Source: a virus
Lineage: Duplodnaviria; Caudoviricetes
Strand: one strand, 5' to 3'
Length of the DNA stretch: 62,857 nucleotides
IMG/VR virus record: IMGVR_UViG_3300010293_000004
Span: 1 to 62,857 of that record
Both the position numbers and the translations under genes were made by a program. The notes beneath the pieces were generated by a model that did no database searches, was not told the DNA's origin, and worked only from the letters and a program-made list of their open reading frames with translations. The stretch's first letter is position 1; the number at the start of each line of letters is the position of its first letter. This document shows, piece after piece, positions 1 through 62,857 of this stretch.

Positions 1-389
1 GTCTCTGCACTACCATCACTTGCTTCGTGGGTTTTCATGTCGTATACAAATTCTTTTGACCAACAACTCATACCACCGTTGCCATACATTAGGCCGTTAA
101 TCGCATTGCGGGCTTTCCATCGTAACGCACAACCTTCTAACCCCGTTAAATCGAGTTGCAAGTTAAAAAACTCTGGGTCTGGTAAGTTATCACCGTCAAT
201 CAATACAAAAAAATCAGTGTCGCTTGCATCTGCTGCTGCTTTGTGGGCTGCATCCGAACCTTTGACTCCGTCTACACGTTTAGCCCACGGAACCATGTTC
301 TGAATTTTAATCCAAAATTCTTCTTTCTTTGGCTCGTCATACGTCAAAAATATGCAATCTAAATCCGCTATATCTACTAAATTAGTCAT
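1..389 (-). CDS. Glycosyltransferase-like (GT-A fold) protein, runs off window edge
   Basis: Not in the ORF track. ATG at 389, open to the window edge: MTNLVDIADLDCIFLTYDEP...DFFVLIDGDN..., with a DxD motif after a hydrophobic strand. Confidence 0.7.
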   Translation of the reverse strand, partial: MTNLVDIADLDCIFLTYDEPKKEEFWIKIQNMVPWAKRVDGVKGSDAAHKAAADASDTDFFVLIDGDNLPDPEFFNLQLDLTGLEGCALRWKARNAINGLMYGNGGMSCWSKEFVYDMKTHEASDGSAE

Positions 390-402
390 TACCCCTATTC
401 CT

Positions 403-786
403 TTAGTCGTTATCCCAATTCCTTACACACCAATAATCAACTGCATCAGAGAAGCAATGATCTTCGTCTAATACAAAAACATTACTATCTTTTATTGTAA
501 CATATTGTGCAGTATCTTTACTAGTCTTTTTCAGAAGCAACGAGGTTGTTGATACCGCTTGTTTCTTTACTATGTTACCGTTCTTAGCATAATAGTTTGG
601 ACAAAATTCCATAGAGTCATATTGATCTTTAGTGACTGTAATATAAACACCAGTTCCGCCGTCTACACTCTTTGATACACACTCGTTAGTATCTATATTG
701 TAAAACACTCGATATTCTATCACCGGCGGAACATAGGTGTAATTGCTTAGTGCTTCAAACAGATTGTCTTGCGAATTGTTGCTCAT
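403..786 (-). CDS. Hypothetical protein in GT cluster (about 127 aa)
   Basis: ORF track gives 403..861. The ATG at 786 (MSNNSQ) reduces overlap with the upstream gene. Confidence 0.6.
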   Translation of the reverse strand: MSNNSQDNLFEALSNYTYVPPVIEYRVFYNIDTNECVSKSVDGGTGVYITVTKDQYDSMEFCPNYYAKNGNIVKKQAVSTTSLLLKKTSKDTAQYVTIKDSNVFVLDEDHCFSDAVDYWCVRNWDND

Positions 787-1630
787 ATTTTTCGATAATC
801 TCTGGTGTAATAAACTTTTTATTTTGGTAATGGAATGGGTATTGCTGTCTAGTAAATCCAACGGTTAAGTGCAACTCGTCATCAAGTTGGGCATATAACT
901 TTGTAGTCCAATCTGCATTTGTTTCAAATCCGTTGATTGCCCCTTTCATATGAACAAACGTCGGATAAGAAATCACCGGGTTAATACACTTTTCAACACC
1001 TATCATCGATGCTGCAATAGCATATACTACATCAGTTGTTGGTTCCGGGTCTCTACAGTTATTTAACACTTTTGTTCTGTATAGGTCCCAATTTTCAAAA
1101 ATATGCTGTGCATATAAGAAAAATTTCAAACTGTCTTTCCCGAATCGAAAGTACATAAACCCGTTGTAGACATCAGGCAAAAGATTGTCATCAAATAGTT
1201 TTCGATACGCTCGGTTGTTAGATACATTACCTTCATAATCTAATATTTTCGATGTAAGGCATATCTCGCTGTTCTGCATGCCGGACCACCAATGGTCGAT
1301 ACTTCTGGTAAGCAATATGTCTGACTCAATTTTAATAGTTTCTTTAAACGGTGTTAGGTGCCAAGCTTTCCATTCATTCTTTAATTTCCACGAATCGTGT
1401 GCTGCTAAGTCTTCGGGAATGTCAATAATGTAATCAAACACTTTACGGTGTTTATCAGTTATTTGTTGTTTAGTGTTATAGTCCACTGCTACTGCAAAAC
1501 TGTTTATCTTCTGAGTGCACTTAACACTTAATGCTTGTGCATACGCTAACGTTAGATAATCTGTTGTATCGTTATTTTGGGCAAAGGTAAAATACCCTTT
1601 TTGTTCTTTAAACGAGTCTCTGTTTCTCAT
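755..1630 (-). CDS. GT-A-fold glycosyltransferase-like protein (degenerate ExD motif)
   Basis: Paralogous to the adjacent 266-aa ORF (KGY.FA start, TPFKETIKIESD, NGFMYF). Confidence 0.55.
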   Translation of the reverse strand: MRNRDSFKEQKGYFTFAQNNDTTDYLTLAYAQALSVKCTQKINSFAVAVDYNTKQQITDKHRKVFDYIIDIPEDLAAHDSWKLKNEWKAWHLTPFKETIKIESDILLTRSIDHWWSGMQNSEICLTSKILDYEGNVSNNRAYRKLFDDNLLPDVYNGFMYFRFGKDSLKFFLYAQHIFENWDLYRTKVLNNCRDPEPTTDVVYAIAASMIGVEKCINPVISYPTFVHMKGAINGFETNADWTTKLYAQLDDELHLTVGFTRQQYPFHYQNKKFITPEIIEKYEQQFARQSV

Positions 1631-2427
1631 AATTTAGGAACCACTACTAATTGACTTAAATCGTTTTTATTCATAATGTGTAAGTCAGTGTTTTTTATTT
1701 TACATACCTTATCACCAACTTTGTAAGTTAATGATTCGTCGACTAAGTTAAAATCAACTAATTCAACCGAGGTGTCAACTGTAAAAATAGACCCCAAAAT
1801 AGCAGAATGATTCTTAGTACTGTATCCCGATAATACCTGCAATGCTATACTTAACGAGAAATCGTTACGATACACAGTCTCATTAAAATGATACAACCTT
1901 GCATAGTATGAAAAGTGTTTCTTAATGTGTTGCATCATTCCAAACACACTCTCTGCAAACTTGTTCTTTGTAAAGTACATTACGGTTGCCCATTGCATAG
2001 GAATAGAAATAGGAGATACCCGTTTACACGATTCTAAACGTTTCTGGTTAGTAACGTCAAATGCTTTGTTATAACATGCAAACTCTAAATCGGTATCAAA
2101 CAAGTAACTAAGAGACTTACTACATACAAAATAATCTGCGTCAACCACTAATGTTTGGTCGTATGGTGATAACTTATATGCGTCAAATCGATTAGTGTTT
2201 AGCCATTTTACCACCCGCTGCGAGTTAGTATCTTTAAACGTTCGAGATTGTTCCTCTACATCGGTGAGTTTAATTACTTGGTCAAAGCACGAGAACGACA
2301 CATCTACATTAGTAACTAATGTTACAGGTATACCCAGATGTCTCTTAATCTGGAGGGCCGATGCTGCTGCTATGTCTGTGTAGCAATAGTCGGCATCAAA
2401 CGCAAATATCAACGCACCTTTAGACAT
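1627..2427 (-). CDS. GT-A-fold (GT8-like) glycosyltransferase-like protein
   Basis: SPYDQTLVVDADY DxD motif; WATVMYF and RND motifs. Confidence 0.6.
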   Translation of the reverse strand: MSKGALIFAFDADYCYTDIAAASALQIKRHLGIPVTLVTNVDVSFSCFDQVIKLTDVEEQSRTFKDTNSQRVVKWLNTNRFDAYKLSPYDQTLVVDADYFVCSKSLSYLFDTDLEFACYNKAFDVTNQKRLESCKRVSPISIPMQWATVMYFTKNKFAESVFGMMQHIKKHFSYYARLYHFNETVYRNDFSLSIALQVLSGYSTKNHSAILGSIFTVDTSVELVDFNLVDESLTYKVGDKVCKIKNTDLHIMNKNDLSQLVVVPKL

Positions 2428-2740
2428 TCAACAATTTTCGAACTTTCTTGTATTCTTCGAATTCTACATACCATGCATTCATTGCAACTTGATAGGCTTC
2501 TCTTAATGCGGTTAACAAACTTTTTCGGTCTACTTCAATTGGGTTATCGTGCAAATCTGCCAAAAATATCTGGTCTACTTCCCAACAATTTAAAAATGAT
2601 ATTAGCTCAGGCGATGCTTTAAAAACGCCGCCGTTATGGGTAACACAAAGGTGCTGTTCAGTGCGTTCTCTCATAGCTAACCTATGAGTTGCGTGATCAA
2701 AGCGAGCATTTGCTAACTCAACATAATCTACTATGCTCAT
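2420..2740 (-). CDS. Hypothetical protein
   Basis: 106-aa ORF with an AGGAG RBS, overlapping the next gene. Confidence 0.7.
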   Translation of the reverse strand: MSIVDYVELANARFDHATHRLAMRERTEQHLCVTHNGGVFKASPELISFLNCWEVDQIFLADLHDNPIEVDRKSLLTALREAYQVAMNAWYVEFEEYKKVRKLLNV

Positions 2741-2777
2741 ATAGACTCCTTAAAATTTAATTATATAGAATAAAAAG

Positions 2778-2809
2778 ATAAAAATAAAGGCCTTCCGGCC
2801 TTTATTTTA
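2778..2809. terminator. Intrinsic, probably bidirectional terminator
   Basis: Perfect inverted repeat ataaaataaaggcc-ttcc-ggcctttattttat; the loop reads GGAA on the minus strand. Confidence 0.8.
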
Positions 2810-2837
2810 TGTGTATTGCTTGTTTTGGTTAAACTGA

Positions 2838-3800
2838 TTAGCTTGATACTACGCTGCCACCAGTAGATGGTGTGCCCCATGTTGCTGAACCAATGTGTGT
2901 TGTTGGTGGTGCACTTAAAACCAACGACGTTGTAGCGGTGCCGTCTGCTGTTTGTTGGAAAGTATTTGCATAATCGTTTTCCCAATATGTTTCAAATGTT
3001 AACACTGGGGAACCACCGTTTTCTGCGGTCCCAGACCACTTAACATCAACTTGAATGTAATTAATGGTGTATGGTGCTGTATCAGCATACATTCTAGCAT
3101 GAGTTGTTGCAGTTGTTGACAGATTCCAATAACCACCGTTGCCTGCGTTACGAATAACGTTGTATGCTGGTGCTCCTGAACCTGGGGTGCCTGTGGTATT
3201 TAAGTAGCCAAATGTAATAGTACCCATCTTAGTACATAAGTCAGTCCACTCGCTGTTGCGTGTTGTAGCTGAACCGCCGCTACGTGAGAATGTTAACTTA
3301 ACCTTGCCGCCTGCATTAAAGAAGTAACGGGCTGCGTTGCCGCTTGCAAAAGTAACAGTCTGGGTGAATAATAAACGACGGTGTCCGCTGCCGCCCCAAG
3401 CTGCTGTAAATTGTGTGTTTAGTGCTGACCCGTCTGTTGTTGAAGCAACTGATCCAGCACCGTTAAATGCGTTAGTAACTCCAGTCTGGATGCTATTGTA
3501 GTAAGTAATTAAGTTACCAGCGGTCACGCTTGACGGAGTAATTACTGATCCACCTTGGTGTGCTAACGCATTGTTAACCCCTTGGATCATACCAGTCCAT
3601 TGTGCTGCTGTTACTATTGACCCGGCAGTTACTTGTGTAAAGTTGCTTGTTGATGCGCCGTAACCATATCTACCAGTACCAACACCCCAAACTGCTGCTA
3701 GGTTTGCTGGGGTAGTAACATATGTACCGCCTGTGGGTGTGCCCCATGCTAACGTGTTGTAGTCAGCATCGTCGATTAAACCGCCTTGTGAGTAAGCCAT
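2838..3800 (-). CDS. Virion structural (tail/fibre-associated) protein
   Basis: Gly/Thr/Ser-rich; TATAAATA at 3822-3829; AAGGA RBS; lies in the tail block. Confidence 0.6.
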   Translation of the reverse strand: MAYSQGGLIDDADYNTLAWGTPTGGTYVTTPANLAAVWGVGTGRYGYGASTSNFTQVTAGSIVTAAQWTGMIQGVNNALAHQGGSVITPSSVTAGNLITYYNSIQTGVTNAFNGAGSVASTTDGSALNTQFTAAWGGSGHRRLLFTQTVTFASGNAARYFFNAGGKVKLTFSRSGGSATTRNSEWTDLCTKMGTITFGYLNTTGTPGSGAPAYNVIRNAGNGGYWNLSTTATTHARMYADTAPYTINYIQVDVKWSGTAENGGSPVLTFETYWENDYANTFQQTADGTATTSLVLSAPPTTHIGSATWGTPSTGGSVVSS

Positions 3801-3851
3801 AATGTTTTCCTTTATTTCTGTTATTTATATTGTGATGAAGTAGTTATTAAA

Positions 3852-5333
3852 TTATGTATTAAGTTTAACAACTGCTTCTACTGTACCTTCGCTTGATGAT
3901 TCTTTCGATTGTAATGCACGACCAATTACATTAAACGGAGTGATTTCATCTTTAGTTGCTGCTCTTGCTAATCCGTTACCTGCACTAACTAAACGGTCGC
4001 CTTTACGGACTATACCAATAACACGAACCGGAACACGGCCTTGAACTGCAATCGGTGGGTGGGTTTCGTTATTACCTGCACCAGCATTCATTAAGTATGC
4101 TGCATTTGTACTAACTACACCAAACACATTATCGCTCATTGCTTCTGCAACTGCGGTGATTTCCTTAGTACCGCCTAACTCAACAACTGTTCCTGGAACA
4201 TACGTAGCATCAGCTTCAAAGCGTTCTGCTAAGTCAGCGTATTGTGCTGTAACCGCAGTACCGTTGAATGTAGTAGCATACATTGTGTTAAAGCGTGTTG
4301 AAGCTGAACCAAAATTGTAAGTATTGTTAGCGCCTGGAACGAGGTTGCCAGTAATGGTGTTTGAACCATCACGTGCTAATGCTGTGCTTCCTACACCAGT
4401 AAGCTGACTGTCGACATAATGTTTAGTTGCAATACCTAGCGCAGTTGTGGGGCTCCCTACAACCGTTAATAACCCAGTAGTGCCAGCTATGCCTAATGCT
4501 TGGGTTGCTACTCCGCCAACGTTAACAAAGAATCGCAGGTCTTTTCCTAAGTCATTGCTTATTAGATTAACAGAGTTAGATCCAACATTAACAGTAAAAT
4601 TATTACTTGTGCCAACTGTTAGACCTGTGCTATTTGATATAGTTACTGGTTGCGTAAAAGTAGTTGCAACATTCGATCTTACATATTCATTCGCTGCAAA
4701 GCCGCCTAACGAAAGAGCGTTTTCTGACGCACCATAATATGCTAATGCTGGCGAAATAGTTGCTAAATTAAAGCCTGGCTTCAGAACTGTGAACCCCGGT
4801 AAACCGTTAACTTGAAATGCTACGTCTTTACTTAAAACTGCTACTAATACGTTAGCAATAAAGAACTTAACAATAACATGGCTAAGACCGTCGTTTGCTC
4901 CAGTAACAACATCCGCAACCGGTCCCGATTGCCCTTGTGTTGCAGTATAAGCTGGACCAACAACTACCCAAGTTGAGCCAGAATAAATTTTTAACTGGCC
5001 ATTTGCGGTGTCCCACCATAAATCACCGGTGATACCACTGGATGGTGCTGCTGCTGAAGACGTAGAGCTACTAACAGTTTTCCATGTTGTGCCGCTATAA
5101 ACCTTAAGTAGTTTTCCTGTGCTATCCCACCAAACTTGACCTTCAAGTGGATTAGCTGGTGAGGTTGAGCTAGAGAAATTTTCTAATAAATGAACGAAGT
5201 TCTCGTTTAGAAACTCTCCGTAACCAGCAAAGTTTTTACCAATTAAAACTAAGCTAGTATATGTAGTATCTGTTGTTCCATCAGCAACGGTAACTAAATT
5301 TTGACCGTTTGACCGAGTAATGTTATATGCCAT
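3852..5333 (-). CDS. Baseplate/tail fibre protein with C-terminal intramolecular-chaperone (peptidase G2/IMC-like) domain
   Basis: N-terminal LIGKNFAGYGEFLNENFVHLLENF; repeated G.LWWD motifs; C-terminal YADLAERFEAD...GTVV...GRVPV. Confidence 0.65.
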   Translation of the reverse strand: MAYNITRSNGQNLVTVADGTTDTTYTSLVLIGKNFAGYGEFLNENFVHLLENFSSSTSPANPLEGQVWWDSTGKLLKVYSGTTWKTVSSSTSSAAAPSSGITGDLWWDTANGQLKIYSGSTWVVVGPAYTATQGQSGPVADVVTGANDGLSHVIVKFFIANVLVAVLSKDVAFQVNGLPGFTVLKPGFNLATISPALAYYGASENALSLGGFAANEYVRSNVATTFTQPVTISNSTGLTVGTSNNFTVNVGSNSVNLISNDLGKDLRFFVNVGGVATQALGIAGTTGLLTVVGSPTTALGIATKHYVDSQLTGVGSTALARDGSNTITGNLVPGANNTYNFGSASTRFNTMYATTFNGTAVTAQYADLAERFEADATYVPGTVVELGGTKEITAVAEAMSDNVFGVVSTNAAYLMNAGAGNNETHPPIAVQGRVPVRVIGIVRKGDRLVSAGNGLARAATKDEITPFNVIGRALQSKESSSEGTVEAVVKLNT

Positions 5334-5391
5334 GTAAAGACTCCGAATTTAAAATTATTTATGCAACTTCATAATATAAGTGTTTTTCCTG

Positions 5392-6003
5392 CTATTTCTG
5401 TAAGGTTAAATTAGTTAACGACTGGATTCGAATAGTGTAATCAATTTGAATCAATCGATTTAAAGATTTTTGTACTGGATGGAACACAACGTGAGTTAAT
5501 AGTTTACCGGTACCTACGCCGTCCGAAGACCACCCTTTAATGCCCAACTCATCAAACACATACGATCCGTCTAAGTTTTGGCTGTTGTCAAATGCTGCTT
5601 GTCCAGCTGGCTCACCGTAATCTAACAAACAACTAATTAGCACGTCAGAAAACACTTCCCCTGGCACATGACGTACTTCGATTTTGTTGCGAAGTATATC
5701 TTGGTTAAATGTGCTAGTGTTATCAACAATCTTAAAATAAGTAGGATTGTAAAGTTCTGCGTTCTGCGTATTTGTATTAGTAGGAAGATAGTTAATCACC
5801 CCGGTCGGGTCAACGTTTGTACCACCGTTCCCAAAATGCATCTCATATGCGTACCCTGTTCCTTTATTAGCAAAATTGTATGCTAATGCTTCTGAAATAT
5901 TTTCGTAATGAATAGCATTGTCTTTATCGACTAAAATTTCTCCCGACTCAGGATCAGATATTGTAATATGCCCAACTACACTAAACGCTGCGATTGATTT
6001 CAT
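5392..6003 (-). CDS. Conserved baseplate/tail structural protein; ends in TAG
   Basis: 203-aa ORF in the baseplate block, with FDELG...THVVFHPVQKS. Confidence 0.6.
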   Translation of the reverse strand: MKSIAAFSVVGHITISDPESGEILVDKDNAIHYENISEALAYNFANKGTGYAYEMHFGNGGTNVDPTGVINYLPTNTNTQNAELYNPTYFKIVDNTSTFNQDILRNKIEVRHVPGEVFSDVLISCLLDYGEPAGQAAFDNSQNLDGSYVFDELGIKGWSSDGVGTGKLLTHVVFHPVQKSLNRLIQIDYTIRIQSLTNLTLQK

Positions 6004-6146
6004 TATGCTCTTCCTGCAAAAAATACTTCTTCTGTTTCTGGATCAAATATCTTAACATGAGCTTGCACAAAAATGCCGGACGATTCGTCAGGTTTCTTTT
6101 CTTGTGACTTAACCTCTTCGTTATTAACTTCTTGCTTTGTTTCCAT
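6003..6146 (-). CDS. Small hypothetical protein (about 47 aa)
   Basis: The likely start ATG at 6146 lies 5 nt after TAAATA (6152-6157). Its C-terminus HVKIFDPETEEV resembles the N-terminus of the next gene (HITISDPESGEI). Confidence 0.6.
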   Translation of the reverse strand: METKQEVNNEEVKSQEKKPDESSGIFVQAHVKIFDPETEEVFFAGRA

Positions 6147-6165
6147 TATGTTATTTATCATACTT

Positions 6166-9100
6166 TTAACCTGGATCATAACTATCAAAAGGCACTTCGT
6201 CAAACATTTTTTCTGAGAATCTATCAGTTAACATATCTGGATTTACCCAAATAACGTCGTCAGATGGTAACCAAGGTACATAACTCGGGCTTGCTTTAAT
6301 AAACATAGCCTGTGGTTGAGAACTAAAATCTAAACCTTGACCGTCAACTACATAACCGATCTGTGACGGATTTAACCAGGTGTTAACATCTGGATTTTCT
6401 GGAATCCGTTGCTCAATTGATCCATCCGATACAATACTATAATATGGGTGCACTGTTGGAGCACCAGTTCCACTAACTGCACGACGAATTTGCTTTAGTA
6501 CGTTCCGTAATCGATCAATTTCGTAGTAAGTAATCTTTTCACCGTTAATAAAAACTACTCCCGGGTTCAAATTCTCTTTGCTCGGCTCTGGTAACATCGA
6601 AGTGTTAGACACTACAATTTCCGAGTCAGTAATGTGCAACGGTTCAGCAAGGTTAACAGTATGCGCCTCAGAAATACGATAATATTCTCGATTATCACTC
6701 ACATCAGGAACCATAAACACCTCAATTAATGCACCGTCCTCTGGAGCACTATTAAACAATACTTTTCCGTTAAAGAACAAGAATTCTGAATTATCTAAAA
6801 CAGTTATGTCGTTTGATGAGGTAATCTTAATAACCTCAAGTTCATTAAAGATAACATATGTATCTCTTGACCCATCGCCCACAAATCGGTATGATGTTAT
6901 ATATGTCTTAGGCATAGTGTTTTGATAAACTGAGAATTCAACAATTTCGTCATCACCTAACACATTGTCAAAAATTATTCGTCCTGGTTCAAGTCTTAAA
7001 CCGATAGTGTACTCAGTATTACCAAACGAAACATCATCCGACGTTAATACTAAGTCAAAATGCTCGCCGACATCCGGAACTGTTAAGTCAAGAGACGTAG
7101 TTGCCCACAAACCATTCTCTGTGTTTTGAACCTTCTTCTTTAGTAACCTAATACTGTAAGAGAAGCCGTTGCCATAGATTAACGGGAATTCTTGCTGTAA
7201 TCCGTCACCGGTAAATGTACACTTAGGTGTGTTTACTCTAGCCGACATACTATGGAAAATACGGTATCCCAATGTATAGTCGTGGTTTGTGAGGGTAAAC
7301 ACTCTCATCTCTAATGTGTCAAACACTATACCTGGGACTAATTCTTCAGGGGCATGACTGTGGTACTTATCAACAAAGTGGTTACCTGACAACGTCACGT
7401 CTTCTGGGCGAACACCCAATGCGCTATCTTCTAAGTTACTTCTAATAATAGTGTCGATGTTAGTGTTTACAGTATCTTGCGGATAACCAGTATCAACTCC
7501 GTCGCTGAATGGTAAGCCTAACACATTGTTTCCAGGAAACTCAATACCATAGAATAACTGTGCTAGATCTTTTCCAGGCATTCCAATTTTTGGATTATAA
7601 TATGCCATAACTCGATCGTTAGCATTAGTAAACTCAGATGGATTAATCAATCTAAACTTAGTATAGTCAAAGTATGTAGTTGGAGAAACTGCATGTTCTG
7701 CAATATATGCACCACCGTTAAACGAAACAATTGACCCAACATCATAACTAGAATTCTTATCCCAATCAGTTATTTCTGATGAGTATGTAATTCTATCAAA
7801 CTTAATAGTCGATGATATAGATCTGATTTTGTTGTTAGAAAGCATAGCATATGCTTTTCCGCCAACCCCGTTACCATTGATTATAACTTGAGGAATTGAT
7901 GTATATCCGTATCCTGGATCTTCAACAAGAATTTGTGTTATTGCCCCAGTGTAGTAATCAATGAGTGCTCGGGCTTTCGCTCCAATTCCGTTGCCGCCAA
8001 CTAAAGTCACTGTTGGTTCAATGGTATATCCAACTCCTTGATTTTGTATTACAATCTCACCAATGGTACTAGTGTAATTCTCTCTCCAAAACTTGTACTC
8101 GTCCCTCTTGATAATTTCTTCGTCCCTTGCATGTTCGAAGTTCGGGCTTCGATAAGTTTTAAGGTCTTCGTCGTAGTACGGCGGTAAATCGAAATCTGAA
8201 GTCTCAAGAACCGCATCGTCTAATGCTTCGTAGTTAAGTAAGTATTCTCTAATTTTTGTCCGATATGGCTTAACTTCATTGATGTAATCCCGATAATATT
8301 CCTGGTTATCTTTGATGTAGTTAGGAAATTCCTCTAACTTTCGTAATTTGTGAATGATCGAAATAAAGCTAGTTTTAAACAACCAGTCATTGTCTCGATT
8401 TTCTGCCAGCGAATAATTCATTAATGAGAAAAATAGTTTATTAAACTCGACCGACAAGTTCCTAACGAAAATATGATCTCGTATAGTTTCGAAAATGCAT
8501 CTAAATTCTTTCGACACATCAAGGTCAAATCTTCCGCTATCAAAGAAGTCCGAACTGAAACCAAAAGGATCTGGTGCGCCGCTAAATAAACTAGACGACA
8601 GCTCGATTGTTCCGTTTTGTAGTACTTTCAATTCCTTAGACAAGTTACTGGATATTCCATAAACCATAAACTGCCCTTGACCGTTGTTATTAACTCGTAC
8701 TAAGTCACCAGCTTTTAAGTGTAGTTTATACATGTCTTTTTCTAAGTCAACTGTATATGTTGGCATCAAAGTGACATTAAACCCTTCTTTAACCCAATCT
8801 ACAAACTTCCACATTTTAGATGTATCATAACTCTGGATCTGATCTAAGACTAACGAAGGGACAAATTCTGTGCCGTTCCATACTACTGTCACTTTATAGA
8901 TAGTCCACAAGTTGTCGAACTCGTAATCTCGTTCGACTAAAATTTTATATTCTTGTGGGGTTTCTGTGTCGAACGTGTAATTACCAAACTTATCTGCGCC
9001 GAAACCAACAAATAGCCCAGAATGTGGAAGATTGTACTTATTAATGTACTCTAATTCGTCTCGATCTGCAACTTTAAGGTTCCATACCTCGTCTCGTTCG

Positions 9101-12100
9101 CTGGGAGGTAAATCGCTTCGGTACAACCCTTGTATATTAAATTGTGCAGCAATCGGATGTTTAGAAAATACATTGTTTACAAATGTAACAAAGTTTTGTG
9201 CTGCTCGAGTCCGATCAGAAAACATCGACTGTCGAGGACGAACACTAATTCCGTATCTTTCAGATTTCTTTAAGGTAACATCAGGAACATTACGATCAGC
9301 AGTATCCTTACCTGTCAAGCTGTCGACTAACTTATTCACTAGTTTAGTTGGCAAGATAGCATTATAATTTCCTTCTTGCAATAGCTCAAACTCACTATGT
9401 GTCGGGGTTTTATTTAAATGTTCTGAGAACTCAATGTGTAAGACTGTTTTGTCACTATTTAACATGTTATTATAGTTAAATAGTCCAACCGCACTGCTGC
9501 TTAAGATTGCAGCATACGGAATTCCTTGCCCTTGTGGATTATTAATTATATCAGCAATTACTGCTACTGGATGAGATTTGTCTTTGCTTGTGTTATTCTT
9601 CTTATCTTTTACCCAGAAGTAATATTTGCTTTGTAAGCTATTTGTTACTGGATGAACATAAAACATCTCTACATAAGCAGAGTCGTCTTCGTACTTCGGA
9701 ATACCGTCAGAGCCGTGCTCGACATATTTCGACGGTAATACATCGCTTTCTACCCACTCTAATACTTCAATAGTAGAACCCGGAAAGACTCGACCCCAAT
9801 TCGCTAACCTATAAGATAGAGAACCTTGTTCGTAGTCTACGTATCTAACTAAATCTAAATTCCACCACACTTTACCAACTTGGAAGTCGCTCCAGTGATA
9901 GTCATTGAACAGAGCGAAGCTGGGATTAGTCGTTCGATTATATGCTGCCGGGTCAACTGTTGTTTTATAGTCAATATCTTGTTCAGCAATTCCAAGTATC
10001 TTTCCTTTAACTGGATCAATATAATCCAAGTAATTTAAAATAGTATTAGAATCCGAGTTATACACAAACAGTTCGTTAACATAGTTATAGTCTACTTTTG
10101 GACTTTCACTTTTAACTTTTTCCCACCCTTTAACTTTAGATAAATTAGTAAAACTATACACTCTCCCAATGTCAACACTATCCCCTTCATCGTCATACGG
10201 GGCACTAGTAACAATGTAATGACCTGCGATATCTATCGAATAACCAAATTGGTCGTATGATTTAATGTCCGGATTATATAATAACTGTACGTACCCAAAC
10301 TTGCTTGAATTTCCGTAAATATTATTTGCGTTATGCATTAACTCAAATACATATACTGACCCGCTCTTATGTGTTCTATCATAGAAATATGTAGTTCTGT
10401 TATCAAATACTGTAGTTTTATTGTCGAATACACTCTGACTTACTAAGTCAGCGTACTTGCTTTCGCACAACAGCGTTTCACTAATTGCATCATATTTCAC
10501 CGCACTGCCGAATAGTTCATTACTTCGGAATTCAGCCATTGGATACTTTATTTCTTGTAATTCAACAATAAGGTTGAACGATAGCTCATTAAATAAATTG
10601 CCAGACCCCGGAAGAATAGCCAGGACAGAATTCTTCCCAACTGAGGTGAGCGTTAAGTACCCGTTATCGTTTGTGGCAGTAACCCCTGGGATATCCGAAT
10701 AGTTAATTACATTTACAAAATCATCTAACGTTGGGGTTGGTATATAGATCCCAACATCAACCCCGTTGATAAAAATTGATCCGCCAGGTGTTAACACAGG
10801 GTCTTGTTCAACCGTAGTTATGGTATTAAACTCTGCTGCAATGTCGGCAAAATAACGCACTACTCCGCTCTTATAAGAATTTTCAGTATAATAAGGAGAT
10901 CCCACAAACATCTTTTTACCGTCTGGAGACATGTCAACTGATGTTCCGAATTGTGCATTATACACAACTTTTCTTGGTTCAAGTACTTTTATTAAAGAAA
11001 ACCCACTAGTTGTTCTGCCATAAACATATGCTGCCCCAGCATGTTCTATTGGGATATTAGTCGCAATATCAACTGCATCTTCGCCTGGGGCGCCAACAAT
11101 TAACTTAGAACCATCATAGTTCGTTTTAATGCTAACTCCATACATAGCATCTAACGACTGTACACCGTAGTTAGCTCCGTCTAACGTGCTATCGAACTTA
11201 AAGAACGATCGAATAGTTACTTTAAGTTGCACAGCCCCAGGGTCTACATTAAACTTTAGTAAATTGCCAGTGAATGTATAATGCACTCCTGGAAGGTATG
11301 TGCTAATGTCAGATGTTATAGTTGTTGATTGCTGATTAGCAATCAAGAATGGAACCGTTTCTCCACTAAACATTGGGTTTGTGTCGAAATATATAGACGA
11401 ATCATCTAAAATAAATTGCTCTTCTACTATCTCTTCTAACTTATAACTATAAACCTTGTTTACCTCAGAAGCTCCGATATACAACCATTTACTGTCGCCG
11501 CTTATGCTAACGCTATCCCCAAATTTCTCATTAGCAGGTTGTTCGATTCTTTGTGATAATACCAATGTACCAGAGGAAACTCTATTATAGATATATACTT
11601 CCCCAGCTACCGTCGAGGTCCCAGGGGCCGAAACTATAGCAAATCGATCCGACATGTCAATGCATTCACCAAAATCTTTAGTAGTAGGCAGTACCGGACT
11701 TAAGGTTTGAATTTCGTTTGCTGTTGTATTCTCAGGAGTGACTGTTCTAAAATATGTTTTGACCTCACCCTGGCCGCTATTCACTTTAGGGCGACTAACC
11801 ATCACAAATTTTGCGTCAGAAGATAACTTAATTGTGGTGCCGTACTGATCTAAGTTAACCGCGGTTGACTCGTCAACCGCGTATTGCTCAGTGCTTACCC
11901 ACGGTTCGTTCTTATTAAATACTCCCCAATTTTTGTTTGGGCTAGCTTCGTCGACCCATACCTTGTCAATGGTTTTCCAGTTATGTATCGGAGTATAATC
12001 AACAATATCGCTCATCTGTTTAAATCTGAGAGAGATCATCTTATATAAAATTGCCCTTCCAGATAATGTTTCTTTCTCTTTAAACTCAGCAAGAGCAATG

Positions 12101-15100
12101 TCTCCCATAAGGAGTTTAACCACTACTGTGTTGATAGATTTAACACTAATAGTTTGGTAGAACCCATCAACTAAACTAGCAATGCCCTTAAACGCAAAAA
12201 TCTCGTTAACCTTTAATGCATGAGGGAATTCAGTGACTACCTCAGCTGTGTCATCTGTCAGGTACTTAACCGAAATAGTTTGGTTTTCGGTTTCGGTGAT
12301 TCGATATACGTTCCATTCTCTGGTTTGATCTTTTGCAGTCCAGATTCTGAACCCGCTACCGATTTTGTTAATGTACGTTGACAAATTGCTGTAATCATTA
12401 ATATCGAAAATTGTAAGGTCAACATCCTCAAGACTAACATAGCCAGCAGTTTTAATATCGTTAGCGTAAACTGAACTACTGTCTCTGTTTTTAAAGACAT
12501 TGTAACAATCTACTATCGGTGGTGTTTTATAGCAATGTTTTGTGGTTATGCTAACTGCACGTTGATCTTCTGTTGCAACAAACGACATTGCGATAGGATC
12601 TTTAGTAAAATATTGATCGCTCAGTTTAATGTCAAGCTCTTTATTACTAGATAACGCACCGTACTCACCTACACGAATGCCCCACTCTTCAAAGTAGTCA
12701 ATTGATCCAGACAGGTTGTTAAACTCAGCTTTCGTTAACGCAGTAACAGCGTTACGAGTACCTTTTTCTTTAATAAAACCTTGATACAGTTTTACCTGAG
12801 ATGCCGTATCCAGACTTAAATCTTCTAAGTAATTTCTATTACGGAAACCGATTAATCCGTTACTAAATCTCTCTAAGTCGTCGCTAAGATGAGTAGCATC
12901 AATATCATACAACCATTCAGACTTTTTAGCGTTAGTAGCTAAGTTTGGTAGTAAACCTGACTTAATCTGATCGTCTGGGATCTGAGCCCAGTTGTGCTGT
13001 TCAAACACATCTGCTGCAACAATATTTGTTAAAGCAACATAGAAAGAGTTCTTGTGACGAATTAAGTCGCCGCGTAAGTAATCTTTACCAGCAGCCCATT
13101 CGTTAAACGAAGGTGAGCTGTAAATAAAGCCCGGTGCTTCAAACTTGCCTGACCAACCATCTGTTTTGCTTCCAACACATTTCAATCTATATTGTCTGTT
13201 ACCTAATTCAGGTTTGTAAATTACGTCATTAAACATTGTTTCGTTATTAAAAATAACCGAATGTTCGTATTGAACTAAATTTAACTCTAAGAAAGCAATA
13301 GATTGACCCGCTGTAGCAGTTACTACAAAGTCGTTGTTTTCTCTAACTACTAATAAGTTATTCCTCTTAATGATGCTAAAGTTCTGATCCATCACTTTAG
13401 ACCCAGCTGGGGTATTTGTTATCTCGTCTACTATTGCAGATCCGTTAGAGAACTTAATCGTACTAGCAAGAGGAGTTAGCACAATTAATGCACCGTCTTG
13501 CCAACCTTGCTGTGCCCAAGTTAAAAACTCACGGACTGATAATGCCCAGTCTTGCTGTAACTGAAGGTCTGTGTTAAAATCAGTAAAGGTAAATCCTACG
13601 CCAGTTAAGTATCGACCGTAACTTACTAAAAAGTCGCAAACTTGTTGTCTGCTTGTAAATTCAGTTCCGTATGGAATATTAACTTTAACACGCTCGAAAT
13701 CATTATACACTATTGCACGAGAACCCAGGACCCCGATAGTGTAGTTGTTCGAGTTCTGATCGCTAGGAACTATAGTAAAGTACGGAGCAGTTAAGTCGTA
13801 TCCTTTAACTACGAAACCAGCACCTACTTTTTCTACTATCACTGCGCTATATGTTACCCGGCCAATTGGCGGAGACTTGTGCAAGTATATAGAGTAGTCA
13901 TCGGATGGGATAATAATCGACTCGTTAACGCTAGATGGACTGCTCTGTTCAGCTAAGAACTTAGTATATGTTTTATCAGTGTAACCACCAACTTTGTAAC
14001 TTAACTTAACATCTAAGTTTGTTAAGAACTGACGAATTTTTGCAGCAGGATCTAAAATACCCAAGGAAACAATGTAATCCCTAATCCAGTTAATGTATCC
14101 GGCTGAAGCAACAACTTCGCCATCAACTACTTCTCCGTTTATCTGTACCCTAGTTGGAGAAATTCGATTGTTTGTATTCTTAATAAGATACTGTTCTTTT
14201 TCGGAATCGTAAAAGTAAGAATCAACATTCATTAATAGACCAAAATAACATCCTGGATGCATTAATGCAATAGCTGTTTGTAGTGCAAACGGATAATCAC
14301 TGCTCTTGCGCCAAGCAGCTTCAACTGGACCAACATCACCAATTACAAAAGACTTGTCGGTGTTACCGCCAGAGAATCCGCCAGTTAAAAACTCACTTGG
14401 GTTCTTAAGCAAACCGTTGTCAGTAACTGGAATAACTGTCAATAACCCAGGTCTAGCAAACCGAGGGTCAACACCTGCGCGATCGCCTTCTCTGATTGTA
14501 CCTGTTTCTAAGTCTTCCCACAACACTAAGTTACCGCCGGTGTATGGTGCCGGACCGTAATATTCTTCCCACCAGGTTGGCTTAACTGAGAAGCCTAACA
14601 TCTCCCATGGGGTTGTGTTTGGGGTTTCGGTGTCGTAAAAATATCGGAATATGCCCCTCCAATGTCCTGGTAATTTTTCTTGTGATAACTTATCGTTAAT
14701 GCTGCTATAATTCCACGTCCACGGATTGTTAGCAACATAGAAACTATTAGTAGTGTAATCAACCTTTGAATCGCCTGCCCAGCGTAAAAATTCTTTCGAT
14801 ACAATTTGATTAAACTCGGTCCTAGAATATGCAGAGTCTCTAAATTTACCAGGCACTCTAGACATTAATTCAGTCACTGACTTGTCGTGAATTTTAATAT
14901 TATTGTATATACGTTTCTCTAACTCTAGAAGCAAGTCATCCCTAAAATCATTGAATGCAGGAGTAATGCTCCCGTCGTGACCGCGAATTACATTAATAGG
15001 TGTTACATATGTGTCGTCTAAAAACTTCACAGGCACATACTTTGGATATAATCCTAATTTTGTTGGAGTTTCTGGGACATAGCAGCCCACTGTGCTACTA

Positions 15101-18100
15101 TATTCTACAATCTGTATTACGTCGTCATACTCTAACTCGTTGTTAAAAACTATCGACGGACGAGTTTGATTAAAATAAAAATGCTCATCTTTTACTAACT
15201 GCTCCCCATTGACGTAAACTAACACCGCAGTGTTGCCTAATGCAGTATCATTGAAGAGTTGACTCATTTCGTATTCAACAATTGCAGTACTTAAAACCGT
15301 ATACTCAATGACATTTTTAAGATCGCCGTGCGGTATCATATCACTGTGGAACCATGGGAACGAACTAGTTTTAACTGCATTTAAACTTTTTAATATCGTG
15401 TCAACCCCGTTTACAGGATCGAATATGTAAGAATCTTTAAGTGTTAATGAAAGTTCAAGGAACCGATTCTTAAATTTAGTGTATTCTTTTTGTGCATACG
15501 TAATAGATGACACAAAGTTTAGTTGTTTTTCTAATAAAAATAGTGAGCTATAAACAACCGGTGCACTATGTTGTAAAATGCTACCAGATTGATCTTTTAT
15601 TTGTAAATCCCTAAGGTTGCTGTTTCCTGGAACTGAGCCAATAATATTCGAACTGTTAGACGACAACGTCACTAAGTGATTTCTCATTTGTCCTAGCGTC
15701 AGACTGGTAAAGTCTGCGTTTAATGAGTTCATATCTAAGTTCACCGGGACTTCGTAGTGCCCAATTTCGCTTGGAGTTTTACTATAAACAATAACATCTA
15801 TTTTATCGTCAACAAATAATGTAGTGTTAATTTCTAAAACCGGAATCACCCCAACGTATACAAAGTCGTATAGTGTTTTGTCAATGATTTTGTTGTTTAT
15901 TAACACCTTAGACGAAACTGTGTTTACACTCTTAATGTCTGGACGTACATCCAATTCAAAAAAGTTTGAGTTACCTTGGTATATGTACGAAAACACCTGG
16001 GACTGTTTAGACAAATGCGTCACTTTGCTCCACATGTTAGCTTTTATTATCTCATGCGTGTTGACGTCAATTTTTGCTGCGAAGCCATCGATAATTTGTT
16101 TATTTCTTAAGATCGAACCGTTGATATAAGTGAATAAATCTGTATTAAATGTGTTTGCAAATTCAATATCACCAACGTTATTAAACGATCTATACCGTAA
16201 CGGGAATCCTAGAACTTTGTCGTCTGCACCAGTCCCTTTTGCATACTCAAATAAGGATGTGCCGGCAAATGTTGTGTTTGTATAAAAGTTATTGTCACCA
16301 AAGCTATTATTAAGACCATCAACAATATCAAACTTTGGTGCCTGATTTACTTCGTGTTTTTGTTGTGCTGCTACCCAAATAGTGCCGTTATACCAATAGC
16401 TCTTCCCTATCGAGTGGCCGACTGTTGGGGTCACTGACTCATTAGGTAAAATGGTAGGATTATCAACTAACTCTAAATGCAATGTTGGTAGTGTAATAGA
16501 ATTCTGGGTTATGTCAAGGATACGGATAGCGAAAACCCTATTACGCATTTCTGGGTTAACGTCATTTGCAAACACTACTGTTAGTCCGTCACTGAGTTGA
16601 ATTCCGAAGAACGTAAAATCGCCGTCAGGATTAGTTACACCTTCAATCTGATTTAGAGAATCAGTAATAGTAAAGTCTAAGATATCAACCTGATTATTGC
16701 TAAAACGACCGTTATTAAACAATTTTAAGTCTGGCTCAAACTCAATGATAGGGCGAGTTGCTCGTTGCAATTGATTATAGTTATAAAGAGAATTGTTATA
16801 TTTTGCTGACGCCGCAATCACGTCTTGGTGGAACCACCTGTTGCTTCTTGACCATGCATTTAAGTCAATTGAACTTCTATTAATGGTTACATAGTCAGGA
16901 ATTATCGGACCGTTAGACACTTCGTCCCATCTTGTAGTATCGAAGTTATATAAATCATACGGTTCAGTCTCGCTGCTATAGTTAGTTTCGGGGGTGATTA
17001 ATTTACTGTTATCAACTAATCGGATTGACGACCCAACTCCTTCAACATAAAATACTTTATTTGCGTATTTAACTGGGTCAACTTGGTCGTCAAATCGAAC
17101 CTTTAACCCGTTAGTGAATTTAACACCGTTCGGGCTGGTATAGCTCGGCTTTCCTAAAATGTCATCAACTTCTAATTTAGATGACGTACTGTCAACCACT
17201 TTTATACGGCCAATAAGTTTTGTATTCTCTGAATCAGAATAATAAAATGTATCCATCAGCGATGTTAATAATGGCACTTCCTCAATGATTAGGGTCTCTG
17301 ATTTAAAGAACTCTTTATTACCAAACTGGGAGCCACCAGTAACATATACTGTGTGTTTAACTGGAAGATCAGCAACATATACAAGTTTAATAACTGCATC
17401 AGATGATCCAACAACATCTGAGGTATCTAAAGTAATTCTCCATATACCAGTACGTTGACTACTTGGAATAGTTTGTCCTGCATCCATGCCTTCTACTGGA
17501 TCATAACCTAAACTAAACCGGCCAGGTCCCGCCCAGTTATTGTCGTTTGGATCATTACTAACAAAGATTAACTCTTTTCCTGATATGTTAGGAGTAACTC
17601 CGTCAAATCCTGGGTACTTAGATAAAAATGCAGACAACAAGGTGTTATGAATTTCGTTAAACGGAATACTTGTAGCATAATCAACATGCTGCAATAATGG
17701 CATGTTGGTATAATACTGTTGTGCATTAAATTCTGGTACAAAGAACTCAATCTCGCCGATTGTTGCTCCGTTGTTTTCTACCCCAAGTACTTCTCTGGTT
17801 TTAATGTTTGGAGCAATTGTTCTGTAGCCTGTTAATCCCGGCTCTGTTTGTACCCAAAACTTAGTAGCACTGTTAACTAAAAATTTATACTTGCCGCCAC
17901 GAACCACTGTAATGTCTGGATTCGGAGATTCCCCAAACCCGCTCACATTAAATGCATTCTGCTGTAAATTTATTGTAATGTCGAATGTTCGTTCTGCATC
18001 AACAGCACTAGAAAAAACATCTACTTCTTTTGGTCCTGTTGGTAGCCAGTAGTACTGGTTAAAGTTAACTAACTTATCTAAATCAATTTGCCCATCAAAC

Positions 18101-18444
18101 GAGTAGTACTCATTCTCAAACATTCTTGAATGGTCGGTAGTAATACCGCCGTAATGTTCAATTTTTTGCAATAAGTCTACATAATCGGCATGAAATAAAA
18201 CGTTGCCTTTTTCTGTAACAACCACGCTTGGTTCGAGCTGATAATCTTGACGCAGCTTATCTGCTTCAAGAACATAGTTGTCTGCTTTTTTAAAGGTTGG
18301 GGCAAAGCGGCGGCCAATATAGCCGTTAACCTTTTTAAAGCTTGGTTCAGAAATTAGCTGATCTACTGTTGCATTTAAAAACTTCTTGTTTGCTTCAGTC
18401 TGAAAAACGCTTGGTAAAAACTTGATTGATTTAACTGCTGCCAT
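6166..18444 (-). CDS. Giant baseplate wedge protein (gp7-like), 4092 aa
   Basis: Follows the gp6-like gene. Contains FG-GAP-like propeller repeats, G.GY...P.V Ig-like repeats and a YINEVKPYRTKIR motif. Confidence 0.65.
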   Translation of the reverse strand: MAAVKSIKFLPSVFQTEANKKFLNATVDQLISEPSFKKVNGYIGRRFAPTFKKADNYVLEADKLRQDYQLEPSVVVTEKGNVLFHADYVDLLQKIEHYGGITTDHSRMFENEYYSFDGQIDLDKLVNFNQYYWLPTGPKEVDVFSSAVDAERTFDITINLQQNAFNVSGFGESPNPDITVVRGGKYKFLVNSATKFWVQTEPGLTGYRTIAPNIKTREVLGVENNGATIGEIEFFVPEFNAQQYYTNMPLLQHVDYATSIPFNEIHNTLLSAFLSKYPGFDGVTPNISGKELIFVSNDPNDNNWAGPGRFSLGYDPVEGMDAGQTIPSSQRTGIWRITLDTSDVVGSSDAVIKLVYVADLPVKHTVYVTGGSQFGNKEFFKSETLIIEEVPLLTSLMDTFYYSDSENTKLIGRIKVVDSTSSKLEVDDILGKPSYTSPNGVKFTNGLKVRFDDQVDPVKYANKVFYVEGVGSSIRLVDNSKLITPETNYSSETEPYDLYNFDTTRWDEVSNGPIIPDYVTINRSSIDLNAWSRSNRWFHQDVIAASAKYNNSLYNYNQLQRATRPIIEFEPDLKLFNNGRFSNNQVDILDFTITDSLNQIEGVTNPDGDFTFFGIQLSDGLTVVFANDVNPEMRNRVFAIRILDITQNSITLPTLHLELVDNPTILPNESVTPTVGHSIGKSYWYNGTIWVAAQQKHEVNQAPKFDIVDGLNNSFGDNNFYTNTTFAGTSLFEYAKGTGADDKVLGFPLRYRSFNNVGDIEFANTFNTDLFTYINGSILRNKQIIDGFAAKIDVNTHEIIKANMWSKVTHLSKQSQVFSYIYQGNSNFFELDVRPDIKSVNTVSSKVLINNKIIDKTLYDFVYVGVIPVLEINTTLFVDDKIDVIVYSKTPSEIGHYEVPVNLDMNSLNADFTSLTLGQMRNHLVTLSSNSSNIIGSVPGNSNLRDLQIKDQSGSILQHSAPVVYSSLFLLEKQLNFVSSITYAQKEYTKFKNRFLELSLTLKDSYIFDPVNGVDTILKSLNAVKTSSFPWFHSDMIPHGDLKNVIEYTVLSTAIVEYEMSQLFNDTALGNTAVLVYVNGEQLVKDEHFYFNQTRPSIVFNNELEYDDVIQIVEYSSTVGCYVPETPTKLGLYPKYVPVKFLDDTYVTPINVIRGHDGSITPAFNDFRDDLLLELEKRIYNNIKIHDKSVTELMSRVPGKFRDSAYSRTEFNQIVSKEFLRWAGDSKVDYTTNSFYVANNPWTWNYSSINDKLSQEKLPGHWRGIFRYFYDTETPNTTPWEMLGFSVKPTWWEEYYGPAPYTGGNLVLWEDLETGTIREGDRAGVDPRFARPGLLTVIPVTDNGLLKNPSEFLTGGFSGGNTDKSFVIGDVGPVEAAWRKSSDYPFALQTAIALMHPGCYFGLLMNVDSYFYDSEKEQYLIKNTNNRISPTRVQINGEVVDGEVVASAGYINWIRDYIVSLGILDPAAKIRQFLTNLDVKLSYKVGGYTDKTYTKFLAEQSSPSSVNESIIIPSDDYSIYLHKSPPIGRVTYSAVIVEKVGAGFVVKGYDLTAPYFTIVPSDQNSNNYTIGVLGSRAIVYNDFERVKVNIPYGTEFTSRQQVCDFLVSYGRYLTGVGFTFTDFNTDLQLQQDWALSVREFLTWAQQGWQDGALIVLTPLASTIKFSNGSAIVDEITNTPAGSKVMDQNFSIIKRNNLLVVRENNDFVVTATAGQSIAFLELNLVQYEHSVIFNNETMFNDVIYKPELGNRQYRLKCVGSKTDGWSGKFEAPGFIYSSPSFNEWAAGKDYLRGDLIRHKNSFYVALTNIVAADVFEQHNWAQIPDDQIKSGLLPNLATNAKKSEWLYDIDATHLSDDLERFSNGLIGFRNRNYLEDLSLDTASQVKLYQGFIKEKGTRNAVTALTKAEFNNLSGSIDYFEEWGIRVGEYGALSSNKELDIKLSDQYFTKDPIAMSFVATEDQRAVSITTKHCYKTPPIVDCYNVFKNRDSSSVYANDIKTAGYVSLEDVDLTIFDINDYSNLSTYINKIGSGFRIWTAKDQTREWNVYRITETENQTISVKYLTDDTAEVVTEFPHALKVNEIFAFKGIASLVDGFYQTISVKSINTVVVKLLMGDIALAEFKEKETLSGRAILYKMISLRFKQMSDIVDYTPIHNWKTIDKVWVDEASPNKNWGVFNKNEPWVSTEQYAVDESTAVNLDQYGTTIKLSSDAKFVMVSRPKVNSGQGEVKTYFRTVTPENTTANEIQTLSPVLPTTKDFGECIDMSDRFAIVSAPGTSTVAGEVYIYNRVSSGTLVLSQRIEQPANEKFGDSVSISGDSKWLYIGASEVNKVYSYKLEEIVEEQFILDDSSIYFDTNPMFSGETVPFLIANQQSTTITSDISTYLPGVHYTFTGNLLKFNVDPGAVQLKVTIRSFFKFDSTLDGANYGVQSLDAMYGVSIKTNYDGSKLIVGAPGEDAVDIATNIPIEHAGAAYVYGRTTSGFSLIKVLEPRKVVYNAQFGTSVDMSPDGKKMFVGSPYYTENSYKSGVVRYFADIAAEFNTITTVEQDPVLTPGGSIFINGVDVGIYIPTPTLDDFVNVINYSDIPGVTATNDNGYLTLTSVGKNSVLAILPGSGNLFNELSFNLIVELQEIKYPMAEFRSNELFGSAVKYDAISETLLCESKYADLVSQSVFDNKTTVFDNRTTYFYDRTHKSGSVYVFELMHNANNIYGNSSKFGYVQLLYNPDIKSYDQFGYSIDIAGHYIVTSAPYDDEGDSVDIGRVYSFTNLSKVKGWEKVKSESPKVDYNYVNELFVYNSDSNTILNYLDYIDPVKGKILGIAEQDIDYKTTVDPAAYNRTTNPSFALFNDYHWSDFQVGKVWWNLDLVRYVDYEQGSLSYRLANWGRVFPGSTIEVLEWVESDVLPSKYVEHGSDGIPKYEDDSAYVEMFYVHPVTNSLQSKYYFWVKDKKNNTSKDKSHPVAVIADIINNPQGQGIPYAAILSSSAVGLFNYNNMLNSDKTVLHIEFSEHLNKTPTHSEFELLQEGNYNAILPTKLVNKLVDSLTGKDTADRNVPDVTLKKSERYGISVRPRQSMFSDRTRAAQNFVTFVNNVFSKHPIAAQFNIQGLYRSDLPPSERDEVWNLKVADRDELEYINKYNLPHSGLFVGFGADKFGNYTFDTETPQEYKILVERDYEFDNLWTIYKVTVVWNGTEFVPSLVLDQIQSYDTSKMWKFVDWVKEGFNVTLMPTYTVDLEKDMYKLHLKAGDLVRVNNNGQGQFMVYGISSNLSKELKVLQNGTIELSSSLFSGAPDPFGFSSDFFDSGRFDLDVSKEFRCIFETIRDHIFVRNLSVEFNKLFFSLMNYSLAENRDNDWLFKTSFISIIHKLRKLEEFPNYIKDNQEYYRDYINEVKPYRTKIREYLLNYEALDDAVLETSDFDLPPYYDEDLKTYRSPNFEHARDEEIIKRDEYKFWRENYTSTIGEIVIQNQGVGYTIEPTVTLVGGNGIGAKARALIDYYTGAITQILVEDPGYGYTSIPQVIINGNGVGGKAYAMLSNNKIRSISSTIKFDRITYSSEITDWDKNSSYDVGSIVSFNGGAYIAEHAVSPTTYFDYTKFRLINPSEFTNANDRVMAYYNPKIGMPGKDLAQLFYGIEFPGNNVLGLPFSDGVDTGYPQDTVNTNIDTIIRSNLEDSALGVRPEDVTLSGNHFVDKYHSHAPEELVPGIVFDTLEMRVFTLTNHDYTLGYRIFHSMSARVNTPKCTFTGDGLQQEFPLIYGNGFSYSIRLLKKKVQNTENGLWATTSLDLTVPDVGEHFDLVLTSDDVSFGNTEYTIGLRLEPGRIIFDNVLGDDEIVEFSVYQNTMPKTYITSYRFVGDGSRDTYVIFNELEVIKITSSNDITVLDNSEFLFFNGKVLFNSAPEDGALIEVFMVPDVSDNREYYRISEAHTVNLAEPLHITDSEIVVSNTSMLPEPSKENLNPGVVFINGEKITYYEIDRLRNVLKQIRRAVSGTGAPTVHPYYSIVSDGSIEQRIPENPDVNTWLNPSQIGYVVDGQGLDFSSQPQAMFIKASPSYVPWLPSDDVIWVNPDMLTDRFSEKMFDEVPFDSYDPG

Positions 18445-18459
18445 TGTATGTCCGTGTTA

Positions 18460-21400
18460 TTATGTATTTACCGCTACTAAATTCTGGTTTAATTGCGCCG
18501 CTGATATAGAACTAATCACCTCAACATTGTTAACTGTTGCTGCACTAATTAAAATCTCGTCGGGCATTGCATTGATTTGTTGTAAGTTGCCGTATAAAAT
18601 TTCTGTGCTTAATGGAACGATAATCACGCTTGAGATGTTAGGGCTTAACACTGAATGCAAGTAAGCACTTAGCTCACTGAAGTAAAACACTTCACCAAAA
18701 TCCCAATTACTTGTGTTAAAGTAGTTATTAATAGCCGATATAACAGATGACTTAATGTCGTTGTCGCTGATGTTAACTGATGGATTCTTTACTACTTTAA
18801 ACATAGCTTGCAACGAAGGGTCAGCCTTAGAACCAAAAAGAGGCTTAAACTTAACACTATTAAAAATTAGTGTGTCGCTGATTGCCTTAAAGTTTTCTAA
18901 CGAGCTAAAATTTAACCTCAACTCTTCGTTAGTCGGTGCTGCTGGTTCAACAACTTTCCCCGACATGTCTTGTATCCAATTTCTATAAGCTGACTCGTAA
19001 CTATTAATTAGTAAATACAAGTCGATGATGTTATTTGGACTTGGGTCAATTCTTCTATAACTAGGGCTGTGATGTTGATACAAGAAATACAAACCCATTC
19101 TACCTAGTCTATAGAAATATTCAGCTGTTTTTAATAACACTAACTCATTATTCTCAATTACTGCAATGTAAAATTCGTTATCGTTATTAAGGTAAAATAC
19201 CTCACCTTCGTTAACCATACCGATATTATGATTTAGTTGGCTATACGTTAAGTATTCCTGACTCACCACACCTTCTGCTAACGGGGTATCGACTATAAAA
19301 GAGTCGTATGATGCTTCTTTCTTAAAGAACACTTTTTTGTATGTTGGGGTTGTGCTATTGTCAGTGCCCGGATTAACGATCAACGAGAATAAATCCGGGT
19401 TATCTGGGATTCCGTCATTATTCAAGTCTCTGAAGGTTAACAAGATCTTATTTGTGTCTTCAAAACCATCTGATTCAACAATGTTTTTGTGTATATGCCA
19501 TGCATAATCTACACCGAGAGGTTCTGCAGTGTCGGGTTTGTTGTTAACTTTTAGAATATGTATCTGATCTCGAACAGTTGTTCCTGTCTTTGGATCAAAA
19601 ATCTTTACCTTATCGTCGAAATAAAACTTAACCGTTTTTTCGCTCTCAAGGACATAATCTAGTCCACGGTAACCAATGGTATAGTTTCGTCCGTCAAATG
19701 TAAAATACACTAACCAACTCGAATCTGCATTTAAACCGTTTGTGTTACCTTGCGTTGATAAATCAAAGTCGCTAGTAACCTTTAAGTTCTGACCTTCAAT
19801 GAACTGCCAACGTTGCGAACGAGAATCATATGTTAATCCAAAGTTCTTGAACGCTAACATTTCAGTAATAATTTGATTAATCATCTCATTGAGAAGATTG
19901 TTTTTAAACACTGGAATAATCTGATCTACCACAGCTCCGGTCGGAACATACTGATTAAGCATTATCGGTCCTGACCCATCCGAGAATGTTCCGGTGCCGC
20001 CAGCTGTACCGTCACCGATTGCTTGAGTTACTGCTGCATACAAGAGTGTTGCATCTCCTGCGTGTGTTGGTGTTCCAGTAACTAACTTATTTTGTGAGTT
20101 AAAATATTGTCCGTCTGGGGATCTAAATTTTATAATAGACCCTACACGAATGTATTTTGCATTTGATGTAGTAACATGTCCGATTTGAATTAATTGGCCT
20201 GCACTTATTGTTCTAAAGGAACCAGTACTTCCATTTGTAACCGAATTTGCTTGTGACCACATTGCGTCAGGCAATACGAAACGTTCAAACTTGTCGTAGT
20301 AAAAATGTGTCATTTCTTGCGAACGGATAATACCTAGTAACTGGTTATACACTACTCGGCTAATGTCTGTTGTATCATTGAACATAAAGTTAAACGTTTT
20401 TACAAAATGATTATAGTATAAAATTCCGTCTTCGGCGAAAATACTAGTACTAGAGTACTTCCCAGTAGGGTCGTTAACATCTAAGAATCTACTAATACCC
20501 GAGCTTGTTCGGTTAACTGCTTTTGCCTTTGTGATATCCGAGAAACTAGTAAATGGGAAGATGTTATAATCTTCCCCAGTGATCATTCTATTCTGCGTGT
20601 AGTATTGCTGAGGAGCATTTTGTCTAATGCTTTCGGCCGATTCACGACTAACCGCATTGCTAACGGTGTATGTCAGGCTTGCACGAATGGTCAGAGTTTC
20701 TTCTCGTCCTGTTCTGCTAATATATGCAACTGTAATTGCAACATTTTGCATTTCTTCTGGAGTGATTCTATGGGTGATGTTGTTGCCTACTCTGTAGTAG
20801 AACACAAAGTCTCCTTGAGGAATATTCGAGAAGCTTCCGTCACCAAACACTAGCTCAACTTGGTCATTAACCTTCGTGTTAACCTGATATATGTTTCTTT
20901 CGTTTGATTTGTTATACACCACGTTAATGCCTGCTAACGCTGGCACTGCTTTCCAAAAGTTATCAACATCGCCTGCAGAAGTCAAACTATATAACCAAGT
21001 ATCGGTGTTATTAATGTTTGGATAATTGATGCTGATCACTCTGTTTGGGAGAGATTCTGTTAAACTAAACGTAGTTGTTTTAAGATCGCCTTGTTTAAAA
21101 TGCAAAAAGAAACCAGTGTTGCTACTAGCATTTCCGTTATTATCGTTACGATAGAGGATGTTAAAAAATTGAGTAGGTTTAGGCGGAACCTCATACACAT
21201 ATGATTGATCAATACTAGTTGCACTCACTACCTCAAACGGAGTGATAGCACCTTCAATAGATGCTGAGAACGGAAATGTCGGTACTGTAGTTGGGCTTAT
21301 GTTTAGCGTGTATTCATCAGTTTGAACTCCGTTAATAACTTGTGAGTTGCCCGATTTTCCAATAATCTGACTATTAATTAATGCAGCATTTAATAATAAA

Positions 21401-21870
21401 TTAAACTGTTCTAACCAATTATCATTCGAAACATCATTCCACGAAACCGGAATGTTCGATAAGTTAAACCCGTTAGAATCGTAGATTGTTTCCGACGAAG
21501 TAACTGATTCAATTTTTAAGAAACCGCTGGCAGGTATTGCACGTTTTGGATTGTAACTGATCAATCGTGCTAGTTTAAGAATACTGTCTCGACGTTCAGC
21601 AGTATCTAAGAAGTTTTCACGAGTATTTAAGTCGCTGCGGAAAGCTAAACTTTGGCCTAAGAAGGAAATTAAGTCGATTAACGATATGAACTCGCTAGAC
21701 TCAATGAAGTCGTTAAAATCCTCTGGGTAGTACAACCGCAAGTAGTCAATCATTGACTTACGAATAGTCTCGAAGTCATAACTCTGGAAGTTGGCGTCCT
21801 TAAATGTTTGATATACTTTTTTCCAATCCTCTGCTACAAGGAGATTGTACTGACGGTTTACTGATGACAT
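18460..21870 (-). CDS. gp6: Baseplate wedge subunit gp6-like
   Basis: YDFETIRKSMIDYL, ENFLDTAERRDSILKLARLISY, FGDG and QNRMITGEDY motifs. Confidence 0.85.
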   Translation of the reverse strand: MSSVNRQYNLLVAEDWKKVYQTFKDANFQSYDFETIRKSMIDYLRLYYPEDFNDFIESSEFISLIDLISFLGQSLAFRSDLNTRENFLDTAERRDSILKLARLISYNPKRAIPASGFLKIESVTSSETIYDSNGFNLSNIPVSWNDVSNDNWLEQFNLLLNAALINSQIIGKSGNSQVINGVQTDEYTLNISPTTVPTFPFSASIEGAITPFEVVSATSIDQSYVYEVPPKPTQFFNILYRNDNNGNASSNTGFFLHFKQGDLKTTTFSLTESLPNRVISINYPNINNTDTWLYSLTSAGDVDNFWKAVPALAGINVVYNKSNERNIYQVNTKVNDQVELVFGDGSFSNIPQGDFVFYYRVGNNITHRITPEEMQNVAITVAYISRTGREETLTIRASLTYTVSNAVSRESAESIRQNAPQQYYTQNRMITGEDYNIFPFTSFSDITKAKAVNRTSSGISRFLDVNDPTGKYSSTSIFAEDGILYYNHFVKTFNFMFNDTTDISRVVYNQLLGIIRSQEMTHFYYDKFERFVLPDAMWSQANSVTNGSTGSFRTISAGQLIQIGHVTTSNAKYIRVGSIIKFRSPDGQYFNSQNKLVTGTPTHAGDATLLYAAVTQAIGDGTAGGTGTFSDGSGPIMLNQYVPTGAVVDQIIPVFKNNLLNEMINQIITEMLAFKNFGLTYDSRSQRWQFIEGQNLKVTSDFDLSTQGNTNGLNADSSWLVYFTFDGRNYTIGYRGLDYVLESEKTVKFYFDDKVKIFDPKTGTTVRDQIHILKVNNKPDTAEPLGVDYAWHIHKNIVESDGFEDTNKILLTFRDLNNDGIPDNPDLFSLIVNPGTDNSTTPTYKKVFFKKEASYDSFIVDTPLAEGVVSQEYLTYSQLNHNIGMVNEGEVFYLNNDNEFYIAVIENNELVLLKTAEYFYRLGRMGLYFLYQHHSPSYRRIDPSPNNIIDLYLLINSYESAYRNWIQDMSGKVVEPAAPTNEELRLNFSSLENFKAISDTLIFNSVKFKPLFGSKADPSLQAMFKVVKNPSVNISDNDIKSSVISAINNYFNTSNWDFGEVFYFSELSAYLHSVLSPNISSVIIVPLSTEILYGNLQQINAMPDEILISAATVNNVEVISSISAAQLNQNLVAVNT

Positions 21871-21920
21871 ATTATTCTACCTATTATATGATATTTATAG
21901 GTTTTAATAATATGGTGTTT

Positions 21921-22286
21921 TTATGCTGGGGTTCCTTGATCGAACTGCATAACCAGTGTTCCTAGTTCGTCTGTTTGTTTAAAACGTACTTCGATCTGTA
22001 TCATAAGGCCGCTTTCTACCTCAGACACGTATATGTTCTCCAAAAGTAACCTAGGGTCGTGTTTAACGATTCTCGTTAAATCGTCTGCGATCAGTTCTTT
22101 TACAGCTGGACTAAAAGGTTCATATAATAGATTCCAAATGATTGTCCCGAACTCTGGATTCATTAACTTTTCACCTTTTCTAATATTAAGGTAATTGTAC
22201 AAGTTTTGTTTAGCTAACTCAAAATCAGTTAACCTAAACTTTTTGTACCTATTAACAGTGCTAAAACCTTTATATAAATTTGCCAT
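21921..22286 (-). CDS. gp25: Baseplate wedge subunit gp25-like
   Basis: NIRKGEKLMNPEFGT...DPR motif. The likely start is ATG 22286, 7 nt after TAAATA. Confidence 0.85.
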   Translation of the reverse strand: MANLYKGFSTVNRYKKFRLTDFELAKQNLYNYLNIRKGEKLMNPEFGTIIWNLLYEPFSPAVKELIADDLTRIVKHDPRLLLENIYVSEVESGLMIQIEVRFKQTDELGTLVMQFDQGTPA

Positions 22287-22296
22287 AGTAATGTAT

Positions 22297-24237
22297 TTAA
22301 GCCTGTGATGTGATCGTCGGGTTTGACGCAAAAATGCTTGCTTCAGTCTGACGACGGTTATCTAGTGCTGCCATGTAGTTTCCGCCTGCTGTTTTAATGC
22401 CTTTATTCGAAATAATATCTGCTGCTCCTTGCGTATTTCCTGCAAGAATCTCATCGCGCAGCCCGTTCTTTACTAAAGACTTAGTTGACCCAGTATTATA
22501 AGCATACGAAGTGAGCGCAGCTTTTTGATCATCGTTAAGTTTACTCCATGCTTCATTACCTAGAGGCCCTTTTGCTGCCTGTTGATATTTAGGTAGGTCT
22601 TTCTTTAACAATGCATCTGCTTGTTCAGGAGTTAGCTTAGTGTCTGCTCCTTGATACGGAACTACCTCACCGTTACCTAAATCAATACCGTTTAACTTCT
22701 CATCAGCAGTAATCTGGTGGCCGTATCCAATCGAGTACTGATCTCCTGGATTGTTAGGCGGTGGCGGGTCTAAATATGCTTTACCGTTGCGAGGTAACCC
22801 CTCTTCTTTCTTAATCAATGCTGTTGTCTTATCTGTTTCTGATCCTGTGAGCATAGGCGGAGTGTTTGATAAGATCGGTGTTGGGGTGACTGGCTTTTTA
22901 GTAACTACTGTTCTTGCACTTGCTGACCCGTAAGATGTTTTGTGTTTTGAGTACGGTTCGTGTGTTGGAGGGGGTGACTTTTCATCGGGAATAGTAGTTA
23001 ACATTGCTCCATTAGAACTCCTCCACGTTTGGCCAACTTTTGCTGTTTCTGGTCTTGCAACTACTGGAATTTTTTCTGCTTCGTTCCCAGATTTTGTGTT
23101 AAGGTAAATCATACCTGCCCAGAAAACTAATTCAGTTCCTCCACGGAATGAACCTACATTACCAGCATACAAACTTAGATTATTTTCTGCTCGAACACCT
23201 ACATCCTTAGAGTGTACCTTCATACTAGTTTTAGCATACATGTTAATCTCACTACCTGCATACATGTTAATGTCTTGGTCAGCGTGAATATTAAGATTGT
23301 TTTTTGTACGAATATTAATGTCGTTGTTTGCAAACAAATTTACTTTGCCGTCTTTAGTAAACTCTGCCCACACATCCCCATTGCCGTTTGCAATGTAAAC
23401 AACTTCTTCAGTGTCGTGCATTAAGATCTGATGGCCGCCTGCTGTACGCAATCTCACTAGTTGACTGCCGCCTTGTTGGTCACCGTCATCCATTACGAAA
23501 CTGTGGCCGCCTTTACGTGCGGGAACTGTTTTTTCTACTGACGTAGTAGCGGCGTCAACTGGCTTTAGTGGTCTACCTGGGGTGCTTATTCCAAAGACTG
23601 TGCTAGGAGACTCTCTTTGGCTGCTACTTGTTATCGTTCCTCTGATTGTATCAGCTTCTAGACCTTGTCTAACTAAAATGTTTAGCTGATCTACATGCAC
23701 AGGTTTTTGGATATTTCTAAAATCGTCCCATCTAACAGAGGGTTCATGTTCGTTAAACTCTGCAACAGGGTATTGAGCTGCACTCACTCCTTGATTTGTG
23801 CCTGCTTCTATTTTTGAGTGGGCGCCAATTGCCGGAACCATGTGATGGCTTGCTGTAGATGGAATACAAGCAAACCAGTATCCTTTATCCGGATGCCCTG
23901 ACACGAAGGTCACTAACACCCAATTATCAATATCTGGCGGAACAAACCACATACCGTATGTGTTAGATGTAGTAGTGTAGTTTACTTCTTTAGGTTGAGT
24001 TGTTTGATGGGTTGATCCAAAGAACGGACTAGCATATCCTACCGATCTCCAATGTGTTGGTTCTAACTCGTTGCCGCCCAAATCCGGAATAAACACCTGC
24101 AATCTGCCACGGAATGCTGGGTCGATGTTGTTTTTTACAATACCTATATACGGTCCTGGGTCTATGCGACCAGAGGCAGAGCTGGTCCGATCATACTGTT
24201 CAGGAATTCTTTTGGAGCTAACTCGTTTATCTATCAT
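22297..24237 (-). CDS. gp5: Baseplate hub/spike gp5-like with C-terminal GH24-type lysozyme
   Basis: N-terminal DP..GRLQV OB-fold motif; beta-helix-like repeats; C-terminal KKEEG...YLD...SIGYGH...AALTSYAYNTG. Confidence 0.8.
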   Translation of the reverse strand: MIDKRVSSKRIPEQYDRTSSASGRIDPGPYIGIVKNNIDPAFRGRLQVFIPDLGGNELEPTHWRSVGYASPFFGSTHQTTQPKEVNYTTTSNTYGMWFVPPDIDNWVLVTFVSGHPDKGYWFACIPSTASHHMVPAIGAHSKIEAGTNQGVSAAQYPVAEFNEHEPSVRWDDFRNIQKPVHVDQLNILVRQGLEADTIRGTITSSSQRESPSTVFGISTPGRPLKPVDAATTSVEKTVPARKGGHSFVMDDGDQQGGSQLVRLRTAGGHQILMHDTEEVVYIANGNGDVWAEFTKDGKVNLFANNDINIRTKNNLNIHADQDINMYAGSEINMYAKTSMKVHSKDVGVRAENNLSLYAGNVGSFRGGTELVFWAGMIYLNTKSGNEAEKIPVVARPETAKVGQTWRSSNGAMLTTIPDEKSPPPTHEPYSKHKTSYGSASARTVVTKKPVTPTPILSNTPPMLTGSETDKTTALIKKEEGLPRNGKAYLDPPPPNNPGDQYSIGYGHQITADEKLNGIDLGNGEVVPYQGADTKLTPEQADALLKKDLPKYQQAAKGPLGNEAWSKLNDDQKAALTSYAYNTGSTKSLVKNGLRDEILAGNTQGAADIISNKGIKTAGGNYMAALDNRRQTEASIFASNPTITSQA

Positions 24238-24240
24238 TGT

Positions 24241-27027
24241 TTACACCGACTGTAAGTTTGCAAAAGGATCGTTTGGTTTTGGTTTTTCAGGTAGACCAAG
24301 AGACTTAGTAATTGTTCTGTTGATCTGACTATTAGCTGCAACCTGAGACGCTGTGATTGGCGGCTCAATTCCCGATGCCGGGGTCCATCCTGCCTCAGCA
24401 TTGATCTTGTTCGCTTCATCTATGTGAGCTTGTGTAGGAACTGGTTGTTGGGTGTTAAAAATACCCATGTTCGTAAGAGGTACCTGGGGTGTTTTTCCGT
24501 TTGACAAATCGTTTAAGAAGTTCTTTGCCACTTCATCTTCGTTCTTAACTTGTTTTATAGTCGACGCAATATCAATCTTAGGCGGTTCTTGTGCTGGTAG
24601 GCTAACATCAGTTGCTCGTCCATTGTTAGCAATTGGTTTCTCGGTCTCTTTTCTCTGCGATTCCTCGACTTCTTTAAGTTTTGCTTCTTGATCAGGCAAG
24701 CGTATTAAATCTAGAGTCTGTTCGAACTTTCCGTTATTAAACGTGCTCTCAACTGTTAGTATCTTAAAGAACCCTTTGAACGGGCTTTCGATGTACTTGC
24801 TATCGTAGTCAAGCAATCCTGTACTATCACTAAAATCCTTTGGGGTTTTAAAGTTTAAAAATGCGTATAACTCGCCGCTGTCAGTAACTAACGACTCGTT
24901 TGGTGTAACATGTGCATCTATTACCGGAACTGCTTCAAACTCTGATCGTTTGTGCGGAGGGTAGAAGAAGTCGTCTTGTTTGAATAAGTGCGGATCACCG
25001 ACAATTTTTAATTTAACGTTAATCATGTCGCCTCTGCTATTAGATAGCAATGCGTTTCGGGTGTCGTACACTACCGCAGTTTTTGCATCTTTAGGTCCGA
25101 CAGATCCAGATGCAAGGTTTGGGGCCAGCACTTGTGATAAGACCCTAAAATTGTCTGGGCGGGTTTCTTTATTTTTGTCAGCCGACACTTTTGCTTTTGT
25201 AACTTCTTCGTTATCTCTTGACCCACTGTCAGGAGACTTTTTATTCGACGTAGTGTCTGCGTCGTCTTGCTGCACTTGATCTTTTTTAAGTTGTTCGCGA
25301 ACTAGTGTAGTCGACACGTAGTACAACATGTCGAAGTCAAGTTGGAAATCAATAATGTCGTTGTTCTCACCTGTAAAGATATAGTTATACGACTTTTGAA
25401 CAATATCGGGGATGCCGTGGTTAGCATACTTAATTAGATTGTTTGTTAACGGCCACTTCACAATGTGATACCTAAATGTTTTTCCGAACTCGCTTCTTGC
25501 TGGGTCGTATTTTTTAAGAACAACTTCCGGAATAATCCTAAACCAGTTTAATTTTTTCTTTTCTTCTAGCATTTTCTTAAACCGTTCAGCATCAGCAGAG
25601 TTTGCTGGGTCAACAACTTGTTCTCTGATGTACTCACTACCCAAAATTATAGTTTCAATAACTTGCAGTAAGTTAGTTCCTGCGTTTATGCTGATCGAAA
25701 CTTGCTTCTTATCGATCGTGCCTGGTTTAGCTGCACTAGCCTCTCCTTCTTTTGACATCGGTACAGTTTTAATAGAAGCAGATGCGTCAGTCGACATTAT
25801 CGGAGACTTTGCAATTTCTGGATCTACCACAAATTCAATGTTATCGCTTTCTTCAAAGTTTCGATATGTTTTAATTAAATCATATGCAGCATCAATTGCG
25901 TCAGTATAGCTTGATACTTTGTACACTTTATTCTTATACTCTTCAGCCGCCTTTTTAGCTTCATCGGCTCGACCTTCTTTAGTTTTGTTTTCAACTACAG
26001 ACTGTGTCCTCACTGAATCAGAGTCAACATTACCAGACAACTCGTTAACATTAGCCAACGATGATTTAGCTGCAAAAAAGTCGCCTACTGTTGAAGCTAC
26101 GACGTTAATGTTTACTGGTACTGTTGCAACAGTATTTGACATCCCGTGATGGTTAAATGCTACACAATCACACTTATATTCAGCCCCTTTAGCTGTGATT
26201 TTAAACTTCATCCCTAGTATCTTTATAGGAATGTACTTTGTGTACTTGTATGACCTTGAAGGTAAAGGAACTCCATTTTCGTCATATCCTACAAACTCAA
26301 CCTCCAATAGGTACGGCAAATCTAAATGGTTTGGTTCCGACGAGTATTTGTATTTTTCTTTAATAAACTTTGCAGTGTCAATAATTCTATTCATCAACGT
26401 TGCGCCGTTTGGCTCAATGATAGTAAACGACAACGTTAGCACATTGGAGTTTTGAGCTTGTTGGTTTGCACCGATTACCGTAAACATCTTTAAATCGTTG
26501 ATGTAAAAATCAACGTCTTGGAATGCAGGGGCTCTATGTGGGTTTCGAATTTTTTTATCTGGCGTAGTACTAGAATATCTCCCTGCGCCACCGATTAAAA
26601 CACTTTCGTCAGGAACGTATTGTCCAGTAGCTAATGTTTGTTTGTAATGATCAGGAGATAAAACATGCAAACTAATGTTGTATGAGTACGACGGTAAATC
26701 GTGTAATGGATTCGGCACACCGACTGTATTAATTATCTTTTTAGCTGGCCCAACATCAACTGTGGGTTTTTTGCTTTCGTCAACAGCATCTGGCATTCCT
26801 TCGAAAGCCGCATCTTGTTCTGCTAATATAGCGGCCTGCTCAGAAGTAGAGCTAATTCCGTACTTATTTGCGGTTGATTCTCGTTGAACCGCTTGATCTA
26901 GGTTACCAAACTCTGTGTCAACAAACGTCGATCCGCTTGGTGTTTGAGATACTCCTAAATTTCTTTTTTCAGGATTCGACAGTTGGATAACATTATCTAC
27001 CCTACGAACATCAGCTTGAGATGCCAT
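24241..27027 (-). CDS. Baseplate hub protein (gp27-like), 928 aa
   Basis: Located between the gp53-like and gp5-like genes; LKIVGDP and F.G.FKILTVESTF..GKFEQTL motifs. Confidence 0.55.
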   Translation of the reverse strand: MASQADVRRVDNVIQLSNPEKRNLGVSQTPSGSTFVDTEFGNLDQAVQRESTANKYGISSTSEQAAILAEQDAAFEGMPDAVDESKKPTVDVGPAKKIINTVGVPNPLHDLPSYSYNISLHVLSPDHYKQTLATGQYVPDESVLIGGAGRYSSTTPDKKIRNPHRAPAFQDVDFYINDLKMFTVIGANQQAQNSNVLTLSFTIIEPNGATLMNRIIDTAKFIKEKYKYSSEPNHLDLPYLLEVEFVGYDENGVPLPSRSYKYTKYIPIKILGMKFKITAKGAEYKCDCVAFNHHGMSNTVATVPVNINVVASTVGDFFAAKSSLANVNELSGNVDSDSVRTQSVVENKTKEGRADEAKKAAEEYKNKVYKVSSYTDAIDAAYDLIKTYRNFEESDNIEFVVDPEIAKSPIMSTDASASIKTVPMSKEGEASAAKPGTIDKKQVSISINAGTNLLQVIETIILGSEYIREQVVDPANSADAERFKKMLEEKKKLNWFRIIPEVVLKKYDPARSEFGKTFRYHIVKWPLTNNLIKYANHGIPDIVQKSYNYIFTGENNDIIDFQLDFDMLYYVSTTLVREQLKKDQVQQDDADTTSNKKSPDSGSRDNEEVTKAKVSADKNKETRPDNFRVLSQVLAPNLASGSVGPKDAKTAVVYDTRNALLSNSRGDMINVKLKIVGDPHLFKQDDFFYPPHKRSEFEAVPVIDAHVTPNESLVTDSGELYAFLNFKTPKDFSDSTGLLDYDSKYIESPFKGFFKILTVESTFNNGKFEQTLDLIRLPDQEAKLKEVEESQRKETEKPIANNGRATDVSLPAQEPPKIDIASTIKQVKNEDEVAKNFLNDLSNGKTPQVPLTNMGIFNTQQPVPTQAHIDEANKINAEAGWTPASGIEPPITASQVAANSQINRTITKSLGLPEKPKPNDPFANLQSV

Positions 27028-27327
27028 TTATAACCCTAAGTCTTTAATTAAATTGTCTTTACTAGGCAAATATATGCTAACTCCGGTCTTCATATCGAAA
27101 ATCGGATCTTTAATTGTGTTTGGGTTTCTTGCAGCAAATACCCACCATAAAGAAGGATCGCCGTACAAGTCAGCAGCTAACAAATCTGGGCGAAACTGAT
27201 ATATTGACTCAACTGTAAACACTATGTCAGCTGGATCTTTAGCTATCGTTCTTGGTTCCCATATATCTAAGAAGCTGCTAAATGATTTTGTACCATAGTA
27301 TGGGCTTGCTTTTGAATACTGTGCCAT
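27028..27327 (-). CDS. gp53: Baseplate wedge gp53-like (LysM-like) protein
   Basis: RPDLLAADLYGDPSLWWVFA..N motif. Confidence 0.8.
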   Translation of the reverse strand: MAQYSKASPYYGTKSFSSFLDIWEPRTIAKDPADIVFTVESIYQFRPDLLAADLYGDPSLWWVFAARNPNTIKDPIFDMKTGVSIYLPSKDNLIKDLGL

Positions 27328-28244
27328 TAGATAAATCCTTTATCAAGTAATTTACCGCTTGCAAACGCATCAATACTAAAATCTCTATGGATACTTCTAC
27401 GGCTGTACACTGGTTGCAATGTAATAGAAATTTTACTTGTTGTAGGTAGTCGAACCTGACTTGTTACAACTTCAGACTTGCTTTTATCAACTGCATTATT
27501 TTTACTATGTCCTATGTTAATCGACACATAATCAACATCTGCTGGCATAGTGTGACTAAAATTTGTAAGCACACATTTAATTGATGGGAAGTATGGAGAA
27601 CCATACCCGTTTAGCACTAAGATTGGTGGAGGATTTCCTCTATTAACAGATTCGGATGCACCAAAAAACATTTTCGATGCGGATCTAAAGAAATGTATAG
27701 CTGCAAACAAATATTGTCCTTCAGACTGATTCTGAACTGTAAATTCTCCGTCAATTGTTATGGCATCCACTTCGCTTCCTTCGTACGAGAAAGATGCGTA
27801 GTTACTGTGAGTTAACTTAGTTGCTTGATAGTTTGCTTTGTGAGAAACTGTAATGTTTGGGGTGTATGGAAATACCACTCCGTTTGTTCCGATTAACGGA
27901 ATTAACGGAAGATTAGAAACGTCTTGATACAGCAATTTTGCATTTGGGGGTAAGCTGACCCGAATTCTCCAATCTTCTAGTTCTGGTTTTGTTGATGCTC
28001 CTGTAGTCGGTGTAGTTCCAGGTAGCCCGCTAACACCAGGTATGTTTTTAACAAACTTTACACCACCTTCAGTCCCTAAGGCAGCTGACATTTTTGCGCC
28101 GGCTTCAAGCCCAGCAGATTTTAACCGAGATAATGTAGGGTCAACTGTTGATGACGAAATTTCCGCGGCCTTTTTAGATATATCCCCGTATAACTCAGTT
28201 GCCCGTTCTGAGATTCGATTTCCAAAGTTTGATAAAGCTTTCAT
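27327..28244 (-). CDS. Tail tube initiator/baseplate cap (gp48/gp54-like)
   Basis: FPYTP, PPPILVLNGYG and P...KISITL motifs; directly upstream of the gp53-like gene. Confidence 0.6.
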   Translation of the reverse strand: MKALSNFGNRISERATELYGDISKKAAEISSSTVDPTLSRLKSAGLEAGAKMSAALGTEGGVKFVKNIPGVSGLPGTTPTTGASTKPELEDWRIRVSLPPNAKLLYQDVSNLPLIPLIGTNGVVFPYTPNITVSHKANYQATKLTHSNYASFSYEGSEVDAITIDGEFTVQNQSEGQYLFAAIHFFRSASKMFFGASESVNRGNPPPILVLNGYGSPYFPSIKCVLTNFSHTMPADVDYVSINIGHSKNNAVDKSKSEVVTSQVRLPTTSKISITLQPVYSRRSIHRDFSIDAFASGKLLDKGFI

Positions 28245-28254
28245 GAAGTCTCTC

Positions 28255-28283
28255 TTGTAATAAGTATTTATAGACGCTATTAT
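28255..28283 (+). promoter_or_regulatory. Sigma70-type promoter for gp55, overlapping a divergent late promoter
   Basis: TTGTAA-17 nt-TATTAT, with a minus-strand TATAAATA at 28265-28272 inside the spacer. Confidence 0.5.
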
Positions 28284-28304
28284 ATACTACTATTAAAGGA
28301 TTTA

Positions 28305-29180
28305 ATGACCATGCGTCGTGTAAACTATCTCAACAACAAAGACATTCTTAAAGAAATTCACAAAAGCAAAACTACATACTGTTCGTTTAGTGATCCAACT
28401 GCACATCAATATGATATCATAATCAGGGACTTATCTACCATTCTATCGTCTATCGACGAAGCTAAGGTTAATCGAGCAGATAGGTTAGCTAAAGCTGCGT
28501 TTGATGCTGCTGTAGAAGAAGGTAAGAAAGTTAAACTAGCTGACTTCGAGCTGGATCCAACCACTATTCCAAATACTGATTTAGTTTTTCGGTTGATGAC
28601 ATGGGATCACATTCCTCAGATGGCCGACGACAAGAAGAAAATTGAACCGTCGTTAGCTGACTTCTTAGAAGAAGAATTGCTAGACACAGAGTATGACGAA
28701 GAAGTAGCGGTAGTTAAGGCACCTGGGAAGTTTGTAAAAGTTAACTTCCCTCCGTTCGAGCACTATAAAATAGATACAAACAACAATCCATTTGTTATTG
28801 GACGGAGTCACTGGAAAGGTGATTTAGTGACTGGAGAGTTTAACAAAGAACACGGGTCAGTTACACGGAAACTAGCTGATATGTATATCAAATTAGTTGA
28901 ACGATATGCTACTCGCTCAAACTGGCGAGGATATACATACAACGACGAGATGCGTTCGCAGGCGTTACTACAGTTATCCCAAATTGGTTTGCAATTTGAT
29001 GAGAGTAAATCCGAAAACCCGTTTAGCTATTACACCGCAGTAATTACTAACTCATTTACTCGAGTGCTTAATATCGAGAAACGTAATCAAAACTTACGCG
29101 ACGATATACTCGAGATAAACAATTTTGCTCCCAGCTACACAAGGCAAAATTCCGGTGGAAATGATCACTACGATGAGTAA
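28305..29180 (+). CDS. gp55: Late-transcription sigma factor gp55-like
   Basis: NYLNNKDIL; NWRGYTYNDEM; FDESKSENPFSYYT; upstream of gp47/gp46. Confidence 0.85.
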   Translation: MTMRRVNYLNNKDILKEIHKSKTTYCSFSDPTAHQYDIIIRDLSTILSSIDEAKVNRADRLAKAAFDAAVEEGKKVKLADFELDPTTIPNTDLVFRLMTWDHIPQMADDKKKIEPSLADFLEEELLDTEYDEEVAVVKAPGKFVKVNFPPFEHYKIDTNNNPFVIGRSHWKGDLVTGEFNKEHGSVTRKLADMYIKLVERYATRSNWRGYTYNDEMRSQALLQLSQIGLQFDESKSENPFSYYTAVITNSFTRVLNIEKRNQNLRDDILEINNFAPSYTRQNSGGNDHYDE

Positions 29181-29203
29181 TCTATTTAAGAAACGGTTTA
29201 ATG

Positions 29204-29235
29204 CCTAAGTGGATAAATAATAATAGTCACTTAGG
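29204..29235 (+). promoter_or_regulatory. RBS-sequestering hairpin with a late promoter in its loop
   Basis: cctaagtg (29204-11) and cacttagg (29228-35) flank TAAATA (29214-19); the AGGA RBS overlaps the 3' arm. Confidence 0.7.
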
Positions 29236-29243
29236 ATTAAATT

Positions 29244-30014
29244 ATGTTCATTTACAAAATTACTGTTCTCCCGTTGAACAAGTGCTATATCGGGTTTGAT
29301 ACTAAACCATCATACAAACTTGCTCGATGGGAGAAGCATAAAAAGAATTCAGTTCTCGGTAATACAAAGCTATACAAAGCAATGAGAGAATATGGAATCG
29401 AAAACTGCCAAATTGAAATTGTTGAGGATGGATTTAATAGTCTCGGCTGCTTGGCGTTGGCTGAAATAAATTACATTAAACAATTTAATTCGTTTATAGA
29501 TGGGCTAAATTCTACTCGTGGCGGAGACGGGATGGGTAGACATATATTACATTTACTTTCGCCAACTGATCTCACTGCTCTGAGAGAGGCACTCGGGGGA
29601 AGTTTGTCCGACTATAATAAGAATGTTAAATGGGCAAACACTACCAACAACGAGCGAAAGTTTTTAACAAGACACTTGCACACCGACGAGGTTTATAAGA
29701 AAAAATCCGAAACCTTAAAAAAGTTTTACAAGGCTACCCCAGACGCAATTGATAAAAAGCGAGAGCAAATGCGAATAACTCGAAATCAAAATAAAGTGAT
29801 CCGCGATCAACAAGCAAAAGAGGCGGGTCTAAAAGGGGCTTTGGCAATGTCTAAGTCCATTTTAGTTGAGTTTCCGGACGGGTCACGTGTAACATACATT
29901 AGTAAAAGTGAAATGCAGCGACAAACTAATCAATGGGCCAAAACTTTGATAAGAAAAACTAATAAAGGGATAACCCATAATGGTTATCGTGCGTGGGAAA
30001 TAAATGTCTGCTAA
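29244..30014 (+). CDS. Free-standing GIY-YIG homing endonuclease
   Basis: FIYKIT...YIG, RW..H, E..YI, GLNST.GG. Confidence 0.8.
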   Translation: MFIYKITVLPLNKCYIGFDTKPSYKLARWEKHKKNSVLGNTKLYKAMREYGIENCQIEIVEDGFNSLGCLALAEINYIKQFNSFIDGLNSTRGGDGMGRHILHLLSPTDLTALREALGGSLSDYNKNVKWANTTNNERKFLTRHLHTDEVYKKKSETLKKFYKATPDAIDKKREQMRITRNQNKVIRDQQAKEAGLKGALAMSKSILVEFPDGSRVTYISKSEMQRQTNQWAKTLIRKTNKGITHNGYRAWEINVC

Positions 30015-31023
30015 TTTATTTAGAAAGGCGATGATCTTCACTGATCTACACTTCGGATTGAAGTCAAACAGCGATTTACACAACCAAGATTGTTTAGATT
30101 TTATGCAGTGGGCAGTTAGCACCGCTAAAGAAGAGGGGTGCGAGACTTGCTTCTTCTTAGGTGACTACCACAACAATCGAGCAGCAATGAACCTTCGCAC
30201 TATGAATTATGCAGTGCAAGGACTAGAACTGTTAAGTGAAAACTTTAAGAATACATACTTTATTCCTGGCAACCACGACCTGTTTTACAAAGACCGGCGT
30301 GATATTCAAAGTGTAGAGTGGGCAAAACACTTACCAAACATTACTATCGTTAACGAGTTCTTTAATAAAGGTGATGTTGCTATTGTTCCTTGGCTTGTTA
30401 AAGATGAACATAAACGAATCGGGAAGATTAAAGCAAAATATTGCATGGGACACTTTGAACTGCCTCATTTCTACATGAATGCTAAGATCGCTATGCCTGA
30501 TCATGGCGAACTTCAAGCTTCTCACTTTGGGCAGTTCGACGGGGTGTTTAGTGGGCATTTCCATATGCGGCAGCATAACCGCAACATCACTTACATCGGA
30601 AACTGTTTCCCGCACAATTACGCCGATGCAGGAGACGATGCTAGAGGATGTGCTATTCTCGAATGGGGCAACCCAGTTGAATATCGTTCGTGGAGTGATC
30701 AACCAACTTACCGTGTCTTTAAACTAAGTGAAGTTCTGAATAATGCCGAGGAACTACTAAAACCAAAGATGCACGTTCGTGTCAACATTGACATTGATAT
30801 TAGCTACGAAGAAGCTAACTTTATTAAAGAAACATTCGTTGAGACTTACCAATTGCGTGAGATTTCTCTTATTCCGCAAAAGGAAGATTTTGGTAATTTA
30901 GACGTCGACACCTCATCATTGTCGTTTGAAAGTATCGATTCGATAGTAGCAAATCAAATTAATCAGATCAATAGTGATCATTATGACAAAAGTCTATTAT
31001 TAAACATTTACAATAATCTTTAA
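30004..31023 (+). CDS. gp47: Recombination endonuclease subunit (Mre11/SbcD-like)
   Basis: DLHFG, GD, GNHD, GHFE and GHFH phosphoesterase motifs. Confidence 0.92.
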   Translation: MSANLFRKAMIFTDLHFGLKSNSDLHNQDCLDFMQWAVSTAKEEGCETCFFLGDYHNNRAAMNLRTMNYAVQGLELLSENFKNTYFIPGNHDLFYKDRRDIQSVEWAKHLPNITIVNEFFNKGDVAIVPWLVKDEHKRIGKIKAKYCMGHFELPHFYMNAKIAMPDHGELQASHFGQFDGVFSGHFHMRQHNRNITYIGNCFPHNYADAGDDARGCAILEWGNPVEYRSWSDQPTYRVFKLSEVLNNAEELLKPKMHVRVNIDIDISYEEANFIKETFVETYQLREISLIPQKEDFGNLDVDTSSLSFESIDSIVANQINQINSDHYDKSLLLNIYNNL

Positions 31024-31070
31024 CGATAGACAGTAGACATAAATACAAAAGGACAACTTAATGAAATATT

Positions 31071-31748
31071 ATGCCTACTACTTTTTCTCCCACTTACTTG
31101 TACATAAAACAGCACTCGATAACAAAAATGCTATATTTCGGAAAGACAACTTTGCCGCACGATGATATGCTAGAATATTTAGGATCCGGAAATAGATGGC
31201 TTAATCACATTAACAAACACGGTGTTGACAAAGTAGAAACTTTATGGTATTGTTTATTTTATGATAAAAATGACTGTGAAAATTTTGCTTTATCATTTTC
31301 AAAAAACCAAATGATTGTCGAATCTAACAACTGGGCTAACTTAATACCAGAAAACGGATTGTCTGGATTCCCAGCAGGGTTAAAATTTAAAGATTCACAT
31401 AAGAAATCTTTAAGTTCTGCTAAAAAAGGAAAGACTTGGGAGGAAATTTATGGAGAAGAAGGAGCAAAGTTAAGAAGACTGCAAAACTCTCAACCAAGAG
31501 GATCGTTAACAGAAAAACGCAAACAGAATATATCAAATGCAAAAAAAGGTATGGCGTCTCCACACGAATGGTCTATAGAACTGCGAGAAAAAGTTAGCGA
31601 GAAACTTTCTGGTATAAAAAGATCCGAAGAAACCAAACAAAAAATGAGAGAATCATCTAAGACTAAAAAAATATGTCCGTACTGTGGTTTAGAAGGTTCA
31701 GGTCCAAGTATGCAACGATGGCACTTTAATAATTGTAAATCAAAATGA
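31071..31748 (+). CDS. Homing endonuclease (GIY-YIG variant with NUMOD3-like repeats and a C-terminal CxxC ribbon)
   Basis: YLYIK...YFGKT...YLGSG; SEETKQKM; CPYCG..RWHFNNCK; TAAATA at 31040. Confidence 0.7.
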   Translation: MPTTFSPTYLYIKQHSITKMLYFGKTTLPHDDMLEYLGSGNRWLNHINKHGVDKVETLWYCLFYDKNDCENFALSFSKNQMIVESNNWANLIPENGLSGFPAGLKFKDSHKKSLSSAKKGKTWEEIYGEEGAKLRRLQNSQPRGSLTEKRKQNISNAKKGMASPHEWSIELREKVSEKLSGIKRSEETKQKMRESSKTKKICPYCGLEGSGPSMQRWHFNNCKSK

Positions 31749-33514
31749 TTAAATTTAAAAATGTAACTGCAAAAAACTTTCTATCAATTGGGAACAATAC
31801 ACAAGGAATAAATTTAGATCGTCGTGACTTAACTCTAATTCTCGGTGAAAATTTAGATCTCGGCGGAGATGATAATGGCAGCCGAAATGGAACAGGTAAA
31901 ACTGCTTTACTAAATGCCATTAGCTATGCTTTATACGGACAGGCATTATCGAGTATCCGTAAAGATAACTTAATAAACCACACAAACGGAAAAGGTATGG
32001 TGATTACCATTGAGTTTGAGAAGAATGGGCAATTGTATAAAATTGAGCGGGGACGTAAGCCAAACTTTATTACTTTTTACGTAGGTGATAAAGCCGTCGA
32101 AGCTCAAGATAGTGATTCTCAAGGTGATAGCCGCGAAACACAAGCAGAAATTGAAAAGTTGCTTGAGATGTCGCACGACATGTTTAAGCACGTTGTTGCC
32201 TTAAACACTTACACCGAACCATTTTTATCGTTAAAAGCAAACGACCAGCGTGTTATTATCGAACAACTTCTAGGTATTACCTTATTAAGTGAAAAAGCAG
32301 ATTCGTTAAAAGAACTTAACAAAGCAGTCAAGGATGAAATCACAGCCGAAGAGATTAACATTAAAGCAATCACAGATGCTAACAAGCGATTCCAGGAGCA
32401 GATCGAAGCACTTAAAAGAAGGCAAAAGCTTTGGTTAACTAAAAAAGAAGAGGATTTGCTTAATCTCAGAGATGCATACGATCTACTGTTAAACATTGAC
32501 ATCGAGTCTGAGATTAAAACACACAGTGATTTAAAAGAGTGGATTGAGAAAGACGCATACCTCACTCAACTTAAAAAGGATGCAGCTACATTAAAAGCTG
32601 CGATCGATAAGGAAATTGTTCGAGTTAACAAAATTAGCAAAGAATTAGAGAGTTTGCGAGACCATAAATGTCATAGTTGCGGGCAAGAGTTGCATGATTC
32701 TAAGCACGAAGAATTGCTTGCACGTAAAGAACACGACGAGGCAGAAATTCGCGAACATATTATTGCTTTACAAACCGAGAGGATTGCACTCGATGCAGAA
32801 ATTAGCACCATCACTTTACCTGCAAAACCAGAAACATTTTACAAGAAACTAGAAGAAGCATTAGAACACAAAAGTTCAATTGCTCATTTAAAACAACAGA
32901 TTGACTCTAAAGAAGCCGATGCTGATCCGTACGACGAGCAAATTAACGACATGACTAGTTCAGGGATTGTCGAGGTTAGCTACGATAAGATCAACGAACT
33001 TACTAAGCTAAAAGAGCATCAAGACTTCTTGTTTAAACTGTTAACTAACAAAGATTCGTTTATTCGCAAGCAAATTATTAATCAAAACTTAACATTCCTT
33101 AATAAGAGACTAAGCTACTACTTAGACAAAGTCGGTCTTCCTCATCAAGTAGTATTCCAAAACGATTTAACAGTAGAAATTAGTGAATTAGGTAGAGACT
33201 TAGACTTCGACAACTTATCTCGCGGTGAGCGCGGCCGGTTAATTTTATCTCTGTCATGGGCATTCCGTGATGTATGGGAATCATTGTACCACCCGATTAA
33301 CCTGCTGTTTATTGACGAGTTAATCGACAACGGGCTCGACACTAACGGGGTAGAAGCAGCACTTGCTACACTAAAGAAGATGGCACGTGATCATAACAAG
33401 AGTGTTTGGTTAGTATCTCACAAAGACGAACTTACTAATCGAGTAAATAACATCTTAAACGTAGTTAAAGAACACGGGTTTACAACATACAGTAACGAGA
33501 TCGAGAATGTTTAA
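31745..33514 (+). CDS. gp46: Recombination ATPase (Rad50/SbcC-like)
   Basis: NGTGKT Walker A, CHSC hook, LSRGE signature, IDE Walker B, VSH. Confidence 0.93.
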   Translation: MIKFKNVTAKNFLSIGNNTQGINLDRRDLTLILGENLDLGGDDNGSRNGTGKTALLNAISYALYGQALSSIRKDNLINHTNGKGMVITIEFEKNGQLYKIERGRKPNFITFYVGDKAVEAQDSDSQGDSRETQAEIEKLLEMSHDMFKHVVALNTYTEPFLSLKANDQRVIIEQLLGITLLSEKADSLKELNKAVKDEITAEEINIKAITDANKRFQEQIEALKRRQKLWLTKKEEDLLNLRDAYDLLLNIDIESEIKTHSDLKEWIEKDAYLTQLKKDAATLKAAIDKEIVRVNKISKELESLRDHKCHSCGQELHDSKHEELLARKEHDEAEIREHIIALQTERIALDAEISTITLPAKPETFYKKLEEALEHKSSIAHLKQQIDSKEADADPYDEQINDMTSSGIVEVSYDKINELTKLKEHQDFLFKLLTNKDSFIRKQIINQNLTFLNKRLSYYLDKVGLPHQVVFQNDLTVEISELGRDLDFDNLSRGERGRLILSLSWAFRDVWESLYHPINLLFIDELIDNGLDTNGVEAALATLKKMARDHNKSVWLVSHKDELTNRVNNILNVVKEHGFTTYSNEIENV

Positions 33515-34118
33515 TATTGTTATAACTGGTGCCAATAGTGGTATAGGAAAAGAACTAAGTAAATTACTGTCTGCACATCATAATATTATTTCTATCGCAA
33601 GAGAAGAATTAGATTTAGATAATGTTAACGATGTAGTTAACTACAACTTTCCGCATTGTGATTTTTTAATCAACTGTGCCGGACACGATATAAACGGTAA
33701 ACTCCCTTTCATTGACCATCAAGTTAAAGACATTGTTAGAATACTAAACACAAACTTATTGAGCTTAATATTGCTCACCCACAAAGCACTAGAACGAAAT
33801 ATTAATTGTAAAATAATATCAATAACTAGCACTAATAATAATCGATATTGGCCAAATGATTTAGCATACAGTTTATCAAAAAAATCAGTGCAATCTTTTT
33901 ACAGTATGCTCAAAGTAGACTATCCAGATGTAAGATTACTAGAAGTATGTGTGGGTTTAACTAGAACTAATTTTAATGCTAATCGATACAAAGAAGATAT
34001 AGGTAGATTTTGCGACTTGTATTCATCAAATAACAGTTTAACTCCACAAGAAGTTGCTAATACGATTGTTAATAATATGTTCAACGATAATATCAAAATC
34101 ATAGAGGTGTCGCCTTGA
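33507..34118 (+). CDS. Short-chain dehydrogenase/reductase
   Basis: TGANSGIG, NCAG and YSLSK motifs. Confidence 0.85.
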   Translation: MFNIVITGANSGIGKELSKLLSAHHNIISIAREELDLDNVNDVVNYNFPHCDFLINCAGHDINGKLPFIDHQVKDIVRILNTNLLSLILLTHKALERNINCKIISITSTNNNRYWPNDLAYSLSKKSVQSFYSMLKVDYPDVRLLEVCVGLTRTNFNANRYKEDIGRFCDLYSSNNSLTPQEVANTIVNNMFNDNIKIIEVSP

Positions 34119-35209
34119 TTTATCCTTGGCAACTCTATCACTGGCATTTTGAGGTAAGTGGCGTTTGCACGTTAAAATGCCCCCGATGCCCAAGGAATGA
34201 TGGTTCACCGACGCCGTGGCTTAATAAAGACTTGTCACTTGATTTTTTTAAAAAAACGTTATCTGTCGATTTACTAAAAAATCAAGTGAAGCGCATCACA
34301 ATGTGCGGAGACATAGGTGACCCAATTTATGCTAAAGAATACTTAGAAATAATCAAATACATTAAATCAGTTAATCCAAAAATTCATATTTTCACAATTA
34401 CAAACGGGTCGCACAAAAAACAAGATTGGTGGGAACGATTTGCATCAATCAGCAACGAATACGACACTATAAATTTTAGTGTCGACGGTTACAATAACGA
34501 AACAAATAATTTATATCGTATTAACAGCAATTGGGATAGTATCATGTTAGGTATGAAGACAATGGTTCAGCAAAGTAAAATTTTTGTAAATTGGGCTACT
34601 ATCGTTTTTTCATTTAACCAAGATCATCTCGATCGCATTAAACAGTTAGCTACAGATATCGGCTGTGACGGATTGCAGTTAACATATAGCACAAAATTTA
34701 ATAGCAAGTATAATGGTGCGTTCGGCGAAGTAGATTTATTAGAACCAAGACCAGAATTCATAAGCAAAACTCATCGATTCGAAAGGTATTTTCATCAGCT
34801 GTCGAGTAGAAAACCGTTAACCGACGAGTATATTCATAAAAACGAAAGAATGTACGCTAGAGTACATCAAAAACATAGCAGTGTTATCACGCCTATGTGC
34901 CTAATAGGCAATCGTGGTCTGTATGTAAGTGCAGATGGTGTGTTACATCCATGCAGTTGGGTAAGTTTTCCGTATAAGTCTTTGCACACCGACAGAAAGA
35001 TTATCAAGTATGAAGATAGTTTTCATCAAAAATATCGTCATTTGCTAAATTTGCATACTAGAACATTAGAAGAAGTACTATCTGATCCAATTTGGGATAA
35101 ATTGTTTTCAACATTCAATTGTCAGAAATCAGCTTGGGTAGAATGCGAGCAAAAATGTAGCAGTAACGTGGTTGATAGAAATTATGCCGTAGGCTGGTTA
35201 ACTAATTAA
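34115..35209 (+). CDS. Radical SAM protein with SPASM/twitch-like C-terminus
   Basis: CTLKCPRC; GDIGDP; TNG; SVDG; C...G..HPC...C..C. Confidence 0.85.
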   Translation: MIYPWQLYHWHFEVSGVCTLKCPRCPRNDGSPTPWLNKDLSLDFFKKTLSVDLLKNQVKRITMCGDIGDPIYAKEYLEIIKYIKSVNPKIHIFTITNGSHKKQDWWERFASISNEYDTINFSVDGYNNETNNLYRINSNWDSIMLGMKTMVQQSKIFVNWATIVFSFNQDHLDRIKQLATDIGCDGLQLTYSTKFNSKYNGAFGEVDLLEPRPEFISKTHRFERYFHQLSSRKPLTDEYIHKNERMYARVHQKHSSVITPMCLIGNRGLYVSADGVLHPCSWVSFPYKSLHTDRKIIKYEDSFHQKYRHLLNLHTRTLEEVLSDPIWDKLFSTFNCQKSAWVECEQKCSSNVVDRNYAVGWLTN

Positions 35210-35230
35210 ATAGTACACAAGGAGACAACT

Positions 35231-35419
35231 ATGTCAACACATGAACAAATTGTAGCAGCATACGAAGCATATATTGCAGAAAATGAAAAATTCGAAGGTA
35301 AGGGCGTTGCCGCAGCAGGCACTCGTGCTCGTGGAGCATTAGGCGATTTGGGTAAGCTTACTAAAGTTCGCAGGGCCGAGATCCAAGAGAAGAAAAACGC
35401 AGCCAAGGCAGCAAAGTAA
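35231..35419 (+). CDS. Small basic helical protein (histone H1-like Hc1 family-like)
   Basis: KFEGKGVAAAGTRARGAL...RRAEIQEKKN; TAAATA at 35207; AAGGAG RBS. Confidence 0.7.
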   Translation: MSTHEQIVAAYEAYIAENEKFEGKGVAAAGTRARGALGDLGKLTKVRRAEIQEKKNAAKAAK

Positions 35420-35422
35420 TTC

Positions 35423-35965
35423 ATGGCAGTTAACGGAAAGAGCAAAGGCTCCACTTTCGAAAGAAAGATCGCCAATCTTCTTTCCGCACGATTTAAAGAA
35501 GTAACCGGAATCAACCAAGCTTTTCGTAGAAACCCCGATTCCGGTTCATTTTTCGGTGGCTCTAATAAAAAACGAGTTGCAACCCACGATTTAGATCACG
35601 CTTTTTTTGGTGATTTAATTTGCCCTGATTCCTTTAACTTCTCAGTGGAATGTAAGCACTATAAGTCAGGGCCTACGTTCTCAGCAATTGTTAAAGGTAA
35701 AGTAGCACAGTGGGATGAGTGGCTTGCACAAGCACAGCAGGATGCATCAAATTCTAACAAGGAGATGATGCTTATTGTTAAATACAATGGAGTAGACGAA
35801 GTAGTATTTTTGTCTAATCCAATCTCAGCATTACGACTTGTATTGCCGTACCGAGAGGTATACGGATACAGACTGGACGATTTTTTAAATTTAGATAATT
35901 CAATATTTTTTAATAATATAAACTCGAACAATGTACACCAACAGGCTTCCGCAGCTCAAGGGTAA
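35423..35965 (+). CDS. PD-(D/E)xK nuclease, Holliday junction resolvase-like
   Basis: KGSTFERKIA, GDL and VECK motifs. Confidence 0.75.
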   Translation: MAVNGKSKGSTFERKIANLLSARFKEVTGINQAFRRNPDSGSFFGGSNKKRVATHDLDHAFFGDLICPDSFNFSVECKHYKSGPTFSAIVKGKVAQWDEWLAQAQQDASNSNKEMMLIVKYNGVDEVVFLSNPISALRLVLPYREVYGYRLDDFLNLDNSIFFNNINSNNVHQQASAAQG

Positions 35966-36555
35966 AGAAGCTTGTTGCATTGTTTGTTTGAACAACAATA
36001 TCCAGACACCACGTCGTAAAAATCCATAAAAATTTAGCGACACTGAAATTTTGTTTTGAAGGGGCGGCCAAACCGTCACTAGTTCGCAAGTAGGTACCAG
36101 TGCAATACCGCGTGTACGAGAAAGACCGGACACGAAGACGAAAGCAACACCTAACAAAATTCATTTGGCCTTGTTTGATCGAGGATGCTCGATCCCCATT
36201 GAGATTGCCTGAAAGATGGCTGTCGGATACTTGGGTGCCAGGGGGAAGACACTAACCTAAGGTGTTAAACGACGATGGCTCTGAGAAAAAGCAACCATCA
36301 TCAATAGCAGACAACGACTTGCTAACCTGCTATTGATCCGTCATATCGAACGATCGTACAGTAATGTACACACAAAGATCAAATAAGACAAAATCGAGGT
36401 ATTGGGAGTACAGGATGACCGCTTCCGCTATATGAAAAGCATATAGCTGCCTTAGCAAGTACGTAAGAAACACTCACAGAAGATATCTCGTATTTTGCCT
36501 GGTTTACGGGCAAAATACGACTTGCATCTACAGAAAGATATCTCTTCTTTCCCCC
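35927..36555 (+). ncRNA. Putative large structured ncRNA (family not recognised)
   Basis: No credible ORF; many local and long-range helices, with G-U pairs favouring the plus strand (see findings). Confidence 0.6.
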
Positions 36556-36656
36556 AACAAACAAATAACAAAGTAAAAGAAATTAAATTAACTTAAAGAA
36601 AAGAAGAAAAGGATCTTAGAGCGAAGCGATAAGATAGATGTGCTGAAAGCACATCT
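36556..36656. other. A-rich tract plus two GAA-triloop hairpins; candidate replication origin/priming element
   Basis: atctta-ga-GCGAAGC-ga-taagat (36613-35) and agatgtgct-gaa-agcacatct (36636-56). Confidence 0.4.
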
Positions 36657-36714
36657 CTGAAGAGATAAGATGAATGATAGTAATTGATGTAATGGATAAT
36701 AGCGACTGTGATGC

Positions 36715-36945
36715 TTAGAAGAAAGGCATGCCAGTTTTCTTTGCTATCTCGATGTTGTCTTTGATTATTTTATTGATGTTTTCGCGATCTGAGAAACACA
36801 AAAGCATAGCATCGTTATATGAGATTGATCCTCTCATAAACCAGCATAGCCGCATTGCGTCATCTTTTAGGGCTTTTATGTCTTTTTCGTACGAGTCTAA
36901 TAATTTGGCTATTTTCTCGTTACTAAGAGATAAAAGCCTTATGCG
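36715..36945 (-). CDS. -1 frameshift extension (T-like/gp51-like segment) of the upstream chaperone gene
   Basis: 76 open codons (RIRLLSLSNEK...LCWFMRGSISYNDAM...KKTGMPFF*) begin at the slippery T_TTT_TTC (36945-36951). The only ATGs are internal (first at 36855) with no clear RBS. Confidence 0.7.
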   Translation of the reverse strand, partial: RIRLLSLSNEKIAKLLDSYEKDIKALKDDAMRLCWFMRGSISYNDAMLLCFSDRENINKIIKDNIEIAKKTGMPFF

Positions 36946-37790
36946 AAAAAATTAGCGTAGTCAAATGTAAATGCTACTTTGTATTCATGATTACAATGTG
37001 GGCAAGTTACTTCGAACGGCTTAACTGCAATATCCTTTGCAAAAGACGCAACAGTTTCTTGTACCTTCTTGATTATTGACCCTTCTGCATTTTTATAAAA
37101 TTCAAGGATAAAATCTGGGTTAGTGACTACAGTTCCGTTTTCGATAATAATTTTGTCGGTACTAGTAGTCAATGATTCGTAATTTAAATTAAGAACGTTG
37201 CTTAGGTGCTGATTAAACTGGGCCGTTACTACGTCTTTGTCTGAAGCTTCGTTTGCTTCTCTAATAACTTTTAAAATCTGTTGTTCTTCGAACTCTAATT
37301 TGTTTCTTTTGTTTAAATCAAAATACTTTTGTGGCTTTAAGAAAATTTGCAACCCGTTAGTTTCGACAGGGATGTGGTATTTAGGCATAGTTAATCCTGC
37401 TTGTACTGTATGCAAGTTTATTTGATAGGAGTTTTCTTCTTTGCACTCGTTGTTTGGACATGTTGCATCGATATCCATGTGTTCGCCGTACGTAGCAATA
37501 CGAATAGCAATAATAATTTGATCAACATCAACGCTAGGCATTTCCCAGGCGTTAGCGATGCTCGGGCAGCAACTTTGGATAACATCAACTACGCCTGACC
37601 CATTCATTAGTGCATCAGGAGTCTTTAATGTGATCTCATCTTTGAGAGTCATTGGAAGTACAGGAATCTCACCAGTTACTGGTAAATTGATTGATCCTTC
37701 TGGCCAAAATTTGCCGTTACTAACTAATTTAGTGTGTATAACTGCATGACGAAAATGGCTAGCTAACGGATTCTGATTGATGTTTTCCAT
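36939..37790 (-). CDS. gp26: Baseplate hub assembly/tail chaperone gp26-like
   Basis: PMTLKDEITL, D.DQIIIAIRIATYGE, two CP..C pairs, C-terminal NFFA. Confidence 0.75.
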   Translation of the reverse strand: MENINQNPLASHFRHAVIHTKLVSNGKFWPEGSINLPVTGEIPVLPMTLKDEITLKTPDALMNGSGVVDVIQSCCPSIANAWEMPSVDVDQIIIAIRIATYGEHMDIDATCPNNECKEENSYQINLHTVQAGLTMPKYHIPVETNGLQIFLKPQKYFDLNKRNKLEFEEQQILKVIREANEASDKDVVTAQFNQHLSNVLNLNYESLTTSTDKIIIENGTVVTNPDFILEFYKNAEGSIIKKVQETVASFAKDIAVKPFEVTCPHCNHEYKVAFTFDYANFFA

Positions 37791-37803
37791 TGGGGATTTT
37801 TCC

Positions 37804-37832
37804 TATAAATAATAAAGCGGTAATTTTATTTA
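37804..37832. promoter_or_regulatory. Face-to-face late promoters for divergent genes
   Basis: TATAAATA on + at 37804-11 and TAAATA on - at 37827-32. Confidence 0.65.
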
Positions 37833-37844
37833 TGGATTAAAAGT

Positions 37845-40142
37845 ATGGATCGTTCTGATATTGAATATCTAGTTGAGAGATTAGCTGATGTCATTGGTTC
37901 CCATGGCATGGGTGGCAGCGGCGGCTCTTACGGTGGCGGATCTGGATCGTCGCCAAAAGAATTTAACGTTGATCGTTTGATAAAAAGTGTTGATCGGTTT
38001 GACAAATCTATAAAGAAAAGCAGTTACGAAGTTGAGCAAATGAATCAAGCCATGAAAGAGCTTGATGAAGCTATAGAAGCTGCTGGTGATACTATTGATG
38101 CAGAGATTCTTCACTCTAAGAAGAAAATGATTCAAGAGCAAAAAAACATGAAGTTAGCAGAAGAGGGCGCCGCTGAGTTTAGTAAAAAACTATCCACAGT
38201 GGGTAAACTATCTGCTCCTGTGACTGCTGGTTTAGGTAATGCTATTAAATCGGTTACAGACGGCGCATCAGCGACTGCAACAGCATCCGGAGTAATGAAC
38301 GCTGGAGTAGATGCAATTGGTGGAGTTGCAAAGTCCGCGTCCGAAAAAGTAGCTCAGATGGGTGCAGGAATGGCCGCAGTGCATCCAGTAATAGGTGGAG
38401 TAGTTGCAGGTTTAGGGGTATTAGGAGGAGTGCTGTCAGACACACTATCTAAGACTGCTAAATTTGCTAACGACATTTTGTCTAAAGAAGTTGAAAAAAC
38501 AGTTAAAGCATATAACCAAGCTGCATCTTCGGGTGCATTATTTGCTGACGGTATGACTGGGTTAAGGAATGCTGCTAGTGGTGCAGGGTTAACTGTAACA
38601 CAGTTTGCTGATGTTATCAAAAAACAAAGTGGTCCGTTGGCTGAATCTGGAATGGGTGTAGTTGAGGGTGCTAAACAAGTTGGTAAAGTAGGGGAAATTT
38701 ATAAAGCTAACAACGGTAAATTACAAAAAGAATTTCTTCGAATGGGTTTTTCTTTCGAAGAAACTGCTGAAATGAGTGCAGAGGTTGCTGCAAATATGCG
38801 TCGTGCTTCTGGCGGAAAAGTAGCAGCTGAAGATGTTGCTACACAAACACATGAGTACGCTAAGAATTTACGTTTACTATCTCAATTAACTGGTGAAGAT
38901 GCTAAAGCAAAAGCTGAAAAAGTAAAGCAAGAGAACACTGATCTAGCATTCCAATTAAAGCTGCAAGGAATGTCGGAAAAACAAAGAAATCAGATTAACC
39001 TTGCAATGGCAGCAATGAGCGATCAAGAACGAAAAAATCTTAAAGATCGAATGGTGTATGGAACTGTAGTGAATCGAGACGGCGCAATAATGGAAGCAAT
39101 GTCTGGAACAGCACGACGACTCGGTGAACAAAATTTTGCATTACTACAAGAAGGTAATTTAACTGCTAAAGAGGTTTTAAAAAACAGAGTAGGCGCAGCA
39201 GCTGATGTAATTGCAGAATCGAAACAATTCGAAGCCTTTGCTATGGCTGCACATGCAGGTGGCGAAGCGGTACAAGGTGCTGCAAAAGCGTTGGCTGATA
39301 ATCTAAAATCAGCCACTAATTTAAGCGATGCTGACATCGAACAAGTTATTGCTGATTTAGAAAAATCGCTGAAACCAGGAGATAAGTTACAAGAAGGCGT
39401 TATAGGAGCAGCTGATGCCCATCAAGCATTACAAGTCCAGATACAAGATGAACTATTGCCGGTAATGGGCGAGTATGCAAAATTAACTCAAGACATTGTA
39501 GAAGGACTAAAAAGCTTACTGTCAACCTTAGGATTTAGCACACCCGAAGAAAAAGAGCTTAAGGCTGCTGAAAAGAAAAAGAAAGAACGATTCCACGACG
39601 AACAGTATGTTGAAGAATGGAGAGAGTGGAAAAGTAATAAACATGCTAATATTAAAAAACAAGGCATGGGCGGATTTGGAGAGTCTTGGAATGCTACCTT
39701 AGGTTGGGGTGACTATTCAGCTGATAATTTTGATAAACACAAAGAAAATTTAAAATCATCAGCTGACCGTGAGAGTTCCAGATATGCTACCCTTGGTAAA
39801 CCGGCAACTCCTGCACCTAAACCAGCTATGGCCTTAGGCGGTATTGCAAAAGGGCCAATGAGTGGTTTTGACGCATTACTTCACGGTATAGAAGCAGTTG
39901 TGCCGTTACCTGATGGAAAAACTATCCCAGTTAAGGTTAATGTACCAGAGGACACTGCTGGAAAGAGTACTCAAACAGATTCTGCTACAGCAGCAACTAC
40001 TAACATTTTAACTGTTAACACTCAACTGTTATCTGAGCAAGTTGACTTAATGAAACAGTTTATTAGGAAAGCCGACGATTTAATATCTGTAACATCAGAC
40101 CACAAAGACGTATCGTCTAGCATTCTGCAGAGCTCTTACTAA
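37845..40142 (+). CDS. Tape-measure-like protein
   Basis: Ala/Gly-rich helical 765-aa protein with a hydrophobic segment and C-terminal ALGGIAKGP..G...LHG.EAVVPL; upstream of the portal. Confidence 0.65.
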   Translation: MDRSDIEYLVERLADVIGSHGMGGSGGSYGGGSGSSPKEFNVDRLIKSVDRFDKSIKKSSYEVEQMNQAMKELDEAIEAAGDTIDAEILHSKKKMIQEQKNMKLAEEGAAEFSKKLSTVGKLSAPVTAGLGNAIKSVTDGASATATASGVMNAGVDAIGGVAKSASEKVAQMGAGMAAVHPVIGGVVAGLGVLGGVLSDTLSKTAKFANDILSKEVEKTVKAYNQAASSGALFADGMTGLRNAASGAGLTVTQFADVIKKQSGPLAESGMGVVEGAKQVGKVGEIYKANNGKLQKEFLRMGFSFEETAEMSAEVAANMRRASGGKVAAEDVATQTHEYAKNLRLLSQLTGEDAKAKAEKVKQENTDLAFQLKLQGMSEKQRNQINLAMAAMSDQERKNLKDRMVYGTVVNRDGAIMEAMSGTARRLGEQNFALLQEGNLTAKEVLKNRVGAAADVIAESKQFEAFAMAAHAGGEAVQGAAKALADNLKSATNLSDADIEQVIADLEKSLKPGDKLQEGVIGAADAHQALQVQIQDELLPVMGEYAKLTQDIVEGLKSLLSTLGFSTPEEKELKAAEKKKKERFHDEQYVEEWREWKSNKHANIKKQGMGGFGESWNATLGWGDYSADNFDKHKENLKSSADRESSRYATLGKPATPAPKPAMALGGIAKGPMSGFDALLHGIEAVVPLPDGKTIPVKVNVPEDTAGKSTQTDSATAATTNILTVNTQLLSEQVDLMKQFIRKADDLISVTSDHKDVSSSILQSSY

Positions 40143-40171
40143 AAATAGTAAATAGCATATAGAGAGAAATT

Positions 40172-40261
40172 ATGGACGAAAAAGCATACTATGTATACCA
40201 ATATGTAACTGAAGATGGTACACCTTACTATATTAAACAAACAAGTAAAAGGAATTCTTAA
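40172..40261 (+). pseudogene. Truncated GIY-YIG homing endonuclease remnant (29 aa)
   Basis: MDEKAYYVYQYVTEDGTPYYIKQTSKRNS*; follows TAAATA at 40149; its stop overlaps the portal ATG (TAATG). Confidence 0.6.
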
Positions 40262-41982
40262 TGGCTACGTGGAGAAAATATTTTAAGTCCGCAAACATCC
40301 CAAACAATGTGAGTCCTATTGGAAGTGGGGTAGCATCTAAGGCTCCGGATCCGAGTTATAGGAACTTCCAATCGCAGTTACCGGAAATTTATGTTGGACA
40401 CCCAAACAGAACTGAGCGGTACAATCAATACGAAGGTATGGACTCAGATAGCGAAATTAACGCTGCATTAGATATCTTAGCTGAGTTTTGTACACAGGTT
40501 AACACTGAAAACGGAACAGCGTTTGACTTGCATTTCCACGAAGAACCAACAGACAACGAAATCAAGATTATTAAAGAACAGTTATTGCAGTGGTGTAATC
40601 TCAACGAGTTTAATAAGCGGGTATTTAAAATATTCCGTAACACATTAAAATACGGCGACCAAGTATTCATTCGTGATCCAGAAACGTTTAAACTATTTTG
40701 GACTGAAATTGGTAATGTAACTAAAGTTATTGTTAATGAAGCAGAAGGCAAAAAGCCAGAACAGTACGTAGTTAAAGACATCAATCCTAACTTCCAAAAC
40801 TTATCAGCTACTGCATTAACAACATCGGATACCTACTTAACGAGACCACAAACTGGAGGTATGGCAACACCTTATACACAACCAAGCGGACCTTATACTG
40901 GCGGTTCACGTTTTACACACCAGTCAAATGAAGTAGTTATTAACGCAGAACACGTTTTACACATTAGTTTAACTGAAGGACTAGACGCATTTTGGCCATT
41001 TGGTAACAGTGTGTTAGAGCAAGTGTTTAAAGTGTTTAAACAAAAAGAATTACTTGAAGACAGTATTATCATTTACCGTGTGCAACGAGCACCAGAACGT
41101 CGGGTGTTTAAGATCGACGTAGGTAATATGCCAACACACATGGCTATGGCGTTTGTTGAACGTGTTAAAAACGAAATCCACCAGCGTAGAATTCCTACAC
41201 AAACTGGTGGTGGCCAGTCAATGATTGACGCAACATACAACCCGCTATCGACTAACGAAGACTTTTTCTTCCCTACTACTGCTGATGGCCGTGGTTCGAG
41301 CGTAGACGTATTACCAGGCGGGCAAAACGTTGGAGAGATTACAGACTTACGATTCTTCACTAACAAATTATTCCGTGGTTTGCGTATTCCGTCGAGCTAT
41401 CTACCAACAGGCGATGACGATGGGTCGCAATCGTACAACGATGGAAGACTTGGTACCGCATTAATTCAAGAGTATCGCTTTAATCAGTATTGTAAACGAT
41501 TACAAGCACTAATTGTTGATGCGTTAGACCATGAGTTTAAAATGTTTATGCGCTGGAGAGGCATTAACATCGACAACAGCTTATTTGAACTTCGGTTTAA
41601 CGAGCCACAGAACTTTGCTAAGTCTCGCCAAGCAGAAATTGACAAGAATAACATTGGATCTTTTACTCAACTTGAGCAAATTCCTTACTTCAGTAAGCGT
41701 TTCTTACTCAAGAGATATCTTGGTTTAACTGAGGAAGAGATGCAAGAGAACGATCGGTTATGGGCTGAAGAGCGAGATGACAATAATGCAAAGGGTAGCG
41801 ATTCGGCTAACTTACGCTCAGTTGGTGTTACACCAGGTGGTATTGACGCAGATTTAGGTAACTTGGAAATGCCTGACGAAGGTGGAGATATGGATATGGG
41901 CGGGGATATGGGAGCACCGGACATGGCCCCTGAAGCACCTCCAATGGGCGGCGCTGCACCTGCCGGTGCTCCTCCGATGTAA
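40261..41982 (+). CDS. gp20: Portal vertex protein
   Basis: LLEDSIIIYRVQRAPERRVFKIDVGNMP; EDFFFP; LPGGQN. Confidence 0.95.
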   Translation: MATWRKYFKSANIPNNVSPIGSGVASKAPDPSYRNFQSQLPEIYVGHPNRTERYNQYEGMDSDSEINAALDILAEFCTQVNTENGTAFDLHFHEEPTDNEIKIIKEQLLQWCNLNEFNKRVFKIFRNTLKYGDQVFIRDPETFKLFWTEIGNVTKVIVNEAEGKKPEQYVVKDINPNFQNLSATALTTSDTYLTRPQTGGMATPYTQPSGPYTGGSRFTHQSNEVVINAEHVLHISLTEGLDAFWPFGNSVLEQVFKVFKQKELLEDSIIIYRVQRAPERRVFKIDVGNMPTHMAMAFVERVKNEIHQRRIPTQTGGGQSMIDATYNPLSTNEDFFFPTTADGRGSSVDVLPGGQNVGEITDLRFFTNKLFRGLRIPSSYLPTGDDDGSQSYNDGRLGTALIQEYRFNQYCKRLQALIVDALDHEFKMFMRWRGINIDNSLFELRFNEPQNFAKSRQAEIDKNNIGSFTQLEQIPYFSKRFLLKRYLGLTEEEMQENDRLWAEERDDNNAKGSDSANLRSVGVTPGGIDADLGNLEMPDEGGDMDMGGDMGAPDMAPEAPPMGGAAPAGAPPM

Positions 41983-41999
41983 TTTGGTAAATAGTTATT

Positions 42000-42230
42000 A
42001 TGCTACTAACTGAATTTGAACAATTACCTCCTGGTTATGCAACAGAAAAAGATGATAACACACCTTTAAAATTGTCTGACCTCCGTAAAACTAAACTAAC
42101 ATTTGCACAGTTATCAAAGTTGCGAATGATGAATGATATTAGAAAACTAGAACGAGAGAAAAAACTAGAAACAGTACAGAAGCAATATGCTGCCCCCGCT
42201 GAAGGCAGAGATGGTGGCATGGGCATGTAA
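42000..42230 (+). CDS. Small head-associated hypothetical protein
   Basis: 76 aa; ATG 6 nt after TAAATA; lies in the head module. Confidence 0.65.
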   Translation: MLLTEFEQLPPGYATEKDDNTPLKLSDLRKTKLTFAQLSKLRMMNDIRKLEREKKLETVQKQYAAPAEGRDGGMGM

Positions 42231-42327
42231 TTATCCCACCTTTTGACTTAAAAAACACCTATTTAACTCTGAAATAATGTCGTTTTTGTAAATAAATTTA
42301 CAAAGCCATTATTAAGGAGTTATTTTT

Positions 42328-43272
42328 ATGAACAAATACGAGAAGCTAATCGAGTACATCATCAATGATGAACAAGATAAAGCAAAAGCATTATTCCACT
42401 CTATCGTCGTTGATAAGTCACGTAAAATTTACGAAGGTTTAATGGACGAAGAATTAGGTGGAAATCAATCACAAGGCATGATTGATGGAATTTCCAACGA
42501 AGTAGAAGGTGACGAGATTGCTCAAGAAGCAGAAGGCGACGAGTTCGTCGGCGACGAAATGGGCATGGACGACGACATGGGCGACGAAATGGGCATGGAC
42601 GACGACATGGGCGACGAGCTCGGTGGCGACGAAATGGGCATGGACGACGGCATGGGCGATGAAGCTTCAGTCGAAGACCGCGTTATGGACTTAGAGTCTG
42701 CTTTAGATGAATTAAAGGCAGAGTTCGACGAGTTAATGGCTGCTGAAGCAGGCGAAGAAGAACACGCTGATGACTTTGGTGGCGAAGAAGGTGCAGACGA
42801 GTTCGGTGGCGAAGAAGGTGCAGATGATGCAGATTTCGATAGCGACGAAGACATGGAAGAGTCAATGGTCCGTGAATACGTAGAGCAAGTTAACGCTGAT
42901 CCATTCAAAGCAGGTGCAAGTGAAGGCGACGCAGTTGGTAGCGGCGGCAAAAAGTCCCCTATCAATGCTAAGTCCCCGTTAATCAGCGGTAAGAACGACA
43001 TGGGCGGTACTACAAAAAATATCGCTAAAGGTGGTTCAGAAGCTAACCCAGACGGTAAGTCCCCAACACCAAAGCCAAGCAACGAATACACAAAAGGCCA
43101 GGGAAACTTAAAAGGCGCAGGTAAGTTCGAAAACGTACCGGGTGCTAACACAAAAGGTTACCAGTCAAAAGAAAAAGGTACGGACAAAGAAGGCGCAACA
43201 ACAAGCGGCTCAATGTCAGTAGATAAGAAATCTTTAAATCCAGGTGGTAAGCCAGGCTTTAAAAGCAACTAA
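42328..43272 (+). CDS. Acidic prohead core protein (gp67/gp68 position)
   Basis: Very D/E/G/M-rich; located between portal and protease; AAGGAG RBS. Confidence 0.6.
   Translation: MNKYEKLIEYIINDEQDKAKALFHSIVVDKSRKIYEGLMDEELGGNQSQGMIDGISNEVEGDEIAQEAEGDEFVGDEMGMDDDMGDEMGMDDDMGDELGGDEMGMDDGMGDEASVEDRVMDLESALDELKAEFDELMAAEAGEEEHADDFGGEEGADEFGGEEGADDADFDSDEDMEESMVREYVEQVNADPFKAGASEGDAVGSGGKKSPINAKSPLISGKNDMGGTTKNIAKGGSEANPDGKSPTPKPSNEYTKGQGNLKGAGKFENVPGANTKGYQSKEKGTDKEGATTSGSMSVDKKSLNPGGKPGFKSN
42550..42654 (+). repeat. 30-bp tandem repeat (GDEMGMDDDM) within the core protein gene
   Basis: Two exact copies (42550-42609), a 15-bp partial copy, and a third copy with one mismatch. Confidence 0.9.
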
Positions 43273-43291
43273 TTTAAGGTAACAACTTATA

Positions 43292-43921
43292 ATGGCAAAG
43301 TATCTTAAAGAAAACCTTACATACGACTCCGCTAGAATCATTGTAGAATCTAGCGGAGACGGTAAGGACCTCCATATGAAGGGCATCTTCATTCAAGGCG
43401 GTGTTAAGAATGCTAACCAGCGTGTTTACCCTGTTAATGAAATTGCTAATGCAGTCGGTACTATTAACGAACAAATCAAAGGCGGTAATTCAGTTCTGGG
43501 CGAAGTTGATCACCCAGATGATTTAAAAATCAATTTAGATCGTGTGTCTCATGTTATTACTGAGATGTGGATGGACGGTCCAAACGGCTTTGGTAAGTTA
43601 AAGATTATCCCAACACCAATGGGCAACATCGTAAAAACAATGCTTGAAAACGGCGTTAAGTTAGGTGTTAGTTCACGTGGCAGTGGTAATGTTAATGAGA
43701 GTACTGGTCATGTTAGCGATTTTGAAATTGTAACAGTAGACATTGTTGCTCAACCAAGTGCGCCCAATGCATACCCAACAGCAATCTATGAAGGTTTGTT
43801 GAATATGCGTGGTGGACACAGAACTCTTGAAGTTGCAGCCGAAGTTGGCTCAAATCAAAAGGTTCAGAAGTATCTGAAAGAGCATGTAGTACGCTTGATC
43901 AAAGATTTAAAAATACAATAG
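43292..43921 (+). CDS. gp21: Prohead protease; ends in TAG
   Basis: NANQRVYP, GEVDHP, GVSSRGSG and DIVAQPSAPNA motifs. Confidence 0.95.
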   Translation: MAKYLKENLTYDSARIIVESSGDGKDLHMKGIFIQGGVKNANQRVYPVNEIANAVGTINEQIKGGNSVLGEVDHPDDLKINLDRVSHVITEMWMDGPNGFGKLKIIPTPMGNIVKTMLENGVKLGVSSRGSGNVNESTGHVSDFEIVTVDIVAQPSAPNAYPTAIYEGLLNMRGGHRTLEVAAEVGSNQKVQKYLKEHVVRLIKDLKIQ

Positions 43922-43930
43922 GAGATAGGA

Positions 43931-45031
43931 ATGCTTGATGCTATCAAATCATTAGTAGACGGGGGTATCATAAACGAAGATACAAGCCGCGCTATCAACG
44001 AAGCCTGGGAGACTCGTCTCGCAGAAGCTAAGGAGACCGTACGTGCTGAACTTCGTGAAGAGTTTGCCCAACGCTACGAGCACGATAAAAGTGTAATGGT
44101 TGAAGCTCTTGACAAAATGGTAACTGAATCTATCACTGGCGAACTCACAGAGTTCGCCGCTGATAAAAAAGCTCTTGCTGAAGATCGCGTAAAATTCAAA
44201 AGATTTATGCGTGAAAGCAGCGGGAAGTTTAACGACTTCATGGTATCTAAATTAGCAGAGGAAATTAAAGAACTCCGCAACGATCGTAAGATGCAAGCAG
44301 AAGGTTTCGCAAAGTTAGAGAAATTCTTAGTAAAAGCTCTAGCAGAAGAAATCAAAGAGTTTGCAATTGATAAGAAAGCTGTTGTTGAGACCAAAGTTAA
44401 GTTAGTTGCTGAAGCTAAACGTAAGTTAGCTGAGATGAAGAAAACATTCGTTGAGCGTAGTTCAAAACTCGTTCAAGAATCAGTTACTAAGAATCTTGAG
44501 TCTGAATTATCACAACTTAAAGAAGACATTCAAATTGCACGTGAAAACATGTTTGGCCGTCGCTTATTCGAAGCGTTTGCAAGCGAGTTCAGCGTTACTC
44601 ATTTAAACGAGAACAAAGACATCGCTAAATTACAAGCGTTAGTTAAAGCTAAGGACAAGCAAATTGTTGAAGCAAAAGCTGTCGCTGCAAAAGGCGTACA
44701 ACTTGCTGAATCAAAAGAGCGTGAAATTCGTATAATTAAAGAGTCAGCTGCACGTAAAGAGACAATGGCAGAATTGCTAAAGCCTCTTAACAAAGAAAAA
44801 GCATCTGTGATGCAAAGCTTACTCGAAAACGTGCAAACCGGAAAACTCCGTGTTGCATATGACAAGTATCTTCCAGCAGTTCTTAACGGAAGTTCAGTTA
44901 AAGTTGCAGCCCCAAAAGCAGCAATGTTAAATGAATCACGTAAAGAAGTTACTGGCGATAAATCTGCTAAACCTTCAGTGGAAGTTGACGACAATGTCAT
45001 CGCTCTTAAGAAGTTAGCAGGGCTAAATTAA
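43931..45031 (+). CDS. gp22: Prohead scaffold protein
   Basis: Coiled-coil, E/K/A-rich; lies between the protease and the major capsid gene. Confidence 0.85.
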   Translation: MLDAIKSLVDGGIINEDTSRAINEAWETRLAEAKETVRAELREEFAQRYEHDKSVMVEALDKMVTESITGELTEFAADKKALAEDRVKFKRFMRESSGKFNDFMVSKLAEEIKELRNDRKMQAEGFAKLEKFLVKALAEEIKEFAIDKKAVVETKVKLVAEAKRKLAEMKKTFVERSSKLVQESVTKNLESELSQLKEDIQIARENMFGRRLFEAFASEFSVTHLNENKDIAKLQALVKAKDKQIVEAKAVAAKGVQLAESKEREIRIIKESAARKETMAELLKPLNKEKASVMQSLLENVQTGKLRVAYDKYLPAVLNGSSVKVAAPKAAMLNESRKEVTGDKSAKPSVEVDDNVIALKKLAGLN

Positions 45032-45058
45032 ACTTTTGGATAAAGGAAAAAAATTAAT

Positions 45059-46237
45059 ATGTCACAAAAACTTTTAGAAAGCCGTTGGGGTGAGACCAAA
45101 GAGGCCCTGTTAGAAGGTTTACAAGGTTCCCGCCGTACAACAATGGGTGTTATCTTAGAAAACACCAAGAAGCACTTAGTAGAAAACGCATCAGCAGGCG
45201 CAACACAAGCTGGTAACATCGCATCATTAAACCGTGTGATTCTTCCAGTTATTCGTCGTGTTATGCCAACTGTTATTGCTAACGAAATCGTTGGTGTTCA
45301 GCCAATGACCGGTCCAGTTGCACAGATTCATACTCTCCGCGTTCGCTACGCAGACAACATGATTGATGCAAGCCCATTCGGTACAAGCACAGCAGCTGGT
45401 GACGAGGCATTAAGCCCATTCAAGATCGCTGTTGCTTACTCAGGCAACACAACAACTGGTCGTGGCGACATGACAGCAGCTCTTGAAGGTCTTCCAGGTC
45501 GTAAGATCAACGTTCAGATCTTAAAACAGGTCGTAGAAGCTAAGACCCGTAAGTTAAGCGCACGTTGGACATTCGAAGCAGCACAAGACGCACAAGCAAT
45601 GCATGGTATTGATGTTGAAGCAGAAGTTATGGCTGCTTTAGCTCAAGAAATCACTGTTGAAATCGACCAAGAAGTTCTTGGTTCATTACGTGCTTTAGCT
45701 GCAACTGAAGAAACATTCGACCAAGAAGCAGTTAGCGGTACAGCAACATTCGTTGGTGATGAGCACGCTGCATTAGCAGTTCTCGTTAACCGCGTTGCTA
45801 ACAAGATCGCAACACGTACACGTCGTGGCGCAGGTAACTGGGCTGTTGTTTCCCCAACAGTGTTAACAGTTCTCCAGTCCGCAACAACTTCTGCTTTTGC
45901 TCGCACAACAGAAGGTACATTCGAAGCACCAACAAACACCAAGTTCGTCGGTACATTAAACGGCGCAATGAAGGTTTATGTTGACAGCTACGCAAGCGAC
46001 AGCACACCAGTGTTAGTCGGTTACAAAGGTTCAAGCGAGTCAGACGCAGCAGCATTCTACTGCCCATACGTTCCATTAATGAGCAGCGGTGTTGTTCTTG
46101 ACCCAGCAACTTTCGAACCAGTAGTTGGCTTCATGACACGTTACGGATATGTCGAGCTCACTAACACTTCGTCAAGCTTAGGTAACGCAGCAGACTACTT
46201 AGGCGAGATTGCAGTTTCTGGCTTATCATTCCAGTGA
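45059..46237 (+). CDS. gp23: Major capsid protein
   Basis: GVQPMTGP, VEAKTRKLSARWT.EAAQD, FYCPYVPL and TRYG motifs. Confidence 0.97.
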   Translation: MSQKLLESRWGETKEALLEGLQGSRRTTMGVILENTKKHLVENASAGATQAGNIASLNRVILPVIRRVMPTVIANEIVGVQPMTGPVAQIHTLRVRYADNMIDASPFGTSTAAGDEALSPFKIAVAYSGNTTTGRGDMTAALEGLPGRKINVQILKQVVEAKTRKLSARWTFEAAQDAQAMHGIDVEAEVMAALAQEITVEIDQEVLGSLRALAATEETFDQEAVSGTATFVGDEHAALAVLVNRVANKIATRTRRGAGNWAVVSPTVLTVLQSATTSAFARTTEGTFEAPTNTKFVGTLNGAMKVYVDSYASDSTPVLVGYKGSSESDAAAFYCPYVPLMSSGVVLDPATFEPVVGFMTRYGYVELTNTSSSLGNAADYLGEIAVSGLSFQ

Positions 46238-46256
46238 TCTAAACAATCATGTAACA

Positions 46257-46288
46257 AAAATAAAAGGAACTTCGGTTCCTTTTATTTT
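46257..46288 (+). terminator. Intrinsic terminator after the major capsid gene
   Basis: 14-bp stem with a C(UUCG)G loop and a U-rich 3' arm. Confidence 0.9.
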
Positions 46289-46342
46289 GACTTTTAATAC
46301 CAGATATATTACTGTATTTGTTAATTCTACATAAATAATAGT

Positions 46343-47101
46343 ATGAACAAATATGAAAAATGGTATAGCAACATAACCAAACGTGGGCAAGAATCACGTA
46401 ACCTAGCTTATTCAGAAGATCACCATATCCTTCCAAAAAGCTTAGGTGGTAACAACGAACCAGAAAACCTTACTACGCTAACAGCCCGTGAACACTTTAT
46501 TGCTCATTGGTTGCTTACAAAGATTTATTTTGGTAAAGAAAGATATCAACTACTTAACGCATTACAAGGAATGCGGAGAGAAAATCAAAACCAAACGCGA
46601 TACCACACTAAAATAACAGCACGAGTTTACGAGAACTTAAAAGAAGAGTGGAGTAAGTTATCTTCAGAACGAATTAAAGGGGATAAAAATCCTATGTGGG
46701 GCAAATCTCATAATGAAGAAGCAAAGCTAAAAATTAGCCAAGCAAATAAAGGTCGAGCACAACCAGAACTCGAAAAACAAAAACAAATAGCTGCACAAAA
46801 AGGTAAAAAACGAGCACCGTTCTCAGATGAATGGTTGGCTAAGATAAAAGAAGCTAGGCAAGGCGAACGTAACGGTATGTTTGGTAAACAGCATTCTGAA
46901 GATACTAAAAGAAAGCAAAGTGAAAAAGCAAAAGGCAGAAAACAATCAGCAGAAACTATAGCTAAAAAAGCTGAAGCTGTAAGAGGAAGTAAAAGAGAGA
47001 AGATCCTCTGCCCACATTGCCAACAACTAATAGCAGTAAACGTTTATCCAAGGTGGCACGGTGACAACTGTAAGATGAAAGATAGCAATGAGAACATATG
47101 A
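46343..47101 (+). CDS. HNH homing endonuclease with NUMOD3-like repeats
   Basis: HHILPKSLGG...NL..LTAREHFIAH; NPMWGKSH and GMFGKQHSEDTK repeats; CPHC. Confidence 0.85.
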   Translation: MNKYEKWYSNITKRGQESRNLAYSEDHHILPKSLGGNNEPENLTTLTAREHFIAHWLLTKIYFGKERYQLLNALQGMRRENQNQTRYHTKITARVYENLKEEWSKLSSERIKGDKNPMWGKSHNEEAKLKISQANKGRAQPELEKQKQIAAQKGKKRAPFSDEWLAKIKEARQGERNGMFGKQHSEDTKRKQSEKAKGRKQSAETIAKKAEAVRGSKREKILCPHCQQLIAVNVYPRWHGDNCKMKDSNENI

Positions 47102-47585
47102 ATTTGGCGGAATAGATGTACAAACAGAAATCCACCGCTTACATAACCGACAATCTAAATTCTTGATCACAAATGAGAGCATACAAGATGATTTTAAGTA
47201 TGTTACTAGTTTTTTAGATTCAGCAAACGGATTTACTATCGCTGAATCAGAACTGATTGTTGGAAATTACTATTTTCCGATCGACATATTGTATAGCCCA
47301 CATGAAAGAAAACTGACGTTAATCTTAGTTATTCAACCAGCAGAGTATGTTGGGGTAGCAGGTAGTCGATTAGAATTTAGATATAATGTAAGCAGTAAAT
47401 CGTTATTCTTTCCATCTGATGAATCGTTAACAGATAGCGAGCATAGATACATTTATTCTAATAGAAACGAGTTAGACCAAATAGTAAGTGTAGCTATAAT
47501 GAAATTTAGTAACACTGATTGGGACTTCCAAGCGTTCGGTTTTGATTTAACCGGTACAATTCAACGCATTACTAATCTGAGGTGA
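47088..47585 (+). CDS. Hypothetical protein
   Basis: 165-aa ORF overlapping the end of the HNH gene and followed by a terminator. Confidence 0.55.
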   Translation: MRTYEFGGIDVQTEIHRLHNRQSKFLITNESIQDDFKYVTSFLDSANGFTIAESELIVGNYYFPIDILYSPHERKLTLILVIQPAEYVGVAGSRLEFRYNVSSKSLFFPSDESLTDSEHRYIYSNRNELDQIVSVAIMKFSNTDWDFQAFGFDLTGTIQRITNLR

Positions 47586-47600
47586 TTAAGACTGCATAAA

Positions 47601-47627
47601 CAAAAACCCGCACTAGGCGGGTTTTTG
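47601..47627. terminator. Bidirectional terminator at a convergent junction
   Basis: caaaaacccgc-actag-gcgggtttttg. Confidence 0.85.
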
Positions 47628-47687
47628 CTGGGTAGTATTAACTGCATTACTTTAATGTCTTAAAGTGTTACTACTATACAGTAAAAA

Positions 47688-48068
47688 TTATTTGTTGCAA
47701 ACAGATACGGCAATCTGTTTAGCCTTTTCTTTAGCCCGGCCTTGTAACATCATCATATCGTAAGCAGTTCTTTCTAATCCTCTTAGATCCCACATTATGT
47801 AACTGTATTCCCGGTGATGTATTAAGTGGGTATTTTCGATCATTGGCCGATACTCTGTCCACGTACTACATCTCAGTTTCTCTATTACGTAGATCTTTTT
47901 CTGTAGTTTTTTAAAGTACTCTTTAGTATAACGAATTTCTCTGGTTAGTATTTTGTAAGTATGCCGCCAAGTAACCTACCACTCTTTAAACTCTTCAGGT
48001 GTGGAAAAGTTCAAAGACGTTAACATATCAACAATGTTGTTACAGTCGAACATCTTCCAAGTGCTCAT
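47688..48068 (-). CDS. 126-codon hypothetical protein with an in-frame TAG at codon 31 (read-through gene or pseudogene)
   Basis: AGGAG RBS and ATGA overlap with the upstream gene. MSTWKMF...EEFKEW*VTWRHTYK...VSVCNK. TAG at 47976-47978, then 95 open codons. Confidence 0.7.
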
Positions 48069-48340
48069 TTAAACTCTCCTTTAATTAAATCAAACAGTGT
48101 GATTTTAGTTAGTTCACACCAAACATCTTCGTATACTACACAACAATCACATTCCTCATATTCATCGCCCGACCCACCCTCCATACAACACGGGCACATA
48201 GCTCGCAATAACTCGTATTGCGTTTCGTCAGTTGATGTAAACAAATACATCTTACCTTTATACTTGCACAACCCTTTCCACGTAATGTCGTAATGGTTAA
48301 TCCTCTTAGTTATTTGTATATTCTCATACCTTACTCTCAT
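48065..48340 (-). CDS. Small Cys-rich hypothetical protein
   Basis: 91 aa; AGGA RBS; CPCC and CDCC clusters. Confidence 0.7.
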   Translation of the reverse strand: MRVRYENIQITKRINHYDITWKGLCKYKGKMYLFTSTDETQYELLRAMCPCCMEGGSGDEYEECDCCVVYEDVWCELTKITLFDLIKGEFK

Positions 48341-48441
48341 GTTCTATTTCCTATGGTCAAAAGAAAACCAGAGCGTAAGGTGATCAACCCTAAGAGGCTC
48401 TGGCCGTGTTTTGTAAAAATGTTAGAAGTAATCTACAACAT
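48337..48441 (-). promoter_or_regulatory. Putative amber-containing leader ORF spanning a terminator hairpin
   Basis: TAAATA at 48450-55, ATG at 48441, TAG as codon 3, then an open frame to TGA at 48337-39 that overlaps ATG 48340. Confidence 0.45.
48358..48405 (-). terminator. Intrinsic terminator/attenuator hairpin
   Basis: Minus strand: ggccagagc...gctctggtt stem with an inner taggg/cctta helix, followed by ttcttttg. Confidence 0.7.
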
Positions 48442-48485
48442 AGTTATATTATTTACTCTTTTTATTTTACTTGCAATTATTTTGG

Positions 48486-49337
48486 TTAAAGAACCTTCAA
48501 AATCGGTCTTGAAGTATTGTCACCAAAAATGTTTAAAGAAGTGCCACACTCTGCACAAAACTTTGCAGTTGCTTTGTTTTGCTTGCCGCAGGTAGTGCAC
48601 TGAGGTTTAGTTTTTACAGTTACTGGCTTCTGGATTGGCTTATTATCGGGTGTTTCCCCTAACAATTTTAGCACAATAACATGTCTTTCCTCTTCAACTG
48701 GGAACCAGCTTGCAGTTTGGAATTTCTGATTGCTTTCGCTGCCAGGGACTGTGATACCGGTTTCGTTAGCTGGTGTATTAAACCCTTTAGTAGAAGCACT
48801 AGTAGCACCAATGCTCATACTTTGTGCAGAAACAGCGTTTGCACTATAAGATGCACTGCATATTATGGTTCCAGGCGGCCATGCAGGAGCATCGCCAGTA
48901 TTTCCACTACGAAGCGGTGAACCATACCACCCAGGTGGGTAAGCATTAAACCCAGGGTTCTTCCATTCCCAGTCTGTTGTTGGTTTGTAAAAAGATTTTT
49001 CGAATTGGAATTCGACTCGGACAAGACCGTCTTCTAACTTAATTCCACGATGCTTTTCGATATTGCCTGTTCTCGTGATGAACTTAAACTTGTTGCCCTT
49101 GTTCATGTCTGACACAAACCGCTCTAAGTCGATTTCTTGTTTGCTATTTACAACTAACCCACCCGGAATAACATCTTGCCCGTCGATTGTAATATACGCA
49201 ATCATACGGACTGTATGCAGATTTTTTACTAAAATGGAATATTCACTACCGAAGTTGAGGTAGACCTGATCTCCGAACTCACGGAGCACTTTGCCATTAG
49301 ATTTGATAGCGATGGCACACTTTGATTGATACATCAT
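48486..49337 (-). CDS. Hypothetical protein with a C-terminal zinc ribbon
   Basis: AGGAG RBS; CTTCG...FCAECG; Pro/Ser-rich linker. Confidence 0.8.
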   Translation of the reverse strand: MMYQSKCAIAIKSNGKVLREFGDQVYLNFGSEYSILVKNLHTVRMIAYITIDGQDVIPGGLVVNSKQEIDLERFVSDMNKGNKFKFITRTGNIEKHRGIKLEDGLVRVEFQFEKSFYKPTTDWEWKNPGFNAYPPGWYGSPLRSGNTGDAPAWPPGTIICSASYSANAVSAQSMSIGATSASTKGFNTPANETGITVPGSESNQKFQTASWFPVEEERHVIVLKLLGETPDNKPIQKPVTVKTKPQCTTCGKQNKATAKFCAECGTSLNIFGDNTSRPILKVL

Positions 49338-49356
49338 GATTTCTCCTAATTGTAAC

Positions 49357-49425
49357 GGCTCACAGAGTAAGAGCCCAAATTTAACTCTGTTTAGTTTGTG
49401 CTGACTACCAGCACAAAATTATTTA
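49357..49425 (-). promoter_or_regulatory. Late promoter plus structured 5' leader
   Basis: TAAATA at 49420-25; a 9-bp hairpin at 49395-49417; interleaved acagagt/actctgt and ggctc/gagcc helices. Confidence 0.55.
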
Positions 49426-49435
49426 CCTATGTTCT

Positions 49436-49601
49436 TGAACGGTGATAGATTCTCAGGCCTACCACCTTCGACTTGTTCCTAGCCGGGTAGTGTTAACTAA
49501 CGGGGATACCATGCCCCGGGTGTTTTGTTGTTAACGAGAATCACCATTCACGGCACTTTGATTAGCGTCCCAATGCAAGGACGGAGAACCTTTCCCTTGC
49601 C
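49436..49601 (-). ncRNA. Putative small structured RNA downstream of the tRNA
   Basis: Three-way junction closed by UGAAUGGU-GAUUCUC/GAGAAUC..ACCGUUCA, plus a 5' hairpin module. Confidence 0.4.
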
Positions 49602-49701
49602 TCTATTAAAATAAGTCGATAAAGGAAAAACTTAGCAAGAGCTTGCAAGTTTAACAAGAGGCTAATTGTAACCAAATAGTAGTAAAAAGTTTTCATAATT
49701 C

Positions 49702-49775
49702 TGGTGCTCCTAGTCTGATTCGAACAGACGAACATCTTTTTAGAGAAGACTACTTTTCCGCTAAGTTATAGGAGC
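49702..49775 (-). tRNA. Amber suppressor-type tRNA, anticodon CUA, CCA encoded
   Basis: Acceptor stem GCTCCTA/TAGGAGC-A-CCA; D arm ACTT-AGCGGAA-AAGT; anticodon arm GTCTT-CT CTA AA-AAGAT; T arm GTCTG-TTCGAAT-CAGAC. Confidence 0.93.
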
Positions 49776-49784
49776 AATATACTA

Positions 49785-49813
49785 ACTGTAGCATCAAAAT
49801 TTAACTTTAACAA
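49785..49813 (-). promoter_or_regulatory. Sigma70-type promoter for the tRNA
   Basis: TTGTTA-17 nt-TACAGT with a TG extended -10, ending 9 nt before the tRNA 5' end. Confidence 0.55.
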
Positions 49814-49901
49814 GAAAAACGGTAAATATTATTGTTCATTTGAACTTATGCAATCCTTGCGTAAAGACATAGAACGTCATAATTCTAAAAAGGAGACAAT
49901 T

Positions 49902-50558
49902 ATGGGTAGACCAATTAACAAAAAATATTTTAAGTCCGGCGACGGCAACCAGTTAGGTATCCGTGCTAAAATCGGATCAAACGCAGAAGGCGATGGCTTC
50001 ATCCTTTCACAGCGTTCAAACAAGAAGTTTAAAGTTCAAGTCGGTCAAAACGTTGGCATTTGCACAATCGTTGACAAAGCAAACGGTTCATTAGCAGCAG
50101 GTGAGATGACTATTACAGTTACAAACGATGCTGGTGCACAAGTTCGCGTTAAGAAATTAACAAACCGTGCAGCATGGCCATATGCTGGTGGTAAGACACC
50201 ATGGACATTTGTAGTTTCAACTACAGATAACAAGGTTCAAGCAGCAGATGCAACTGATCCAGCAACTATTGTTGTTTCGACACACCCAGATGATGTAACC
50301 AGCACAACTACTGCATCGTTTAGCGTTGCAGCAGCAGCATCAGCTGGCACATACACACTCAAGTATCGTTGGCAAGTTTCTACTGACGGCAACACCTGGG
50401 CAAACATCACAAATGGCGGAGTTTACAGTGGCGCAACAAGCGCAACTTTAAGCATCAGCAATGTTACTGGTTTAAATGCAAACCAATACCGCGCAGCTAT
50501 TTCTGCAACTGGCTTAACAACAGTCAACTCAGCATCAGCAGCTTTAACAGTAGCTTAA
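49902..50558 (+). CDS. Virion protein with a C-terminal Ig-like domain
   Basis: The likely start is ATG 49902 (AAGGAG RBS), not 49848. YRWQVSTDG..W...ATLSI...QYR motif. Confidence 0.7.
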   Translation: MGRPINKKYFKSGDGNQLGIRAKIGSNAEGDGFILSQRSNKKFKVQVGQNVGICTIVDKANGSLAAGEMTITVTNDAGAQVRVKKLTNRAAWPYAGGKTPWTFVVSTTDNKVQAADATDPATIVVSTHPDDVTSTTTASFSVAAAASAGTYTLKYRWQVSTDGNTWANITNGGVYSGATSATLSISNVTGLNANQYRAAISATGLTTVNSASAALTVA

Positions 50559-50575
50559 TTTAAAAGCATTACACT

Positions 50576-50601
50576 AGAAAAGGCAGGTGACTGCCTTTTC
50601 T
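50576..50601 (+). terminator. Intrinsic terminator
   Basis: agaaaaggcag-GTGA-ctgccttttct. Confidence 0.85.
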
Positions 50602-50648
50602 TACCTTTGTTTGATTAAGATAAATAATAAGAACTATAGTGGATTATT

Positions 50649-51293
50649 ATGGCTACAACAAAAAGAGTATCATCAGCGTATTCTATTAACACTTTTAACA
50701 GTGATCCAATAACTCTCGACACTCGAAATGCCGATAGTATTGCGTCGTCAGTGTACATTTACGGAAATCTTATAGTAAGTGGAAATTCGTCACAGGTTAA
50801 TTCGACTAACTTAACAGTAAACGACAATGTAATTACTCTCAACGATGGCGAAACACAAAACGGAGTTACTGCTGGGTTTGCAGGGATAGAGGTAGACAGA
50901 GGATTGCAACCGACGGTAACGTTACGCTGGTTTGAACCTTTTCAAAAGTGGCAAATTACAACAGACGGAACAACATACGCTAATATCGCAACCACAGTTG
51001 CAGAAAGTTACCTCACAGCAATAGTTGAAGACTTAAATCCATATTTGGGTGCAAATTTAAATGTTAACGGCTTCAGCATTGTGTCTACTACACCTGGGGA
51101 AAACATTTCTTTTAATGCACCACTTCAGTTTACTACCGTAACTAGTACTCCGACACCGGTTGTCGATCAAACATTAGTGTATGCAGCTCCGTCAACGGGT
51201 GGGGGCACTGGATTATATACCTCTAATGTTGAATTTCCTGATAGAGAACTAGTGTCAAAGAAAAAAGCACTTGCGTATGCAATAATATTTTAG
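50649..51293 (+). CDS. Virion structural/fibre-associated protein; ends in TAG
   Basis: GNL.V.G..S.VNSTNL.VND..ITLN module shared with the fibre genes; TAAATA at 50621. Confidence 0.65.
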   Translation: MATTKRVSSAYSINTFNSDPITLDTRNADSIASSVYIYGNLIVSGNSSQVNSTNLTVNDNVITLNDGETQNGVTAGFAGIEVDRGLQPTVTLRWFEPFQKWQITTDGTTYANIATTVAESYLTAIVEDLNPYLGANLNVNGFSIVSTTPGENISFNAPLQFTTVTSTPTPVVDQTLVYAAPSTGGGTGLYTSNVEFPDRELVSKKKALAYAIIF

Positions 51294-51302
51294 GATTAAA
51301 AC

Positions 51303-51611
51303 ATGGCTATTCAAAACGTAATTTTAGGAAATGGATATAATTGGGTATATACTAGTACTGGGCAAACAGCGTTAACTGCGGTTTATCTATGTAATTCAAC
51401 ACCGACTACTGTGAGTTTTAATCTTTATGCAGTTCCGAACGGAGCAATTCCCGATGTTAACAATTTAATATATTTCGGAGTTCCTATTGCAGGTACAGAC
51501 ACATATGTTATAGATACCGAAAAATTAATTTTTGGCGATAATGACTCGTTAGTAGCAACTATATCAGACGCAGGGTCAACTACAGTAACTATTAGTTCGA
51601 TGGAGTTATAA
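51303..51611 (+). CDS. Small beta-rich structural protein
   Basis: 102-aa ORF in the late operon. Confidence 0.65.
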   Translation: MAIQNVILGNGYNWVYTSTGQTALTAVYLCNSTPTTVSFNLYAVPNGAIPDVNNLIYFGVPIAGTDTYVIDTEKLIFGDNDSLVATISDAGSTTVTISSMEL

Positions 51612-52033
51612 TGGGTCGGTACATTAAGAACTTCGAAGTTGGAACTAGTGCATACGTTGCAAGATTACCTCTTGGTGAAGGATTAAACTCCCCTGACTTT
51701 CCAGTTGACGGCACCGCGAGGTTTAATCCAACAACTGGCCAGGTTGAATATTATTCAGATAACAACTGGAGACAAGTTGCTAAAGCCGGAAAAGTTAACA
51801 TTATTAAAGATAATTTTTTCCCCAACGGGAATGCAACTAGGTACGGGCCTCTCTCAAAAACTTATCTTCCAGGAGAAGAAGAATTTATGCTTGTATTTGT
51901 TGGGGGAGTTTTTCAAAATCCTGGAACAGCATATATTATTTACGATGGAGATTTTGTTGAGTTTTCGAGCCCTCCGCCAGTTAATGACACAATAGTGGTG
52001 TTGCACAATTTTAATAGCACAGTTACGATTTAA
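51611..52033 (+). CDS. Structural protein
   Basis: G.ARFN....EYY and VFVGGVFQ.PG.AY...F..PP modules, also present in downstream genes. Confidence 0.65.
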   Translation: MGRYIKNFEVGTSAYVARLPLGEGLNSPDFPVDGTARFNPTTGQVEYYSDNNWRQVAKAGKVNIIKDNFFPNGNATRYGPLSKTYLPGEEEFMLVFVGGVFQNPGTAYIIYDGDFVEFSSPPPVNDTIVVLHNFNSTVTI

Positions 52034-52065
52034 ATTAAGAAATAAATAAGATAATCGGATAAGTA

Positions 52066-55000
52066 ATGGCGATTGGAAAAATATCTGGAGCAATGCTCCG
52101 GTCTAACTTAGATAGGCAAGGTGTAGATTTACAATTCTCTACATACAACCAACCACTAGTATATCTAAATTTTGCATCCTTCTTGGTAGGTATCAACACT
52201 AGTTCCCCAACAGAAACAATGACTGTTGACGGGACCTTTAACGTAAGAAACATCTTACTTGAAGACGGTGAAAGTGGTCCAACAATAACCACAACAAATA
52301 ATGCCCACCTTCGCATTGCACCCGAAGGAAATTTAAAACTTGGTGACGTATATAAGGTAAAAATAGAAGGTGGTGACCCTAACGACCTTCTTATTACAGA
52401 CGGTAATGGCAACCTATCCTGGACGAACCTAGAAGACTTAAGTGGGGCTATTGGCCTTGATGGTATGCACATAGCATTAACAGAACCGTCAGACGGTAGC
52501 TTAGTAGATTGGGCAGCATACCGCAACTTTACCGAAGCCACCACAGTAACAGACGCAATCGACACGCTAAACCAAGTAATGCTTAACGTGTACCAAAATA
52601 CCTACGTTGGCTCAGCCGACTTTACCGCCAACATTGTAGCAGGACCAGCCCCTCTTACGGTGCAGTTTACTTCTACAACAACCGGGAACCCTACAAACTA
52701 TCATTGGGATTTTGGTGACGGCCAAACAAGTAACCTTCCTGACCCAACACATACGTTTACTAACCCAGTGGGCGGATTCTACGACGTATATTTTAAAGCA
52801 TTTAACAATACAGGAACAGATGCCGGCAATGGACAAGGATCGTTTGCTGATGTATTAAAAGATAATTACATCACCTTATACACCCCAATGCCAGTGCCGT
52901 TGTTTAACCTGCCAACTGTAACCATAAACGACGGCAATACAGTGTCGCTCACTAACACTTCGCAGTTTGCGTTAAGCTACGTAATACAGTGGGGCGATGG
53001 ATCATTTGACATAATATCAGACAACAACCAGCCAGGTGGTATCCATGGTGGACCTATTGCTCACCGGTACAACAACACCAACGGCGACACACGGTACAAC
53101 ATTACCGTAGAAGCATATAGCCCAACCGCTGGCCCGGGCGGTGAGAGTGTCACATCCGCTCCTACATTGGTAAAAGTATATAGCACTCACCTTCCGCAGT
53201 TTACGGCTACTAACACTTCCGGTATCAACCAACACGACACTGTACCAAACGGCTTAAACGTTGTATTTACTAACACAACCCCAAGTAACCCAGGATCAAC
53301 TGCTACATTTGGCAGCGGAAACTACTACCGTTGGGTATGGGGTGATGGTACCTTTACAACCGTAAACATCGCCAGCGGCCAGCCAGGTGATACAGCACAG
53401 AATATTACACACGCATACACACTATCAGACCCAACCGTTCAGCAAACCTTTAACGCATACCTCGAAGTATATAACAGTCACACCTCGTCGCGGTTTATCT
53501 CATCCCAAACAATTGTTACTGTTATTCCAGCTGCTACTGCTCAATTTACAGCAACAGTTGGGACACTTAGTGATCGCCCCGGTGATAACGACAAAGTTGG
53601 CTATCTTTACACTGACTTAAACGGCGTATATAGAGGTAATTTCGTTTTTGATAACACTTCGTTTAACACAGACTCATATACCTGGGTGTTTGGAGATAGC
53701 ACAACACAAGGTCCATTGGTAGAAGGAGTGTCTGGTACTCCAACCGGAGCAGATTTGTTACACTCGTATAACGCTAATGGGGTATTCAGTCCACAACTAA
53801 ACGTTAGTGGGCCAACTGGTGCAGATTCGTTAATTCGGGTTAACTACCTAACTGTTAACAATCCACCAGTACCCCCAGCTAACGTGTCAACTAAAACGCT
53901 AACGATAGCAAGTCTTAACGCAGATGCAGCAGTGACAGCAGGTTACACAGATAGCTCAAGTAGCGGACCAGCAGCTGGTACATTAGTAAATCGCATTACA
54001 ACAATGTCACCGGTAGTTACTAATACACTAACTGATGTTTATAACTCGCACAGTGGTACACTATCAGCACTGTTTAACGGAACAAGCGACGGCAGTATAG
54101 CGTTCACTCCAGGCGATGACTCGGGTATCTATGGCTCGCTACAAATTACAGTAGACAGAGATGCACACTTAATGTCCCCATCTGTCTATCCAAGCAATTT
54201 CTACAAAGTATTCACTGGGCGTTTCTCAAAGAATACGTCGGGCGTAACAGTAGGGTACAACACAGTGCAGTTAAGCCACACAACAGAAGGTAGTACTAAT
54301 ACGTTAGGTTTTGTAAAAGATGACGTAACAGCAGTTCCTACACTAGACTACACTGGAGCACAAACGGTAGTAAGTACACCTGGTACCTACAAGTACATAT
54401 CTGGTGTTCCATACTTTACAACCGGTGGAGAAATATCTGTACAGAACGTGAAAGCTTACAACTGGATAGGCCAAACATATAAGCAAACAACTACACCACT
54501 TACTGTTAGTGCAGGAACACTTTTAGCGGGCTCAGGAACAGTAACTTCGTCTCAGAATAAGACTTACTTACAGATCAACGGAGCCACATCGTTCTTAACT
54601 AGTGGGATCCCAAATGTTAACACTGGTAAAACTTCAGCTACTCCATATACACTTGGTAACTTTAGCGTAAGCATTAACGGAACAACAGCAGTGACACAGA
54701 AACTTAACGTAAGGTTACAGAACGTTAACGGTAATAGCTCATTTTTAGAAATTCCAAACCCAGTTAATCTGTATAACACAACATACACCGGCTTTAATGA
54801 GTTAAGTATCCCTGTTAGCTTAACGTTAGGTAGTGCATATACAGACAACGGTAAGAGAATTTACATTGCAGGTGCAACAGGCGCTACCCCAGCGTTCAAC
54901 TCTGCCACCAACTACTACGTAAATAACCCGTTCCAAGGAGCAATCAACGTAGAAATCACCGATGAAGCCATTGTTCGCTTCGGGACTTTACACTACAACC

Positions 55001-55437
55001 AAACAGATTACAGCACCTACCTACCACCAGGCCCGAACCTGAGCATCCGTTCCGGAACACAGTATCTACGCTTTGCTTTCCGCAGAGCAACAATAGCAAA
55101 CTTTAAGCTCACATACTCCGGCCGAATCAGCGGCATATGGATCGCAGTCCCAGGCACACAAATTGATAGCACCAGTACGTTAAACAAATGGTTAAGTGCT
55201 CAACAGATCTACGCCGGCGCAGGTATTCCGGGTGCAAACACTGGAGCAGGTGGCAACGGCAGCAACGGTTGCGCGGTTACTCCAACAGATATTCCTACAG
55301 TAGGCACGTATGTATTAAACGACGAATGTAACCTAACGTTAGGTAGCGAAAACACAAGTAACTCAACTGGTAACATGGTATTAGTAAATATCGCGTTAGT
55401 GCCAGGTGATTACTTAGAAAGCATAAGCGTGAGTTAA
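52066..55437 (+). CDS. PKD-domain virion protein
   Basis: Four WDFGDG-type motifs (YHWDFGDG, IQWGDG, WVWGDG, WVFGDS). Confidence 0.75.
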   Translation: MAIGKISGAMLRSNLDRQGVDLQFSTYNQPLVYLNFASFLVGINTSSPTETMTVDGTFNVRNILLEDGESGPTITTTNNAHLRIAPEGNLKLGDVYKVKIEGGDPNDLLITDGNGNLSWTNLEDLSGAIGLDGMHIALTEPSDGSLVDWAAYRNFTEATTVTDAIDTLNQVMLNVYQNTYVGSADFTANIVAGPAPLTVQFTSTTTGNPTNYHWDFGDGQTSNLPDPTHTFTNPVGGFYDVYFKAFNNTGTDAGNGQGSFADVLKDNYITLYTPMPVPLFNLPTVTINDGNTVSLTNTSQFALSYVIQWGDGSFDIISDNNQPGGIHGGPIAHRYNNTNGDTRYNITVEAYSPTAGPGGESVTSAPTLVKVYSTHLPQFTATNTSGINQHDTVPNGLNVVFTNTTPSNPGSTATFGSGNYYRWVWGDGTFTTVNIASGQPGDTAQNITHAYTLSDPTVQQTFNAYLEVYNSHTSSRFISSQTIVTVIPAATAQFTATVGTLSDRPGDNDKVGYLYTDLNGVYRGNFVFDNTSFNTDSYTWVFGDSTTQGPLVEGVSGTPTGADLLHSYNANGVFSPQLNVSGPTGADSLIRVNYLTVNNPPVPPANVSTKTLTIASLNADAAVTAGYTDSSSSGPAAGTLVNRITTMSPVVTNTLTDVYNSHSGTLSALFNGTSDGSIAFTPGDDSGIYGSLQITVDRDAHLMSPSVYPSNFYKVFTGRFSKNTSGVTVGYNTVQLSHTTEGSTNTLGFVKDDVTAVPTLDYTGAQTVVSTPGTYKYISGVPYFTTGGEISVQNVKAYNWIGQTYKQTTTPLTVSAGTLLAGSGTVTSSQNKTYLQINGATSFLTSGIPNVNTGKTSATPYTLGNFSVSINGTTAVTQKLNVRLQNVNGNSSFLEIPNPVNLYNTTYTGFNELSIPVSLTLGSAYTDNGKRIYIAGATGATPAFNSATNYYVNNPFQGAINVEITDEAIVRFGTLHYNQTDYSTYLPPGPNLSIRSGTQYLRFAFRRATIANFKLTYSGRISGIWIAVPGTQIDSTSTLNKWLSAQQIYAGAGIPGANTGAGGNGSNGCAVTPTDIPTVGTYVLNDECNLTLGSENTSNSTGNMVLVNIALVPGDYLESISVS

Positions 55438-55440
55438 ACT

Positions 55441-57108
55441 ATGACTATTAGCACTACACAACAACTTGACTACTTATGGAAGAAATTAGGTTTTGGTTTA
55501 ACCAAGACAGATAACCCTGCCCTTAAGTCAGCGTTTAACGAAAGCATTGTTAGCCCACCGTTTATGCCTGGTAACGAAATCTGGGCAGAAGCAGAACAGA
55601 TTCCGGGTATTATCCCAGGAACGTCAAGCGGTGTAGTTGCAATATATGCAGGCACAAGTTGCATCGAATGCATAATGGACATCACCGCATCTAATAACAG
55701 GACTTGGCTAACGAACTTAACAGACTGGGTGCCACCGTTATATGGTTCAACCTATCAAGTTAAGGTATACTTAGATAGTACAGGCGCAGCTAATCCTACA
55801 GTAACAGGAACTCAACTTTACGCAGCAGGTAGCTCACCGGACGCGCAAGACGAATGGTTCTTTGATCACCAATCCGGTGTACTAACGTTTATCGGTACAA
55901 ACCTGCCCCCACATGCATTTACAGGGAAAGCAATTTACGTAAGTGGTGCTCGGTATGTCGGCGTAAAAGGTATGAACGTTGCAGCAACCGGAACGTTTGG
56001 TAATTTATCATTTACTGGCGATACCATTTCGTCAACGAACTCGATTATTTTAGACCCAACAACCGCAAACATCAGCGTATCAGACGCTATTGTTTCTAAC
56101 GTTGGGTACCCAGTAAGCAATACAGATGCAGCATCAGTGCAGTATGTGGTTGATCAGTTTAACTTGTTGCAATCAAACAGCGATATCATCCAACAAGGTA
56201 ATACATACGTTCAGGTCAACGATAACCCACCCGAAAGCTCTAGCAACGTTGTTATAGTAGTAGACGATATTTTAATGGCTACGGTTACTAACACTGCGGT
56301 GGTGTTAAATAACATTCCGTTAAGTAGCACCTCTACATTAACATTTAAGCCATCAAAACAAAGTTTAGCAGTCTTTAACTCAACAACAGCTTTACAACCA
56401 CCGAGCGGTTCAACTAGTCAACGGCCATCAAGCCCATACGAAGGCTTAATGCGATTTAACACTGATACAAAAACGTTAGAGTATTTTGATGGAGTAGAAT
56501 GGGTTTCGTTACGATATCAAGTTGACAGTCAGGTAATTGTAGGTAACCAGGTAGATAACACATTTATCTTAGCTTATGACGCTATTGAGACTACAATTTT
56601 AGTTAATATTAACGGTACTGTTAACCAACCTGGAACTGCTTATACAATTACACATAACAGTGGTAACACTTACATAGTATTCGCTGAGCCACCGTCAACT
56701 ACTGACGTCGTTGAAATAAGATTCTTAAACTTAGGTGCTGTTACTCCACCATCGATTATTCAGAAAGTTAGTTTAGCAAACAGCTTTGGCATTATAGTTG
56801 ACACTGATAATCAACCCGTTGAAGTTACACCGTCTGTTATTGACTCATTTGATATTACATTATATGATTGCGCTAAGTTTGTAGTTAAAGCAAAAAATCT
56901 AACAACTAACGAATTTCAGCTTACAGAAATGGTTGCGTGGTATGTTAATAGTACAACATTCTTAAGCGTAGGAACATCAACATTCTCGGGAATTGGCGAG
57001 TTTGTTAGCTTTAACGTTCATTTAGCTGGAAACCAGCTTGAATTATTAGCATTAGGTGACACAAGTAACATCTATCTTAAAGTTTACAAAACTTACTTTA
57101 CTATTTAA
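55441..57108 (+). CDS. Structural protein (baseplate/fibre-associated)
   Basis: Its C-terminal modules (G.MRFN, VNINGTV.PG.AY, AKFVV) are paralogous to the C-terminus of the 1680-aa protein. Confidence 0.65.
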   Translation: MTISTTQQLDYLWKKLGFGLTKTDNPALKSAFNESIVSPPFMPGNEIWAEAEQIPGIIPGTSSGVVAIYAGTSCIECIMDITASNNRTWLTNLTDWVPPLYGSTYQVKVYLDSTGAANPTVTGTQLYAAGSSPDAQDEWFFDHQSGVLTFIGTNLPPHAFTGKAIYVSGARYVGVKGMNVAATGTFGNLSFTGDTISSTNSIILDPTTANISVSDAIVSNVGYPVSNTDAASVQYVVDQFNLLQSNSDIIQQGNTYVQVNDNPPESSSNVVIVVDDILMATVTNTAVVLNNIPLSSTSTLTFKPSKQSLAVFNSTTALQPPSGSTSQRPSSPYEGLMRFNTDTKTLEYFDGVEWVSLRYQVDSQVIVGNQVDNTFILAYDAIETTILVNINGTVNQPGTAYTITHNSGNTYIVFAEPPSTTDVVEIRFLNLGAVTPPSIIQKVSLANSFGIIVDTDNQPVEVTPSVIDSFDITLYDCAKFVVKAKNLTTNEFQLTEMVAWYVNSTTFLSVGTSTFSGIGEFVSFNVHLAGNQLELLALGDTSNIYLKVYKTYFTI

Positions 57109-57191
57109 TAACATTAGTTTTTATTACTAACTCTATAGAGTTTATCCTTTGCGTCTTTTGGTAAATATAGATATGTTAAGGAGTAAACTTT

Positions 57192-60100
57192 ATGGCTGTC
57201 ACACGTATTAAAAATAATCAGATTTTCGACCAGACAATTACTGCGGAGAAAATCCAACCAGGTTCGTTAGTAGGAACATTGTTCAATCCTAACTTAACCT
57301 TAAATTCAAACGTTGTTATTAACGGTTCTTTAGCAGTTATTGGTGAGTCATCAACTGTTACATCAACGAACACTTACGTCAATGACCCGTTAGTAGTATT
57401 CAACAACGGTTACACTGGAACACCAACTTATGACGTTGGTATTTTAGTTAACAGAAACTTAAACCCATCAAACGCTGCATGGGTTTGGAGCGAATCAGAA
57501 GGTGCTTTCGTTGGCGTAATGACAACAGAAACAGGTACCACAGCAGGCGTAATCAACAAATCAACCTATGCTGCATTAAAGGTTGGAAGTTTAGCAGTAG
57601 TTGAGGGTGCTACATTGGGCAACTTATCGTTGTCTGGTAATACATTAGGTTCAACTAACACAAACGGTAACATTGTACTTGATCCAAATGGAACAGGCAC
57701 AATTAGCGTTAAGAGCTCAATTCTTCCAGATACAACAATCGCATACGACTTAGGTTCTGCAGACTACAAGTTCCGCACTTTATTTACAAACGTTGCTAAG
57801 ATCGGTTTAGGCTCAACAATTGGAACAAATAACGACGGCGACTTATTAATCACACCGTTAGGCGGCGACACAATCATTGCTAACTTATCGGCTAGCGGTG
57901 GTACATTCAGCGGCACCGTTATCTCTTCGAACGCACAGATCACTGGTGGTTCAATCGGCAACACACCGATCAGCGGTAGCACTGGTAGCTTCACAGCATT
58001 AAGTGCATCACAAGATGTAACATTTAATACAACTGGCGCAGTTACAATCACCCCAGGTACAACTGGTTCGATTAGCAACATGGCTGGTTCGTTTACTACA
58101 CTAGCTTCAAGCGGCACAACTACTTTAGCTAACATATCAGCAACAAGTTTGTCAACAGCAAACGCACAGGTTACAGGTGGCGCAATTACTGGTACTCCAA
58201 TCAGTGGCAGCACAGGTTCATTTACAACAATGACAACTGCAAACGCACAGATCAGCGGCGGCGCAATTACTAACACACCAATCAGCGGTTCAACTGGTAG
58301 CTTTAACACAATGACAACTGGTAACGCACAAGTTACTGGCGGATCTATAACAGGTGTTAGCACACTTGCAGCAACAGATGGTACAGTTACAAACCTAAGC
58401 AGCGGTAACGTTGCATTAACAGGTGGCACAGTAGCTGGTGTAACAATCACATCTAGCCCAATCAGTGGCAGCACAGGTTCATTTACAACAATGACAACTG
58501 CAAACGCACAGATCAGCGGCGGCGCAATTACTAACACACCAATCAGCGGAAGCACTGGTTCGTTTACATCATTGACTGCAGGTAGTGCAACATTTGGTAG
58601 CATCAATAATACACCAATTGGTAATGCAACTCCGTCAACAGGTGCATTTACAACATTGTCTGGCGGCACAACAACATTAGGTGATACTAGTGCATCAAGC
58701 CTTGCATCTGCAAACGTTGCAATTACCGGTGGTACAATTGCTGCAACACCAATCAGTGGATCAACAGGTTCGTTCACAACATTAGCATCAAGTGGCGAAG
58801 CATCATTGACATCTGTTGTAACTGCAAACGCACAAGTAACTGGTGGTGCAATCAGCAACACACCAATTAGCGGTTCAACCGGTGCATTCACAACTGTTAC
58901 AACTGCAAACGCACAAGTAACTGGTGGTGCAATTAGCAACACACCAATTAGCGGTGCAGCGGGCACATTTACAACAATGACAACTGCTGATGCACAAGTT
59001 ACAGGTGGTAGCGTAACTGGTTTAGCAACATTGGGTGCAACCAATGGCACAGTAACTAACTTTGCTTCAAGCAATGTAGCAATCACTGGTGGTTTAGCAA
59101 CTGGTTTAGCAACTGTTTCGGCAACTAATGGTTCAGTAACAAACTTTGCATCAAGCAACGTTTCTGTAACTGGCGGCGCAATTAGCGGCACACCAATCAG
59201 CGGCTCAACTGGCGCATTTACAACAATAACGACAGGCAGCATCATAGTTGCTTCTTTAAATGATATAGTAATCGGTAACGTAACTCCAGCAGCAGCAAAC
59301 TTCACAACATTAGGTGCAAGTGGCGCAGTTAGCTTCACCGGCACAACGCAGTCAACAGACAAAGACACCGGCGCAGTTGTTATTGAAGGTGGTTTAGGTG
59401 TTGAGAAGAATGTAAACTTAGGCGGCAGCTTAGGTGTTGTTGGTGACGCAGTTATCGGCGGCAACTTAACAGTTCAAGGCACAGTTACATCAGTTAATTC
59501 AACAGACGTTGCAATTTCTGACGTGAACCTAACATTAGCAAAAGACGCAACAAACGCAGCTCAAGCAAACGGCGCAGGCCTAACAGTTGCGGGTGCAGGT
59601 GCAACAATGGTTTACTCATCAACAAACGATGACTGGACATTTAACAAAGACGTTAATATTCCGAACCTAGGTTTAACAGGTGACGCAACTGTTGGTGGTG
59701 CAGTATCGGCAGCAAGCGCATCAGTAACTGGTCAGGCATCAGTTGGTTTGTTAGTAACTGCGAATGCACAAGTTACAGGCGGCGCATTAACAAGCCTAAG
59801 CAATGTTGAATCTGCAAACGGTGCATTCGGTAACCTAAGCATTTCTAACATCACAATTGCCGGCGGCGATATCACAGCAGACAGTTTAACAACTGGTAAT
59901 GCTCAGATCAGTGGTGGTGCAATTGCTGGTACTCCAGTTAGCGGTTCAACCGTTAGTGCAACAGTTTTAACAACTGCAAACGCACAGATCACAGGCGGTG
60001 CAGTTACTGGTACACCAATCAGTGGTTCAACAGGTAGCTTTACAACTTTAACATCAAGTGGCGAAACATCAGTTAACTCATTAGTGACTGCAAACGCACA

Positions 60101-62234
60101 AGTTACTGGCGGAGCTTTAAGTAGTGTTACAGTTAATGCATCGAGTTTAACAACTGCAAACGCACAGATCAGCGGCGGTGCAATTACTGGTACACCAATC
60201 AGCGGAAGCACTGGTTCGTTTACATCATTGACTGCAGGTAGTGCAACATTTGGTAGCATCAATAATACACCAATTGGTAATGCAACTCCGTCAACAGGTG
60301 CATTTACAACCTTAACCGGTACAGATGTTACTGCAACAAACTTTGGTTCTGCTAACGTTGCAATCACAGGTGGTACAATTTCTGCAACACCAATCAGCGG
60401 AAGCACAGGTTCATTCACAGAGATGACAACTGCAAACGCACAGATCAGTGGTGGTGCAATTACTGGTACTCCAGTTAGCGGTTCGACTGTTAGTGCAACA
60501 GTTTTAACAACTGCAAATGCACAAGTTACTGGTGGTACAATTTCTGCAACACCAATCAGCGGAAGCACAGGTTCATTCACAGAGATGATAACTGCAAACG
60601 CACAGATCAGTGGTGGTGCAATCACATCAACACCAATCAGCGGCTCAACAGGTAGCTTCACAACCTTAACAGCAGCAAGTGCAGAGTTCAACAGCATCAA
60701 CAACACAGTAATCGGTAACATCACTCCGGCAAGCGGCTTCTTTACAACATTAAGCGCAACAGGTGGCATTACTGGTACATTACAAACTAACGCACAACCA
60801 AACGTAACATCAGTTGGTACATTAACATCGTTAGCAGTAACTGGTGAGACATCAAGCGGTTCGTTAGTAACAGGTAACGCACAAGTTACAGGTGGCGCAA
60901 TTACTAGTACTCCAGTAAGCGGTTCAACTGGTTCGTTCACAACATTAGCATCGAGTGGCGCAACAACATTAGCTGCAACAAGTGCAACAAGCTTAACAAC
61001 TTCGAACGCACAAGTTACAGGTGGTGCAATTACTGGTACATCAATCAGTGGCTCAACTGGTAACTTCACAACAATGACAACTGGCGACGCAGCAATTACA
61101 GGCGGCGCAATCAACGGTACAGTTATTGGGGGTATAACCCCAGCAGCAGCAAGCTTCACATCAGTGGCTGCTAACGGTCAATCAAACTTCACTGGTAACA
61201 TTGCAAGCACAAGCACAACAACTGGTACAATCGTTGTAACAGGTGGTGTTGGTGTAAGCGGTAACGTACACGTTGGTAAGTCATTAGTTGTTCACGGTAA
61301 CAATGTTAGCTACTTCGAAGGCAACGTACAAACTAAGTTATTCCAAGTTATTCCTGGTTCCGATCAAGTTCAAATTGGTAATGGTAACTTAGTAGTTGGT
61401 AGCACATTCACTGTTGCTGCAATAGACTCAATGATGGTTCCGGTTGGTACATTAGGACAACGTCCAACAGTTGGTACAGCAGGTATGCTACGTTACAACA
61501 GCACATACAACTACTTAGAGTACTTTGACGGAGCATCTTGGTTAAATACATCAACAGAGTTTACTGTTATCACCGACCAGCAGTTTACAGGTGACGGTAC
61601 AACAACTGAGTTTACTTTAACAGCAGCAGCAACAACTAACAGCGTACTCGTTAACATTAACGGTGTTGTTCAAGTCCCAGGCTTAGCATATAGCGTAGGT
61701 GGAACAACATTAACATTTACTGAAGCTCCAATATCAGGCGACTTAATTGATGTTAGAACATTAACAACAACACAGTCGATTAGCGGTTTAGCAGATGAGT
61801 CAGGTCAGAACCGTGTTGATCCAGATGCAGGTGGTTTACACTTCGTCACAGGCGTCACAGGCGTTACAGAGCGTGTAACAATTAGCTCAGACGGTAAGAT
61901 GAAGTTAATCAACGGTACTGTTCAAACATACGACGAAACTGGCGTGTCAGTTGGCACATCAGCAGTAGTAGTTGCAAGTTTTGCTAAGGCAGACTTCAGA
62001 ACCGGTAAGTTTGTAATTCAAGTATCAAACGGTGTACAGTTCGATGCATCCGAAGTATTAGTTGTTCACAACGGAACATCAGCAGACTACACAGAGTACG
62101 CTATTGTTTACACAGGTGTTAACCGTCTTGGCTCAGTAAGCGTAGCAATTAACGGTGCAAATGTTGAAGTGTCATATACTGGCGTATCATCAGGCAACAC
62201 AGTTAAAGTTAAGAAGGACTTAATTGCAGTCTAA
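57192..62234 (+). CDS. Long repetitive fibre-like protein, 1680 aa
   Basis: Many copies of an approximately 25-aa repeat, TANAQ(I/V)(S/T)GGAI..TPISGSTGSFT. Confidence 0.75.
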   Translation: MAVTRIKNNQIFDQTITAEKIQPGSLVGTLFNPNLTLNSNVVINGSLAVIGESSTVTSTNTYVNDPLVVFNNGYTGTPTYDVGILVNRNLNPSNAAWVWSESEGAFVGVMTTETGTTAGVINKSTYAALKVGSLAVVEGATLGNLSLSGNTLGSTNTNGNIVLDPNGTGTISVKSSILPDTTIAYDLGSADYKFRTLFTNVAKIGLGSTIGTNNDGDLLITPLGGDTIIANLSASGGTFSGTVISSNAQITGGSIGNTPISGSTGSFTALSASQDVTFNTTGAVTITPGTTGSISNMAGSFTTLASSGTTTLANISATSLSTANAQVTGGAITGTPISGSTGSFTTMTTANAQISGGAITNTPISGSTGSFNTMTTGNAQVTGGSITGVSTLAATDGTVTNLSSGNVALTGGTVAGVTITSSPISGSTGSFTTMTTANAQISGGAITNTPISGSTGSFTSLTAGSATFGSINNTPIGNATPSTGAFTTLSGGTTTLGDTSASSLASANVAITGGTIAATPISGSTGSFTTLASSGEASLTSVVTANAQVTGGAISNTPISGSTGAFTTVTTANAQVTGGAISNTPISGAAGTFTTMTTADAQVTGGSVTGLATLGATNGTVTNFASSNVAITGGLATGLATVSATNGSVTNFASSNVSVTGGAISGTPISGSTGAFTTITTGSIIVASLNDIVIGNVTPAAANFTTLGASGAVSFTGTTQSTDKDTGAVVIEGGLGVEKNVNLGGSLGVVGDAVIGGNLTVQGTVTSVNSTDVAISDVNLTLAKDATNAAQANGAGLTVAGAGATMVYSSTNDDWTFNKDVNIPNLGLTGDATVGGAVSAASASVTGQASVGLLVTANAQVTGGALTSLSNVESANGAFGNLSISNITIAGGDITADSLTTGNAQISGGAIAGTPVSGSTVSATVLTTANAQITGGAVTGTPISGSTGSFTTLTSSGETSVNSLVTANAQVTGGALSSVTVNASSLTTANAQISGGAITGTPISGSTGSFTSLTAGSATFGSINNTPIGNATPSTGAFTTLTGTDVTATNFGSANVAITGGTISATPISGSTGSFTEMTTANAQISGGAITGTPVSGSTVSATVLTTANAQVTGGTISATPISGSTGSFTEMITANAQISGGAITSTPISGSTGSFTTLTAASAEFNSINNTVIGNITPASGFFTTLSATGGITGTLQTNAQPNVTSVGTLTSLAVTGETSSGSLVTGNAQVTGGAITSTPVSGSTGSFTTLASSGATTLAATSATSLTTSNAQVTGGAITGTSISGSTGNFTTMTTGDAAITGGAINGTVIGGITPAAASFTSVAANGQSNFTGNIASTSTTTGTIVVTGGVGVSGNVHVGKSLVVHGNNVSYFEGNVQTKLFQVIPGSDQVQIGNGNLVVGSTFTVAAIDSMMVPVGTLGQRPTVGTAGMLRYNSTYNYLEYFDGASWLNTSTEFTVITDQQFTGDGTTTEFTLTAAATTNSVLVNINGVVQVPGLAYSVGGTTLTFTEAPISGDLIDVRTLTTTQSISGLADESGQNRVDPDAGGLHFVTGVTGVTERVTISSDGKMKLINGTVQTYDETGVSVGTSAVVVASFAKADFRTGKFVIQVSNGVQFDASEVLVVHNGTSADYTEYAIVYTGVNRLGSVSVAINGANVEVSYTGVSSGNTVKVKKDLIAV
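58536..60310 (+). repeat. 119-bp exact direct repeat inside the fibre gene (58536-58654 and 60192-60310)
   Basis: Identical acaccaatcagcggaagc...ggtgcatttacaac in both places. Confidence 0.85.
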
Positions 62235-62244
62235 ATAGCAGTAC

Positions 62245-62280
62245 AGAGTTAGTAGGGGGCCACCCTACTAACTCTCTTTT
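62245..62280 (+). terminator. Terminator-like hairpin
   Basis: 13-bp perfect stem agagttagtaggg/ccctactaactct followed by ctttt; TAAATA at 62232 lies just upstream. Confidence 0.7.
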
Positions 62281-62299
62281 ACCTTAGGGAGAATGAACT

Positions 62300-62857
62300 A
62301 TGGCAAATGAATATTTCGTAGTAAAAAATGGACTGGAAGTAGGTTCAGTAACAATTGATGCAACAACTGGTAATGTTAGTGTTCCGTCAGGAAGTCAAAT
62401 TGCAATTGGATCGGTTGTTATTTCTGGCGACCCAGTAGTACCAGCAAGTTTTGGTAATGTAGAAGTCACAGGTACAGGTTCGTTTACTGATGTTACAGTT
62501 TCTGGTAACTTAACAGTTAGTGGTACATCTACAACAGTTAATACAGCAACTTTAGATGTTGCAGACATTAACATCACTGTGGCTAAAAATGCTACAAACG
62601 CAGCTCAAGCAAACGGTGCTGGTCTTACAGCAGCAGGTGCAAACGCAACAATTACATATTCTGATTCAGATGATCGTTGGAATATGAACAAGGCATTAAT
62701 CGTTGCAACTGTATACGGTAACTTAACTGGCAACGTAACTGGCAACGTAACTGGCACAGCAGGTTCGTTGGCAACAACTCGTTACATCACATTATCTGGT
62801 GATGCAACAGGTAACGTTGGATTTAATGGTTCTGCTAACGTTGATATGACTGTTACA
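62300..62857 (+). CDS. Fibre-like protein, runs off window edge
   Basis: Not in the ORF track. GGGAG RBS; MANEYFVVKNGL...; shares the D.N.T.AK.ATNAAQANGAGLT.AGA module with the 1680-aa gene. Confidence 0.8.
   Translation, partial: MANEYFVVKNGLEVGSVTIDATTGNVSVPSGSQIAIGSVVISGDPVVPASFGNVEVTGTGSFTDVTVSGNLTVSGTSTTVNTATLDVADINITVAKNATNAAQANGAGLTAAGANATITYSDSDDRWNMNKALIVATVYGNLTGNVTGNVTGTAGSLATTRYITLSGDATGNVGFNGSANVDMTVT

Follow-up and report, generated by a model that had tools for sequence, protein, structure and literature searches.

The window, i.e., the whole stretch of 62,857 nucleotides of phage DNA analyzed here, contains at about 36129/36165-36663 on the plus strand a gene for a free-standing, structured non-coding RNA with a length of about 500 nt. 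This RNA represents a large, unnamed family, which occurs in one copy per genome in uncultured jumbo phages, themselves distant relatives of the Rak2/121Q type. It is close to certain that a real, conserved family of structured RNAs is present. Regarding its function, a trans-acting scaffold RNA which offers a pair of identical seeds to a single partner nucleic acid is tentatively proposed, with a probability of roughly 0.4.

Extent and Non-Coding Character of the RNA

A sequence-only reading of this DNA had placed a non-coding RNA of about 630 nt at 35927-36555. Its non-coding nature holds, whereas the borders have to be moved: the start was set about 200-240 nt too early and the end about 105 nt short, so that the A-rich linker was left out, as were both conserved hairpins at the 3' end (36613-36656). 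The same region had been called the largest ORF-free stretch of the window, which is correct for a minimum ORF length of 80 aa (36165-36938) or 100 aa (35966-36938), but not at 60 aa, because short chance ORFs break it. No open frame crosses 35900-36720, and stops of all three kinds occur in every frame; thus no single stop reassignment opens one, and coding or recoding of this region was rejected. Likewise, a consistent open frame was absent across 55 distinct homologous sequences.

Folding energies agree with a structured RNA. The plus strand of 35927-36555 reached z = -4.72, with none of 20 shuffles folding as well (minus strand, z = -2.79), and the conserved part 36165-36665 reached z = -4.91 (0 of 100 shuffles). 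The 5' part (35966-36164) folds no better than chance, with z = -0.05 and 85 of 200 shuffles being as good. The features of the locus are compiled in Table 1.

Table 1. Features of the RNA locus and its flanking genes, in coordinates of the window.
Feature	Position	Strand	Basis or remark
Upstream gene, 180-aa PDDEXK_15 endonuclease	35423-35965	+	Pfam PF24608, E 1.6e-25
Lineage-specific stretch from gene to conserved RNA; membership in the RNA unsupported	35966-36128	+	No homologue in any locus; contains 3' arm of hairpin 35939-77
Conserved leader, GACACGAAGAC...	36129-36164	+	Alignment, by eye; resembles GACACCAAGUCUAACGCAG in L009, L042 and L007
Domain A, 5' domain of the "full" class	36165-36265	+	Hairpins A1, A2, A3 and conserved CCCAUUGAG
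Hairpin A1	36177-94	+	7 pairs, 2 of them changed in both partners (12 sequences); common to L004 and L157
Hairpin A2	36203-24	+	Covariation judged by eye
Hairpin A3, ACAC-UAACCUAAG-GUGU	36249-65	+	Covariation judged by eye
Domain B, hairpins B2 and B3	36274-36337	+	RNAalifold, 14 medium-class relatives
Hairpin B2, GAUGG/CCAUC, purine-rich loop	36274-99	+	RNAalifold
Hairpin B3	36300-10/36327-37	+	Apical loop bears CUUGCUAA (36318-25), 5' strand of pseudoknot
Window-specific insertion between domains B and C	36344-36393	+	Holds gtaca-GTAA-tgtac (36356-69)
Start of domain C core	36396-36459	+	R1 match, pair counts, pseudoknot statistics
H1, GAGG/CCUU	36396-99/36450-53	+	Domain C core
H2 with UAC bulge, and H2b	36404-26	+	Domain C core
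H3	36427-47	+	Domain C core
Segment J, UUAGCAAG	36452-59	+	3' strand of pseudoknot
CUC anchor and repeat X1 (ACAGAAG, 36476-82)	36473-36482	+	
Hairpin H5, 13 pairs, most conserved long hairpin	36488-36520	+	Sits between X1 and X2
UCU anchor and repeat X2 (ACAGAAA, 36530-36)	36527-36536	+	
A-/purine-rich single-stranded linker with GAAGAAAAGG at its end; length varies	36555-36612	+	Alignment
3' tail, H6 and H7	36613-36656	+	R2 match
H6, tandem G-A/A-G pairs, two Watson-Crick pairs, GAA loop	36613-35	+	
H7, directly after H6	36636-56	+	
Convergent downstream genes	36715-37790	-	73-aa ORF and T4_baseplate hub
Conserved 73-aa ORF	36715-36936	-	No family; synteny conserved
T4_baseplate hub protein	36939-37790	-	Pfam PF12322

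Conserved Architecture

The helices of the core, the tail and domain B covary well beyond shuffle and slide controls, as predicted for a genuine RNA. In the core, 87.9% of the cells are paired compared to 44-53% with partners slid, and changes on both sides occur at 23 of 31 pairs, a count that none of 500 shuffles equals. The 3' tail is paired to 84% (control, 30-48%) and features changes on both sides at all 15 pairs, while compensatory changes were found at 15 of 23 pairs of domain B. For H5, 12 of the 14 model pairs vary on both sides. G-U pairs are frequent (e.g., 29 of 43 at one pair), which identifies the plus strand as the folded one; owing to its G-U pairs, the fold of H5 fits this strand only. 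The window matches model R1 at 36386-36540 with 91.5 bits (E 3.5e-17) and model R2 at 36606-36663 with 45.9 bits, partly by construction in both cases since it is one of the 16 seed rows of R1 and also a seed row of R2.

All seven local inverted repeats named in the sequence-only reading exist in the sequence, within a base or two of the coordinates given. Those at 36177-94, gatgg/ccatc, 36300-37, 36427-47 and 36488-36520 recur in relatives, whereas two are confined to the window, namely the hairpin at 35939-77, which shares bases with the upstream gene's stop codon, and gtaca-GTAA-tgtac, which is located in a 50-nt insertion that relatives lack. The insert block (alignment columns ~111-150) is spanned by the window alone out of 25 rows, with three others reaching a few columns in.

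None of the three long-range helices that had been proposed gained support from the relatives, and the two large domains that these were thought to define are not upheld. The 5' partners at 35999 and 36047 sit in the unconserved stretch that folds at chance level; in relatives, 'tgtcgga' features local pairing instead (by eye). The third helix, gggggaag/tttccccc, would close domains B and C and is present in the minimum-energy fold of the window, but the mean complementarity in 113 relatives amounts to 5.87 compared to 5.86 and 5.66 in controls. The true long-range contact, absent from that earlier description, is a covarying pseudoknot between domain B and domain C. A pairing of 7 bp or more between the loop of B3 and segment J is present in 97 of 113 sequences (controls, 9-10%), and 41 distinct complementary pairs occur among relatives. 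In the window, CUUGCUAA and UUAGCAAG pair over 8 bp, as read from the sequence; this pair lies outside the fixed-offset count because the 50-nt insertion shifts the spacing.

Distribution and Gene Context

With the window alone as query, nhmmer returned 45 match rows, the best of them being L079 (E 1e-21), and iteration revealed homologues in 75 of 84 related viral loci among the loci listed, always on the strand opposite to the baseplate gene. Model R1 further matched 58 of 80 additional viral loci found by a 20-base pattern, and none of 80 pattern matches in cellular genomes, in each case among the matches listed. The core pattern occurred once per contig in four of four contigs. Altogether, the family comprises more than 130 loci. 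No match by DNA similarity to the element of the window or to those of two relatives was obtained among GenBank phages.

The gene order is shared by most loci, including the window, and consists of a Rad50-like gene, a small nuclease gene, the RNA, a small ORF (minus strand) and the baseplate hub (minus strand), with L110, L122, L140 and L157 as exceptions. Families identified in the neighborhood of the window and its relatives are PDDEXK_15, SegE_GIY-YIG, Hc1, radical SAM and the baseplate hub. Most relatives feature a 142-aa SegE-type GIY-YIG gene at the position of the PDDEXK_15 endonuclease of the window. In L068, a PDDEXK-bearing relative, the RNA begins a few bases past the stop codon. 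The closest PDDEXK relative, L001, contains a comparably long stretch poor in ORFs, which does not align and folds at chance level (z = -0.38); its tail alone matches R2, of which L001 is a seed row. In L004, the resemblance is limited to hairpin A1 and the motif after it.

The Exchangeable 5' Domain

The 5' domain of the RNA is modular. The window carries domain A, while the 5' domain of a "short" subclass is Polynucleobacter-1 (RF01718): all 17 short-class loci tested, and 3 of 14 in a set of mixed classes, contain a full-length match to this model on the strand of the core, some 85-110 nt 5' of it. Thus, the known 141-nt motif is the 5' domain of a larger RNA. In the window, RF01718 was found neither at the gathering score of 37 bits nor at E <=10 within 35700-36950. 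A search of 2 genomes and 151 further ones of one Burkholderiales family yielded no RF01718 match, but carries little weight, the control likewise matching nowhere. Polynucleobacter-1 was rated a likely cis-regulatory RNA of freshwater and estuary habitats (Weinberg et al., 2010, PMC2864571), and the table of that study describes no 3' body, pseudoknot or repeats for it. This habitat agrees with the freshwater metagenome run from which the window originates. The Rfam model spans 141 nt only, compared to about 500 nt for the RNA described here.

Two Segments Evolving in Concert

Two identical 7-nt segments, X1 after CUC and X2 after UCU, flank the conserved hairpin H5 at a spacing of 48-59 nt within the family. 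Among 101 distinct sequences, which comprise more than 16 alleles, 96 have X1 and X2 matching over at least 6 nt; in the alignment, the two copies agree in all seven X columns for 41 of 44 rows. Among 14 close pairs, five differ in X, and in all five the same change appears in both copies. The segments of the window, 54 nt apart, are identical at 6 of 7 positions, and with one indel the repeat continues for 14-15 nt (…GAUAUCUC). Apart from these two, no further copies of its X with up to three mismatches were found above chance in the window.

The complement of the typed X1 segment, less its first base (8 nt; 11 nt in the window), does not occur in cis in 22 of 23 sequences, and the remaining one holds a G-U-rich chance match. 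Also, 6-mers complementary to X show no positional peak over the control within the RNA. As the RNA holds no complement of X, a partner that pairs with X would have to act in trans. A pairing between AUCU and bases 1-4 of X was considered and rejected, since it fails in the window, L040 and L013. In the contigs of four large relatives, neither X nor its complement is enriched. A search of six contigs (flanks and aligned sites) for sites that change with the X allele returned the RNA's own sites only; this does not count against a partner because the genomes compared are too diverged (~70% identity over 15-45 kb per pair).

A hairpin of at least 5 bp that displays X1 can be formed in 67% of cases compared to 38-45% in the control, which weakly suggests a position of X1 in a hairpin loop. 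For X2, the corresponding 40% (control, 39-41%) gives no support. The commonest X alleles read NNA-URA, in which a stop codon comes directly after a sense codon. A conserved mini-ORF or a translational hop was rejected, as the frame of the upstream AUG/GUG is not constant and other alleles lack the stop (by eye).

Possible Functions

In the proposed mechanism, the folded body would serve as a scaffold displaying X1 and X2 as two identical single-stranded seeds, which would base-pair in trans with two copies, or the two strands, of one partner nucleic acid. With identical seeds pairing to one partner, X would act as a fast-evolving specificity determinant. Still, seven nucleotides are short for specific pairing, and the identity of X1 and X2 could also be of use to a dimeric protein or to a polymerase that copies or jumps. 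A protein is invoked if the RNA is regarded as an architectural RNA-only or RNA-protein particle of the ROOL/GOLLD/OLE kind, where the fold itself is the function (e.g., as homo-oligomer or protein scaffold) and X1 and X2 are two like sites at which a symmetric protein or neighboring subunits make contact. This is rather unlikely, although the length of about 500 nt, the carriage by phages, the many helices and the long-range pseudoknot are in line with it, and ornate phage-associated RNAs are reported to form homo-oligomers (PMC12286853). Many members also feature a near-palindrome AUCURGAU made of UCU and X2 (by eye) that could pair between two molecules. However, it is absent from L040, L013 and the anchor context of the window, the identical non-palindromic segments are incapable of pairing with each other, and a protein site is not expected to accept more than 16 alleles and yet demand matching copies. 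A template or primer RNA for a polymerase, acting by template jumping, rolling-circle copying of the 48-59-nt unit or ColE1 RNA II-like priming, would explain the matching copies most simply, as copy-choice accounts for the identity of two short segments whatever their sequence: a nascent strand copied to one repeat could re-anneal at the other. The repeats at the base of a stable hairpin, their near-constant spacing and the adjoining Mre11/Rad50-type recombination genes are compatible with this, as is the purine-rich tract 5' of H6 with the primer version, in which a purine-rich tail forms a persistent RNA-DNA hybrid. Nevertheless, we consider it quite improbable, as the reverse transcriptase RVT_1 (PF00078) was found in none of five records including a 99% complete genome (the control matched in 3 of 14 genomes), tandem multi-unit arrays occur in no relative, and L157 and L110 carry the RNA away from the replication genes.

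The RNA start, which at most loci is only a few bases from the stop codon of the co-oriented nuclease gene, suggests a partnership with the small upstream nuclease, whereby the X segments would guide a nuclease without DNA-binding domain to repeated or palindromic DNA. The 142-aa SegE-type protein is indeed little more than the 123-position catalytic domain (residues 3-129), in contrast to the homologue in L004 with its NUMOD3 tail. Such a partnership is nonetheless decidedly unlikely: the unrelated folds GIY-YIG and PDDEXK share the same slot, which fits free-standing homing endonucleases beside a conserved gene, and L157, L110 and L122 feature the RNA with neither nuclease nearby. That the X segments are programmable guides and the RNA body recruits this nuclease as a symmetric pair is correspondingly a long shot. 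If true, the target of the nuclease would be a site, repeated or palindromic, in the DNA of the host or of competing phages, and the RNA would belong to a new type of RNA-guided homing or exclusion system. Very unlikely as well is a cis element, either a 3' UTR that stabilizes or regulates the nuclease mRNA, or an insulator or terminator between convergent early and late units. The setting of the RNA between convergent genes is compatible with this, as are UCUU(U/A)AA after H6/H7 and, on the opposite strand, CUUUUUC after the H6 complement, and several relatives have a separate bidirectional terminator adjoining the RNA; yet 500 nt with a pseudoknot, conserved loops and concerted repeats far exceed the needs of a terminator, a terminator scan returned none in 36000-36700, and the RNAs of L157 and L110 reside among co-directional genes. 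Direct repeats around an inverted repeat near homing-endonuclease-like genes resemble mobile cassettes, as in the T4 gene 60/mobA example, so that the repeats might be a relic at the DNA level, i.e., a target-site duplication from the insertion of H5, a homing-endonuclease target or origin iterons. This is extremely unlikely, because a single old insertion would let the copies drift, while their identity is kept through many allele changes. Moreover, H5 is present in all members examined, with no case of a missing H5 and a single X among them, and it is upheld by G-U-containing compensatory pairs fitting one strand.

Implications

Few large structured non-coding RNAs of unknown function exist, and all of them have opened up new RNA biology. 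The family described here is widespread in uncultured jumbo phages from fresh water and other environments, and its well-supported pseudoknotted architecture is suited to structural work. An orphan Rfam motif since 2010, Polynucleobacter-1 turns out to be one interchangeable 5' module of this RNA. X1 and X2 covary by identity rather than by complementarity, a pattern at which standard covariation tools are not aimed, and the maintenance of this identity through many alleles suggests that diversifying selection acts on a determinant of specificity. If a partner of the bivalent seeds is found, the RNA could prove to be a device for phage-phage or phage-host recognition.

Relation to Known RNAs and Phages

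In the window, none of 4227 Rfam families was found at threshold and nothing credible at E <=10 within 35700-36950, the weak matches being MicF (25.6 bits compared to 79) and two microRNA models. Group I/II introns, RNase P and tmRNA, whose cores had not been recognized before from the sequence, gave no Rfam or ARAGORN match, and the flanking genes are complete and convergent. ROOL, GOLLD, OLE, HEARO, raiA and other large Rfam RNAs gave no covariance-model match either. The initial proposal of a large phage non-coding RNA in the size class of ROOL or GOLLD, or of a new family, was thus well founded, as the element has no Rfam match, is conserved and non-coding, covaries and folds above chance. 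No description of this RNA was found in the literature on ROOL/GOLLD phage RNAs and on structured RNAs of jumbo phages, although the supplementary tables of PMC10690425 and PMC2864571 may list parts of it. The main text of PMC10690425 mentions neither baseplate, jumbo nor Polynucleobacter, and none of the terms sought for the RNA is present in the preprint 10.64898/2026.10.21.760802. PMC5737381, like PMC12286853, deals with large RNAs of the ROOL/GOLLD/OLE type.

Among cultured phages, Escherichia phage 121Q and Rak2-like jumbo phages are the closest relatives. The gene order of 121Q is alike (SbcD, SbcC, ..., small ORF, baseplate hub) with an unannotated gap of 836 nt, between genes 594 and 595, at the corresponding place. 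This gap holds an H6-like hairpin with tandem G-A pairs (by eye) and no match to the HMM, R1 or R2, and the baseplate protein of 121Q is only 31% identical. Omega RNA and bridge RNA guides are recognized by an adjoining nuclease or recombinase gene; no TnpB/IscB/IsrB or IS110-type gene adjoins the RNA among the neighbors identified.

ColE1 RNA I and RNA II interact via loops of about 7 nt that are fast-evolving specificity determinants, with single-base changes giving new specificities. The RNA described here resembles this system as a structured RNA (there, ~550 nt) beside replication functions. However, the ColE1 loops are complementary between two RNAs, whereas the segments are identical within one RNA here, with no known antisense partner or origin. 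In the non-coding RNA of the DRT2 reverse transcriptase, template jumping takes place between short identical motifs. Both systems would share a template region enclosed by short identical segments within a structured non-coding RNA, but the DRT2 repeats comprise 3 nt in contrast to 7 nt here, where none of the five related records features a reverse transcriptase. For ROOL and GOLLD, tRNA genes are frequent nearby; here such a neighborhood is absent, the single tRNA (ARAGORN) being located 13 kb off at 49702-49775. With ROOL, GOLLD and OLE, the RNA shares the size of about 500 nt, many helices, long-range tertiary pairing and its presence in phages, and it differs from all three in its swappable 5' domain and its concerted 7-nt repeats.

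Borders and non-coding status of the structured stretch

The sequence-only reading had placed an ornate non-coding RNA candidate at 35927-36555, in what it took to be the largest ORF-free stretch of the window, which holds true if the minimum ORF length is set to 80 or 100 aa, though not at 60 aa. Between 35900 and 36720, no frame is open throughout and stops of all three kinds occur in every frame. The stretch indeed folds better than shuffled sequence (z -4.72 on the + strand), with a weaker signal on the - strand (z -2.79). When it was split in two, the signal was confined to 36165-36665 (z -4.91), and 35966-36164 folded at chance level relative to shuffles (z -0.05). As conservation among relatives spans about 36129-36663, the structured stretch itself stands, but not its proposed borders. 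A sigma-70-like match, TTTAGA-16 nt-AATAAT (9/12), lies at 35890-35917 (+), about 10 nt before position 35927; such matches occur in the region at chance frequency (9 found, 8.2 expected). In the comparison with Rfam, suggested earlier as a check on novelty, not one family reached its gathering threshold in any part of the window, and relaxing the cut-off to E 10 yielded no credible hit; the RNA lies outside every Rfam family. Two other ORF-free stretches, at 47586-48292 (479-707 nt) and 62235-62857 (623 nt), are also without Rfam match.

Genomic setting and relatives

The window is an entire IMG/VR virus record of 62,857 bases and is rated 18% complete, so that a phage genome of about 350 kb is expected. 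By baseplate protein, the nearest cultured phages are Rak2/121Q-type jumbo phages with only 31% identity (94 records compared, every one below 60%). In relatives, gene order is nearly constant: a Rad50-like gene is followed by a small co-oriented nuclease gene and the RNA, on which a small ORF and the baseplate hub gene converge. The insert of dehydrogenase, radical SAM and Hc1 genes (33507-35419) between the Rad50-like and nuclease genes is absent from most relatives.

Features of the window around the RNA
Feature	Position	Strand
Rad50/SbcC-like ATPase	31745-33514	+
Short-chain dehydrogenase	33507-34118	+
Radical SAM protein	34115-35209	+
Hc1 histone-like protein, 62 aa	35231-35419	+
PDDEXK_15 endonuclease	35423-35965	+
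Pseudoknot strands, CUUGCUAA with UUAGCAAG	36318-25 with 36452-59	+
Conserved 73-aa ORF	36715-36936	-
T4_baseplate hub protein	36939-37790	-

Via alignment of the baseplate protein, 80 loci were taken from 514 confirmed IMG/VR relatives. With the window's stretch as sole query, nhmmer returned 45 hit rows (best E 1e-21), and homologues were present in 75 of 84 loci after three rounds, each hit being opposite in strand to the baseplate gene and situated directly past the small ORF. No consistent open frame was found in 55 distinct homologue sequences. A 20-base core pattern retrieved at least 120 further stretches from IMG/VR and is single-copy in each of four large contigs; among the matches listed, 58 of 80 pattern-found viral loci fit the core model over its full length, and none of 80 loci in cellular genomes fits it. 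Sequence comparison establishes the predicted RNA gene as conserved, single-copy, strand-specific, highly structured and non-coding.

Elsewhere in the window, ARAGORN predicts a tRNA (49702-49775, - strand, inside the ORF-free 49338-49847) that carries the anticodon CUA, is labelled Pyl and would be an amber suppressor. Of 38 ORFs reaching 150 aa or more, 25 end in TAA, 9 in TGA and just four in TAG, and TAG read-through or recoding is possible in part of this phage.

Several stretches in related viruses deserve mention. In Escherichia phage 121Q, genes 595 and 594 are separated by an unannotated gap of 836 nt (6038-6873), in a gene order as around the window's RNA. One hairpin in this gap has tandem G-A pairs and is similar to H6 of the tail; the models do not match there, and an analogous RNA may be present in this cultured phage. 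Locus L004 features a 1.27-kb ORF-free stretch (5816-7082, - strand) adjoining a full-length SegE/NUMOD3 endonuclease gene, with one copy of the motif formed by hairpin A1 and CCCNUUGAGAUUGC and, about 400 nt further downstream, another motif similar to it; searches of this stretch for core and tail gave no match. Directly upstream of the RNA of L150, tandem direct repeats of about 45-60 nt (…cattgttcgcattaggcgatctaggcaca…) occur at about 9860-9990. In L001, the closest PDDEXK-bearing relative, an ORF-poor stretch (4505-5195) equals that of the window in length and shows family likeness only in its 3' hairpins (loop UGAGCGAUAGCGAA) and in a small number of core-like pieces, being either a very diverged family member or a replaced body.

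Architecture of the RNA

The core model R1 takes in helices H1, H2/H2b, H3 and H5 and matches the window, which is among its seed rows, and 74 of 85 loci. A second, weak R1 row at 46164 of the window is attributed to chance. Core positions are paired in 87.9% of alignment cells, compared to 44-53% with slid partners, and both sides changed in 23 of 31 pairs, the observed values being reached by none of 500 shuffles. Many core pairs are G-U and would read as A-C on the opposite strand; the + strand is therefore the folded strand. The tail model R2, likewise seeded in part by the window, takes in H6 and H7 and matches the window and 75 loci, with 84% pairing (control 30-48%) and both-side changes in 15 of 15 pairs. 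H6 has a GNRA-like loop, tandem G-A/A-G pairs and two Watson-Crick pairs that covary; its lower stem is paired in just 62% of cells because length and a bulged A vary. Further upstream, domain B is predicted by RNAalifold to have 23 pairs, 15 of them compensatory (14 medium-class sequences), and hairpin A1 of the 5' domain A has seven, two of them compensatory (12 sequences); the remaining domain A hairpins were assessed by eye. In addition, the apical loop of hairpin B3 forms a pseudoknot with the segment immediately 3' of H1, of at least 7 bp in 97 of 113 sequences (narrow windows) versus 9-10% in cross-pair and shuffle controls, with 41 distinct complementary pairs. The covariation check proposed earlier supports the structure in core, tail and domain B; together with conservation, the lack of an open frame and the lack of an Rfam match, this speaks for the suggested large phage ncRNA or new family.

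Relatives sort into classes by their 5' domain. It is domain A in the full class, which includes the window, another conserved domain in the medium class and, in the short class, the Polynucleobacter-1 motif (RF01718), which precedes the core by about 85-110 nt. The motif was present in 17 of 17 short-class and 3 of 14 mixed loci; a crude sorting placed 18 of 130 distinct sequences in the domain A group, 23 in the medium and 31 in the Polynucleobacter-1 group, leaving 58 unsorted. A table in PMC2864571 enters the motif as a likely cis-regulatory RNA, with Burkholderiales and fresh water/estuary as its sources. The window's RNA belongs to a new family, and the known motif is a domain of one sister subclass.

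Matching segments and possible function

On either side of H5, the same 7 nt follow an invariant CUC (segment X1) and, 48-59 nt further on, an invariant UCU (X2). Agreement extends over at least 6 nt in 96 of 101 distinct sequences (exactly 7 in 65, 8 in 27), most misses being artefacts of anchor or search window; L150, L101 and L040 agree by eye. All seven columns are equal in 41 of 44 alignment rows. The more than 16 alleles include RGAURAW in nearly all eight combinations, GCAUAAU, GAAUGAU, AUAGCAG, ACGAAAU, AACGAAA, AAAGAAU and CGUCGAAU, and the window carries ACAGAA(G/A). Matching columns rank among the top pairs by mutual information, and X changes faster than the surrounding sequence. 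Fourteen pairs of sequences share at least 90% identity outside X; five of them differ in X, all with the same change in both copies. As the three variable positions assort freely, relatedness does not explain this concerted change. The first base after CUC is always a purine, and CUC with this purine presumably forms a YUNR-like turn, the kind presenting antisense loops. A complement of X was not found within the RNA, nor a partner in searches of relatives' contigs, where the genome comparison is of low power.

For two segments held identical whatever their sequence, the simplest reading would be base pairing with one common partner. The RNA body might then be a scaffold on which two identical seeds are offered to that partner, present as two copies or as two strands; we assign this a probability of roughly 40%. 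This reading is favoured by the identity of X1 and X2, the purine start with its presumed YUNR-like turn and the fast change of X. Among its rivals are an architectural oligomeric particle, similar to ROOL/GOLLD, and an RNA that a jumping polymerase uses as template or primer, the template being opposed by a search of five records, none of which gave a reverse transcriptase. The RNA could also be a guide for the adjoining nuclease; the slot beside it holds mostly a 142-aa SegE-type GIY-YIG domain and at times PDDEXK_15. Further rivals are a cis-acting 3' UTR or insulator and a DNA-level relic. In L110, L122, L140 and L157, the RNA lies at other genomic places, in L157 and L110 among co-directional genes, e.g., GP88, SHMT, Tad3 and an exoribonuclease, and is therefore an autonomous unit.

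Relation to known RNAs

The literature searched gave no earlier description of this RNA; fragments of it may be listed in supplements to PMC10690425 and PMC2864571. The RNA shares size, ornateness and phage carriage with ROOL and GOLLD, yet lacks a match to their models and a tRNA neighbourhood. It is one of the large structured phage RNAs and has one unusual feature.
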